Shown here in pieces: positions 1 through 64,000 of a stretch of DNA of 64,000 nucleotides. Position numbers and translations under genes: made by a program. The DNA is taken from NCBI GenBank assembly GCA_026936335.1, contig JAPMXV010000028.1:26381-90380 (forward strand). The letters run 5' to 3'. The notes beneath the pieces are model-generated. The model did no database searches. It was not told the origin of the DNA and saw only the letters and a program-made list of their open reading frames with translations. The DNA comes from Mantamonas sphyraenae STR306 (taxonomy: Eukaryota > Protista > CRuMs). Within the stretch, counting starts at the first letter, position 1, and each line of letters opens with the position of its first letter.

Positions 1-2170
1 GATGATGTCCACGTTTTCGTCAAACTTGCGCATCACCGTGCCCCAGCTCGTCACGTAGTGGCTGTCAAAGATGTCAAACGGCACCATTTCGATCGGTGCA
101 ATCAGTGCTTGCACGCGCTCGATGATGTTGTCCACACTCTTGGCATCCCCAGTCACCACCTTGAGTTCCGGCGACAAAAAGTTGTTGAATTGCTCCAGCA
201 CTTCCGCCACGTGGTACAGGTTGCCGCAGCGCTCGCTCATGTACCGTGTCTGGTCAAACAGTCGCTTGCGGTCAAAATCCCACCGTTTGTCCGAGTTCTG
301 CTTGTCCATCTTGGCGCGTGTGTCCAAGTACGTTTGCTCCCAAGAATTCAGCACCTCCCGTGCCTCCTGGATCAGCTGCATCGCCTCTCGCGGCGAATGC
401 TGCTGCAAAATCGAGCGCACGTTGACCACTGTGCTCACCTTGTGCGCAATCTGCCATGCAATGCGCTCCATCAGCGGCACCATCTTTTCGTCCGTGTTGT
501 AGTGCCTCGAAATGATCCACACCATGCGGATGGCATTCATCATCGACGGAAGCGTGTCCAAAATCGTCGTCAAGCTGCTGTTCTCGCTGCTGATGTTCTT
601 GAAGTGCCTCTCCAGCGTCGTCAGGAACTTTACGTTGTCCTTTGCCTCCATGTAGTACTTGGTCAGCTCGCCAAACTGGTACGTAAAGAACATCCTGTTC
701 TGGGAGTCCACCACCTTGAGCACCTCCAGGATTTTCTTCACCTCGGGCGTGCTCAGCTGCTCATACAGTGTGGACAGCGTGGCGTTGCGGTCGCGCCAAA
801 ACTCGATTTCCGCCAGCGGTCCGGGACCCTTGGGTTTCTGCTCCAGCTGGAACTCCACCGCCGACGAGATGGCGCTTGTCCACTCGTCCAGCGTCGTCTC
901 CAGCACTGTGATCAGATCAAAATCTTGAGCGCACACAGACACGGGCTCGTCCGGAAGATCCGGCACCAGCAGGCGAACGTCGCTCTTGACCTGCTGCATG
1001 GCATGTTGTACCTGCAGTGCAAATCTCTGTGTGTTGGCAAGAAACTCGTTGCGCAGCGTCTCGTTGAAGCGTCCTTCCCCCACAGAGCTCAGGAACTTTG
1101 CATCCTGCAGCGAACGAGGGATGACCGAACTGATCAGCGCGCTCTGCGGCGTGTTTCCTCCCACACCGCCGCTGCTGCCGCTGCTGCTACTGCTGCTGCT
1201 GCTGCTGCTGCTAGCCTTGTTGTATCCTGCGCTGCTCAACAGCGGGATGTACACCTCGGAAAGCACCTGTTCCAGCATCAACAGGGAGTGGCCGCTGAGT
1301 ACGCCCAGCTCAAACTCGGCGCACATCACCTGTGCCATTTCTGTGATCCACGTCCATGCGGAGTCAGCCTCTTTGTTCTCTCTGAGCCTCCATGCATCCA
1401 TTCGCGTGTCCATCACTCTATCCCTCGGCCGCCCGTGCCCCCGAATGTGCAATCGACCGTTGGCGCCAACACTCACCGTGTTCGTTTTTCTTCACCGCAA
1501 TGTGCTTGCCCGGGTTCAGCTGGCAAAAGTACATCGACGAGATGTCGTTGATGTTCTCTGGGAAGTGTTGAAATGCATAGCCAAGTCGCAGCCGCTTGCC
1601 TTTGCCTCCAGACACGCCTGCGCTGCTGCGCTGCTGGCTCTGCAGCGAGCGGCTGCTCAGAGCGTCCGAGTTTTCTGCGCACACCCACACACACACACAC
1701 ACAGTGTCAGCATAACTTGCACGGTGCATGATACACTTTGCCCATTCGTCCCCCCACATGCCCAACCCTGTGTCTGCCTGGGCCCTTCCTAACCCCATCT
1801 GGCGACGGAAACCACCGGCCGAACAAAAACGCATCCGCCGCGCGCCAACACGGGCGCCGCCCACAGCCGTCCCTGTCCGTCAATCCTCCACAGAAGGCCG
1901 CGCTCACGGCCTCCATGCGCTGTCCATGCGCTCTTCCACCCGTTCGCCCACCACTTACGTCTGTCAATCTCGTCCTGGTCCTCCACATAAAAGAGTACAA
2001 TGTCGATCGACGCTTGGTTGCCGTCAAAGAGGTCCACCAACTTTGAGCCAAGCAGGTAGTCGTTGCGCGTCAGCAGCTCCTGGAAGGAGCGTGCGGGCAC
2101 GTGCAAGCCCTTCGTGACCTGTTGACCCAGCCATTTGAGCCGAGTGTCCTCGTCAATGGCACGTTCCATG
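1..2170 (-). CDS. DNAH10: Axonemal dynein heavy chain 10-like (inner arm I1/f alpha), N-terminal DHC_N1 region; continues off the left edge
   Basis: Manual minus-strand translation. ATG at 2170 (MERAIDEDTRLKW); GT-AG introns at 1958-1675 and 1476-1341 keep frame. Exon 3 reads GPLAEIEFWRDRNATLSTLYEQL...EAKDNVKFLTTLERHFK...MMNAIRMVWIISRHYNTDEKMVPLMERIAWQI...RWDFDRKRLF, motifs I recognise from DNAH10 orthologs. The main exon is absent from the ORF track because it has no stop inside the window. Confidence 0.9.
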
Positions 2171-2224
2171 TCCCTCGAAGTCGTGTTGGCCCGGCGAGGG
2201 CGTACCCAGAGCAAAATCCACCCC

Positions 2225-3542
2225 ATGTCGTCACGGCCACGGCTCATCGTCCTCCGACCGGCCAGTGACCCTCCCACTCCCACCAGCGTCCTAACGGCAG
2301 CAGGACGCAGTGTGCTCGGCAACGACCCGGCCAGGCACTCCGCTGCCTCTCAAGACAACGATCCACCCAACAGTGGCTCGTGGGGCTCGGTGTTCCTCAG
2401 TCAGCAAAGCATCGGCGCCCTCGACACCTTGGACGATGATGAGCAGGCCACTGGCCAGTCTGCGGATCCGGTGGCCCCCTCTGTGCAGGCTGTCTTTAGC
2501 CAAGAGTTTGCACGCCACACCGCAAGCTCCCAACCCACTTCTGCTGCTCCCATCACCCACTCAGCCGCGTTGACCAAACCACTCGCTTCAAATCCTCACT
2601 CTCACGACGACGACGACGACGACGACAACGACAACATCGTAGCCAACGACGACGACGACGTTGACGACGTCGTCACCGGAACTCCAAACTTGCCCGTTTC
2701 CATCGGCACCCAACGCTCCAGCCAAAGCCAAACCTCCATGGACTCCAAGATTCTACAGTCGCTCGACATTCAAGACTTGGATCCCAACGAGCAACCAACG
2801 GCGTCGTCGAGCACGACTACCGCCGTCAGCCAAGCTCCCTCTCAGCTCTGGAACAGCAGTGCCGTTGTTGAAGTCGAGTTTTCTCAGCAACCAAGCATGG
2901 ACACACATCCAGACGACAGGATACGGGCCTTGTCACGCACGCGTGCGACACGGGACGCCCAGGAACGCGGCGGGAACCAAGTCCAGGAACAGGTCTTGCT
3001 CGAGGCCGCTCTCGCCAACATCGGCAACAGCCAAGTCATGGACGAGGAAAATGGCAGCCAAAGCGCACGCGAGGTTAGAGCTGTGATGAAGCGCCGTGGA
3101 AGCACACGCAGGATCCGTGTCCGCGAGCGCACGCCCGAATTGGCCAGTGGCCGCACAAGCACCTCATCCGCTGCCTCGCGTGCCAGCTCGACCAGCACAG
3201 GTACTCGCCCGTTTTCTGCAGCTGGGCAGGGAAACAGCGCTCTCTGGATGCAGAGTGTAGAGGCGATGCCCGCCCAGGACCGGCACGATTCCCTCTATGC
3301 GTCTCAACGAGGCAGCTGACGAACCCCGCGTCCTCCCTCCGCTCAAGGCTTCCACCGACACCGCCTCCCAGGGCACCCTAGAAGACTTTTCCGCCGATCT
3401 CCATCACTCACACAACAAGAAGACGACCACCACCAGCAACAGCCTCCGCCATCGTTCTGTCTCAAACATCTTTCACGCCATGCGCACAACCAAGCAGCGG
3501 AGCAGCAGTCCCATCACTGGCACCCTCAACCTCTTTCACAAC

Positions 3543-3580
<38 letters not shown>

Positions 3581-5520
3581 TGACGATGACGACGGCGCTC
3601 CCGAAGATCTCACCCCCACACAGCCCTACATCCCCTCCCCGAAGAAAGCCACGCCGCAACAGAAAGTCATCACGCCGCTCAAGGTCGACAACAACGACCT
3701 TCCAACCCCAGCTGGACACTCCCCCCGCTGTTACACATCATCCCTCCTCTCCATTGAGAGAGTATCGCTCGCCTGGCGAGATTCTGCGCGAGCGCCGGCG
3801 GGCCGCCTCTCCTGGCCATCAACCAGAGGCAGACATGCACGTCGAATCACCACAGGATGCAAATGCTGCTCTTGGAGAGTTTGAGTACATCGGCACCCAA
3901 GGCACACAGGAAACCGAAGGGAGCGTGCTCGACGACTCCAACCTCCCACACAGCAGCTCGCCAAGCGACGATCCCTCCACAGCAGTCGTCCAGGACTCCC
4001 AACCAACAGATGTTCAAGACACACAGGATGTTGAGTACGACAGTGACAACGACGTTGATGACGACATCCAGGACGACGCTTCAGAGGTCTCGGCAGGCTC
4101 GGCCTCCAGGAGGAGTGTTCACGATCGACACACACAAAGCGACGCATCGGATCAATGCACCCACTGCGCGGCCACGCACACGTCTCAGTGGCGCAGAACG
4201 AAAAAGTTTGGCCTCCTGTGCAACCCGTGCTATGCGTACACACTCACGCACAACAGATCGTTGGTTGGACGCAGCACGGAGCCCTCCGATCGCACAAAGC
4301 GCCGGCGATCGAGGGGACAGAAGAGCAACCTCAACAAGCGATCTCGCTCGCCCACACCCACCCCCGATACAGATGGTGAGGTCGTTGGCCAATCCCCGGA
4401 CCCGGAAGAGATCCAGGACGAAAAGCGCGCTCGCCTGGCCACGCCTCCTGTGCGTCGCAGTACACGCACCCGCAGGACCAATCCCATGCATAGGCAATCT
4501 CCAGAGTCTCTACACGACACTGCACACAGGTCACAGCCCACAAGGAGAAGCAAAAGGTCGGCTGTGCGCAGTCTGCAACATGCAAGCAAAGATGTGGATG
4601 ATGACGATGACGACGGCATCCCACAGGCACAAACAGACGGTGACACGGACACAGTTACAGAGGCCAAGGCCGTGCAGGCCTTGCCTGTGTGTTCAGGTCT
4701 TTTCAAACGCTACCAGTTCCTCTTTACTGGCATGACGGGCCCTCACCGAGCCCTTCGCGAGGCTCTCAAGGCCCTCATCCGGGAGTGCGGGGGGCGCACC
4801 ATCGACACGATGCCCTACATGGAGTTTCTGAACATGGGTGGTCTCATTCCAACCGATCAAACACGTGACAACGGTTCGGCGTCCGCCGCATATGCCTGCG
4901 AGCGGGACTTGATCTTTGTCATTTCCCACAAGCCCACACGCACTATCAAGTACATGGCCTGCTTGGCATCCAACAGGCCCGTTGTAAACTACAAGTGGAT
5001 CCTCGAGTGCGTTCGCGACACGCAGGTCCTTCCGCTGCGTGACAAACACATTCTACCAGCCGGAGAAGATTCGTCGGGCCGCACAGTGCTTTTCTCCGCC
5101 GTTAACACCCGCCAGCTGGTCCTCCATGGCCACGCAGTCATTTTCCCGGAGCTGTCCGCGTCAGACGACAAGATCTCCGAATGGAAGGAGGTCGCGCAGG
5201 CGGCCGGAGCCACAGTCCTCCGCAAACTTCCATCCGTGGACGACCTACACAAGGATGTTCAACGTGCTGACGAGGCCTCCAGCTCCTCCAGCTCCCGCGG
5301 GAACCGAAGTGGAGAAAAGCTGGCAACGTCCAGCGTCGTGCACCACGTCCTTGTCGTGTTTGGCAAAACCCACAGCAGTGTGGTCAAGAACACTATGGTT
5401 CGAGCGAGAGCGCTAGGTATCCCCTGTGTGGCACACCGATGGCTGGTGCAGACGTTCATTCAGGGCGTTCCTGTTCCCACCGAATCCCACGACGTCGGCT
5501 TCACCGACCACGATGAGTGA
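2225..5520 (+). CDS. SQ/TQ-rich protein with GATA-type zinc finger and C-terminal tandem BRCT (53BP1/Crb2/Rad9-like); two apparent +1 indels near 3307 and 3700
   Basis: Three consecutive ORFs (2135-3319, 3297-3884, 3550-5520) each join by removing one base. Contains C-x2-C-x17-C-x2-C (CTHC...QWRR...LLCNPC) and BRCT motifs LFKRYQFLFTG, LIRECGG, RTIKYMACLASNRPVVNYKWILEC and IPCVAHRWLVQ, plus many SQ/TQ dipeptides in a disordered N-terminus. Confidence 0.75.
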
Positions 5521-7023
5521 ATTCCAGCATCTGCGCAATCCCCAAGTAGTCCACTTCCCTCGTTGTCCCGTCTTCGGAAAACGACGACGACGACGAAGAC
5601 GACGACGACGACGACGATGCGGCGATCGGTTGGTCTTCTTGTCCAAATTCGGCTGCGTGCACAGAGCTCAGACGACTCTGTTCCGCTTGATCCTCCAGAA
5701 CCAAAGCTCTCAATTCGGCCATGGCATCCAGTGTTTCCGCATCTGTGCTTTTTGCCAGGATGGCCCCGAGAGTTTCGGCGCTCAGCCCGTTTTCTACTTC
5801 TGGTCCATCCTGCTTGTCCATCAGCATCTGCAACAGTGCTGCGTCGTCACTTTCTTGCTCCTTCTCCCAGTATTCTTCCTCGTGATCCTCTTCCTCCCAA
5901 TCCTCCTCCTCTTCACCCTCACTGTGGCCATCATCGTCTTGCTGCAACACGTTGGCACTGGTACGCCACATGGACGCTGGGGGAAGCATGTGGAAATCGT
6001 CCAGCCATTCGCTCAGCACGTTGTACTTGAGCTCGTGACGCCAGACAGCGCACGTGTCGTTCCCTTTGTCGTCCACAGGCCAGTCGTCCACACGTGAGGC
6101 GTCGTTCGTGTCAGGCACATCGTCTGGCGACAGGCGCAACAGCACCATGTCTAGGATGCGTTCCAAGACATTTGGCTCACCCGCATGTGGCCCGTGCTGT
6201 TCTTCGTCAAGCTCTTTTGCACACAGCTCGGGATCAAAGTCAATCTGGGTTGCCAAGCTGTCGATTTCCATGGCAATATGGATTTTCCACACCAAATTCC
6301 GGTGGCAACATCGCACAAGCTGTCGAAGCCGTTGTACACTGGGCCACTTGCTCAGCGAACACAACTCGGCCCACACTCGCCGTGTGTTGTACTTGTCCTC
6401 AAGGGTGCGTGGATAGCCCACCACGCCAAAATAACATTGTGGCTCGCGGCTCTCGGCCAACTGTTCTTGGAGCACATGTGTCAGCCACTCAAGATGAAGC
6501 CGTGTGCTAATGTCACAAGCTGGACACACCGCGCAACTCAACACGCCGTCTGGTTTTTTTCCTGACGCCTACTTACCGCCACGACTGATTTCCAATCGTC
6601 GGATGTGGCATGCAATGCCACTCCCTGGGCAAAAAGAAACTCGGATTGGGACACGAAATCCGCCAGAAGCGCACGCAGATACTGCTCACGGACGTCGTTA
6701 TCGGTGCCCACGTCTCGCACAGCCCCTCCGGAAAGCAGCGACCAATTCACAACCAAGAGAGGTTCTTGATTGGTAGCTACGTCAGCCAGATGATCTTTGT
6801 ACAGGGAAAGCATGCTACGTTGCGCTTTCTGCTCCTCCAGATCCGTGGTGTCCAGCTGCTGCAGCCGGGCCGGCGGCGGATGCAGAATGCTAGACCAGTA
6901 CGCCTCGTCCAGCTCGTCGTCGTCGCTGCCCACCTCATCTTCCCAACTTTCTGGCACTGTGTCGTCCTTCAATGCGTCACTTTCCGCCACCTGCACGACG
7001 TCCTTCTGGTCGTCCTCCTCCAT
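5501..7023 (-). CDS. Hypothetical acidic protein, 2 exons (intron about 6576-6461)
   Basis: ATG at 7023 (MEEDDQKD). A GTAAGT donor at 6576, a CTGAC branch-like site and an AACAG acceptor join ORF 6538-7095 to ORF 5501-6544 in frame (WKSVVA|LAESREPQ). No family recognised. Confidence 0.55.
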
Positions 7024-7095
7024 TGGCCCACTGGAAGTTTTCGTCTGCCTGTTGGTGCGCAGCGCTGGAACAGCCAATAAAACACACACGCACAC

Positions 7096-8426
7096 ATGGC
7101 CAACTGGAAAACCATCTGCATCCTGTTTGCCGTCTTGATGACCACTGTGGTCGCTGCAGAAGAAACTGCATCGTAGGTTTGGAAGGTGTCACGAAGCACA
7201 CTCCCTGCGTGCGTTCATCATCGCTCACACACCTTGAACGATTCGTACCATAGGACCCCTGTGGACACCGAGGCCGCCCACAACACACAAAGTGAAGCTG
7301 CGGAGGTTGCCACGGAGGAGGAGGTCGCCAGCTCGGGTGCCGACGCCTCTTTCGACGAAGACGAAGAGGACGAGAACGACGAGGAGGATTCCACGGCCGA
7401 GGAAGCGGAGGACGACGAGGATGTGGATGACGAGGATAGCACCGATCTGGAGAGCACCGAGGTGGACAGCGACAGCGAGGTGGGTGACAACGACTTCTGG
7501 CGCCGCCGCCGCCGCCGTCGTCGCCGTCGTCGTGGCTTCCACGCCTCCAAGGTCAACAAGAAGAACCTGTGGCAGGTGCTGGCCAGCATCTACGACAAGT
7601 GTCCCACTGCCAAGCAGGTCGAAGAGTACTGTGAGAAGCTGGGTGGTAAGTTCTGGGGTCTGGTTGTCTGGTGGCATCGAGAGCAGGTCCACTTTTTTTC
7701 TCCGGATCCGACTTCAAAGAGCCCTCCAGCGATGGGGGTAAGCCTTTGGGCCGGTCCCAGGAGTGTGTCTTGTCGGGACAGGGCTTTTACCCCATACTGG
7801 AGGGTCGAAAGCGCACGTGGGGCCTGATGGGGCCGGTGGGAGCGCTTGGAGTGCGTGTGAAATCGCAATTGTTGCCTTTTTGGGGCCGTGCCCTCCCTGA
7901 CACTTGTGCGTGGACACCCCCTGCATCATTCACAGACCTGAAGGAATGCCCGGACACCGCATGGTACTTTGCCAAGCTGGCCGTGGCATACAAGAACTGT
8001 AAGCACCTGCCCGAGGTGCAGGCCGTGTGGAACATTGCCCGCACCGACCCGTTCAACAAGTGCTCTTACAGCTGCCACTTTGGCAAGAAGTTGCACCGCA
8101 AGAACAAGGGAGAGGGTGATTTCGTCCGCCACGACAAGTTCCTGCGCAAGTTTGATCTTCCGGCCAAGGGCAAGCTGCCCAACGTCGAGGACACCAGCAA
8201 CGAGAGCGAGAACAACGACGAGGACGCAAGCGAGGACAGCGAGGATGGCGCAGACAGCGATGATGCCGATGTCGAGTCCTCCGACTCCACGCCGTCCACA
8301 GTGACTTCTGGTCTGGTCATGTCCGAAGACGCCCTGAACCGCGCCCGTGACCAGGGCCGTGGCCAGCTCGTCAAGGACGTGGACATGGGTGGATCTGGCT
8401 GGTGGTGCTGCTTTGGCTTCTGCTGA
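7096..8426 (+). CDS. Secreted precursor-like protein (~319 aa): signal peptide, acidic tract, FW-R11 motif, 6-Cys domain, second acidic tract, C-terminal GWWCCFGFC
   Basis: ATG at 7096 gives MANWKTICILFAVLMTTVVAA, which is signal-peptide-like. Introns 7173-7253 (GTAGGT..TAG) and 7646-7935 (GTAAGT..CAG) give a 960-nt open frame with strong coding-like codon bias. Confidence 0.8.
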
Positions 8427-8637
8427 TCGCCCACAACCCAACCTCGTGGTTGTTTCCAAGTGCAATGCAATGAAGACCTGACCCGACACTCTCCCTCCAC
8501 ACACGTCCCACACAAGGTCACCCGTCTTGATGGCTGCACCGTACACACGTCCCTGTGTTTCCACAATCTGCACCCGCAACCATGCCCACTGCTCGACCTG
8601 TCTCGCAAGTGCACCCAATCCAACACCGCGCTCCCGA

Positions 8638-10141
8638 ATGTCGTCATCGTCCGGCAGCGAGGACTCGGACATCCTTTTTGCTGGATTCAACCAGGACTAC
8701 ACTTGCATTGCATATGGCACAAAGACAGGTTTTGCCATCTACAATGTCGACCCGTTCAAGGAGCGCTTCCGCCGCGAGTTTGAGGGCGGAATCGGCTACG
8801 TGGAGATGCTCTTCCGCTGCAACATCCTCGCCCTTGTTGGAGGAGGCGAAGATCCCGCCTTCCCAGACAACCTCGTCGTCATCTGGGATGATCACAAGAA
8901 CAAGTGCATTGTGCAGCTGGAGATGCGCACTCCAGTCAAGGCTGTCAAGCTGCGACGCGACCGGTGCGTTCGTGGCCCTGCCGCCATTCCCGCCTCCAAT
9001 TACCCCGATTCTCCCACACACACACACACACACACACACACGCGCGCGTGCTCGCCCTTTGAACCTCCGTGACGGGCTCTGCAAAGTTCCCAATCCGTTT
9101 GACCCTTCCTGTTTTGTGTCCCTATGGTCCCTGCGCCTCGTTTGCTAGCGTTCTCTCACTGACCCGCCCCCTGTGTTTTCCGCACTCTCTGGCTTGCGTT
9201 GCCCGCCCATTGCCCTCGTCGCTGCTCCCTCCCAGAATCATTGTGGTGTTGACCAACCAGGTCTTTGTGTACAGGTTGTCTGACGCCAAGCCTCTCTATC
9301 TGCTCGACACAACCGACAACGAACTCGGCCTTTGCGCCATTTGCCCCTCCACCACAAACTTTGTCCTCGCCGTGCCGGGTTCCAAAGACGGCGACATCCA
9401 CATCGAATCGTTTGATGACGACGGTCACGTCGACATCTCCGGTGCTCACAACAACGCCCTCTCTGCAATGGCCATGAACACCAACGGCACACGGTTGGCC
9501 ACCGCATCCGAGAACGTACGTTTCCCGTGTCCCTTTGCCCGCCAGCCCCAGCCCCTGTGTGGCCATTGCTCATCAATGATCCACTGATCTAGTCGTAGCC
9601 ACACACACCACACACACATGCTCACGTCTTCCCACCCTTCACTCGCTTTCCTTGCGCACAGGGCACATTGGTGCGCATCTGGAACACAAGCAACGGAGAC
9701 AAGCTGCAGGAGCTCCGCCGTGGCTCCTCCCCTGCCCAGATTTACTGCCTCAACTTCAATTACGACACCACACTGGTGTGTGTGTGTGGTTCCACTGGCA
9801 CCGTCCACCTTTTTGCCCTCAACGACGACTCGCGTGAGGGCAAGTCATTCAGCAAGCAGAAGGCCAAGGAAAGCGAAAACACAAACATTGGATGGCTGGG
9901 AGGCATGACGTCCATCCTACCAGAGTACTTTAGCAGCGAGTGGTCCTTCTGGAGGCTCAAGCAACTCGACAACCCCTGTATCTGCGCTTTTGGCGCCGAG
10001 CAGAACGCCATCGTCGTCGCCAGCAAGTCAGGCAAGTACTACAAGGCCGAATTTGACCCCAACAGTGTACAGGATCTGGAGCCCAGCGACGAGAAGAACT
10101 GGGCAACCTATGTTCTTGAGGACAACGTGTCCAGCTCGTGA
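8638..10141 (+). CDS. PROPPIN A: WIPI3/4 (WDR45)-like WD40 autophagy propeller, LRRG motif; 3 exons
   Basis: Motifs [40 protein letters not shown] and YFSSEWSF. Introns at 8964-9235 and 9516-9661. Confidence 0.92.
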
Positions 10142-10332
10142 GCACAATCAATTGTCAGTTGATCTCTCCTCTCACTTCAGCGGTGCTCACTGCCCGTTTC
10201 CCCCTCCATTCCGTCCCGTCCTCCATCTGTGTGTCTCTGCGAGCCTGCGCCCAAGAACCAACACAACAGCTCCCGCCACCCTCTCTCAGCTCACCTCGCC
10301 TCTCTGCGCGCCGTGTTCGCCCCTTTGTCGCC

Positions 10333-10575
10333 ATGGCCAACTTTTCTCTTGTCGGCCGAGTGATCATTGTGCTTGGTTGTCTCTTCCTTGCCCTCGCCGC
10401 CTACCTGTCGGTGCTGGACGAAACCGTGGCCGACGAAATTTTCTACGGGATTGCCGGAACCGGTCTCGCTTTGGTCATCGTTGGCTGTCTGTTTCTCCGC
10501 GTCGGCATCCAAGTGGAGCGACAGGCTGAGAAGAACAGGAGGAAGAAAGACCGAGATCGCATGTTTGCTCTCTAG
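10333..10575 (+). CDS. Small (80 aa) two-TM membrane protein with basic C-terminal tail
   Basis: ATG in a GCCATGG context, two hydrophobic segments, then ERQAEKNRRKKDRDRMFAL. It fills the gap between PROPPIN A and B. Confidence 0.6.
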   Translation: MANFSLVGRVIIVLGCLFLALAAYLSVLDETVADEIFYGIAGTGLALVIVGCLFLRVGIQVERQAEKNRRKKDRDRMFAL

Positions 10576-10817
10576 GCCGCCGTGCCTCCGTCCGCCTGCC
10601 GTGGAACGCGCTTCCCTGTCTGCGCCGCTGCTTTTCCGCCTCCATACGCCACCCTGGACTCCAATGGGCACCACCAATCTGGTCTACCTGTACACAAGCA
10701 ATGCCAACATCCATGCGCAACCTTCTCTGGCCATTTTCAGTGACGATTGCCGAGCTGGAAGCACACAGCAACTTCCCTTTCATTCTCTCATTCCGTGACT
10801 GCCTCCCACATCACCAT

Positions 10818-12602
10818 CTACTTTCCATCGTCGTCGTCATCGTCGATAAAGTTCACAAATGTGTCCTGCTTGATCTCACTGCTCTTAAAGTCGATCAAAC
10901 ACTTGTAAAACGTGCCCTCGGACGTCACAACTGGGAGCCGTGTGCGCGAGGTCAGCGACCAAAGTCTCGTTTTTCACAACGCCGCCCATGCTCCTCCCCG
11001 CGCGTCACTCTTTGCAACTCACTGATCAGCGCATTCTTCTCTGCTCCAAATGCTGCAATGGCACACGTTTCCTGCATGTAAAACTTGGCAAAGCTCCACT
11101 CGGAACCAAAGTAGCCGCCAAAGATCGAGAACCTGTGAACAAGTCAGTGTACACAGCCAACCGGCCCCGCCCCCACCAAAACGGCATGGTTGTCAGTTCT
11201 CACCGCTCCCTTTCACCTTTTCTTTGCTTCGTAACGTACACGCTTTTCTGGTTCTCTGGTGTGTCGCTGTTGTTCTTGCCCGACCGGGACCTGCCCAGGC
11301 TGCTGCTCACGCCTCCGTCTCCGCTCGAGTCGCCTCCGCTGCTGCTCATGCCGTCCATGTTGCCGTGGTCCCCGCTCGACGAGCTCGATCCTGCCGACGA
11401 CGAGCTGCTTGTTGTCGCGGCTGTGTCCTCGTTGGAGTTGAGGGAAAACACGTGCACCGTGCCCTTGTCGCTCGACGCACACAGCATACTGGAGTTGTAG
11501 TTGAAGCTCAGACTGAGCATGAGCACCTTGTTTGTGCCTCGTCGCAGCTTCTGCAGCCGGTCTCCGGTCTCTGTGTCCCACACGTAGATGTTTGCACCCT
11601 GCACACACACACACACACAGCAACCCAGCACCCTCTGTCAGCGTTTCCATCCCTCTACCCCAACTGCCTTCTTCCACTCTCATGTGCTCCTTACATCCGA
11701 CGCCGTGGCCACACGGGTGCCGTCCGAGTTGAGAGAGATGCACGAAAGCGGGTTCTCGTGCGCTTTGATGTACACAGGGTCGCGCTGTTTGAAAAAGTTG
11801 ATGTGCAGTTCGCCATCGTCGCGTCCTGGAATTGCCATCACCGCATTGCTGGCGTCGGGGCACAGCGAACACAGCCCTGCGCGTGGATCCCCCCCAGCAA
11901 AAACCTGCGTCAGCTCCTTGATCCCGCCGTCCCCTCTCTCGGCGCCTGACCTCGTCCACCTCGTACGCTCCCTCCCGTCCATGTCCGTCCACCTACCTCG
12001 CTCATTCTCCACCGTTTCGATTGCCTGCAGCGGCTTCAGGTTCTGAAAGTTGTACACGTAAACGCGCGTGTCCAGCACGACGACAATCCTGTGTGCGGCC
12101 CAGAATGAACCTTGCGCGTCAGCAACTCTCCGCGTTCCCCCTGGTGCCCCGCACAGCCCACAGCCCTTCTTTGCACACTCACTTGTCTCGTCGAAGCTTG
12201 ACAGCACGCACTGGAGTGCGGAATTCCAGCTCCACCAGCTTCTTGTTGCTAAAGTCGTCCCACAGCAACACCTTGTTCTCTGGGTAGTTTGCGTCCGTTC
12301 CGTCGCCCACCAGCGCCAGGATATTGCACCGGAACAGCATTTCCACATACCCAATCCCGCCATGGTCGAATTCTGTCCATGGGATGCCTTTGTGTCAGCC
12401 CTCCTTCGTCCCTCCCTTCACCACCAGGCCCTTTTGCTGATGATGCTCAGCCGCACTCACCCCGCCGGAACCGCTCTTTCAACGGGTCGCAGTTGTACAC
12501 GCGGAACCCATTGCGCGTTCCACATGCAAAGCACGCATAGTCCTGGTTGAATCCAATAAACTGCGGCAGCGACGGTGAATCTGCATTCTGTGGCAATTGC
12601 AT
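10818..12602 (-). CDS. PROPPIN B: WIPI3/4-like, LRRG motif; 7 exons
   Basis: Reads MQLPQ...[38 protein letters not shown] and YFGSEWSF. Six GT-AG introns (12460-12373, 12182-12089, 11996-11877, 11694-11599, 11239-11133, 11022-10931) preserve frame to TAG at 10818. Confidence 0.88.
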
Positions 12603-12652
12603 TTTCCTGCAGGTCGTGCCTGCGCCCGCGCCTGCGCCCCGCCTCCCCCTCA

Positions 12653-14264
12653 CTACTCCTCCGTGCCACTGCTTCCGCTGCTGCTCCCGCCGCTATTGTT
12701 GCTACTTTTCGCCTTTGGTTTTTCCTGTGGGTCCTGCAGCCCGTTCTCTGTAAACGGCCCAAACAAGTTGTATCGCTCAAACTCGTTGCTCGTACCGCTC
12801 TCCTCGTCCACATCCTCCACATTGAACACAATCAGCGTGCCGTCCTCCGACACTGCCACCAAGCGAAGGGTGTCTGACAGTGTACTGAAGCACACTGTGT
12901 TCTTTTGGCCCTTCATCGCCTGATCCAGCTTCACAAAGTACTTTGCTCGAGGCGCTTCCAGCACATCCGACAGCATGTCTCCAAAGAATGACCCCACCAA
13001 TCCCGACCCACCCTCTCCGTGGTCAATCTCGAATATGTGCACCGTCTCGCTGTCCGACGACACGGCCAGAAACGCCGCGTCGTCGTTGAACGCCATCTGC
13101 TGGATGTTCACCGGAAAGTTTCCCCGCCTGAATGTCGCTAGCTTCTGCATCGATTGTGACGAGCTGCCCTTGTTTCCAAACACACGTACCACCGTTCCTT
13201 GCTGTGATGCCGTCGACAACAGCGTACCGTCCCAGTTGAACGAAATGGCACTCAGCGGAGTTTTGTGTGCGTCCACAGCTGTGTTGTGGCCCAGACAGCA
13301 TCAGCGAGATGTGTGTCCACCCGATTGCATCCAAATCACATCCAAATATCATTGTGCGTGTGTGTGTGTGCGTGTGTGCGTGTGTCAGCTGTACCGCGCT
13401 CCCCTGCAAAAACTTGTGGTGCCCTGCCTTCTCCTCAACCCAAGCCTGTGCACACAACGTACTGCAGATGGCATTCAGGTTCAGTGCATCGTACACCTCC
13501 ACTTTTCCGTACGTCGAGCTCGACGGGTACGCCAGGTAGCTGCAATTCTCGCTCGTGGGGCTCAACGCGCAAAGGCCCAGCGGGTTCGCTTCCGTTTCCA
13601 GCTGGTGCAGCCTCTTCATGTTGCTGAGCTCGTAGATCTGGATGGTCTTTTCCATCACCACAACCAGCCTGTGTGCCCCGTCCAGCGCCCACCGGTCCGC
13701 ACGCACCGTCCACGTCCCCGTGGCCATGCCCGAAAAGCGAAAAGTGTGAGTCTCGTGGCGTTTTTGGCGCCGCGAAAATGGCCCTCCAACGCAACCTCCT
13801 TCAATCCGCTTCCCCACTTACCGCTTCAGGTTGAACTTCACTGCCAGGATCGTGTTGTTGAATGTCAGCTCGCAAATGATCGAGTTTGTGTTTGTGTTTT
13901 GCAGTTTCAGCGTCCGCGGCGACTCGTCTGCTCCATCCCCTTTGCCCACCAACGCCACCAGTGACGTCCGAAACAGCATCTCCACCAGTGACACAGCCCC
14001 GCATTCTACATCCATGCCCATCCTCTGCGTGTGTCAGTTGCCGCATTCCCTGCTTCCCCTCCCCCCCTTTGCGTGCCCCGCTCCGCACTCACGCTGTCGC
14101 AAACATCGCGTAAACGGGTACACCGTGAAGATAGAGAAGCCCAACGTGGTGCCAACTGCAAGGTATGAGTAGTCTTGGTTGAACGAGAAGCACAGCAGCT
14201 GCTCTTCGCTCCCGTCTTCGCTGGATGACGAGGACACCGACGACGATGTTGAGGACGACGACAT
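12653..14264 (-). CDS. ATG18: PROPPIN C: ATG18/WIPI1-2-like, FRRG motif; 4 exons
   Basis: Motifs [35 protein letters not shown]...ICELTF...[35 protein letters not shown] and [10 protein letters not shown]. Introns at 14092-14025, 13821-13669 and 13462-13279. The first junction needs a 1-nt adjustment near 14015. Confidence 0.88.
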
Positions 14265-14400
14265 TTTGCCTCTTGCTTTGCCCCGCCGCCGCACACACAC
14301 CAACCCTCCCCGTACGACTTCCTCCCACGGTTCCACACGTCCCTTTCCATTTACCCCACATACCATCCCTTCCCAGTCACTGTTCCATCCTGCACGCCAA

Positions 14401-15366
14401 ATGGTCAGCCTGGAGCAAGCCCGGACTCTCTTGGACGAGCTCCCACCCGTGGACTATGCTTTCTCCTACGGCTCTGCCGTCAGCAAACAGGTCGGCTACG
14501 ACTACTCTGTCCCTGTCTCCGCTCTGCCAATGGTCGACTACGTGCTTGTGGTTGACAACAGCCCCGAATGGCACGACGAGAATCTCGCTCGAAATCCAAC
14601 ACACTACTCTGCCTTTGCACGCGCCGCTGGAAGCTCAACCGTAGCTTCACTGCAACGAAAGTACGGCGGCCACATCTGGTACAACACGCTGGTTCCCCTT
14701 GCCAACGGCATGGTGGCCAAGTACGGGATCATTGAACGCGCTGATCTTCTCCACGAACTGGACACCTGGCACTCGCTCTACACCGCAGGCAGGCTACACA
14801 AACCCGTTCATGTCCTTCATTCTGCACAAAAGCACACCTCTTCTTCGCACGACCTCGCCGACAAGCTCCATGCCAATCTCGTTCAAGCTTCTGCCGTCTC
14901 CGCCCTACTGCAACCGGCAAATGCCCGTCTTTCTGTCCACGACCTCATTATGAACGCTGCAGGCATCTCCTACATGGGTGATCCGCGCATGGGCATTGCA
15001 GAAAACCCACGCAAGGTGGCAAACATCGTCTCGGGCAACCTTGACGCCTTTATCACCCTCTACACTCCCGCCATCGCCACCCTTGCCGCCCACAACTTCC
15101 TTCACATTTATCAACACGACAACGATGAGCCATTGACGGCGCACCACACACTATCCCGATCCTCGCACCACCTGGAGGATCACCACAAACTCCTCCTACC
15201 GGCTGCCCTCCGCAATCACGCCCACTCGCACTCTGCCCTCTCTGCCGCCATCCACCATCTCATTTCCACCACTGCGCGCGAGCAGACCCTGAAGGGCCTT
15301 CTCTCTGCTGGCATGGTCAAGAGCATTCGCTACCTCGGGGCCAAGCTTCGCAAACGCCTGCTCTAG
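14401..15366 (+). CDS. TAM41: Mitochondrial phosphatidate cytidylyltransferase Tam41 (Mmp37)
   Basis: Motifs AFSYGSAV..Q.GY, WHDENLARNPTHYS, KYGII, LYTAGRLHKPV, ISYMGDPRMGIAENPRKVANIV and QTLKGLLSAG...Y...K. Confidence 0.95.
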   Translation: MVSLEQARTLLDELPPVDYAFSYGSAVSKQVGYDYSVPVSALPMVDYVLVVDNSPEWHDENLARNPTHYSAFARAAGSSTVASLQRKYGGHIWYNTLVPLANGMVAKYGIIERADLLHELDTWHSLYTAGRLHKPVHVLHSAQKHTSSSHDLADKLHANLVQASAVSALLQPANARLSVHDLIMNAAGISYMGDPRMGIAENPRKVANIVSGNLDAFITLYTPAIATLAAHNFLHIYQHDNDEPLTAHHTLSRSSHHLEDHHKLLLPAALRNHAHSHSALSAAIHHLISTTAREQTLKGLLSAGMVKSIRYLGAKLRKRLL

Positions 15367-15408
15367 GCGGCCAAAATCAATGCATTCAAGCTGGCCCTGT
15401 TCATCCAT

Positions 15409-17030
15409 TCATCCACTCGAGCTGCTGCTGCCACTGTTGCTGCTGTTGCTGCTCGACTCGCCGCTTCCGTTGCTGGGCAGATTCTCCACAAACACAAACG
15501 ACTCTGCCTCCTCGTACGCCTCCCCTTTCAGCGTAAATCGCTTCACACAGCAGTTGTGTGGAGACAACACCAGCAGATCATCGTCTGCGTTGAATCCCGC
15601 CAGAGAGTGTGTCCCGCAATCGTAGATTTGTGCAAACGACCACTCCGACTTTGCCCAATCGCCCAGCATCGACCCCACCACAGGCAAGTACTCTGTCACC
15701 CCCTTGAGCAACGTTTCTTGGTTCTTGGGCAGTGTTCCACTTTTGCCGCTGCCACTTCCGCTGGTGCTTCCGCCGTTGCTGCTGCTGCTGCCGCTACCTC
15801 CCGTCCGTCCGCGCTGGGCCTGTTGCGCCACCTCCTCCGGTAACGAAAACACGTGCACAGTCCCGCGTGCACTCGAACAACACAGCAGCGTGCTGTCGTC
15901 GTTGAAGCACAACGATGTGATGGTTGCCTGCTGCGACCCTCTGCGCAGTTCTTTTACCAGCACCCCCTCTTGCGTGTCAAACACTCGAATCAGCGTGCCC
16001 TGCTCGCACGCCGTTGCCAAAAGACTCCCTTCCGCGTTGAGTGCCACGCATTGGATCGCACTCCCGGAGTAAGCCTCAAACGTGCGGCTCAACCCGCTCT
16101 GCAGTCTCTCCACGTGCACCTTGCCCACGTTGTCACCCAGTGTCACCAAAACACATTCGTCGCCTCCTCGGTTCATGCACAGCACCCCCCTGGTGTTGTT
16201 CATCGTGTCCAGTTGGCACACGGGCTTCAAATCTTCAAACCGATACACGTACAGCACCGTGTCCAACGCAATTGCCACACTGCGCGTCCATCCATTGCGA
16301 TCGTATTGGTGTGCCATTGTGTGTGACATGCAACAACGTGTGAGCGTGTGTGTGAGCCGGGCACAAACCAAACCAACACCACCAAGTCCCACCGTCTACT
16401 TTTCAACGCCTCCCAGCCACGTACAAGTCTCGACGGAACTTCACTGCCCGCACTTCTGCATCGGTAAACTCCAGTTCAACAATAAACTTGCGTTGAAAGT
16501 CGTCCCAAATCAGCACCTTGTTCGTTGGGAACGACGCGTTTGTGCCGTCGCCCACAACGCCCACAATGTTTGTTCGGTACAGAACTTCCAGAATAGACAC
16601 GTGTGCATCCTCAAACTCTGCAGACATCGACCCACACCACATGGAGCACCCGACCCTTCGGTGTCAATGTTTTCCTGTACCCCCTTGATCCGCGTCCACC
16701 AACTTTGGCCGCACTTCCTCTCGGAATGTACCAAATGGCTGCCGACTTTCCGTCGCAACCCCATTGCCGTTGCACACCACTTCACACATCGCCAGGTCAT
16801 GATGGACCCGTCCACGTGATGCACCGTCCCACTCTCCGTGACATCCGTTGTGTGGACGGGCTATGTGCAGGACCAAACTCACCACGTGCGTAACGCTCGC
16901 CAAACTCCGGCTTGGTGTTGTACACCGCAAAGCCGTCTGAGAAGCCTGCCTGCCATCCCGAACAGTCTTGGTTGAACGAAACGTACAATGGCCACACGTC
17001 GTGGTCGACGTCCAGTGTGCTGCAATCCAT
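15409..17030 (-). CDS. PROPPIN D: divergent WIPI3/4-like, LRRG motif; 3 exons (alternative start 17087)
   Basis: Motifs YVSFNQD, LEVLYRTNIVGVVG, FPTNKVLIWDD, LATACEQGTLIRVFDT, ELRRGS, SSARGTVHVF and SEWSFAQ. Introns at 16882-16618 and 16424-16280. Confidence 0.88.
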
Positions 17031-17085
17031 TGGCGCACGTCGCGCTACCCGACGAAACTCTTCGTCCCCTCCCGCTTTCCAGGCC

Positions 17086-18360
17086 ATGCAGCTCGGCTAC
17101 AACGCCATAGTCACTGCTCTTCTGAGCATGGTGGTTGTCGGTGGCGTGGCTAACCGCGTGGTGTCCCGCATCTTGTTTGTGCCCATGGTTCACTACGCCA
17201 TCTTTGTTTCGTATTTGACGTCCGTCGCGTACACGCTAGTTTATCTGACCGTCCTGTACGTACGCTACCGCAAAGGCATCGTTACCAAGGACATGCTTCC
17301 GTTCCGCCGCGTGTTTTTCCTCATGGGCTTCATGGATGCCTTGGGCAACGTCATGGGCAACATTGCAAGTGCCCAGCTTCCGGGCCCGCTCCTCCCGCTC
17401 CTCGCCCAGATGATCATCCCGTTTTCCATGATTGCCTCCATCACTATCCTGGGCAAGCGCTACAGTCGCGGCCAGTACTTGGCTGCTCTCATCATCATTG
17501 CTGGCGCCATCATCCTTCTGTTGCCTGACCTTTCTCTGCTCACCGGCTTCTCGTCAGACACAGGCACCGTGTTTTACAGCCTCATTTACGTCGCCAGTGT
17601 GGCTCCTTCTGCCATCAGCTTCACTCTCAAGGAAATGGTCTTTGCCAAGTACGACGTCGACTTGTTTGTCGTCAACAGCTACGACTCGGTCGCCCAGCTC
17701 CTCTTTACCATTCTGCTGCTCCCTGTCGTGCTCATCCCGGGTCTCGGAGGTGGCGTCATGGGCGGGTTGTCTTTGTCCGACCTGCCTCACTACTTTGTGC
17801 AAGGCATGCAGTGCCTTGCCGGAATAAGCCCGACACCCATGGACGATTGCTCCGGTGATCCTTGGCTCCCGCTCATGTATGTATCCATCAATCTGTCCTG
17901 GAACATCTGTCTGCTGTTGCTTCTCAAGTATGGATCGGCCCTGCTCATGTTCATCGGCATCAAGGTGGCCTTGCCCCTGTCCACGCTCGCCTTTTACATC
18001 AGTTGGCCCCTGCTGCCTGCAACCAAGCCCAGCTGGTACACGTTTGTCTCGTTGGTCGTGATCATGGTCGGTGTGGTGCTCTTTCGCCTGCAGACCATCA
18101 AGAAGGAGGCGGCCGAGGAAGCCAACCTCACCGATGGACGCGACGACCAACCCACGGTTGTCTACCAAACGCCCGAAGAGATTGAGCGACGACGCCGCCG
18201 TGGCTCCAGTCGATCTTCCGCAACCATTTCGGGCAGCTTTCCGGCTGCCAAGACGGGCCCACGCGTGCCCAAATTGCTGTCGTCCGGCGGCAAATCGCCA
18301 GGGAGCGACAGGTCACCGAGCGAGTACACGCCGTTGGTGCAGTCTGCAGATGAACTGTGA
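17086..18360 (+). CDS. CRT-like transporter (chloroquine-resistance-transporter/CLT family, DMT superfamily)
   Basis: About 10 TM segments. Motifs GVANRV..RI...PM.HY..F, GFMDALG, LPGPLLPLLAQ..IPFSM..S...LGKRY, PSAISFTLKE.VF, DLFVVNS..S..Q and N..WNI.LL.LLKYGSA match the CRT/CLT family as I recall it. Confidence 0.85.
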   Translation: MQLGYNAIVTALLSMVVVGGVANRVVSRILFVPMVHYAIFVSYLTSVAYTLVYLTVLYVRYRKGIVTKDMLPFRRVFFLMGFMDALGNVMGNIASAQLPGPLLPLLAQMIIPFSMIASITILGKRYSRGQYLAALIIIAGAIILLLPDLSLLTGFSSDTGTVFYSLIYVASVAPSAISFTLKEMVFAKYDVDLFVVNSYDSVAQLLFTILLLPVVLIPGLGGGVMGGLSLSDLPHYFVQGMQCLAGISPTPMDDCSGDPWLPLMYVSINLSWNICLLLLLKYGSALLMFIGIKVALPLSTLAFYISWPLLPATKPSWYTFVSLVVIMVGVVLFRLQTIKKEAAEEANLTDGRDDQPTVVYQTPEEIERRRRRGSSRSSATISGSFPAAKTGPRVPKLLSSGGKSPGSDRSPSEYTPLVQSADEL

Positions 18361-18452
18361 AAAGGCGGCGCATGCGCATGGCATGCGCAGAAGCTCCATT
18401 GTGCGCGGCGGCGTCCACCCATCCACCCCAAAAACAAAAAGCAACACCCAGC

Positions 18453-21400
18453 ATGAGCGAGGAAAACACACCTGTGGATGGTAGGTCACATTGTGCAGCA
18501 GGGCATGGGCATATGTGAAGATCTTGATTGTGTGCGGCGTCGCAAGGGTTGTCTCTGCGGATGTATGCGACACCGCGGCTCGCTGTTTGCGTGGAAAAAC
18601 GCAACCTGTTCTTGTGCGTGACCCTCCCACTGACGCCGTCGTCTCCCGCACAGTTGTCGAGGACGAAACCGTTGCTACTGAGGAAGAGGAGGAGAAGGAG
18701 CCCGAGTACAACGAGGAGGAGTGGGAGCTGAGCGACATGCGCGGCGAGTGCGAGTGGAAGGTGGAGAACTTTTTGGAGCTGGGAGAAGAGCGGATCTTTG
18801 GCCCCGAATTTGACGAGAGCCCCAAGTACAAATGGTAGGTGCCGCAGTCGTGCCATCCTGCCTGTGCACACCGTATGCGTGTCCTCCCTCCCCTACGCCC
18901 TTTCCCGCAACGCCTGCTCCTCGCCCACGCCTGCATCGCCCACCTGCGCAAGTGTCGAATTCACCCTCTCGGCCGATTTGCAAACTCTGGCCCTTGGCAG
19001 CCCCGCCCCCACCTTTTTGCCACGGTCCCCACCTCCCGCCTTGCCCGCGCACGGGCCCTCGGGTTTCCCAACCACATCTGCTTGGCCCTTTGTTTATACG
19101 ATGCCTACGCCTTGTCCCTTCGCCTCTCATGCCCGTCTGCTCACACCCTCTGTGTTTTCCGGCCGCCCTCGTCCGCCCGCCACATTTTTTTTTCCCGCAC
19201 CCACGTCTGCCCTTCCCTTGGCGCCCCTTGTCGTTGTTGTACCCCCACACAGGCGTCTCCTGCTCTTCCCGCACGGCAACCGTGTGCCTGACCTTTCGGT
19301 CTTTGTGCAGATGGTCGACCACGCCAAGAAGGGCTCCGATCTGATGCACATGACCCACTTTGCCATCAGCATCACAAACACCAAGACCGGCGAAGTCGCC
19401 GTCAAGGGTACGTTGCATGTCCCCACCTGTGCCCGTTCATTGCCCAACTCCACATGCGCCTGCCACCCCTCCCATGCATGGCAGCTCTCTCTCTCGTGCG
19501 CGCAACACACCCTGCACAACGCACTGCTTGCCCTCTCAAAAAATTCTTCCTCTCGTTCCCCGCTGCCCTTTCACCGCCAACGCCCCCACCTTTACCCACC
19601 CTTTTCCCCGTTCTCACCCCCTCTCACACACGCGTATCTCACAGATGCTCACCATCGTTTCAACAAGAACGACTCCGATTGGGGCTTCAACACGTTCATG
19701 AAGCTGTCCGAGCTGCGCAACCCGGAGAACGGGTGGATCGCAGAGGACGGCTCGCTGACCCTCAAGATCGAGATGCAGGGTTTCCGCGACACCGTTCGCT
19801 CCGATCGCATCTTCTATTCCTACGACTACGATTCGCGCAAGGCCACAGGCTTTGTCGGCCTCCAGAACCAGGGCGCAACCTGCTACATGAACTCGCTGCT
19901 CCAGACCCTGTACCACACCGCCGAGTTCCGCAAGGCCGTGTATCACATGCCCACCGAGAACGACGAGACCAACAACAGCATCCCCCTTGCCCTCCAGCGT
20001 CTTTTCTACAACCTCCAGCATTCGCCCGAGGCAGTCGAAACCAAGGAACTCACAAAGTCCTTTGGCTGGGACGCGTACGACTCGTTCACCCAGCACGACG
20101 TCCAGGAGCTCAACCGTGTGCTCTGTGACAACCTTGAAGGCAAGATGAAGGGCACAGTCGTCGAAGGCACCGTCGAAAAGATGTTCCAGGGCACCCTGCG
20201 CAACTACATCGACTGCATCAACGTCGACTACACCTCCACCCGCGACGAGGCCTTCTACGACGTCTCTCTCAACGTCAAGGGCTGCGACAACATCTACGAG
20301 TCCTTCGATTCGTACATCAAGCCCGAAATCATGGACGGCGAGAACCAGTACCGCGCCGAGGGCCATGGTCTGCAAGACGCCAAGCGCGGCTGTGCCTTCA
20401 TGAAGTTCCCTCCCGTGCTCATGATCCACCTCAAGCGCTTCGAGTACGACTTTGAGCACGACGCCATGGTCAAGGTCAATGACAAGTACGCCTTCCCGCC
20501 CATGATCGAGCTCGACAAGTACCTCCACGAGGACGCCGACCACAGCGTGCCCCAGACCTACGAGCTCCACGGCGTTCTTGTCCACTCGGGTGATGTCCAC
20601 GGCGGCCACTACTACGCCTTCCTGCGACCCACCGCCGAGAACCAGTGGTTCAAGTTTGACGACGAGCGCGTAACCACCGCCTCCGCCAAGCAGGCCATCC
20701 AGGACAACTACGGCGGCGCCGACAGCCTCAGCTACACCCTCGGTGGCAAGTCTCTCAACAGCACCAGCAAGCGCCACACCAACGGCTACATGCTTGTGTA
20801 TGTCCGCATGGCCGACATGCACCACGTTCTCGAGCCCGCCAAAGAGGAGGACGTGCCCGAGACTCTCCACGAGCGCTTCCTGCGCGAGCAGGAGGAGCAG
20901 GACAAGAAGCGTCAGGAAAAGGCAGACGCACACAAGTACTGTCAGCTGCGCATCGCCCGCGCCGAGGACCTCATCAAGCACGAGGGTTTCGACCTCTTTG
21001 ACTACAAGCAGGAGTCTGAAACCGTCGTCAAGATCCTCAAGACCTGCACTGTTGCCGAGGCCAAGGAGCAGCTCGCCGAGCAGATCGACGTGCCCGCCTG
21101 GCGCCAGCGCTGGTGGCACTGGGTCTCGCGTCAGAACAAGACCACGCGTCCCGACGTCCCGCTCACCCAGCAGGAGGAGAACAAGATGATCATGGAGGTC
21201 TGGCGCTACCAGTCCGACATCAATGTCTACGTGGAAATTGCTCCCGAGGACACCAAGGAACCCGAAGTGGACGAAGCTGCCGGCCCAGGAGGCAAGGCCG
21301 CATCTGTCTTCCCCGACTTTGTCGATGGTGACGCCTTGATGAGCTTCAAGTTCTACGACCCGACCAACAAGGAACACCCGCTCAGGTTCATCGGCAACAA

Positions 21401-22586
21401 GACCGTCAAGGTGACCGAGACGCTCAACAGCATGACTCCCATGCTCCTGGAGATGGCTGGCCTTCCCGAAGGCACCGTCCTTCAGGGCTACGAGGAGATC
21501 AAGCCCGGCATGGTCGACGCGCTCAACGCTGACAAGAGCCTTAAGGATGCAGACATCGGCACCGGTGACCTCATCACCGTCCAGGTTGCCCTGAGCGAGG
21601 AAGAGGCCGCACAGGAGATGGCCAAGTGCACAGACTACTACGAGTACATCCAGCACCGCGTTAACGTGCGTTTCCGCGACATCAGCAACCCCAAGGAGGA
21701 CGCCGTGGTTATGGAGATGAGCAAGAAGATGCCGTACGACACTGTCGACGCAGCCCTTGCAGAGAAACTGGGCGTGGAGCCGCTCCACCTGCGCTTCACC
21801 GCTCACAACACCTTCTACGACCAGCCCAAGACGCACAAAATCAAGCGAAACGACAAGATCAAGCTCAGCGACATGCTGTACGGCATGTACCAGCCGCCCA
21901 CTGACATCCTCTTTTTCGAGAAGCTCGACTGCCCAATCACCGAGCTGGAGAACAAGAAGAGCGTCAAGGTGCGCTGGTTTTCCTCGCAAGTCAAGGCCGG
22001 CAAGGAACACACCTTGCTGCTGCCCAAGGACGGCAAGGTCCAGGAGCTGCTCGATCGTGTTGCCGAGCTGGAGGAGCTTGACGCCGAAAATGGCTCGGGC
22101 AAGCTGCGTCTGCTCGAGGTCTGGCATTCCAAGATCACCAAGACCATGCTGCCCACCGACTCGATCTACCTGATCAGCGACTACGCCACCTGGCGCGTCG
22201 AGGAGATCCCCAAGGAAGAGGCCGAGGCAACCGACGACGACCGTGTCGTGCGCGTGCAGCACGTGCAGAAGGAGTCTCCTCTGCTGCGCATGTTTGGTGA
22301 CCCGTTCTTCTTTGTGCTCCACGCCAATGACACTGTCGCTGACGTGCGTGCCCGTCTCCAGGCCAAGCTTGGCATCGAGGACGAAGAGTTCAAGACCTGG
22401 AAGTTGGCCATGTGCTCCTTCCTGCGCATTGATCACTACCTCGAGGACGATGAGGACCTTTCCAAGCTCAACTTTATCTCTAGCGAGTATCTTGGCCTGG
22501 AGCACAAGGATACCACCCCGCACACAACTTCGCGCGGCGGCGGTCACTCCATGTTCCGCGAGAAGGCCATTGTCATCAAGAACTGA
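18453..22586 (+). CDS. USP7: Ubiquitin carboxyl-terminal hydrolase 7 (USP7/UBP12-13/Ubp15): MATH + USP catalytic domain + Ubl tail; 4 exons
   Basis: MATH domain (WRLLLFPHGN, DWGF), Cys box GLQNQGATCYMNSLLQ, His box VLVHSGDVHGGHYYAF and C-terminal LGLEH...EKAIVIKN. Introns at 18481-18653, 18835-19252 and 19408-19644. Confidence 0.96.
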
Positions 22587-22635
22587 AGGAAATGAACATC
22601 CAGGACTGCCAATTTCTCACCGTGCTCTTGACAGG

Positions 22636-25600
22636 AACGGCCAAGGGCTCCAAGTCGTGTGTGCTGCTGTGAGTTGATGGATGCAAGGGGACCAGAAGAA
22701 ACTGTGGCTGGCCGCGGGTGAGAAAGTGGAATGAAAGGCGCACCGAGTGTGAGATTGGCTTCGCAGTGCACAGAAGAGCACCGCACACTGAATGCAAGCG
22801 ACCTGAAAGCGGGTTTGGCCACACGAAGGGTTGTCATTGCGCATGGGCGGGCATCAAAAAAACAAAAAAAACCGTCTCTTTTGAGATTCGCTTGCACGCC
22901 GGATCGTCACCAAGAAAGACAAAACACCAACTGTTGAACGAGTCTGTACTCTCAAACACACCAACAAACCCCGTGCTTAGGCAAGAAAGCAAAAACCTAT
23001 TTCTTTCAAGAAACCAACCAACACCAAGAAGAATGTCGTCTGAAGGCAAGCAGCAGCAGTCGCAGGCCCAGCAGGGTCAGGGTCAACAGGGCCAGTCGCA
23101 GTTCCAGTCTCCGTCTCTGTACGTGGGCGATCTGCACCCGGACGTGACGGAGGCAGTTCTCTTTGAGCTGTTTTCGCAGGCCGGCACGGTGCAGAGCATT
23201 CGCGTGTGCCGTGACTCGATTACGCGCCGTTCTCTCGGCTACGCGTACATCAACTACCAGTCGACGATGGATGGTAGGTTTATGCGGAGGCAGTACAACG
23301 TGCAGTGTGCATCGGATGGGATGGCGTACGAGGTGTGAGAGAGTGCATGGGTGCGTGTGCGGTGGGGGCAGGGTTTGGTGAGGAATGGCCCTTCGCAAGA
23401 ACGCTTTCCGGGTAAGGCAGCGGAGGAAGCGGTCCGGGGCCGAATGCAGGCGGAGGAGGCAGAGGCAGAGGGGACAAGAGACGGATTCGGGAGGAGGCAG
23501 GGTGTGGGCAGAGCATGGGGTGTACGGGTTGCATGAGGGAGCAAGGTGGTGAGCGGGGTAGCAGCGGGCAGAAGTGCATTTTTTCGTGGACGGTGGAAAA
23601 ATTTGCATGTCCGCTGGAGTGAACGGCAAAGGGCAAAGAGAATGGGTGTGTAGCAATGACTGACACAACAACAACGGGTGTGGCCTGGTATGAACACACA
23701 TGACCCCATGGAATGCATGGCGCGTACATGACACACACACACCACACACACACCACACAGCCGAGCGTGCTCTGGACACGCTGAACTTTACGTCGATCAA
23801 CGGACAGCCGTGCCGTGTGATGTGGTCGCACCGTGACCCGAGCCAGCGCAAGAGCGGCCAGGGCAACATCTTTATCAAGAACCTGGACGAGTCGATCAAC
23901 AACAAGGCGCTGTACGACGTGTTCAGCTCGTTCGGAAACATCCTGAGCGCCAAGGTGGCGATGGACCAGCAGGGCAACAGCAAGGGCTACGGCTTTGTGC
24001 AGTTTGACAGCGACGAAGGAGCGCAGAAGGCCATCGACAAGGTGAACGGCATGCTTCTGAACGACAAGAAGGTGTTTGTGGGCCCGTTTGTGCCGAAGAA
24101 GGAGAGGCAGAAGAACGGCGAGCGCAACTTTACCAATGTGTACGTGAAGAACGTGGCACTGGCGGTGACGGAGGAGGAGCTGGAGGAGCTGTTCAGCAAG
24201 TACGGCGAGATCACGTCCCTGGTGATCATGCAGAAGAAGGTGAAGGCCAGCGTGGCACAGAAGCTGCTGGAGGGCAAGGGCAACTCGGAGGGGGAAGAGG
24301 ACGGCGAAGGAGAGGAGGAGGAGGAAGAGGGCGAGGAGGGCAAGAAGGAGGGCGAAGAGGGCGAGAAGGAGGAGGCAGGCGCAGATGATGAGGAGATGGT
24401 GACGGTGTCGCGGGGCTTTGGGTTTGTGAACTTCAAGGAGACGTCGGCAGCACGTGCAGCAGTGGACGAGCTGGACGGATTCGAGCTGAAGGGACAGGCA
24501 TTGACGGTGACGCGTGCGCAGAAGAAGAGCGAGCGCCAGCAGGAGCTGCAGAAGAAGTTCCAGCAGATGCGTGAGGAGCGTCTGAACCGATACCAGGGCG
24601 TGAACGTGTACGTGAAGAACCTGGACGACGCAGTGGACGACCAGAAGCTGCGGGAAGAGTTTGCACCGTTTGGAACGATCACGAGCTCCAAGGTGATGGT
24701 GGACGAGAAGGGCAACTCGAAGGGCTTTGGGTTTGTGTGCTTCTCGTCTGCTGAGGAGGCGACCAAGGCAGTGACGGACATGAACGGCAAGCACATCGGA
24801 CAGAAGCCGATCTACGCGGCTCTGGCTCAGCGCAAGGAGGTGCGCCGTGCACAGCTGGAGGCGCAGCATGCGCAGCGTCAGAACGCGCTGCGCATCCAGC
24901 AGCAGGGGAACATGCAGCAGCAGAACCAGATGTATGCGCAGCAGGCACAGATGTTCTACCAGCAGCAGGCACAGCAGCAGATGGGACCGAACGGACGTCT
25001 GGTGTACAACGTGGTGCCGCAGTTTGGACGTGGGCAGGGTCAGCAGGGCCAGCAGCAGGGATTTGTGGTGCCGCAGCAGCAGCAGCAGGCTCAGCAGCAG
25101 CAACGCCAACAGCGCAACCCGAACCAGAACGTGCAGAGGCAGCAGGGTGGACAGCAGCAGGGTGGACAGCAGCAGCAGGGTGGCGAGGGTGACAGCATGG
25201 AGGCACTGACGATCACGGAGCTGACGTCTGCAAGCCCCGCCGAGCAGAAGGACATGCTGGGCGACCGTCTGTTCCCGCTGGTGAACGACCTGGAGGAGAT
25301 CCCGGACATGGACACGGCCGCCAAGATCACAGGCATGCTTCTGGAGATGGACAACTTTGAGCTGCTCCATCTGCTGGAGGTGCCCGAGGCACTGGCAGCC
25401 AAGGTTGGCGAGGCGCAGAAGGTGCTGCAGGCTCACATGCAGCAGCAGGGCGGTGAGCAGTAAGGAGGCTGCTGCGGAGGAGAGAGGAGGAGGAGGAGGA
25501 GGAGGAGGAGGAAGGTGGGGAGGGCAACCGGGAATTGGCACGGCGGCCAGGCACGCTGGAGAACACTCTGGGATGACAAGGAGTGGCTTGTGTGTGACCT

Positions 25601-26342
25601 GTGAGGCAGGGTGCAGCCCGGCCAAGGCTGGTTTTTGGGTGGGACGTGAGGAGAGGAGTTTGGGAGAGGGTGGCGGAGGAGGGAGGGAGGGGCACACAGG
25701 ACAGGTGTCCAGGTGCATGGCGGGTGTTTTGGCCAAGTGCTTTGTGGGGACATGCAGAGATGAAGGAGCCCAACAACAAGAAAGGCGGGGGCGAGCGGCG
25801 GCGAGGAAGCCACAAGCCAATGAGCAACGATGAGCGATGACGAACGGTGGGCAGAGCGTATGGCGCACTAGGGTGTGCGAGAGTGATGCACATGGTGGGA
25901 ATCGCAGGTGCTCGGCAAGGCGGAGGCGAGGGGGCTCGCACGCGCAGGAGGAGCGCGCGGTCGGACGGCGGAGCAACAAGAGCAACCCGAGAACACGAAC
26001 GAGCGCGTAGGGTGAGATCAAGAAGCATGACCAGGAAGCAGGAGGCACTTTTGTGTCTGCATCTGGGTGACTAGGGTGGGGTGTGGAGGGAGGAAGGGGA
26101 GGGGGAGGGGGACGGAGGGATGGGAGATGGGAGGAAAGAGAGCGGGAAGGAGCACAGGATGGCCTCGAAGCATGAGCTACGGAGCACAAGAACAAGAGAT
26201 GCACAAGTGGCGGCGTGGAGAGGCCAAGGGAGAGACACGGGCAGTGAAGAGAGGTGAGATGTGGAGGAGTGGAGAAGAGATGTGTGGTGACGAGAGTGAG
26301 AATGGTGAAATGGAGCGTCCATCCACAGCAACAACGAGGTGA

Positions 26343-26374
<32 letters not shown>

Positions 26375-26531
26375 GGGGTGGGGATGGGGGCGTGGGTGTG
26401 TCGTTCATTTGGGCGATGGGCAGGGCGGCCGGAGCAGCGTCGGACGCTCAGGGTCAGAGAAGCTGAAAGACAACAAACCATGACACCCCGTTGAGGAGAA
26501 GATAGCCGACGCGAGCAAAGAAGGAGAATCC
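22636..26531. repeat. Left arm of a ~3.9-kb inverted duplication (pairs with 31486-35373)
   Basis: Reverse-complement match from AACGGCCAAGGGC (22636 to 35373) to AAGGAGAATCC (26531 to 31486). The ORF track shows mirrored identical translations. Confidence 0.97.
23033..25463 (+). CDS. PABP: Cytoplasmic poly(A)-binding protein, copy 1 (4 RRM + Q-rich linker + MLLE)
   Basis: Motifs [61 protein letters not shown] and [11 protein letters not shown]...[12 protein letters not shown]. Intron at 23274-23760. Confidence 0.97.
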
Positions 26532-27980
26532 TCGCCGGCGAGGAAACCAGGCCAAAGTGGCAAAGGTAAGTAGCACGGCAAAGGCATAGACAAGGAGATG
26601 TGTTTTGCGGTGGGGCAACCTGCAGATGGAATAACTTAATCGCACTCTGCTGTGTGCATCCGAAGAGATGGACAAAAGGCCGACCATGGGGCGGTCTTGT
26701 CCTTGCAGCCAGCTGAAAGTGCCTACGGTATGTTCTGTGGCGCCCGAGGTGTGTTGATGACGGCAATGATCGTGGTCGTCTCCGGAGAACACATGCGAGG
26801 GCCGGATATGCTTGAGAATAGCCTCAGTGGTAGGTTTGCTGAGCAGGTTTTCGTACGAGACACCCATGCCATAGTGGAGTGGAATCGAGTCTCGTTCGCT
26901 GCCACACTGTTGCTCCCCGGGCTCCCTGTGCAGGGGGACGTGTGTAAGCAAGACACGCGGCTGCATGCACCGAGGGTCAGATTGTCGACGAAGAGTTGCA
27001 TGGCAGGACGAATCGAGGATAAAGTGCTCCGTAGCGTTGCTGCCAGCCCGCGGAGAGTCCACGTAGTCGAGACAGGAGGCACAGATGGCCACAAAGGAGA
27101 CATTGAAGAGGGAAACCTCATAGTTGAGGGGTGCAAAGTGAGTGCGGTAGTTCTCCACGCTACGCTGGGTCTGCCAGCGGTCAAAGCCCACGTCGTGGTT
27201 CCCCGGGATGAAAAGCACCTTTGGGTGCGACTGTGGACGTGTATCCATGCCAACGCAACCAGGAAACACCCGCGTGAACCGCTGATACTCATGTTCGTAC
27301 TCTGCTGTGCCCCAAACGCGTCCTCCGTCAAAAAGATCTCCCAGGAAGATGATGGCGTCGGGGTCCAAAACCCCAGTCACCGCTGCAAAGCCTCGACGCA
27401 TGTACTGATCCGAAAAGTGCTGCACGAGTTGCAACAGCACATGGCTTTCGATTCCGTACGAGTAAGCGTCGGTGAGCTGAGGGTCTGCGACCAGAGCAAT
27501 GTGTTTGGAGCGCCAAGGTCGTTGCGCAAGCTGTGCTTCGTTTGCAAGGCGTCTGTGTCCAAACAAAGTGTTTCCGAATGCTTGATTGGACGTGTCACTT
27601 TGTCTCATCTCATCACGCAGCTGTTCAATGGATTCTTCACTGTTGGCACGTCCCTGTTGGGCCTGGATCCGCTCGTGCAACTCGGAAAGGGGGATGGTCT
27701 CTTCCTCGGCCCCTGGCCAGTGGCAAGTGAACATTGCCGCCGGATAGACCAGCCATTCGATGTAAAGGACAATCAAAAACCAAGAACACAGCAAAACCAG
27801 GAGAGGGCGGTCACGTGCCAACTTGCCAGCCCGTGTGGCATGTCTAGGACGCACGGAGCGCTCTTTCAGCCCGTTCTGGTCTTCCTGCACATCCTGTCGC
27901 ACCACTGGCAGTTCAAACACAACGTCACCATCCCTCGGGGAGGAACCTTGGATATGGCGTCGCGAGGTTGCCGAGCGCAT
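26454..27980 (-). CDS. Membrane metallophosphoesterase of the MPPE1/PGAP5/Cdc1 family
   Basis: Calcineurin-like motifs ADPQL.D, FLGDLFDGG, PGNHDVG, LLTHVPL and FSGDDHD, with N- and C-terminal TM segments. First ATG at 27980. Confidence 0.88.
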   Translation of the reverse strand: MRSATSRRHIQGSSPRDGDVVFELPVVRQDVQEDQNGLKERSVRPRHATRAGKLARDRPLLVLLCSWFLIVLYIEWLVYPAAMFTCHWPGAEEETIPLSELHERIQAQQGRANSEESIEQLRDEMRQSDTSNQAFGNTLFGHRRLANEAQLAQRPWRSKHIALVADPQLTDAYSYGIESHVLLQLVQHFSDQYMRRGFAAVTGVLDPDAIIFLGDLFDGGRVWGTAEYEHEYQRFTRVFPGCVGMDTRPQSHPKVLFIPGNHDVGFDRWQTQRSVENYRTHFAPLNYEVSLFNVSFVAICASCLDYVDSPRAGSNATEHFILDSSCHATLRRQSDPRCMQPRVLLTHVPLHREPGEQQCGSERDSIPLHYGMGVSYENLLSKPTTEAILKHIRPSHVFSGDDHDHCRHQHTSGATEHTVGTFSWLQGQDRPMVGLLSISSDAHSRVRLSYSICRLPHRKTHLLVYAFAVLLTFATLAWFPRRRGFSFFARVGYLLLNGVSWFVVFQLL

Positions 27981-28069
27981 GTCCGAGGGGGTTGCGTAGT
28001 GGTTGTTGGCGCAATGGTGCGGCAGCTCCACCAGCCGCCCCACCCTGGAATCCACTCACAGTTCCGTGC

Positions 28070-29341
28070 ATGAGCCAGCCCGTTGCCGACATTGGCTCGC
28101 TCTTTGCAGCGTCTGCATCGGCCATTGCACAGGTGTTTGTGGTCTGCCTCTTGGGTTTCCTCGTTGCCAAGAAGGGCATGTTTGACGAGGCTCAACAAAG
28201 GTTCACCAGCTCCCTCATCTTCAATGTCTTTCTCCCTGGACTCCTCTTTGGCAACATTGCACGTGCCCTTTCGCCCGAGAAGCTCGCGCTTCTGTGGATT
28301 TTCCCCGTGTGTTCCTTCCTCTACATGGCCCTCTCATCCCTCATGGCTACTCTCCTGTTTGAGCGTCTGTTTCCTGGTCCTGACCGAGCGCTCTCCAGTG
28401 CCTTTGTCGTCGCCTCGAGCGTGCAGAACCAGGGGTACTTGCCGTTGGCGATCGTCGCAGCCGTTGCCGGTCCCGGCAGACCCTTTTCCGAAGAGGAAGG
28501 CGCAGAGGGCATTGCCTTCATTTCCATGTTTTTCATTCTGGGCTCATTTGGCCTTTGGGCGTGGGGCTTCAACCGCATCTCCTCGCGCAAAGAACACACA
28601 GAGACCGAAAGCGCTGGCCGCGACACTTCCATCCTGGGAATTGCCAAGGATCTGTGCACCAAACCACCCATTGTGGCCATGTTCTTGTCGCCGCTTGGCC
28701 TTATCCCCGGATTCAACGATCTGCTCTTTGGTCCTGGAGGTGGGCTTCAGTGGCTCGGCTCCGCAATCGACTCCCTGGGCCAAGGAGCCATCCCGCTCAG
28801 CCTGCTCGTGCTCGGCGGCAACCTCGCCTTTGTTCCGCTGCCTCCCAAGTGGACACAGTGGATGCATCGTCGGCCTACGCGCAATGCCTCGGTGCAGCCT
28901 GCAGCAATGTCCACCGTCGAGGCGCTGCCGGTGGTTTCGTCGAAAGAGGCTGCCGCGTGGACGGATTCTGCAGACGAGATCGAGCAGGAGCTGAACGATG
29001 AGCAGGAAGATGGGCAACCCGCTAAACGCAAGCAACTGCAGCTGACAGCAGGGAATTTTGCAAGTGTCATGGGCATCCGGTACCTGTTCGCGCCGGGTGT
29101 GGCCTTTTCCCTCGTCCAGCTGGTTCTGCTGTTGCCCTTTGTCGACACCACAAATCGAATGGTTAAATTTGTGCTTTTGATTGAAGGTGTGACCCCCACG
29201 GCCATGAACATGGCTGTGTTGACCCAACTGACACACACAGGGGAGCTGGAAGTTTCTGCCCTCATGTTTGTACAGTACGTCAGCGGAATCATCATTCTCA
29301 CCCTATGGACGTTTCTCATTCTCGTATACAGCACCCAGTGA
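28070..29341 (+). CDS. Auxin efflux carrier/PILS-like (Mem_trans) transporter
   Basis: Two multi-TM halves. Motifs F.VFLPGLLF, N.GYLPLAIV, PPIVA, LGQGAIPLSLLVLGGNL and FVLLIE..TPTAMN. Confidence 0.85.
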   Translation: MSQPVADIGSLFAASASAIAQVFVVCLLGFLVAKKGMFDEAQQRFTSSLIFNVFLPGLLFGNIARALSPEKLALLWIFPVCSFLYMALSSLMATLLFERLFPGPDRALSSAFVVASSVQNQGYLPLAIVAAVAGPGRPFSEEEGAEGIAFISMFFILGSFGLWAWGFNRISSRKEHTETESAGRDTSILGIAKDLCTKPPIVAMFLSPLGLIPGFNDLLFGPGGGLQWLGSAIDSLGQGAIPLSLLVLGGNLAFVPLPPKWTQWMHRRPTRNASVQPAAMSTVEALPVVSSKEAAAWTDSADEIEQELNDEQEDGQPAKRKQLQLTAGNFASVMGIRYLFAPGVAFSLVQLVLLLPFVDTTNRMVKFVLLIEGVTPTAMNMAVLTQLTHTGELEVSALMFVQYVSGIIILTLWTFLILVYSTQ

Positions 29342-29381
29342 CGGCATCCAGTCAAAAATGCACTTCAATTTCATTTCAGTT

Positions 29382-30252
29382 TCAATTTTGCAGCTGCTGC
29401 AATCTTGCCTCCAACGCGTGCACTTTGCTCTCCAACAGCGCCACTCTCGCTTCAAGTTCAATCTGGCTCTCTTCCGGCACATCCTCTACGGCATCTTTCA
29501 CGACGTTGCTGCTACTGCTCTTGGTTTCACCCAGGTGTTCGTCGAAAAAGGATTGCAGCTCCGGCACCGTCTTGCCCTTTGTGTAGGGCACGGTTTCCTC
29601 CCCAGTGAACAGTTTGATGGTGGGGTACGCTTGTACGCTGTTGCGCTGGCAGAACTGCTTCTGCTCGTCAGTGCCCGAGCAGTGACACTCCGCAAACACA
29701 ACCCGGTCGGCAAAGTGAGCCGCCAACTTTTGGTAGTCCTTCTTCAGTGCCTTGCAGTGGGTACACCACTCCTCGTAGAACTTCATCAACACAGGCTTTC
29801 CCGTCTTGTCGATGCCATCAAAAAGATCCAGCGAGCTGGTAAACACCTGCACGGGGTCCACAGAGGGTGCGGGCGCCATCTTGAACCGGATAAACTCTTC
29901 GATGGTTTGGGGATCCTGTGCCAGCTGATACTTTCTCAATTCCACTCTCGGTGGTGCTGATGAACAGGTGAGGATAGTCCTGAAAGCCAGCCTCTTGGAT
30001 GTCGTTGCGATTTTCCGGACGCGTGGCGTCGCACTTGTAGAACGGAAGCACCGTGTGCAGCTTCTCCGAAAGTGGCTCCAGCATCCTCACCGTATCCAAA
30101 CTTGATGGGTGGTCGCTGCTGTAGAACACCACAAACTTGGGCTGATTGGACGTCTTCAACGACGAAAAGGACTGCTCAACCACAGCCGCTCGGGCCTTCT
30201 GGACGCAAAGCACATTCAACAAGAGCACCAGTGTGACCACAAACACAGCCAT
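29382..30252 (-). CDS. Signal-peptide-bearing two-domain thioredoxin/PDI-like protein (WCTHC active site, C-terminal coiled coil); one apparent +1 indel near 29931
   Basis: MAVFVVTLVLLLNVLC signal, then a Cys-less Trx-like domain (KFVVFYS...YPHL), then KFYEEWCTHCK...VQAYPTIKLF. ORFs 29818-30555 and 29382-29945 join by removing one A from GAGAAAG. Confidence 0.8.
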
Positions 30253-30334
30253 GTGACTTGGCGCCTTTCCAACAGGGTTGGTTGCTGTGTGCAGGCCAAT
30301 GCGCTTCTTCGACCACAACTCCGTGAGTGACCCC

Positions 30335-31459
30335 ATGTTTGCGCGCAGTTCTGGTGGCCGTCGCGCATGTCTGCCCACCTGTCTGTCGCTCCGCCGTGGA
30401 ATGTCTACGCTGGTCAACACAGAGGATGACAAGAAGATCAACGACCTCGTCGAGGGGGTTGTCAACGGCAACCGGACGGCGTTGAGCAGAGCAATCACTC
30501 TTGTGGAGTCCACCAAATGGGCACACATGTCCAACGCCTCCCTCATGATGACCAAGCTACTTCAATACCGCAATGAGCAGTTGGATGCCAACGAACAGTC
30601 CCCTGCAGTGCGCATTGGCATCTCTGGTTCTCCAGGAGTCGGGAAGAGCACTTTTATCAACCGCTTTGGCTCGTACTTGACTGGAAAGGGACACAAGGTG
30701 GCCGTCATGGCTGTTGACCCCACCTCTTCACTCACAGGTGGCTCCATTATGGGAGACAAGACCCGCATGATCGATTTGGCACGCGATCCCAACGCGTTTG
30801 TCCGGCCGTCCAAAACCGCCGGCACGTTGGGAGGAGTGGGTCGAAACACAAACGAGACCATTCTACTATTTGAAGCGGCTGGATACGACACAGTGCTCGT
30901 GGAAACGGTTGGTGTGGGCCAGAGTGAGGTCGCCGTTGCGCAGATGACGGACACTTTCCTCCTGCTGATGTCTCCGGGCACGGGCGACGAGCTCCAGGGA
31001 ATCAAGCGCGGCATCATGGAGCTTGCCGATGTGATTGTTGTCAACAAGGCAGACGGGGAACTTGAGAACGCAGCCCGCATCACAGCCAGCGAGTTTATGC
31101 GCGCTTTAAAGTTCCAACGACCCCGAACCAAGTTTTGGACGCCTCAGGTGCTGCGAGTGTCGGCTCTCAACGAGAGCAGCGAAGAGCGTGTGAACAACAT
31201 GGACGACGTGTGGAACACACTCCTCGACATGCACTCGCTGATGGTCGACAACGGATTCCTGGACAGCAATCGCGCAAAGCAACGCATCCAATGGATGCAC
31301 AAGTATCTCCAGGACACGGTGATGGACAGACTCCTTCGCAGCGACGACAATGCCGTTCTCGTCAAATCCATCGAGAGCGATTTGGCAAAGGGGCTTGTGT
31401 CTCCGCGCTTTGCCGCTGAGTCTCTCTTCACCAAACTTGGCATGGGCGCGCCCCAGTAA
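30335..31459 (+). CDS. MMAA: MMAA/MeaB GTPase chaperone of methylmalonyl-CoA mutase, mitochondrial
   Basis: Motifs ALSRAITLVES, RIGISGSPGVGKST, AVDPTS...GGSIMGDKTRM, VETVGVGQSE and GDELQGIKRGIMELAD..VVNKAD. The N-terminus is Arg/Ser-rich. Confidence 0.95.
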   Translation: MFARSSGGRRACLPTCLSLRRGMSTLVNTEDDKKINDLVEGVVNGNRTALSRAITLVESTKWAHMSNASLMMTKLLQYRNEQLDANEQSPAVRIGISGSPGVGKSTFINRFGSYLTGKGHKVAVMAVDPTSSLTGGSIMGDKTRMIDLARDPNAFVRPSKTAGTLGGVGRNTNETILLFEAAGYDTVLVETVGVGQSEVAVAQMTDTFLLLMSPGTGDELQGIKRGIMELADVIVVNKADGELENAARITASEFMRALKFQRPRTKFWTPQVLRVSALNESSEERVNNMDDVWNTLLDMHSLMVDNGFLDSNRAKQRIQWMHKYLQDTVMDRLLRSDDNAVLVKSIESDLAKGLVSPRFAAESLFTKLGMGAPQ

Positions 31460-31485
31460 AAACGAACCCATCAGCAAGGAAATGT

Positions 31486-34400
31486 GGATTCTCCTTCTTT
31501 GCTCGCGTCGGCTATCTTCTCCTCAACGGGGTGTCATGGTTTGTTGTCTTTCAGCTTCTCTGACCCTGAGCGTCCGACGCTGCTCCGGCCGCCCTGCCCA
31601 TCGCCCAAATGAACGACACACCCACGCCCCCATCCCCACCCCCTACACACACACACACACACACACACACATTCACCTCGTTGTTGCTGTGGATGGACGC
31701 TCCATTTCACCATTCTCACTCTCGTCACCACACATCTCTTCTCCACTCCTCCACATCTCACCTCTCTTCACTGCCCGTGTCTCTCCCTTGGCCTCTCCAC
31801 GCCGCCACTTGTGCATCTCTTGTTCTTGTGCTCCGTAGCTCATGCTTCGAGGCCATCCTGTGCTCCTTCCCGCTCTCTTTCCTCCCATCTCCCATCCCTC
31901 CGTCCCCCTCCCCCTCCCCTTCCTCCCTCCACACCCCACCCTAGTCACCCAGATGCAGACACAAAAGTGCCTCCTGCTTCCTGGTCATGCTTCTTGATCT
32001 CACCCTACGCGCTCGTTCGTGTTCTCGGGTTGCTCTTGTTGCTCCGCCGTCCGACCGCGCGCTCCTCCTGCGCGTGCGAGCCCCCTCGCCTCCGCCTTGC
32101 CGAGCACCTGCGATTCCCACCATGTGCATCACTCTCGCACACCCTAGTGTGCCATACGCTCTGCCCACCGTTCGTCATCGCTCATCGTTGCTCATTGGCT
32201 TGTGGCTTCCTCGCCGCCGCTCGCCCCCGCCTTTCTTGTTGTTGGGCTCCTTCATCTCTGCATGTCCCCACAAAGCACTTGGCCAAAACACCCGCCATGC
32301 ACCTGGACACCTGTCCTGTGTGCCCCTCCCTCCCTCCTCCGCCACCCTCTCCCAAACTCCTCTCCTCACGTCCCACCCAAAAACCAGCCTTGGCCGGGCT
32401 GCACCCTGCCTCACAGGTCACACACAAGCCACTCCTTGTCATCCCAGAGTGTTCTCCAGCGTGCCTGGCCGCCGTGCCAATTCCCGGTTGCCCTCCCCAC
32501 CTTTCCTCCTCCTCCTCCTCCTCCTCTCTCCTCCGCAGCAGCCTCCTTACTGCTCACCGCCCTGCTGCTGCATGTGAGCCTGCAGCACCTTCTGCGCCTC
32601 GCCAACCTTGGCTGCCAGTGCCTCGGGCACCTCCAGCAGATGAAGCAGCTCAAAGTTGTCCATCTCCAGAAGCATGCCTGTGATCTTGGCGGCCGTGTCC
32701 ATGTCCGGGATCTCCTCCAGGTCGTTCACCAGCGGGAACAGACGGTCGCCCAGCATGTCCTTCTGCTCGGCGGGGCTTGCAGACGTCAGCTCCGTGATCG
32801 TCAGTGCCTCCATGCTGTCACCCTCGCCACCCTGCTGCTGCTGTCCACCCTGCTGCTGTCCACCCTGCTGCCTCTGCACGTTCTGGTTCGGGTTGCGCTG
32901 TTGGCGTTGCTGCTGCTGAGCCTGCTGCTGCTGCTGCGGCACCACAAATCCCTGCTGCTGGCCCTGCTGACCCTGCCCACGTCCAAACTGCGGCACCACG
33001 TTGTACACCAGACGTCCGTTCGGTCCCATCTGCTGCTGTGCCTGCTGCTGGTAGAACATCTGTGCCTGCTGCGCATACATCTGGTTCTGCTGCTGCATGT
33101 TCCCCTGCTGCTGGATGCGCAGCGCGTTCTGACGCTGCGCATGCTGCGCCTCCAGCTGTGCACGGCGCACCTCCTTGCGCTGAGCCAGAGCCGCGTAGAT
33201 CGGCTTCTGTCCGATGTGCTTGCCGTTCATGTCCGTCACTGCCTTGGTCGCCTCCTCAGCAGACGAGAAGCACACAAACCCAAAGCCCTTCGAGTTGCCC
33301 TTCTCGTCCACCATCACCTTGGAGCTCGTGATCGTTCCAAACGGTGCAAACTCTTCCCGCAGCTTCTGGTCGTCCACTGCGTCGTCCAGGTTCTTCACGT
33401 AAACGTTCACGCCCTGGTATCGGTTCAGACGCTCCTCGCGCATCTGCTGGAACTTCTTCTGCAGCTCCTGCTGGCGCTCGCTCTTCTTCTGCGCACGCGT
33501 CACCGTCAATGCCTGTCCCTTCAGCTCGAATCCGTCCAGCTCGTCCACTGCTGCACGTGCTGCCGACGTCTCCTTGAAGTTCACAAACCCAAAGCCCCGC
33601 GACACCGTCACCATCTCCTCATCATCTGCGCCTGCCTCCTCCTTCTCGCCCTCTTCGCCCTCCTTCTTGCCCTCCTCGCCCTCTTCCTCCTCCTCCTCTC
33701 CTTCGCCGTCCTCTTCCCCCTCCGAGTTGCCCTTGCCCTCCAGCAGCTTCTGTGCCACGCTGGCCTTCACCTTCTTCTGCATGATCACCAGGGACGTGAT
33801 CTCGCCGTACTTGCTGAACAGCTCCTCCAGCTCCTCCTCCGTCACCGCCAGTGCCACGTTCTTCACGTACACATTGGTAAAGTTGCGCTCGCCGTTCTTC
33901 TGCCTCTCCTTCTTCGGCACAAACGGGCCCACAAACACCTTCTTGTCGTTCAGAAGCATGCCGTTCACCTTGTCGATGGCCTTCTGCGCTCCTTCGTCGC
34001 TGTCAAACTGCACAAAGCCGTAGCCCTTGCTGTTGCCCTGCTGGTCCATCGCCACCTTGGCGCTCAGGATGTTCCCGAACGAGCTGAACACGTCGTACAG
34101 CGCCTTGTTGTTGATCGACTCGTCCAGGTTCTTGATAAAGATGTTGCCCTGGCCGCTCTTGCGCTGGCTCGGGTCACGGTGCGACCACATCACACGGCAC
34201 GGCTGTCCGTTGATCGACGTAAAGTTCAGCGTGTCCAGAGCACGCTCGGCTGTGTGGTGTGTGTGTGGTGTGTGTGTGTCATGTACGCGCCATGCATTCC
34301 ATGGGGTCATGTGTGTTCATACCAGGCCACACCCGTTGTTGTTGTGTCAGTCATTGCTACACACCCATTCTCTTTGCCCTTTGCCGTTCACTCCAGCGGA

Positions 34401-35373
34401 CATGCAAATTTTTCCACCGTCCACGAAAAAATGCACTTCTGCCCGCTGCTACCCCGCTCACCACCTAGCTCCCTCATGCAACCCGTACACCCCATGCTCT
34501 GCCCACACCCTGCCTCCTCCCGAATCCGTCTCTTGTCCCCTCTGCCTCTGCCTCCTCCGCCTGCATTCGGCCCCGGACCGCTTCCTCCGCTACCTTACCC
34601 GGAAAGCGTTCTTGCGAAGGGCCATTCCTCACCAAACCCTGCCCCCACCGCACACGCACCCATGCACTCTCTCACACCTCGTACGCCATCCCATCCGATG
34701 CACACTGCACGTTGTACTGCCTCCGCATAAACCTACCATCCATCGTCGACTGGTAGTTGATGTACGCGTAGCCGAGAGAACGGCGCGTAATCGAGTCACG
34801 GCACACGCGAATGCTCTGCACCGTGCCGGCCTGCGAAAACAGCTCAAAGAGAACTGCCTCCGTCACGTCCGGGTGCAGATCGCCCACGTACAGAGACGGA
34901 GACTGGAACTGCGACTGGCCCTGTTGACCCTGACCCTGCTGGGCCTGCGACTGCTGCTGCTTGCCTTCAGACGACATTCTTCTTGGTGTTGGTTGGTTTC
35001 TTGAAAGAAATAGGTTTTTGCTTTCTTGCCTAAGCACGGGGTTTGTTGGTGTGTTTGAGAGTACAGACTCGTTCAACAGTTGGTGTTTTGTCTTTCTTGG
35101 TGACGATCCGGCGTGCAAGCGAATCTCAAAAGAGACGGTTTTTTTTGTTTTTTTGATGCCCGCCCATGCGCAATGACAACCCTTCGTGTGGCCAAACCCG
35201 CTTTCAGGTCGCTTGCATTCAGTGTGCGGTGCTCTTCTGTGCACTGCGAAGCCAATCTCACACTCGGTGCGCCTTTCATTCCACTTTCTCACCCGCGGCC
35301 AGCCACCGTCTTCTGGTCCCCCTTGCATCCATCAACTCACAGCAGCACACACGACTTGGAGCCCTTGGCCGTT
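31486..35373. repeat. Right arm of the ~3.9-kb inverted duplication
   Basis: Reverse complement of 22636-26531, with a few SNPs and microsatellite length differences. Confidence 0.97.
32547..34977 (-). CDS. PABP: Cytoplasmic poly(A)-binding protein, copy 2 (protein identical to copy 1)
   Basis: Identical translation in the ORF track (32547-34310 and exon 1) and the same intron. Confidence 0.97.
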
Positions 35374-35416
35374 TCGGTCTTCTTGCCGTTGTCCTTAGGC
35401 GCGACGCTGTTACCAG

Positions 35417-35453
<37 letters not shown>

Positions 35454-38400
35454 GGCCGAGGTGTTCGTGCTGGGGGCCACCTTCTCCTCAGCCTGCGGCT
35501 TCTCTTGTGCCTCGGTCTTGGCAGAAGTAGTGTTGGAATTGGGCATGCTGGGCATGCTGGGAGTGCCGCCCGAGCTGCTGTTGGCGTTGGGCATGCTGGG
35601 CATGTTGCCGCTGCTCCCGCTCTTGTTTGCGCTGGGCATGCTGGGCATGCTGGGCGTGCTTCCATTGCCACCACTGCTGCTGTTGGCACTGGGCATGCTG
35701 GGCATACTGGGCGTGCTCCCGCCACCGGAATTGCTGTTGGCACTGGGCATGCTGGGCATGCTTGGTGAGCTCGGCTGCTGCTTGTCCGAACCAGGCATGC
35801 TGGGCATGCTGGGCTTCTTCTGGCTGTCATTGCTTCCACTGGCATTGGGCATGCTGGGCATGCTGGGCATACTGGGTGTGCTCGGCTGCTTGCTTGCGTT
35901 GGCGCTTGGCATGCTGGGCATGCTGGGCGAACTTGGCTGCTTGTCACCAATGGACGGCAATGCTGTCTTGTCCAGCGGGTTGCCACCTGCAGAAGCCGAC
36001 GATGACGATGACGAGCTGGATGAGCCGTTGCTTCCTGCGTTGGGCAAAGACGGCAGCGAAGACGGCATGGAAGGAGTCGATGGTGTCTCGTCTGTTGACT
36101 TGCCACCGTCACTCATGCCGCTGCTGAACGGCGAGCTAGCTCCTCCGCGAGAGCCACTGCGCATGCGGTCGAACCCACTGGGCGTAGACGGACGTGGCGA
36201 GTCGATCTGGCTGGCTGCGTCCACGGGATGGCCCCACACTTCCACAACCAGCGCTGTGCTTTGCAGATACTTCTTGAACTCCTCTGTCACCGGATAGATG
36301 GAAAACTTTTGCGCAAAGTCAAACACGGGGTTGATCGTCTTCTCGTTGCAGCGTTCCGTGACAAACGGCTCTTCGCTCATGAAGAACTTGAACTGGCAGT
36401 ACGTGCCAAAGCCCAGCTTCTTGGGCAGGCCTCGGCACGCAACCACGTGGATCACAAAGTCCATGCGCGTGCCCAGCTCTCCCCAGTCTTCGTCGTCCAG
36501 CTCGTCGCCGCGTTCGCCGTTGGGTCCAATCGGGTAGATTTCCACCTGCAGTTCGCCCTGTTGCTTGCCCGAGTAGTCCACAATTGGCGTTTGCAAATCA
36601 ATGTCCACCGCGTACTCCAAACCCTCCAGAAAGATTTGGGACTGGCCAATGAGCTGGTCTTCGGGTGGGTCCCAGAACGGATCGTCCTCTTGGTCCAGCT
36701 GGAAGTCGTTGCCCATTTCCAGAAACTCCGAGTACATCTCGCGAATGATGTACACACGGTTGATGAACTTGTCGTAGGGCCACGTGTGCACCGCGCTGCT
36801 CTCGTGCTCGTGCAGCAGCATAGCCAGGTCCGACTCTTTCGTTTGCGACCCGCCTGCACCAGGCACCACCTTCACGATCATCTTCAGCTCAAAGTGGCAG
36901 TTCTTGCCCATTTCCTCCGCAATCGCGTTGGCTTCGTTGACCATGGGGATGGTCTTGATGAGCTTGTCCTCCAGCAGCTCCATGGCGCGTTGTTCCTTCT
37001 GCTTCTGGAACACATAGTCGTCGTGCTCAAACTTGATCTTCTCGTACTGATCCTTGAGCACCGTCAGCTGCGCTTCCATCTCTTCCTTCTTCGCTTCCAT
37101 CTGGGCGACGGCCTCGTCGTGGGCTTTCTTGGCGTCCTGATCGTCTGGGTTGGCGTCCAGTGTGGCCTTGGTTGTTTCCACCTCGCTCTGCAGCAGATCC
37201 AGCGGACGTGCAAACGTGCTCTCCTCCCGCTTGATCTGCGTCTCCAGCTGGCGCATCTGCTGCTGCCAGCGGATAGTGCGTTCGTCCGAAAATGGGCCAT
37301 CATGCTTGGTAACTCCCAGGGAGCTCATTTGTGCCGCGTTGAGCTCCTTGGCCGCAAAGGAAAAGTCCACCAGGTCGTTTCCCAGCAGAGCACCGGCCTC
37401 CTCGGGGTGTTCGGCCAGGTACTTTTCCTTTTCGGCGCGGATGCGCGCTGCCTCTTCGGGCACGTTGTAGCGGAAGAAGTGGTTGTTGCCCATCACGATG
37501 CGGTCACTGTGTTGCAGCACCACTGGGTTCTTCACCTTGATGCCGTTGACAAACGTGGGTCCTTCCACGGGTGTGAGCGTGGTGGCGCCTTCGGGCTCGC
37601 GCAGGATATCGCAATGCACCTTGGCAATGCTGAGACCCTTGAGCGTGATAAACGTGTCGCTGTCATCGCCCTCGGGCTTCTCCTTGCCAAACCGGGTCAT
37701 GCCCTCCTTGAGGTAGTAGACAAGCGACTCGGACATGAGCGGATCTTCGTTGAGGTTGACCAGATGCGGCGTGCTCTTGTCCACCTGGTAGCTGAGCTGA
37801 AGTCCAGACGCGGCCAGCTGCGACTCGCCCAGCTGTTGCTGCTCCATCGTCTTCTTCATCTTCTCCTCCCAGCTCATCTGCATCTCTGCCATCATGCGCT
37901 CCGATTGTGCCAGTTGCTCGCGCAGCTCCTCCGTCTCCTTGCTTGATCCGCCTCCGCCTCCGCCGCCGCCGCCACCTCCGCCATCGCCGCTGCTGCTGCT
38001 GCTGGTTGGGCTGGCCGCAGCAATGGTTTGGGCGTCCAAGCCTGAGCCGACAAGCATGTCTTTGAGGCGCATGATTTCCTCCTTGAGCTCTCGGATGAGC
38101 TTCTCGTTGGGGTTTTCGTTCACCACAGCCTTGTTCTTGATCTTCTTGGCACGGTCAGCATAGCGCAGCGTCGACAGTGTCTCATCGTAGTTGACATCGG
38201 CTGGCGAAATGGCAGCAATCATGATGGTTTTTGCGTTGCCACCCAGGCTCTCCTGCAACAGACGCGTGAGCTTGGAGTCACGGTAGGGAATGACATGCTT
38301 GCGGCCTTTCTTGGGCGGTTCGGCGAGCGCGGAAATCACGTTTCCCAGTGCCGACAACGACTTGTTGATGGCTGAACCCTCCTTAAGACGGTCGCCTGTG

Positions 38401-39782
38401 GCACCGGTGGAGTTGGCACGCTCGGAGCCGGCCAGATCGACCAAGTTGATCTTGGAGACCATGTCCGAGGCCTGCACAGGTGGTGGGGGTAGGTGTGATG
38501 TTGGTGTGATGTGTCTCGAGTCAGCAAATGTGTGCACATACATGCTCTCACGGCAACTGTACGTGGGGCGCATGCTCTATGGTGGTGGAGGTGGGTGTCT
38601 CTGTCCTTGCGCTTACCTCCATGGTCTCTGTGTTGACGGTGGTCTGCGTGAAAATGATGGTGAACACGGAATGCCCTCGGGAACTGGTGTTGTTCATGTT
38701 GGTGGCGGCAACAGTGCGTGCCTTGGTGCCCAACTCCATCAAGTGTTCCACATCGGCGTAGTTGCCAGCAACCATGCGCGAGCATCCGTCCACATACACG
38801 CCGGCTTCCTTGCTCTCTCGGATCTTCAGCTTGGTGTCGCCGTTGGGGTTGAACAGATCACGCAGGTTCTCGTTGTAAATCTCCAGGAAAGAGACCTCCA
38901 CCTTGGCTGTCTGGTTGGGGTTCTGGTTGTTGTGCACACGCACAAACAGCTCCTCGGACACCAGGGGAATGATGCCCTTGGCTGCGCCGTACCCAACCAT
39001 CGAATAACTCTTGCCTGCGCCTGTCTGACCGTACGCAAACAGACTGACATTGTACCCTGTGTGATTTTGCATAGGACGTGGGGTTAGTTGCTGCTCCCAA
39101 GCTCGTGGTTGCCGACACACGAGGGCGGATAAACGCAGGGTCTGGGCTGCAATTCGAAAAACGGCCTTGGGTGCTGGCCAGCTCCTTTCGATATCCACGC
39201 GCCGCGACACACACACACACACAGGGCATGTACGCAGAACGCAGGGATCACACACATAATGCATACACGCAATAGAGGATGGGGCAAACGGGCCATGCAC
39301 CTGCAGGTGCGTTGCGTACGCTCCGCGTGTTGGGTCCGGCGAGCTCCAAGGCAAAGGGAGGGGAACGGAACGAACGGTCCCAAGTGCTAACAAAACCACG
39401 CTATACCAGCGCACACACGTACCTTTGATGGCATTGTCGAGCACATCCACACCCAAGTCATTGAACACAGTTGCCTGGTCGGCAAAGTGCGAGTCGTCTG
39501 CGTTGTGGGACCAGTAGGAGAAGTCAAACGTAAACGGCTTATCCTTGCCGTTGGACGGGTTGGTGATGATCGTGGTCATGTTTTCCATCGTAATGATGCA
39601 CTTGGCGTTCATGTTCTTCTCTCTGCACACACACACGTGGTCCCAGTACACACACGTATCCCTGTCAGTGTGTGTTCCGTCCTCCTGCCCCTCTACCGCA
39701 CCACCCCAGGACCCGACGCACACACCTACCGGTCGTTGAACGGCCGCACACGCACAGCCACACGCACGCTATCTCCCGACAT
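35337..39782 (-). CDS. Kinesin-3 (KIF28/KIF1/Unc104-like): motor, FHA, coiled coil, C2-like domain, PSM repeats, CaaX; 4 exons
   Basis: Motifs [68 protein letters not shown] and [14 protein letters not shown]; ends SKSCVLL*. Introns at 39729-39623, 39422-39057 and 38616-38472. Confidence 0.93.
35540..35935 (-). repeat. Coding minisatellite of (CCCAGCATG)n blocks encoding PSMPSMP
   Basis: About eight blocks of 2-3 copies of a 9-bp unit, separated by S/G/N/K linkers. Confidence 0.85.
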
Positions 39783-40130
39783 CTTGGATCTGGCACTGTG
39801 CATTGTGTAGTGTGCACGTGTAGACGCGCCACATGTGAGTGAGTGTGAGTGAGTGTGTGTGTGTGTGTGGAAGCAGAGGTGGTGGGACAAGCTCTTCCTT
39901 CCTCCTTTCTCCCTTCGGCACCCTTCTCAAACCCAATGATTTCCATGTTCACACCGGTGGCTGTTCGGCCTCCTCCCTCCAACTCGACTCCTCTAAGCAA
40001 CACCCCGGTTGCACTTTGACACACAGACAACTTACCGCCAAGCGGGGGGTTTTTTCGCTTGGCTGGCCGGTCGCCAAGGAAGGGCCCAGGGCCGGCCCTC
40101 TGCCTGCCAAGCGAATTCCAACCGTTCAGC

Positions 40131-41687
40131 ATGTTTGCACGTGCTCGATCCAACGCATCCCACCTGCTCATCCGCGCCTCCCCTGCGTCTGCGCACACCT
40201 CACGCGTGGGTGTCGGTCTCTCTGTGCTCCGTGTCGTCGCCAGGGCCTCGCCGACCGTTGTACAGCAAAGCTCGTCCTCGTCGTTGGCCTTGTCTGCCGT
40301 CTCGGCCCAGCACGCTCGTGCCTCCTCATCCGTCGCCCCATCCCTCCGCACTTCCTTCACATCTCTGCGTAAAGGCCTCTCCCGTGGGCGCCAACTCAAC
40401 CGTGGCATCGTCACACGAGCAGGCCTGGTCAACACAGCAAAGACGCCCGACCTCAGCTTTGCCGAGCGCACCAAAGAGAGCGAAATGAGCGCTGCAGACT
40501 CTGCCACCACAGACCTCGAGATCAAAGATCCCCGTGTGATTTTCGACCGTGCAATCAAAGAGGTGGAACGTGAGCTGGGTGGTAGGCAGAACCTCCGCGG
40601 ACCCAGAGAAATCGTCTTTCTGGGCGGTGCCCCTGGTTCAGGGAAGGGCACGCAGACGGCCAAGATTCTCGAAAGCCGAGGTCTGCTTTCCGAACCCATT
40701 GTCATGTCTTCTCTTCTCAGCAGCCCCGAAATGGAGGCCATCAAGGCCAAGGGGGGCATGATCAACGACTTCCAGGTCCTCAAGATCTTCCTCTCCACTC
40801 TCTTCAAGCCCGAAAACCGCAGAGGTGTCCTGGTCGACGGATTCCCTCGCACCAGTGTCCAAATCCAGTGTGTCAAACTTCTCCACGACCTTATGGTCTC
40901 CCTGCGCCAGGATTATTACGACTCGGAGCTCCGCGCCGAGTTTCCCCGCCCTTCCTTCCGTGTGGTCGTTCTCTTTGTCGAAGAAGACGAGAGTGTGCGC
41001 CGTCAGATGTATCGTGGCCAACAGGCCATCAAGCATAACGAGAAGGTCAAGGCCAATGGCCACGGCAAGCCCGTCGAAGTCCGCTCCACAGATCTCGACG
41101 CGGACAAGGCCAGTGCTCGGTATGCTGTCTTCAAGGAGCACTACGACACCCTCCACGAGCTCCACTCCCTTTTCCCGTTTCATCTCATCAACGCAGGAAA
41201 GGCCATCGATGAGGTGCGCGCGGAGATCCAAAACGAGCTGCGCTATCAATCCAGCATCGAACTCTCTTCTGAAACCTATGACCAGTTGCAAAACATCCCC
41301 TTGGCCACTGACCTCATTGCCTACGCCCGCCAAGAGCTGGCCCAACGCCTGGACAGCTACCAGGGCAACCATCCCGCCCTGTTCAGCAAGGTTGTCGACA
41401 CCATCCGCGACACATTCTTCCCTGTCATTCGCCGCCACAATGTCACCGGCGATGCAATCATTCGCAGCAACGACCGCCTTTGGCAGAATCCGCTCGCTGT
41501 CGACATGGCCATCGACGTCCTCAGTGAGCGCGGCTTCAACGTCATGGCCGACCACAAGCTCGTCCGTGTTCCCGACATGGTCGATCAGACCACTCACAAA
41601 ATTCTCTTTGCTGAGGAGTGGGAGTATGACTTTCGAGTGCGATTCCAAGCTGCAAAGATCCGCGAAAAGGTTGGTCTCCGAGGCTGA
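40131..41687 (+). CDS. Extended adenylate kinase-family protein with predicted organellar presequence
   Basis: P-loop GGAPGSGKGTQ and VLVDGFPRT..Q. There is a ~110-aa Ser/Arg/Ala-rich N-terminus lacking acidic residues and a ~140-aa C-terminal extension. Confidence 0.85.
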   Translation: MFARARSNASHLLIRASPASAHTSRVGVGLSVLRVVARASPTVVQQSSSSSLALSAVSAQHARASSSVAPSLRTSFTSLRKGLSRGRQLNRGIVTRAGLVNTAKTPDLSFAERTKESEMSAADSATTDLEIKDPRVIFDRAIKEVERELGGRQNLRGPREIVFLGGAPGSGKGTQTAKILESRGLLSEPIVMSSLLSSPEMEAIKAKGGMINDFQVLKIFLSTLFKPENRRGVLVDGFPRTSVQIQCVKLLHDLMVSLRQDYYDSELRAEFPRPSFRVVVLFVEEDESVRRQMYRGQQAIKHNEKVKANGHGKPVEVRSTDLDADKASARYAVFKEHYDTLHELHSLFPFHLINAGKAIDEVRAEIQNELRYQSSIELSSETYDQLQNIPLATDLIAYARQELAQRLDSYQGNHPALFSKVVDTIRDTFFPVIRRHNVTGDAIIRSNDRLWQNPLAVDMAIDVLSERGFNVMADHKLVRVPDMVDQTTHKILFAEEWEYDFRVRFQAAKIREKVGLRG

Positions 41688-41774
41688 CCTGACCGGACCA
41701 TTTCCCTGCTGCACAAACAAAGACCGCTGTTCCCGTCGATGCCACCACCTTTGATGCTTCGTGAATGTGTCTGA

Positions 41775-41775
<1 letters not shown>

Positions 41776-41808
<33 letters not shown>
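41776..41808. repeat. (TG)n microsatellite between the convergent ADK and adhesin 3' ends; similar (CA/TG)n tracts near 1686, 9016, 11602, 13358, 26343, 31646 and 39836
   Basis: Direct inspection. Confidence 0.9.
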
Positions 41809-41811
<3 letters not shown>

Positions 41812-41902
41812 GCACTCCTTTCCATTGTCGTTGCACTTTCCCACTGTTCCCATTTCATCACCCTCACTTCACGTCACGTCATGTCATCTCCTCTCTCTCT
41901 CC

Positions 41903-44900
41903 TCACTTCTTTGGCGGCGGCGGAAGCTTCATGCCGGGTTTGGGCAACGCAGGCAGCGTACCCTTGGCCGGAGCCGCGGGCAGGGAGCGAGAAGGCGCTG
42001 AGGGCAGCGTCGGCAGCTTGCCTCCCGGAGGCGGCGGAAGTGCAGGCTTCTTGGCGCTTGCCTGCACCTTCACTGTGTTCTCCTCCTCCTGCTCTTCTTC
42101 TTCCTCCTCTCCCTCACTCGGCGCTTGCTCCACGGCAGTGCCTTCCTCCTCTTGGCTTTCAGACGTGGTTGTGGTCGTCGTCGTCGTCGTCGTCGTCTTC
42201 TGCTTTGGCATCGACTGTTCCTCCTCGCTGATGTCGCTCAGCACCTCGTCGTGCTCGTCCTCCTCCTCTTCATGCACACTCGGCACCTTGCCTGGCAGCG
42301 GCAATGCGCTCAGCAGCGCCGCCTGCTTCTTGGGTGTGCCCGAACGACGTCCACCCGTCGGCTTCTTCAGCGGCGGCGGCAACGTCATGCGGTTGCTGCT
42401 GTCTGCACGCTTCAGCTTGCCTGGCAATGCAGGCAATTGGCCCTTCACAGACGCGCTGCGGTTGCTGCTTGCACTGTTGCGTCCACCTGCGCCCATGCTG
42501 CGCTGTCGTCACTCGCGGCACTCTCGGATCGTGCAGGCGAAGACTTGCCAGAGAGCATCTTCGGGGGCGGGCGCAGGGGCTTCAGCGGACTCATGTGTCC
42601 AGCAGAACCCTGGGCATGACCACGCTTCGCTCCAGGCGCAGGTGGCAGTCCCGTTGCAGGCAGTGCCGGCAATCCCTTCGCCTTCAGACCCACACTTGGC
42701 ATGCGCGTCGTCGGGCGGCGTGCCGGAAGGTCATCCGATCCACTGCTGCCTCCACCAATGTCCATTCCGAGCGCACTCGGCGACATGAGTCCCTGGCTGC
42801 CCACACGTCCTCGGCCAGGAGACGCACCATGCTGTCGATTGCGTGGTCGAGGCACAGGCAGCTCACCGGCGCTCGACATAGCACTCAAGTCGGCAACCCT
42901 CTGGTTGCCCTTCTCCTTGTTGCTCTTGTTCGAACCCTTTTCTTCAAACAAACTGGACTCTTCCGCAGACTTGCCCTTGGCTCCTCCAGCCTGCCCACCA
43001 GCGTTCAGTTGGCGGCGCAGGCCAGGGTTGCGCAGGCCAGGGTTGCGAGACATGCCTCGCAGCTGCGGCAACGAAGGAACGGCGCCTGTTGCACGCAGCT
43101 CCTTGTCGTCCGCCGCTGCAAGATGCTGCTGGTACCTGATCGCTGCCTCGTCGTCGTCGTCATCGTCATATCCTCCCAGAGCAGGCAAAACTGGGATTCG
43201 CGGCAGATCTTGGTGCATATCACCATCCAGAGAATCCATGCCCTCGCTCACCTGTCCCACAGGACGCAGCTTGCGACGGCCACGGCGTCCACCTGGTGTG
43301 CCCATGCCCATCAGTTGCGGCAAGTCCAGGTCCTCTTCGCCTTCTTCTTCCTCTTCCATCACGTCCTCCTCAAGCTCAGACTCTTCCTCGCCACTCTCGC
43401 CACTCTCCAGATCGTCTTCACCCTTCTCCGTGGGTTTCTCCACCCATGCATCTGTCGGTGGCTTGATCAAAAGGTCTTCCGGCGCGACCTTGTTCTTGCC
43501 CACGTGCTGCTGTGCCGCCGATCGCTTGAACAGCCACCAGTACACCAGCCAGTACACAAGCACCTCGCAGATCACCAACACAGCCACCCACCACAGCACA
43601 CACATGAAACACAGCACGCACACGCCTGTGGCAAGTGCCAGTTCCAGCAACCAGCCCAGGCGTTCGTTGCGACGCATCTTGGCAGGCGTCCAACCGCCCG
43701 TGAGCATCGTCACCGCTCCCGACTCGTCGCCCTTCAGCTTGCCACTGATCACATTGCCCGCAGGATCCACCGCAAGCGGCTCCACCCTGCTCAATTGTTC
43801 CATATGGCGCTTGAAGTTGCGAGCCCAGTTGTAGCCCACAATCTCCATCACAAGCAGAAGCAACGACAGCACAATGGCCAGTGCCCACAGTTCCGTCGCA
43901 CAATCACCAGGCACAATCGGTGCATTGGTGCCAAAGTTGCCCTGCAGCGGTGTCGAAGTGCACTGCGAGAACAGCGACGTCTCCAACGCGTTGCGGATGC
44001 CCGTCGTCGTGCTCACCGTCCATGCACCCACCGTGGGAGGAGTGGCCACACCGGCCACATCCTTCAACGTAATCTCTAGCGTCTTGGCGTCCTTCCACAC
44101 ACCGGCATAGTCCGATGCCAGCGGCGAAGTGAAGCTCAAGATGCGTCGATTTCCGCCTTGGTGCTCACTGCAGGTTGGTTCGTCGCACCAGTGAACACCA
44201 CCGTCAACACATCGCCCACGCTGTACGTGTTGTCTCCGTTGTCCGGATCGCTCATGGTCACACTGGCGAAGCATGGGCCCGCCAGCTCGCCGAATGAGCC
44301 TCCCACCACGTACTGTCCGCGTGTGGGCCTCGATGTGCCAGCCGCATTGCGAATGTCGCCCACAAGATCGACCACGAGCTGCGCGGCTGTGTTGCGTGCA
44401 GACACGGAGCTGCTGCGTTGGCTGACCAACGAACCGGGGTTGCTGCCGCCGATGTTCGGCACAGCCACACCCGTAATGTCCAACAGAGTCACCTGCAGGC
44501 GCTTGTTGCCGTCCAACCACTCGCCAGCATAGTCGACACCAATGGGTGCGTTGAAGGACAACAGTGCATCCACCTGGGCTTTGGTGTTGGCCGGCGGCGC
44601 GTTGGTTGCCGTCAGGAAGATGACCTCAAAGACGTCGCCTACGCTGTACACTGCATCGGCATCGTCTGGATCACGGAAGCGCACTGTCTGCACAATCGGA
44701 CCCTGCAGAGTGCCCCAGTCGCCCACTGACGACGGCGACACGGCACCCGTCGCAGATCCAGACGTGCCGTCCGCCGTCTTGATCGGACCAATGATCGTTA
44801 CCGTCACATTGGCGTCCAAATCCAAGGCTTGAGTCGGATTCACACTCACAATCGTAATCACCAGCACCGAGTTGTTCCTCCACACACCCGTGTAATCCGT

Positions 44901-47900
44901 GCCCAATGGCACAGAGCTGCTGATCAGCGCGTCAATGTCCGTCTTTGTCGCAGCGGTGGCATATTCGTTGGTCTGTCAAAGAAGAGTGTCACCGTATCGC
45001 CCGCACTGTGAACTCCGTCGCTGTTGTCCGGATCCTCTACCAGCACAGAGTACACACGTGGTGCTTCTGGCGGCGTCCAACCCACAATGTTACCCACGTC
45101 CGGCAATCCACTGCCGATGTCCGCAGGAATCACCTCCAGGAAAGACAACTCCAAAGCGGTGCCATTGATCCAGGTACCGTTGTACGTCAGGTTCGCAAGC
45201 CAGGGCATAGGGTAGAACGCGTTGATCTGTGCCTTTGTGGCCACTGGCGGCTGGCGTGTGTCCTGGGTCCAGTGCACCAAGATCGTGTACGCATCCACCG
45301 TCTCGATCAGACGGATGTGCGGGTCGTATGTGCCGTACGTGCCTGCAGCGCCTGTGCGGGAAGCCACAGACACCAGCGAAAAGAGCCCAGCGTTCTTCAG
45401 ACCCGCTGCCTGGCGCACGCTCACCGTCAGATTGCTCAACACAGGCACGGTCACCCCGGTGCCATTGGTGATGGTGATGCGCACTGTCGACGCGTTCACC
45501 CAAGTGCCGCTGTACTCAAGGCCAATGGGTGCGCTGAATGCAAACACCGCATCGACGCCGGCCTTGCCTGTGCCCAGAGATGGCTGGTTGGTGGCCTCTG
45601 CAAAACGGATCCACACTTGGTCGCCAGAGTCCACCACAATGTCATCGTCCAGGGGATCGACCACCAACACCTGCTGGATGGCCGGACCTGCAAGCAGACC
45701 GTAGTTGCCCACCACCGTCTTGGTGGCACGCGACACGAGCGTGGTCGAGGCCGCGTTGCGCAGGTTGCCCACCACGGTCACGTTGAACGCACCCAGGGTG
45801 GGACCCGTGGCAGCCGGTGTCACCACGCGGATCTCTGCACACGAGGCGTTGTACCACACGCCAGCGTAATCCAGGGCAAACACAGCATCAAAGGCAAACA
45901 CCTGATCCACCTGTGTCTTGTTGCTGCCCAGCGTCGGCTGGTTCGTGGTTTCGTTGAAGCACACTCGCAACACATCGCCGGCATCGTACAGAGCGTCGTC
46001 GTCTGTTGGATCACGCACCACAGCACTTACAATGTGCGGGCCCTTGGGCAAGTGGCGCACAAACACACTCGCCTGTCCCATGCCCACGTCTGTGCCATCG
46101 TCCAGCGAGTACAGCCATGTGTCCACACGGTTGTCCAACTCGCCACCCAACGGCTCGTAGATGACCTGGAACGCCGCGTTGGCCACCGTCACGTTGGTGC
46201 TCACAATCGCTGCGCCCTTGGTCACCCCATCCGCCGTTTGGTACAGCGTACCCACTGTGGGCAAGCTCACAATGCGCGACACAAGCGCACTGCCTTCCAC
46301 GTCGCTGCCACCCAGGCTCACTGTGATGGCTGTGTCCTCGCTGGTGCTCACGCTTGTGTTGCTGGCCAGCGGAACGTCGTTCACAGACACCACCGTGATG
46401 GCCACCACACGCACGGCCGTGGTTGCTGTACCACTGCCTGTGTTGCCCTGGTCGTTGACACTCACAGTCAGTGTGTCGCCACCAAAGTAGTGTGCGTTGG
46501 GCGTGTACGTCAGACTCGCCAGCGCAGCGTTCACCTGCGTCAGCGTGCCCGTAAACGCCACTCCCGTCGCAGGCGTCGAACCAGACCCAATCACAAAGGT
46601 CAAACCCGTGGTTGTGGCCATCAACATGCGACCATTGTTCACAGCCAGACCCACGCGCAGATCGCCCGTCAGCGAATCCACATCGCTCACACTCAGACCA
46701 GCCACATTCAACGTCACATCCTCCGACGTGGTCTGTGTGCTCGGCGCCTGCAGCACCACCTGGTCATTGACTGCGTTCACCGTGATGGGTGTGCTTGCCG
46801 AAGCCGTCTGTGCACCACCCACGCCAGTCCAACCCAGGTCGCTCACACGCACCTCCAGCGTGTCAGCGCCGTTCGTGTGCAGGTCGCCATGGTACACAAT
46901 GTTGGCCACAGCCGCACTCAACACACCCAGGGTGCCTCGCATCTGCATGTGTGCCGATGCGTTGTGTGCGCCGCTCACAAACGCCACTCCGGCGTGTGCA
47001 GGCAGCGTCAACACGCCACGCGACACGGTCAGGTTGACTTCCATCACGTTGGTGCCACCCACGTCCACGTCGCTCAGGCTCAGGCCGGAAATGGTCAGAT
47101 CGGTGTCTTCGTTCACACTCTGGGCACCCGGGGCACTGACAGTCGGTGCATCATTCACAGCCTGCACCGTCACATTGACGACGCCAGTTGTCTGCAGCGC
47201 ACCACCCACGCCTGTGTTGCCCAAATCGTTCACACGCACCATCACCGCATCCACGCCGTTGTAGTGCTGTGTGCCACGGTAAACCACCGCATTCAATGCA
47301 GCATTCGCGTCGGTCAGCGTGGAACGGAAGCGAATCGTCGGATCGGCCACGCCATCGCCCACCAGAGCAGACAGGCCAGAGACGGATGACAACCACAGGT
47401 TGCCCTGGGTCACACTGAGTTCCACCTCCACCATGGCCGCAGCCACATCCACATCGCTCACAGAAATCGAAGCCAGGGTCACGTCCGTGTCTTCCGACAC
47501 GGCCACCGCAGAGCCCAACTGCAGCACAGGTGCATCGTTGACAGCCTCCACGACGATGGCCAAGGAATCAAAGGCCACGCCCTCACCCCCAGAGCCCACG
47601 TGGCCCTGGTCACTCAGGCGCACCTCCAAGGCATCGTTTCCAGCAAAGTGCAACGCACCCTGGTACACAATCGTGTCCACCGCACCTTGCAAACTCGTGA
47701 GCGTGCCCGTCATCACCACCGAGGCCACATTGCTGGCTCCACCCGCGCTCACAAGCGTCACCCCTGTCGTGGTCGGCAGGCTGATCACACCCTGTGACAC
47801 ACTCAGGTTCAGGTGCAGCGCATTCGCTGCCACATCCACATCGGAAATGTTGATGGCATGGCTCAGCGTCAGCAATGTGTCCTCACTCACCGCAAACGTG

Positions 47901-50900
47901 GCATTGGCCACCCTCAACGTCGGCGCGTCGTTGATGGCCGCCACGGTGATTGTACTGGACACACTTGCTCCCTTGGCACCACCAGTGCCCGTGTGTCCGT
48001 TGTCGCTCACACTCAGACTCAGCGTATCCGTGCCAACAAAATGCAGCGCACCGCGGTAGCGCATGCCATTCAAGGCCACGTTCAGGGCCGTGCGCGTGCC
48101 GCTCATGCGCAGCACCGCCTCGTTGCCCAGTCCCGTGCCCGTGGTGAAGGTCAACCCGGCCACACTGTTCAGCGACAGCGTGCCTGCCGTCACACTCATG
48201 TTCAGCGACATGGTGTTCGCACCCACGTCCACATCCGTGACGTACACACCCGTCACCACCAGATCCGTGTCCTCGTCCACAGTCAGAGTAGGCGCAAGGC
48301 TGGCAATGAGTGGTGCGTCGTTTACACCGCTCACTGTCAGTGCCACCGTCGCTTGCGTCTGCAACGACGTGCCAACACCTGTGTGGCCGTTGTCGGACAC
48401 CCACACCTTCAGGCTGTCACTTCCCGAAAATGTGTGCGGGATTGATACACCAACCCGGGCGTCGTCAGCGCCGCATTCACACTCGTCAGTGTACCCGAGA
48501 ACACCATCTGCGTGTTGTTGATACCGTTGCCCACGTTGAAACTGAGACCAGCGGTCGAACCCAGCCACAGACTGCCCTCCGTCACACTCACGTTGACGGT
48601 CAGCGCACCTGCAGCCACATCCACGTCGCTCACACTCACTGACGTCACCGTCAGCTGTGCGTCCTCGCCCACTGCCAGAGCACTGGGTGCGGCAATGACC
48701 GGCGCGTCGTTCACAGCCTCCACGGACACTGTTACTTGGGCGCTGTGCGTCCGTTCACCACCTGCCCCGATGCCGCCGTTGTCCGAAACCCACAGCGAGA
48801 TGCTATCGGCGCCAAACACGTGCTGATTGCCGCGATACACAAAGTTGTTCAGCGCCGCATTCAGCGCTGTCAATGTACCCGTCACCTCCGTGCGCGCGTT
48901 GAACATGCCCGACACACCCGTGTGCACTGTCAGACCAGCATAGCTGGCAAACTGCACGACACCGATGGAGCATGACACGTTCAGGGACATTGCAACACTG
49001 TCAACATCCACGTCCGTCACAGTCACACCGCCCACAGTCAGCTGCGTGTCCTCACTCACCGCAAACGACGTAGTGGCAACCACAAAGAAGGGCGCGTCGT
49101 TCACAGCACCGACCAGCAGACCCACCGAAGCGGCATGTGTTTGCACACCGCCAACTCCAGACGCACCGTTGTCGCTCACATTCAACGACAACACGTCCAA
49201 GCCCACAAAGTCGGCGTCTCCACGGTACACCAACCCACCCAGGGCGTTGTTCAGGGCAGTCAATGTGCCCTGCATCGCCATCGATGTGTCCGCCGTGCCG
49301 TTTCCTGACGAGAACGTCAGGCCACTCGTCGACACCAACCACAGTCGGCCACGGGTCACACCCAGGTCCAAACGCATGGTGGCCGAACCAACGTCCACAT
49401 CGCTCACACTCAGGCCAACCACAGTGTACTGCGTCTCCTCAGCCACGCTCGCGTTGCCTGCAGGCACAGTCAACACAGGCGCGTCGTTCACAGCTTCCAC
49501 CGCGATACTCACCGTCTTGTTCACAGCCAGAGCTCCACCCGACCCAAAGTTGCCCAGATCAGACACCCACACAAGCAGGGCATCTGTACCCTCAAAGTGC
49601 AGGTTTCCTCGGTACGACACCGAGCTCAGAGCTGCGTTCACCCGCGTCAGGTCCGCTGTGAACACCATGGCTGGATCGGCAGAACCATCGCCCAGGGCAA
49701 ACGTAAGCCCTGTCGTGGTCCCCAGGGACAACGTGCCGAATTGAACACTGACATTGGCCATCATGGTCTGATTGGCCACATCCACGTCCGCCACCGTCAT
49801 CGCAGGCACGGTCAGGATCATGTCCTCGCTCACAGCCTGTGGGCCAGGCACACTCAGTTGCAACACGTCGTTCACGGCATTGACGACAATGTCCACGCCC
49901 TGTTGGTCCGTGCGCACACCACCTGCACCCACATTGCCCTCGTCGCTGATGCTAAGCACCAGACGGTCGTTGCCAAAGTAGTTGCTGTCAGGGCGGTACA
50001 GCATTGTGTTCACCGCACTGTTCACCGAGGTCAGGTTTCCACGGACAACCACGTAGCTGCTGCCCTGTACACCGTCGCTCACGACCACTCCCGCAGTCGA
50101 ACCGAACCAAATCACACCGCGGCTCACGTTAGCAGCAAGTGTCATCAGTCCAGAGGCTGCGTCGACGTCCAACACGCCGAAGCCGGTCATAGTCAACGTC
50201 GTGTCTTCGTCCACATTCTGGGCGGCAATCACACTCAGCACAGGACCGTCGTTCACTGCCGTCACAGTGATGACCGTCTGCCTGCTATCGCGCAACACAG
50301 GACCGACACCCACGTTGCCATTGTCGCTCACATTTGCCACCAGCGTATCCACACCAAAGAAGTCCTGGTTGCCCCGATACACCACTGCGGCCAATGCAGC
50401 GTTCGCCGCCGTCACAGTGCCGTTGAACTCCATAACGGCATCCTGGGCACCGTCGCCCACACCAAACACCAGCGAAGTGGTAATGGGGAGCGTCAGGCGA
50501 CCCTGACTCACGGCAAGACGCACCGTAAGCGGCTGCGTGTTGGAATCCACATCCGACACAGACACACCGCTCACCGTCAGATCCACATCCTCGGCCACCG
50601 TCGCCTGACTAGGAGCAGCCATCGACGGCCCATCATTGATGGCAACCACCGTCACACCCACCGTGTGGTTCACAGACAGCGGTCCACCGATGCCGGCGGA
50701 GCCTAGATCTGACACAGACACAGAAACAGTAGCCGCTCCGTTGAAGTGCGTCGACCCAAGGAACACCACCTGCGCCATTGCTGCATTCACACTGGTCAGA
50801 GTGCCACGTGCACGCAGACCGGCATCCGATGTTCCATCACCGACAGTGAAGGTCAAACCCGCGGTGCTTACCAGGCTTACCACACCGTTCGTAGCCGTCA

Positions 50901-53900
50901 CCTCCATCTCCAGCTGTGCAGCTGCCACGTCTACATCACTCACAGCAAGCCCACTCAGAGTCAGCTCCGTGTCTTCGGACACAGAAGCATCGGAAGGCAC
51001 CGTGACAAACACCGGTCCATCGTTCACGGCAGACACCGTGATGGGCACGCTCTTCGAGTCACTCAGCACACCACCGGCACCAACACCTCCCAGATCGCTA
51101 ACCGACACCACCAAGGCGTCTCCGCCATTGTAGTGCAAAGCGCCACGGTACACAAGCGCGCTCAGAGCTGCGTTCACTGCGGTCAAATTACCGCGCACAC
51201 GCATCGAGGCATCCGCAACACCGTCGCCGACCAGGAATGCAAGCTGCGACACGGGAGGCGCCACACTCAGTACGCCCTGGCTCACACTGACGTTGACCTC
51301 AAGCTGATTCGCGGCAACGTCGACATCCGAAATGCTCAACGAACCGATAGTCAAGTCAGTGTCTTCCAGAACCGCAAGGCTGCTCGGCACACTCCACACT
51401 GGTGCGTCGTTCACAGCATCCACTGTCAGCGCAATCGATCCCAAAGTCTGCCTGATGCCTCCAGAGCCCGTGTTGCCCTGGTCATCCACAACGATGGACA
51501 CCGTGTCTGCCCCGTTGAAGTGCAGCACACCTTGGTACACAAGACCCGGTGAACTGAGGGCTGCGTTCACAGCAGTCCTCGTGCCTGAGAACACCATGCG
51601 CTGCTCCGATGTCGAACTGCCCAGAGTAAACGACAAACCGGTCGACGAGCCGAGAGACATCACACCGCTCGTCACGGTGAGGTTCACTCGCACATTGCCA
51701 GCTGCCACATCGACGTCGCTCACGCTCAATCCTGTGATTGTAACCGGCGTGTCCTCACTCACGCTCGCTGCACTGGGCGCAGTCAGCACAGGTGCATCGT
51801 TCACGGCAAGCACGTTCACAATCTGGATCTTGAACGTCTCCGTCACCGTGCCGTTCGCACTGCCGAAGCCCTGATCAGACGCCCACACACGCAGCAGCTC
51901 AGCACCATTCCAGTGCTGCGCACCGCGATACACAAGGCCGTTCAGCGCCGCGTTGATTGCCGTCAGGTTGCCCGAGAAGCGCACATCCGCGTCCGCCGCA
52001 CCGTCACCCTGCGTAAACGTCAACCCTGCAGTGTTGCCAAGGCTCACAAGGCCCTCTGTCACCGTCACGTTCACAAGCATCGCGTCGCTTCCAATGTCCT
52101 CATCAGAGATGCTGATGCCATACATGGTCAGGTCCGTGTCCTCGTTCACGCTCTGCGTGTCCAGCACCGTAATGTTCACCTTGTCGTTCACCGGGTTGAC
52201 AAAGATGGTTGTGGACGCAAAAGCCTGAAGTGCACCACCGACGCCAACATGTCCTTGGTCATCGATGCCAACTGACACATAGTCAAACCCGTTGAAGTTG
52301 AGGTTGCCCTGGTACTGCAGCGTCGCCAACGCACTGTTCACACTCGTCAGCGTGCCTGTAAACGCGAGGTACGCCGACCCTGTGGTGGCATTCCCTGCAA
52401 CAAAGGTAAGACCACTGGTAACAGACATCGAAACAGCACCATTTCCAGCAGATGCGTTGACCAACACACTGTTTGCAACCGCGTCAACATCCGAAACAGC
52501 GAAACCAGGAACAGAGGTGCTCACGTCCTCATCCGTGTTAACAGCAATACCGGCAACGACCACAGGTGCGTCGTTCACAGCATTCACAGTCACAGACACA
52601 TTGGCCGCATCGCTCAGAGCACCACCAATGCCCACGGCTCCCTGGTCGTTCACAGTAACCAGCACCGTGTCCGCTCCGTTGTAGTGCGTGTTACCACGGT
52701 ACACCACACTGCTCATCGCCGTGTTGATGTTCGTCAGGCTGCCTCGGAAGCGCATCACGGCGTTCAGCGACGGACCGCCCGTCACAAACGTCAGGCCCGT
52801 CGTCGTGCCGCCAAGCGTCAGAACACCGCTGCTCACCTGCAGATCAACCACAAGTTCGTTCGCAGCCACGTCCACATCGCTCACGCTGATGCCACCGAGC
52901 GCAATGTCTGTGTCCTCCATGCCGCTCTGCGCACTCGGCACACTCAGAACAGGCGCGTCGTTCACACCTGCCACAGTCACCGCAATGCTCTGTGCATCGC
53001 CCAAAGCACCACCCGACCCGGTGTTGCCCAGATCGTTCACTGCAATCGCAACGCTGTCGGCACCCACAAAGTGCAGGTTGCCCTGGTACACCATCTCGGA
53101 CAGCGCCGCATTCACAGACGTCAGGTTGCCGACCACACGCAGGCTGGCATCACCGCTGCCACTGCCTGCTTCCACTCCAAGGCCGGCCAGGGACTTCAAC
53201 CACACACGACCCGAAGCCACACTCACGTTGACTTGCAGCAGCCCTGCACCCACGTCGACGTCGGTCACCGACACACCCGTGATCGTCAACTGAACGTCCT
53301 CGTTCACGTTCTGTCCACCGGGCACAGTCAGCACAGGCGCGTCGTTCACCGCACTCACACTCACACCAATCGTGCGCGTGTCGCCCAGTGCTCCACCCGT
53401 GCCACTTGCTCCCTGGTCGTTCACTGTCACCGTGATCGTGTCTCCTCCATTGTACTGCGCGTCTCCACGGTACACAATGTTGTTCAGCGCCGCGTTTGCG
53501 TTTGTCAGCGTCGCCACAAAGCGCACATCCTTCGTGCCCGATGCTGCTCCGTCCACAATCGTCACGCCGCCCATGCTGCCCAGTGTCACCACACCCTGGC
53601 TTGCGCTCACGTTCACCAGCAGCAGACTGCCCGCAATGTCCACATCGCTCACGCTGATGCCACCAATCGTCAGATCCGTGTCCTCAACGCCGCTCTGTCC
53701 ACTCGGCACACTCAGCACAGGCGCGTCGTTCACGCTCAGCACAGTCACAACAATGCTGCCACTGTCTCCAAGCACTCCGCCACTGCCCGTGTTGCCACCG
53801 TCGTTCACGCTCAGCACAATGCTGTCCACTCCGTTGAACGCACTGTCCGGCATGTACACAATAGTCGCCAGCGCGTTGTTCACATCCGTCACGCTGCCGC

Positions 53901-56900
53901 TGAACTCCACCCGCCCGTCGCTGCTGCCGTTGCCTGCACTGAACACAAGGCCGTTCGTGCTCGCCAGCCACACTCGGCCAGCACTCACACTCACGTTCAC
54001 GTTCATCGCTCCGCCCGCAACGTCCACGTCCGCCACACTCACGCCGCTCACTGTCAGCGCAGTGTCCTCGGCCGTGCTCTGTGCCCCAGGCACACTCAGC
54101 ACAGGTGCGTCGTTCACAGCCACCACGTTGATCACAAGCGTCTTGTTCGACACCTGCTCACCACCGCTGCCGACTGCTCCCTGGTCAGACACCCACACAA
54201 CAAGCCCGTCTGCTCCGTTGTACTGTGTCACTCCACGGTACACCATGTTCGACAGTGCTGCGTTCACAGCCGTGATCGACCCGTCAAACACAATCCACGT
54301 GTCGTTCACTCCGTCGCCACTGCCAAACGTCAGACCCGTCGTGCTGCCCAGCCACAGGCTGCCTGCGCTCACACTCACGTTCACTCGGAACGCAAATCCG
54401 GCCACGTCCACATCGCTCACGCTGATGCCACCAATCGTCAGATCCGTGTCCTCAGCCACACTCTGTGCACTCGGCAGAGTGATCACCAGCGCGTCGTTCA
54501 CACCATTCACAGTGATCGCCACACTCTGGCTGTCTGTCTGCTCACCGCCGGCTCCCGTGTTGCCCTTGTCGCGCACGCTCAGTTCGAGCGAGTCGCTGCC
54601 AAAGAAGTGCAGGTCGCCGTGGTACACCACCTGCCCGATGGCCGCGTTCAGCGCCGTCACCGTGCCGTTCAGCACCAGACTGCGTCCTCCGTTGCTTGTG
54701 CCAGACACAAACGTCACGCCGCCTGCGTTCACGCTCGTCAGCACACCATGCGTCACCGTCAAGTTCATCTCCATGGACTCTCCGCCCACGTCAATGTCCG
54801 TCACAGTGATGCCTGCAATCGTCAGATCCGTGTCCTCGTCCACGTTCACTCCACCCACAGGTGTGATGGCAGGGCGGTCGTTCACCTGCGTCACCGTGAT
54901 GCCCACGCTGCCGCTGTCTGTCAACTCTCCGCCCACACCCACGTTGCCCAGGTCACTCACGCGCACCACAAGCGTGTCTGCGCCGTTGTAATCCTGTGCC
55001 CCGCGGTACACCAGCACACCCAGTGCCGTCTGCACCTGGGTCAGCGTGCCCGTGAAGCTCATCGTCGCGTCCGACGCACCGTCGCCCACACTGAATGTCA
55101 GGCCCGTCGTCGTCACTGCGGTCACCACACCCTGGCTCACGCTCACGTTCGCCTGGAATGCGTTGCCTGCAACGTCCACGTCCGTCACGCTGATGCCGTT
55201 GATCGTCAGATCCACGTCCTCAGCCACACTCTGTGCAGACACAACACTCAGCACAGGGCCGTCGTTCACAGCCACAACCGTGATCGCCACGTTTGCGACG
55301 TCCGACTGCACACCTCCCAGACCACTGTTACCAAGATCGTCCACCCGAACAACAAGGGTGTCCGCCCCGTTGTAGTGCGTGTTGGCGCGATACACCACAG
55401 TCAACACCGCCGCATTCAGCGCAGTCACGTTGCCTTGCATATTCACAGACCCATCAGCAATACCATCGCCAGAGCTGAAATACACCCCCGAGACAGATGC
55501 ACCCGGAAGGGTAAGCACGCCCTGAGACACACTCAAGTTGAGTCGCATGTCACCAGCACCGACGTCCGAGTCAGCCAGCGACAAACCAGTCAGCGTCAGA
55601 TCAGCGTCTTCGTTCACAAGTGCACTCGACACCACGGTAATCACAGGCGCATCGTTCACCTCGGCCACAGTCACCACAATCACGGCACTGTCACCCAGCG
55701 CTCCACCCGCGCCCGTGTTGCCCAGATCGTTCACACTCAACACCACGCTGTCCGTGCCCTGGAAGTTCGCGTTGCCACGATACACCAGGTTCGTCAGCGC
55801 TGCGTTCACGTTGGTCAACGTGCCCGTGAAGCGCACCGTTGCGTCGCTGCTGCCGTTGCCAGCACCAAACACAAGGCCGCTCGTGCTGCCCAGCCACATC
55901 TGACCAGACGTCACACTCACGTTCACGGCAACCATACCGGCTGCTGCGTCCACATCTGCCACGCTGATACCGCCGATCGTCAGGTCGGTCTCCTCGTTCA
56001 CGTTCTGTCCACCAGGCACAGTCAGCACAGGCGCGTCGTTCACCGCACTCACACTCACACCAATCGTGCGCGTGTCGCCCAGTGCTCCACCCGTGCCACT
56101 TGCTCCCTGGTCGTTCACTGTCACCGTGATCGTGTCTCCTCCATTGTACTGCGCGTCTCCACGGTACACAATGTTGTTCAGCGCCGCGTTTGCGTTTGTC
56201 AGCGTCGCCACAAAGCGCACATCCTTCGTGCCCGATGCTGCTCCGTCCACAATCGTCACGCCGCTCATGCTGCCCAGTGTCACCACACCCTGGCTTGCGC
56301 TCACGTTCACCAGCAGCAGACTGCCCGCAATGTCCACATCGCTCACGCTGATGCCACCAATCGTCAGATCCGTGTCCTCAACGCCGCTCTGTCCACTCGG
56401 CACACTCAGCACAGGCGCGTCGTTCACGCTCAGCACAGTCACAACAATGCTGCCACTGTCTCCAAGCACTCCGCCACTGCCCGTGTTGCCACCGTCGTTC
56501 ACGCTCACCACAATGCTGTCCACTCCGTTGAACGCACTGTCCGGCATGTACACAACTGTCGCCAGCGCGTTGTTCACATCCGTCACGCTGCCGCTGAACT
56601 CCACCCGCCCGTCGCTGCTGCCGTTGCCTGCACTGAACACAAGGCCGTTCGTGCTCGCCAGCCACACTCGGCCAGCACTCACACTCACGTTCACGTTCAT
56701 CGCTCCACCGGCAACGTCCACGTCCGCCACACTCACGCCGCTCACTGTCAGCGCAGTGTCCTCGGCCGTGCTCTGTGCCCCAGGCACACTCAGCACAGGT
56801 GCGTCGTTCACAGCCACCACGTTGATCACAAGCGTCTTGTTCGACACCTGCTCACCACCGCTGCCGACTGCTCCCTGGTCAGACACCCACACAACAAGCC

Positions 56901-59900
56901 CGTCTGCTCCGTTGTACTGTGTCACTCCACGGTACACCATGTTCGACAGTGCTGCGTTCACAGCCGTGATCGACCCGTCAAACACAATCCACGTGTCGTT
57001 CACTCCGTCGCCACTGCCAAACGTCAGACCCGTCGTGCTGCCCAGCCACAGGCTGCCTGCGCTCACACTCACGTTCACTCGGAACGCAAATCCGGCCACG
57101 TCCACATCGCTCACGCTGATGCCACCAATCGTCAGATCCGTGTCCTCAGCCACACTCTGTGCACTCGGCAGAGTGATCACCAGCGCGTCGTTCACACCAT
57201 TCACAGTGATCGCCACACTCTGGCTGTCTGTCTGCTCACCGCCGGCTCCCGTGTTGCCCTTGTCGCGCACGCTCAGTTCGAGCGAGTCGCTGCCAAAGAA
57301 GTGCAGGTCGCCGTGGTACACCACCTGCCCGATGGCCGCGTTCAGCGCCGTCACCGTGCCGTTCAGCACCAGACTGCGTCCTCCGTTGCTTGTGCCAGAC
57401 ACAAACGTCACGCCGCCTGCGTTCACGCTCGTCAGCACACCATGCGTCACCGTCAAGTTCATCTCCATGGACTCTCCGCCCACGTCAATGTCCGTCACAG
57501 TGATGCCTGCAATCGTCAGATCCGTGTCCTCGTCCACGTTCACTCCACCCACAGGTGTGATGGCAGGGCGGTCGTTCACCTGCGTCACCGTGATGCCCAC
57601 GCTGCCGCTGTCTGTCAACTCTCCGCCCACACCCACGTTGCCCAGGTCACTCACGCGCACCACAAGCGTGTCTGCGCCGTTGTAATCCTGTGCCCCGCGG
57701 TACACCAGCACACCCAGTGCCGTCTGCACCTGGGTCAGCGTGCCCGTGAAGCTCATCGTCGCGTCCGACGCACCGTCGCCAACACTGAATGTCAGGCCCG
57801 TCGTCGTCACTGCGGTCACCACACCCTGGCTCACGCTCACGTTCGCCTGGAATGCGTTGCCTGCAACGTCCACGTCCGTCACGCTGATGCCGTTGATCGT
57901 CAGATCCACGTCCTCAGCCACACTCTGTGCAGACACAACACTCAGCACAGGGCCGTCGTTCACGGCCACAACCGTGATCGCCACGTTTGCGACGTCCGAC
58001 TGCACACCTCCCAGACCACTGTTACCAAGATCGTCCACCCGAACAACAAGGGTGTCCGCCCCGTTGTAGTGCGTGTTGGCGCGATACACCACAGTCAACA
58101 CCGCCGCATTCAGCGCAGTCACGTTGCCTTGCATATTCACAGACCCATCAGCAATACCATCGCCAGAGCTGAAATACACCCCCGAGACAGATGCACCCGG
58201 AAGGGTAAGCACGCCCTGAGACACACTCAAGTTGAGTCGCATGTCACCAGCACCGACGTCCGAGTCAGCCAGCGACAAACCAGTCAGCGTCAGATCAGCG
58301 TCTTCGTTCACAAGGGCACTCGACACCACGGTAATCACAGGCGCATCGTTCACCTCGGCCACAGTCACCACAATCACGGCACTGTCACCCAGCGCTCCAC
58401 CCGCGCCCGTGTTGCCCAGATCGTTCACACTCAACACCACGCTGTCCGTGCCCTGGAAGTTCGCGTTGCCACGATACACCAGGTTCGTCAGCGCTGCGTT
58501 CACGTTGGTCAACGTGCCCGTGAAACGCACCGTTGCGTCGCTGCTGCCGTTGCCAGCACCAAACACAAGGCCGCTCGTGCTGCCCAGCCACATCTGACCA
58601 GACGTCACACTCACGTTCACGGCAACCACACCGGCTGCTGCGTCCACATCTGCCACGCTGATACCGCCGATCGTCAGGTCGGTCTCCTCGTTCACGTTCT
58701 GTCCACCAGGCACAGTCAACACAGGCGCGTCGTTCACCGCACTCACACTCACACCAATCGTGCGCGTGTCGTTCAATGCCGATCCGCCTGTGTTGCCTTG
58801 ATCATTCACTGTCAACGTGATCACATCTGCACCTTCAAAGTGGGCGTTGCCGCGATACGCCAGGCCACTCGCAATCATCGACGCGTTGAACGCCTGCTGC
58901 GATGCCGTGAACTCCACACGGCTGTCTGACACTCCGTCGCCAACCACAAACGTGAAACCCGTGGTTGTACCAAAAGTCACAACACCGTTCACGCTCGTCA
59001 CATTGAAGTACATCTGTCCGGTTCCCGCGTCCGTGTCGCTCACACTGATACCGTTGATCACCAGCGTCGTGTCTTCCACAGCGCTCTGACCACCGGGCAC
59101 GCTCAGCACAGGTCCATCGTTCACACTCGCGACCACGATGCTCACCACATTCGACGCAGACAAAACGCCACCACTTCCGGTGTTGCCATTGTCATCCACA
59201 GAGACAAGCAGGCTATCCACACCGACAAAGTTGGCATCGCCGTGGTAGACAACGCTGGCAAGTGCCGCGTTCACCGCGGTCAGCGTGCCCTCTGCACGCA
59301 CACGCACATCAGACACTCCGTCGCCCTCTGCGAACACAAGGCCCGTCGTGCTTGCCAACCAAACGCGACCGTTGCTAACGCTCACGTTGAAACGCACGTT
59401 GCTGCCCGCCACATCCACGTCACTCACGCTAATGCCACCGATCGTCAGATCAGTGTCCTCCACCGCGTTCTGTGCACTGGGCACACTCAATACAGGCCCG
59501 TCGTTCACAGCGCTCACGCTCACAGCGATCGTCGCCGTTGCCGTCTGTTCTCCACCAGATCCACTTGCACCCTGGTCACTCACAGTCACCACAATGCTGT
59601 CGGCCCCGTTGAAATGCACATCTCCCACATACGACACGCCAGATGCCAACGCAGCGTTCACTGCAGTCAAGGTGCCCGAGAACTGCATCTCCTTGTTAGA
59701 GTTGCCACTGCCAAGCGTGAAAGCGAGCCCACTCGTCGATCCGAGCGTCATCACACCACTGGTCGCAGTCAGATTCACAGACACTGCAGATGCCATCACG
59801 TCAACGTCACTCACACTCAGGCCAGTCACATTCACGCTCACATCCTCAGCCGTCGCCACGCTGCTGCTTGTCACACCGATCACAGGCGCGTCGTTTACAG

Positions 59901-62900
59901 CAAGCACGTTGATCACCTGAAGCTTCTCCGTCTCCGTCACCGTGCCGTTCGCACTGCCGAAGCCCTGATCAGACGCCCACACACGCAGCAGCTCAGCACC
60001 ATTCCAGTGCTGCGCACCGCGATACACAAGGCCGTTCAGCGCCGCGTTGATTGCCGTCAGGTTGCCCGAGAAGCGCACATCCGCGTCCGCCGCACCGTCA
60101 CCCTGCGTAAACGTCAACCCTGCAGTGTTGCCAAGGCTCACAAGGCCCTCCGTCACCGTCACGTTCACAAGCATCGTGTCGCCTCCAATGTCCACATCAG
60201 AGATGCTGATGCCATACATGGTCAGGTCCGTGTCCTCGTTCACGCTCTGCGTGTCCAGCACCGTGATGTTCACCTTGTCGTTCACCGCGTTCACAACCAG
60301 AAGCTTGCTGGCGGAAGCTGACAGCGCCCCACCAGCTCCAGTACCTCCGTTGTCACTAACGCCAACGACCACGTTGTCCAATCCGTTGAAGTCCAGGTTG
60401 CCCTGGTACTGCAGCGTCGCCAACGCACTGTTCACACTCGTCAGCGTGCCTGAAAACACCATCGACGCATCAGCAGCTCCGTCGCCACTTGAAAACACAA
60501 GTCCCGTCGACGAACCCAGGGTCAACACACCACGGCTCACGCTTACGTTCACCGTCATGCTTGTTCCAGCGACATCCACATCCGCCACAGAGATCCCTGT
60601 GACACCGAGGAGTTCGTCTTCGTCCACATTCTGGGCTCCACCCACAGCGACCGAAGGTGCGTCGTTCACAGCATTCACAGTCACAGACACATTGGCCGCA
60701 TCGCTCAGAGCACCACCAATGCCCACGGCTCCCTGGTCGTTCACAGTAACCAGCACCGTGTCCGCTCCGTTGTAGTGCGTGTTGCCACGGTACACCACAC
60801 TGCTCATCGCCGTGTTGATGTTCGTCAGGCTGCCTCGGAAGCGCATCACGGCGTTCAGCGACGGACCGCCCGTCAAACGTCAGGCCCGTCGTCGTGCCGC
60901 CAAGCGTCAGAACACCGCTGCTCACCTGCAGATCAACCACAAGTTCGTTCGCAGCCACGTCCACATCGCTCACGCTGATGCCACCGAGCGCAATGTCCGT
61001 GTCCTCCATGCCGCTCTGCGCACTCGGCACACTCAGAACAGGCGCGTCGTTCACACCTGCCACAGTCACCGCAATGCTCTGTGCATCGCCCAAAGCACCA
61101 CCCGACCCGGTGTTGCCCAGATCGTTCACTGCAATCGCCACGCTGTCGGCACCCACAAAGTGCAGGTTGCCCTGGTACACCATCTCGGACAGCGCCGCAT
61201 TCACAGACGTCAGGTTGCCGACCACACGCAGGCTGGCATCACCGCTGCCACTGCCTGCTTCCACTCCAAGGCCGGCCAGGGACTTCAACCACACACGACC
61301 CGAAGCCACACTCACGTTGACTTGCAGCAGCCCTGCACCCACGTCGACGTCGGTCACCGAAACACCCGTGATCGTCAACTGAACGTCCTCGTTCACGTTC
61401 TGTCCACCAGGCACAGTCAGCACACAGGCGCGTCGTTCACCGCACTCACACTCACACCAATCGTGCGCGTGTCGCCCAGTGCTCCACCCGTGCCACTTGC
61501 TCCCTGGTCGTTCACTGTCACCGTGATCGTGTCTCCTCCATTGTACTGCGCGTCTCCACGGTACACAATGTTGTTCAGCGCCGCGTTTGCGTTTGTCAGC
61601 GTCGCCACAAAGCGCACATCCTTCGTGCCCGATGCTGCTCCGTCCACAATCGTCACGCCGCTCATGCTGCCCAGTGTCACCACACCCTGGCTTGCGCTCA
61701 CGTTCACCAGCAGCAGACTGCCCGCAATGTCCACATCGCTCACGCTGATGCCACCAATCGTCAGATCCGTGTCCTCAACGCCGCTCTGTCCACTCGGCAC
61801 ACTCAGCACAGGCGCGTCGTTCACGCTCGACACAGTCACAACAATGCTGCCACTGTCTCCAAGCACTCCGCCACTGCCCGTGTTGCCACCGTCGTTCACG
61901 CTCACCACAATGCTGTCCACTCCGTTGAACGCACTGTCCGGCATGTACACAACTGTCGCCAGCGCGTTGTTCACATCCGTCACGCTGCCGCTGAACTCCA
62001 CCCGTCCGTCGCTGCTGCCGTTGCCTGCACTGAACACAAGGCCGTTCGTGCTCGCCAGCCACACTCGGCCAGCACTCACACTCACGTTCACGTTCATCGC
62101 TCCGCCCGGCAACGTCCACGTCCGCCACACTCACGCCGCTCACTGTCAGCGCAGTGTCCTCGGCCGTGCTCTGTGCCCCAGGCACACTCAGCACAGGTGC
62201 GTCGTTCACAGCCACCACGTTGATCACAAGCGTCTTGTTCGACACCTGCTCACCACCGCTGCCGACTGCTCCCTGGTCAGACACCCACACAACAAGCCCG
62301 TCTGCTCCGTTGTACTGTGTCACTCCACGGTACACCATGTTCGACAGTGCTGCGTTCACAGCCGTGATCGACCCGTCAAACACAATCCACGTGTCGTTCA
62401 CTCCGTCGCCACTGCCAAACGTCAGACCCGTCGTGCTGCCCAGCCACAGGCTGCCTGCGCTCACACTCACGTTCACTCGGAACGCAAACCCGGCCACGTC
62501 CACATCGCTCACGCTGATGCCACCAATCGTCAGATCCGTGTCCTCAGCCACACTCTGTGCACTCGGCAGAGTGATCACCAGCGCGTCGTTCACACCATTC
62601 ACAGTGATCGCCACACTCTGGCTGTCTGTCTGCTCACCGCCGGCTCCCGTGTTGCCCTTGTCGCGCACGCTCAGTTCGAGCGAGTCGCTGCCAAAGAAGT
62701 GCAGGTCGCCGTGGTACACCACCTGCCCGATGGCCGCGTTCAGCGCCGTCACCGTGCCGTTCAGCACCAGACTGCGTCCTCCGTTGCTCGTGCCAGACAC
62801 AAACGTCACGCCGCCTGCGTTCACGCTCGTCAGCACACCATGCGTCACCGTCAAGTTCATCTCCATGGACTCTCCGCCCACGTCAATGTCCGTCACAGTG

Positions 62901-64000
62901 ATGCCTGCAATCGTCAGATCCGTGTCCTCGTCCACGTTCACTCCACCCACAGGTGTGATGGCAGGGCGGTCGTTCACCTGCGTCACCGTGATGCCCACGC
63001 TGCCGCTGTCTGTCAACTCTCCACCCACACCCACGTTGCCCAGGTCACTCACGCGCACCACAAGCGTGTCTGCGCCGTTGTAATCCTGTGCCCCGCGGTA
63101 CACCAGCACACCCAGTGCCGTCTGCACCTGGGTCAGCGTGCCCGTGAAGCTCATCGTCGCGTCCGACGCACCGTCGCCCACACTGAATGTCAGGCCCGTC
63201 GTCGTCACTGCGGTCACCACACCCTGGCTCACGCTCACGTTCGCCTGCAATGCGTTGCCCGCAACGTCCACGTCCGTCACGCTGATGCCGTTGATCGTCA
63301 GATCCACGTCCTCAGCCACACTCTGTGCAGACACAACACTCAGCACAGGGCCGTCGTTCACAGCCACAACCGTGATCGCCACGTTCGCCGTGTCGTTCAG
63401 TGCTCCTCCCAGACCACTGTTGCCGAGGTCGTCCACAAACACAGCCAGCGTATCCGCTCCGTTGTAGTTGCTGTTTGCCACGTACGTCACGCTGCCCAAA
63501 GCCGCGTTCACATCCGTCACCGTGCCGTTGCACTCAATCGTGCTGTCAGACACGCCGTCACCAACAGCAAACAACAGTCCGCTTGTGCTACCCAGGCTCA
63601 ACACACACCTGTGACACACTCAGACGCAGTTGCATGCGCGCGCTGCCAACGTCGCCATCGACCACGCTCAGACCGCCAATGGCACTGCTCGTGTCTTCGT
63701 TCACACTTCACACTGGCCGGTGCCGTCAGCACAGGCGCATCGTTCACTTCGGCCACAGTCACCACAATCACGGCACTGTCACCCAGCGCTCCACCCGCGC
63801 CCGTGTTGCCCAGATCGTTCACACTCAACACCACGCTGTCCGTGCCCTGGAAGTTCGCGTTGCCACGATACACCAGGTTCGTCAGCGCTGCGTTCACGTT
63901 GGTCAACGTGCCCGTGAAACGCACCGTTGCGTCGCTGCTGCCGTTGCCAGCACCAAACACAAGGCCGCTCGTGCTGCCCAGCCACATCTGACCAGACGTC
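41903..64000 (-). CDS. Giant cell-surface adhesin-like protein (>7,300 aa, 5' end outside window): ~45 cadherin-like/bacterial Ig-like 'VNDAP' repeats, six 'DPD..D...GD' repeats, ~3 TM, Pro-rich tail
   Basis: ORFs 63598-63987, 61775-63619, 61417-62130, 60470-61423, 48409-60876, 44924-48568, 44136-44912, 42445-44520 and 41903-42496 form one protein when 1-2-nt indels are corrected. The repeat consensus is VNDAP.......ED.......ISVSDVD...G.LT.VNAAL..L.Y.G...F.G.D.L.V.V.D.GN.G.GG. Confidence 0.88.
53298..58771. repeat. Near-perfect direct tandem duplication, period 2694 bp (7 adhesin domains)
   Basis: Matching ORFs are offset by exactly 2694 (53372/56066, 55046/57740, 55538/58232), with only scattered SNPs. 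Confidence 0.95.
60655..63387. repeat. Further near-identical copy of 52564-~55296 (offset ~8.09 kb)
   Basis: Direct sequence match beginning AGGTGCGTCGTTCACAGCATTCACAG at 52564 and 60655. 51835-52190 also matches 59930-60290, and 55645-55915 matches 63735-64000. Confidence 0.9.

Follow-up and report, generated by a model that had tools for sequence, protein, structure and literature searches.

The genome of Mantamonas sphyraenae carries two complete genes for a poly(A)-binding protein (PABP), in opposite orientations at the two ends of a four-gene block, and we put at roughly 70% the probability that this is a real nuclear structure left by one inversion of ~8.8 kb, of the staggered-break type, which duplicated 3.9 kb at one of its breakpoints. 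PABP here is the organism's only cytoplasmic poly(A)-binding-protein gene, and it is doubled together with its promoter region. The locus was studied in a window of 64,000 nucleotides (positions 26,381 to 90,380 of contig JAPMXV010000028.1); all coordinates below are those of the window, and the features are collected in Table 1.

Inverted arms and the genes they carry

The two arms are inverted copies of each other, 99.5% identical over 3.9 kb, and a repeat search resolves them into three collinear inverted blocks (22701-25506/32504-35309, 25512-26399/31616-32503 and 26346-26531/31486-31671). Comparison of the contig with itself by blastn gave a single inverted match of 3897 columns at 99.54% identity. 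Both searches bear out the arm coordinates and the spacer of 4954 bp that had been proposed in a sequence-only reading of this DNA. The limits of homology are exact, with the start at 22636/35373 and the end at 26531/31486, and the spacer between the arms is unique sequence. By self-comparison, the PABP arms are the sole long inverted repeat of the 90-kb contig. There are exactly two copies of the arm in the 25-Mb genome, all other matches being short and of low complexity, while the flanks of the structure occur once in the primary assembly. Judged by its length and identity, such a repeat cannot have arisen by chance.

Table 1. Features of the inverted duplication and its surroundings in the window
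Feature	Position	Strand	Length	Pfam matches and remarks
USP7-type ubiquitin hydrolase, left flank	19101..22586	+		UCH, USP7_ICP0_bdg, USP7_C2, MATH_2
Left arm	22636..26531		3896 bp	Inner end runs into intact phosphoesterase; outer end is novel junction J1 (22635/22636)
Orphan kinesin 3' end	22636..22672	+		Last kinesin codons and stop; C-terminus recurs at 22643-22672
PABP, left copy	23033..25463	+		Four RRM_1 stretches and MLLE
Metallophosphoesterase, calcineurin-like (MPPE1-like), intact	26454..27980	-		Metallophos
Central block	26532..31485		4954 bp	Unique; phosphoesterase body, AEC transporter, thioredoxin, MeaB
Auxin-efflux-carrier-type membrane transporter (AEC)	28070..29341	+		Mem_trans
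Thioredoxin-domain gene	29382..29945	-		Pfam match; 5' end may be in a further exon
MeaB/MMAA GTPase	30299..31459	+		Pfam match; candidate ATGs 30299, 30335 or 30401
Right arm	31486..35373		3888 bp	Outer end runs into intact kinesin; inner end is novel junction J2 (31485/31486)
Orphan phosphoesterase 3' end	31486..31563	+		Last 25 codons and stop
PABP, right copy	32547..34977	-		Exons encode same residues as left copy
Kinesin-3-type gene, several exons, intact	35337..39723	-		Motor, Kinesin_assoc, FHA, KIF1B, CaaX end

Genes were identified by Pfam profile matches on the ORFs between 14 and 44 kb of the window, and these confirmed all the names given from the letters alone (USP7, PABP twice, a metallophosphoesterase, AEC, thioredoxin, MeaB and kinesin). 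Each arm holds a complete two-exon PABP. Its left copy consists of exon 1 (23033-23273), a GT..AG intron (23274-23760) and exon 2 (23761-25463), and the right copy of exon 2 (32547-34249), the intron (34250-34736) and exon 1 (34737-34977). The intron splits RRM1, so that the N-terminal half of RRM_1 lies in exon 1; the exons were searched separately and not as a joined, spliced protein. PABP had been described as doubled with its full upstream region, and the duplication indeed includes the entire 360 bp from the kinesin stop to the PABP ATG. No match to Rfam or to a tRNA was found in the arms, nor any Pfam match besides PABP; a transposon or non-coding RNA origin of the arms was rejected on these results and on the copy number of two.

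At their ends, the arms reach into neighbouring genes. The left arm takes in the final 25 phosphoesterase codons (26457-26531). The right arm takes in the final 11 codons of the kinesin (35340-35372) and its stop, its outermost base, 35373, being the third base of the codon before them. The two orphan 3' ends that had been predicted, one of the kinesin and one of the phosphoesterase, were both found; with the bases upstream of it, the kinesin tail forms a micro-ORF of 26 codons (22592-22672). USP7 has an open frame from 18798 and its first ATG at 19101, and its stop lies 49 bp before J1, as the MeaB stop lies 26 bp before J2. Present-day orientation leaves all the named genes complete. Exact look-ups of 13 candidate forms of the proteins encoded in the window gave no match in the public protein collection, in which the nearest USP7 is a transcriptome protein of 75% identity, with nothing higher.

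Integrity of the assembly

What we analysed are the FALCON primary contigs of a diploid genome, assembled to 25.06 Mb in 78 contigs from PacBio data of 112x coverage, obtained on unamplified bulk DNA (PMC10492846). Within its contig the structure occupies 49-62 kb, and it is 49 kb from a telomere; the contig is short (90 kb), and its one incomplete end is inside a tandem array. This background could accommodate a genome with a single PABP, in which FALCON built the second arm and the junctions out of mixed haplotypes or chimeric reads, and the difference of ~0.2% between the arm interiors could then be allelic. However, false joins form inside repeats, whereas J1 and J2 link unique sequence to the ends of arms, and the graph of an ancestral and a simply inverted haplotype has no walk containing the junction between the MeaB end and the phosphoesterase tail. 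Random chimeras do not outlast a 112x consensus, the flanks have no second copy in the assembly, and three further loci show close same-gene pairs on opposite strands. An artefact is thus unlikely, and in our estimate decidedly so, on the structural logic of the junctions, because repeat-mediated or haplotype mis-joining cannot link unique sequence to an arm end.

Two specific forms of artefact were considered separately and rejected. Palindromes from missed adapters are perfect fold-backs with no spacer or one of adapter size, and usually stand at a contig end. The arms studied here are separated by 4954 bp with four intact genes, differ by 8 substitutions and do not lie at a contig end. A haplotype mis-join was dismissed on the ground that neither novel junction is inside repeated sequence.

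Junctions and ancestral gene order

Only one end of each arm leads into an intact gene, and the gene fragments therefore allow no other ancestral order than MPPE1> <PABP <kinesin, which is the order given in the sequence-only reading. With 22635 joined to 31485 in reverse complement, 49 + 26 = 75 bp remain between the stop codons of USP7 and MeaB, which reproduces the ~75 bp expected earlier; the stops of AEC and thioredoxin, as a reference, are separated by 40 bp. Adjacency of USP7 and MeaB is what we infer most simply from this one genome.

The joined sequences have a single base in common at J1 and none at J2, and there is no filler. As had been noted from the letters, there is no transposase and no target-site duplication at the junctions, and we also found no dispersed repeat. 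A composite element with transposon-derived arms was accordingly set aside, the arms having two copies only, with neither a transposase nor a target-site duplication. These features of the junctions (0-1 bp shared, no filler, no target-site duplication) fit end joining, as in the staggered-break model from Drosophila.

On the reading that we prefer, a chromosome of the order USP7> <MeaB TRX> <AEC MPPE1> <PABP <kinesin would have undergone a single rearrangement that inverted ~8.8 kb, that is, the four-gene block and the PABP segment. The 3.9-kb PABP segment would have been duplicated at the same time, so that oppositely oriented copies came to stand at the two ends of the inverted block. The likeliest route would be a clean break between USP7 and MeaB and a second break staggered by 3.9 kb around PABP, followed by fill-in of the overhangs and homology-independent end joining. 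The outcome would be what is seen today, two intact PABP genes with an identical protein and two short orphan gene tails, on arms that would be either young or homogenised by presumed gene conversion.

Staggered breaks, an inverted insertion followed by a flip, and template switching predict exactly the same two junctions. According to the second of these routes, an inverted copy of the PABP segment first entered the space between USP7 and MeaB, and recombination between the arms later flipped the block; because such a flip swaps the neighbours of the inner ends of the arms, it yields exactly J1 and J2. Repeat-mediated inversions are also known to recur, with signs of recurrence in 11 of 16 human cases (PMC3961182). 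Yet this route needs two events where one suffices, and its insertion would be unmarked by a target-site duplication or by features of a retro-copy, the PABP intron and intergenic DNA having been kept. We judge it unlikely.

Differences between the arms

Eight substitutions separate the arms (22703, 23418, 23543, 23936, 24572, 24608, 25367 and 25865), along with indels in a GGA run (5 bp) and in (GT)n (2 bp), and two more at 22686-22700, one in a G run and one of AA (2 bp). The four coding differences (23936, 24572, 24608 and 25367) are all synonymous and at third positions (P = 0.002), none of the eight substitutions is nonsynonymous (P = 0.02), and the two PABP proteins are identical. This restriction of coding differences to synonymous sites indicates that the arm differences are real variants filtered by selection rather than consensus errors, and from the pattern of substitution both PABP copies are apparently under purifying selection. 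The clustered indels, in the G run and of AA, may be PacBio errors that were not polished away. In a diploid, some of the differences between the arms may be allelic, and the 0.2% divergence gives no firm age for the duplication.

Three differences fall within 18 bp (22686-22703), ~50-70 bp inside J1, while the last 186 bp at the inner edge of the arms contain none. As read from the alignment, the overall pattern would fit gene conversion, a recent duplication or mutations that arose as the junction was formed. Neither a simple model in which conversion spares both edges nor a very recent origin of the arms accounts for differences clustered at the outer edge only.

Clusters of changes close to junctions can result from error-prone repair synthesis, and the position of this cluster would suit a replicative origin of the FoSTeS/MMBIR type. 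On that account, a stalled fork changed strands where the PABP segment meets the kinesin and returned at the phosphoesterase end, copying the segment in reverse while the block was inverted; two template switches give the topology A + reverse(C + arm) + arm + K. Microhomology of 1 bp at J1 and 0 bp at J2 weakly disfavours it, however. A partial match of 4 of 6 bases before J1 is mismatched at the would-be primer terminus, and two of the three clustered differences are indels in simple runs and may be sequencing residue. In our view, a replicative origin is unlikely.

Discussion

Inversion with duplication at a breakpoint is an already known kind of rearrangement. Inverted duplications of unique sequence were described for Drosophila at 17 of 29 inversions, and in 12 of 18 inversions the duplications were at one breakpoint only (Ranz et al. 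2007; PMC1885836). The M. sphyraenae locus resembles these staggered-break inversions in that ancestrally unique, gene-bearing sequence from a breakpoint stands inverted at both ends of the segment, with no transposon. It differs from them in scale, with an inversion of ~8.8 kb rather than one of chromosome scale, in the length of the duplication (3.9 kb against a median of 321 bp) and in the identity of the copies (99.5% against ~88%) (PMC1885836). Unlike in the Drosophila cases, both copies keep an intact, selected gene, and the ancestral state was read from one genome. The 3.9-kb stagger is also longer than the longest duplication of D. yakuba (~1.9 kb), an observation that speaks against staggered breaks (PMC1885836).

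The assembly presents one orientation of the central block, and by analogy with other inverted repeats it is plausible that arms of this length and similarity recombine and thereby flip it. Genomes of the plastid and herpesvirus type have large gene-bearing inverted repeats, which are kept identical by recombination and invert a unique region. Those genomes are multicopy and their two isomers coexist at similar levels, whereas here we are dealing with a nuclear locus of a diploid. A further likeness is found in human repeat-mediated inversions, where long similar inverted repeats surround unique segments (there 5.1-226 kb), and recombination between the arms flips the segment recurrently without breaking genes (2014; PMC3961182). 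Both orientations of the human inversions have been genotyped in populations and apes (PMC3961182), whereas M. sphyraenae shows one orientation, in one assembly, and flipping is inferred.

A flip would leave the surroundings of every gene unchanged for 3.9 kb. This bears on the idea of a programmed switch, in which a recombinase would flip the four-gene block to alter its expression, like bacterial phase variation or FLP of the yeast 2-micron plasmid. Geometry alone, that is, inverted repeats around a gene block, would favour it. Against it, the arms are 3.9-kb gene copies and not short sites, the Pfam scan of ORFs over 14-44 kb found no recombinase, integrase or transposase domain, and a flip exchanges no promoter or gene end. 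We reject such a switch as extremely improbable, because the scanned ORFs lack a recombinase and nothing would be exchanged by a flip.

The PABP locus has possible counterparts elsewhere in the genome. Same-gene pairs on opposite strands, 3.6-9.3 kb apart, were found for RPL18A, pirin and PRP4 (contigs C46, C49 and C36, respectively), each with equal or nearly equal profile scores within the pair; they are known from the positions, strands and scores of family matches alone. A far-reaching interpretation is that an unusually active process of inversion with duplication has placed many housekeeping genes (PABP, RPL18A, PRP4 and pirin among them) in near-identical inverted repeats that keep being homogenised and flip the small gene blocks between them, and that a culture is a mixture of structural isomers. 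We regard this as doubtful; if it were true, the PABP locus would be a live example of the process, in a lineage that branches close to the base of Amorphea.

The paper describing the M. sphyraenae genome does not mention the feature (PMC10492846). For users of the assembly, reads will map ambiguously to the arms, and the orientation of the block may be polymorphic. PABP dosage is usually tightly controlled. More generally, the single inversion with duplication that we favour would provide a clean case of breakpoint copying outside animals, in a free-living protist that is one of the few sequenced members of CRuMs. Taken with the three or more other close inverted gene pairs, the locus suggests that this compact genome regularly reshuffles its gene order, and gains gene copies, through small inversions with duplication.

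Structure and gene content of the inverted repeat

Comparison of the whole contig with itself (blastn) returned the two arms of the PABP inverted repeat as a single inverted match of 3897 columns at 99.54% identity. A repeat search of the window resolved three collinear inverted blocks, jointly 22701-26531 versus 31486-35309, together with a further block of 61 nt at the outer edge. End alignments set the outer bounds of homology at 22636/35373 and the inner ones at 26531/31486, leaving a unique spacer of 4954 bp; neither the window nor the rest of the 90-kb contig has another long inverted repeat. The arms and spacer proposed in the sequence-only reading were thus borne out, and Pfam recovered each of the genes that it had named.

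Features of the PABP locus (window positions)
Feature	Position	Strand	Basis
USP7-type hydrolase, open frame	18798-22586	+	Pfam
J1, novel junction (USP7 side)	22635/22636		
Left arm	22636-26531		End alignments
Kinesin C-terminus, repeated	22643-22672		
PABP, left copy	23033-25463	+	Pfam
Left PABP exons 1; 2	23033-23273; 23761-25463	+	
Calcineurin-like phosphoesterase	26454-28055	-	Pfam
Mem_trans/AEC transporter	27968-29341	+	Pfam
Thioredoxin	29382-29945	-	Pfam
MeaB/MMAA	30278-31459	+	Pfam
J2, novel junction (MeaB side)	31485/31486		
Right arm	31486-35373		End alignments
Last 25 phosphoesterase codons, repeated	31486-31563		
PABP, right copy	32547-34977	-	Pfam
Right PABP exons 1; 2	34737-34977; 32547-34249	-	
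Kinesin-3 type, several exons	35337-39723	-	Pfam

Since the kinesin and phosphoesterase tails recur, one end of each arm runs on into an intact gene and the other stops in an orphan tail, as had been claimed. A 26-codon ORF made by the junction (22592-22672) begins 5 bp past the stop codon of USP7 and closes on the kinesin CaaX-type end (..SKSCVLL); it is probably a meaningless chimeric frame created by the breakpoint. Just beyond the right arm (35500-35950), the kinesin C-terminal region is made up of degenerate repeats with a 9-nt phase, CATGCTGGG on the + strand and Pro-Ser-Met on the coding strand.

The arms occur twice in the 25-Mb genome, and matches elsewhere are confined to short low-complexity stretches. 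Pfam detected no transposase or any domain besides PABP in them, and no Rfam family or tRNA was found there. No target-site duplication was seen at the junctions; on this point and on the transposase the result agrees with the earlier reading. An origin as mobile DNA was rejected on the basis of the copy number and the lack of a transposase and a target-site duplication.

Genomic setting and authenticity of the structure

The published FALCON primary assembly of M. sphyraenae STR306 (GCA_026936335.1; 25.06 Mb, 78 contigs, GC 59.19%) was built from PacBio RSII (112x) and Illumina (115x) reads with Racon and Pilon polishing; about 90 µg of bulk-culture DNA was used, and hence no amplification (PMC10492846). 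As analyzed here it holds 25,061,354 bases in 78 contigs at roughly 59% G+C. The genome was judged diploid from SNP frequencies, and its genes are mostly mono-exonic (PMC10492846). The closest USP7 relative is a EukProt transcriptome protein (75% identical), all remaining matches being at most 47% identical, which is consistent with an undersampled lineage.

Contig JAPMXV010000028.1 (C28) opens with CCCTAA telomere repeats (C28:1-130), so a chromosome end is 49-62 kb away from the inverted repeat. At the other end, positions 48500-64000 (C28:74900-90380) form a large tandem array whose 384-nt unit (also seen in multiples such as 768 and 1152) has several copies of 99-100% identity; the contig stops inside this array without a telomere. 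The array probably encodes a giant repeat protein and is probably why the contig breaks off.

The assembled sequence argues strongly that the inverted repeat is real. An assembly artefact seems very improbable, as mis-joins by an assembler fall inside repeats, whereas J1 and J2 link unique sequence with arm ends, and the flanks are single-copy in the assembly. A graph of an ancestral and a simply inverted haplotype has no edge linking the end of MeaB with the phosphoesterase tail, and mixing of haplotypes could therefore not yield the contig. PacBio palindromes from a missed adapter were ruled out, since they have no 5-kb gene-bearing spacer.

Base-by-base alignment of the arms gave eight substitutions (22703, 23418, 23543, 23936, 24572, 24608, 25367 and 25865), a 5-bp indel in a GGA run (25507-25511), a 2-bp (GT)n indel (26344-26345) and, at 22686-22700, a G-run indel with a 2-bp AA indel. 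The four coding differences are all synonymous and at third positions (chance P = 0.002), and not one of the eight substitutions is nonsynonymous (P = 0.02); because consensus errors ignore the reading frame, the differences are taken as biological. The divergence of about 0.2% reflects either a young duplication, arms homogenized through gene conversion or, the genome being diploid, alleles that the assembler sampled. Of the differences, three fall inside 18 bp near the outer edge and the last 186 bp at the inner edge have none, a distribution that favors none of the three.

The convergent PABP and phosphoesterase stops are separated by about 990 bp (25464-26453; mirror 31564-32546), versus 40-75 bp in other convergent pairs here. 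This G-rich, low-complexity stretch contains runs of (GGA)n and (GT)n, bears the GGA and GT indels between the arms, and gave no Pfam, Rfam or tRNA match.

Origin of the rearrangement

Given the gene fragments, the ancestral order can only have been MPPE1> <PABP <kinesin. Its simplest completion would place the MeaB end beside the USP7 end, with stops 75 bp apart; as previously suggested, such spacing is typical, the AEC and thioredoxin stops lying a comparable 40 bp apart. The present order would then be A + reverse(C + arm) + arm + K, where A is the USP7 side, C the four-gene block and K the kinesin side, with about 8.8 kb inverted and 3.9 kb duplicated at one breakpoint. Homology with the ancestral continuation is 1 bp at J1 and 0 bp at J2, with filler at neither, which fits breakage and end joining. 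The PABP locus matches the pattern in Drosophila, where inverted duplications of unique sequence accompany 17 of 29 inversions and mostly come from one breakpoint only (PMC1885836).

Fragments and junctions thus support the inversion with a duplicated breakpoint, as regards order and duplication; the staggered break originally proposed is the likeliest of several routes to the same junctions. An inverted insertion followed by a flip of the block would also yield J1 and J2 but is unlikely, and a replicative route with two template switches, giving identical junctions, is slightly less likely again.

The central block could plausibly flip through recombination between the arms. In humans, recurrence was reported for 11 of 16 inversions that lie between inverted repeats with a comparable layout (PMC3961182). 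Flipped central genes would still face identical sequence for 3.9 kb, so that a regulatory switch is not expected.

Duplicated PABP genes and other inverted pairs

Both PABP copies have two exons, and in the left copy a 487-nt GT..AG intron splits RRM1; analyzed exon by exon, the residues encoded by both exons are identical between copies. The intron (23274-23760) carries two of the eight arm substitutions, in a genome of mostly mono-exonic genes. No other classical PABP gene occurs in the genome, where the next matches are single RRM proteins (E ~1e-13), and each of the two copies keeps all 360 bp from the kinesin stop to the PABP ATG, bearing out the claim of a full upstream region. The organism therefore has a doubled PABP that is apparently fully functional. 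The retained 360 bp include an A-rich tract (~22853-22873, mirrored in the right arm), two A runs with C between, about 160-180 nt 5' of the start codon. Duplicated along with PABP, it may be a PABP-binding, autoregulatory 5' UTR element.

Three further gene families were checked by family searches reporting positions, strands and scores. RPL18A has exactly two copies, at C46:269428-269559 (-) and 278762-278893 (+), with 69.1 bits each; pirin matches lie at C49:137636-137893 (-; 97.4 bits) and 141231-141452 (+; 96.9 bits); and PRP4 has exactly two copies, at C36:150661-150747 (+) and 154568-154654 (-), with 47.5 bits each (all contigs of this assembly). In each pair the genes are on opposite strands and separated by 3.6-9.3 kb, and their scores are equal or nearly so. 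The genome paper makes no mention of inversions or inverted duplications (PMC10492846), and with a BUSCO duplication of 0.8% for the assembly, close inverted pairs are a minority. These results indicate that the genome repeatedly carries otherwise single genes as close inverted pairs. The PABP locus represents a known kind of rearrangement and is chiefly of value for its place in this genome-wide pattern.
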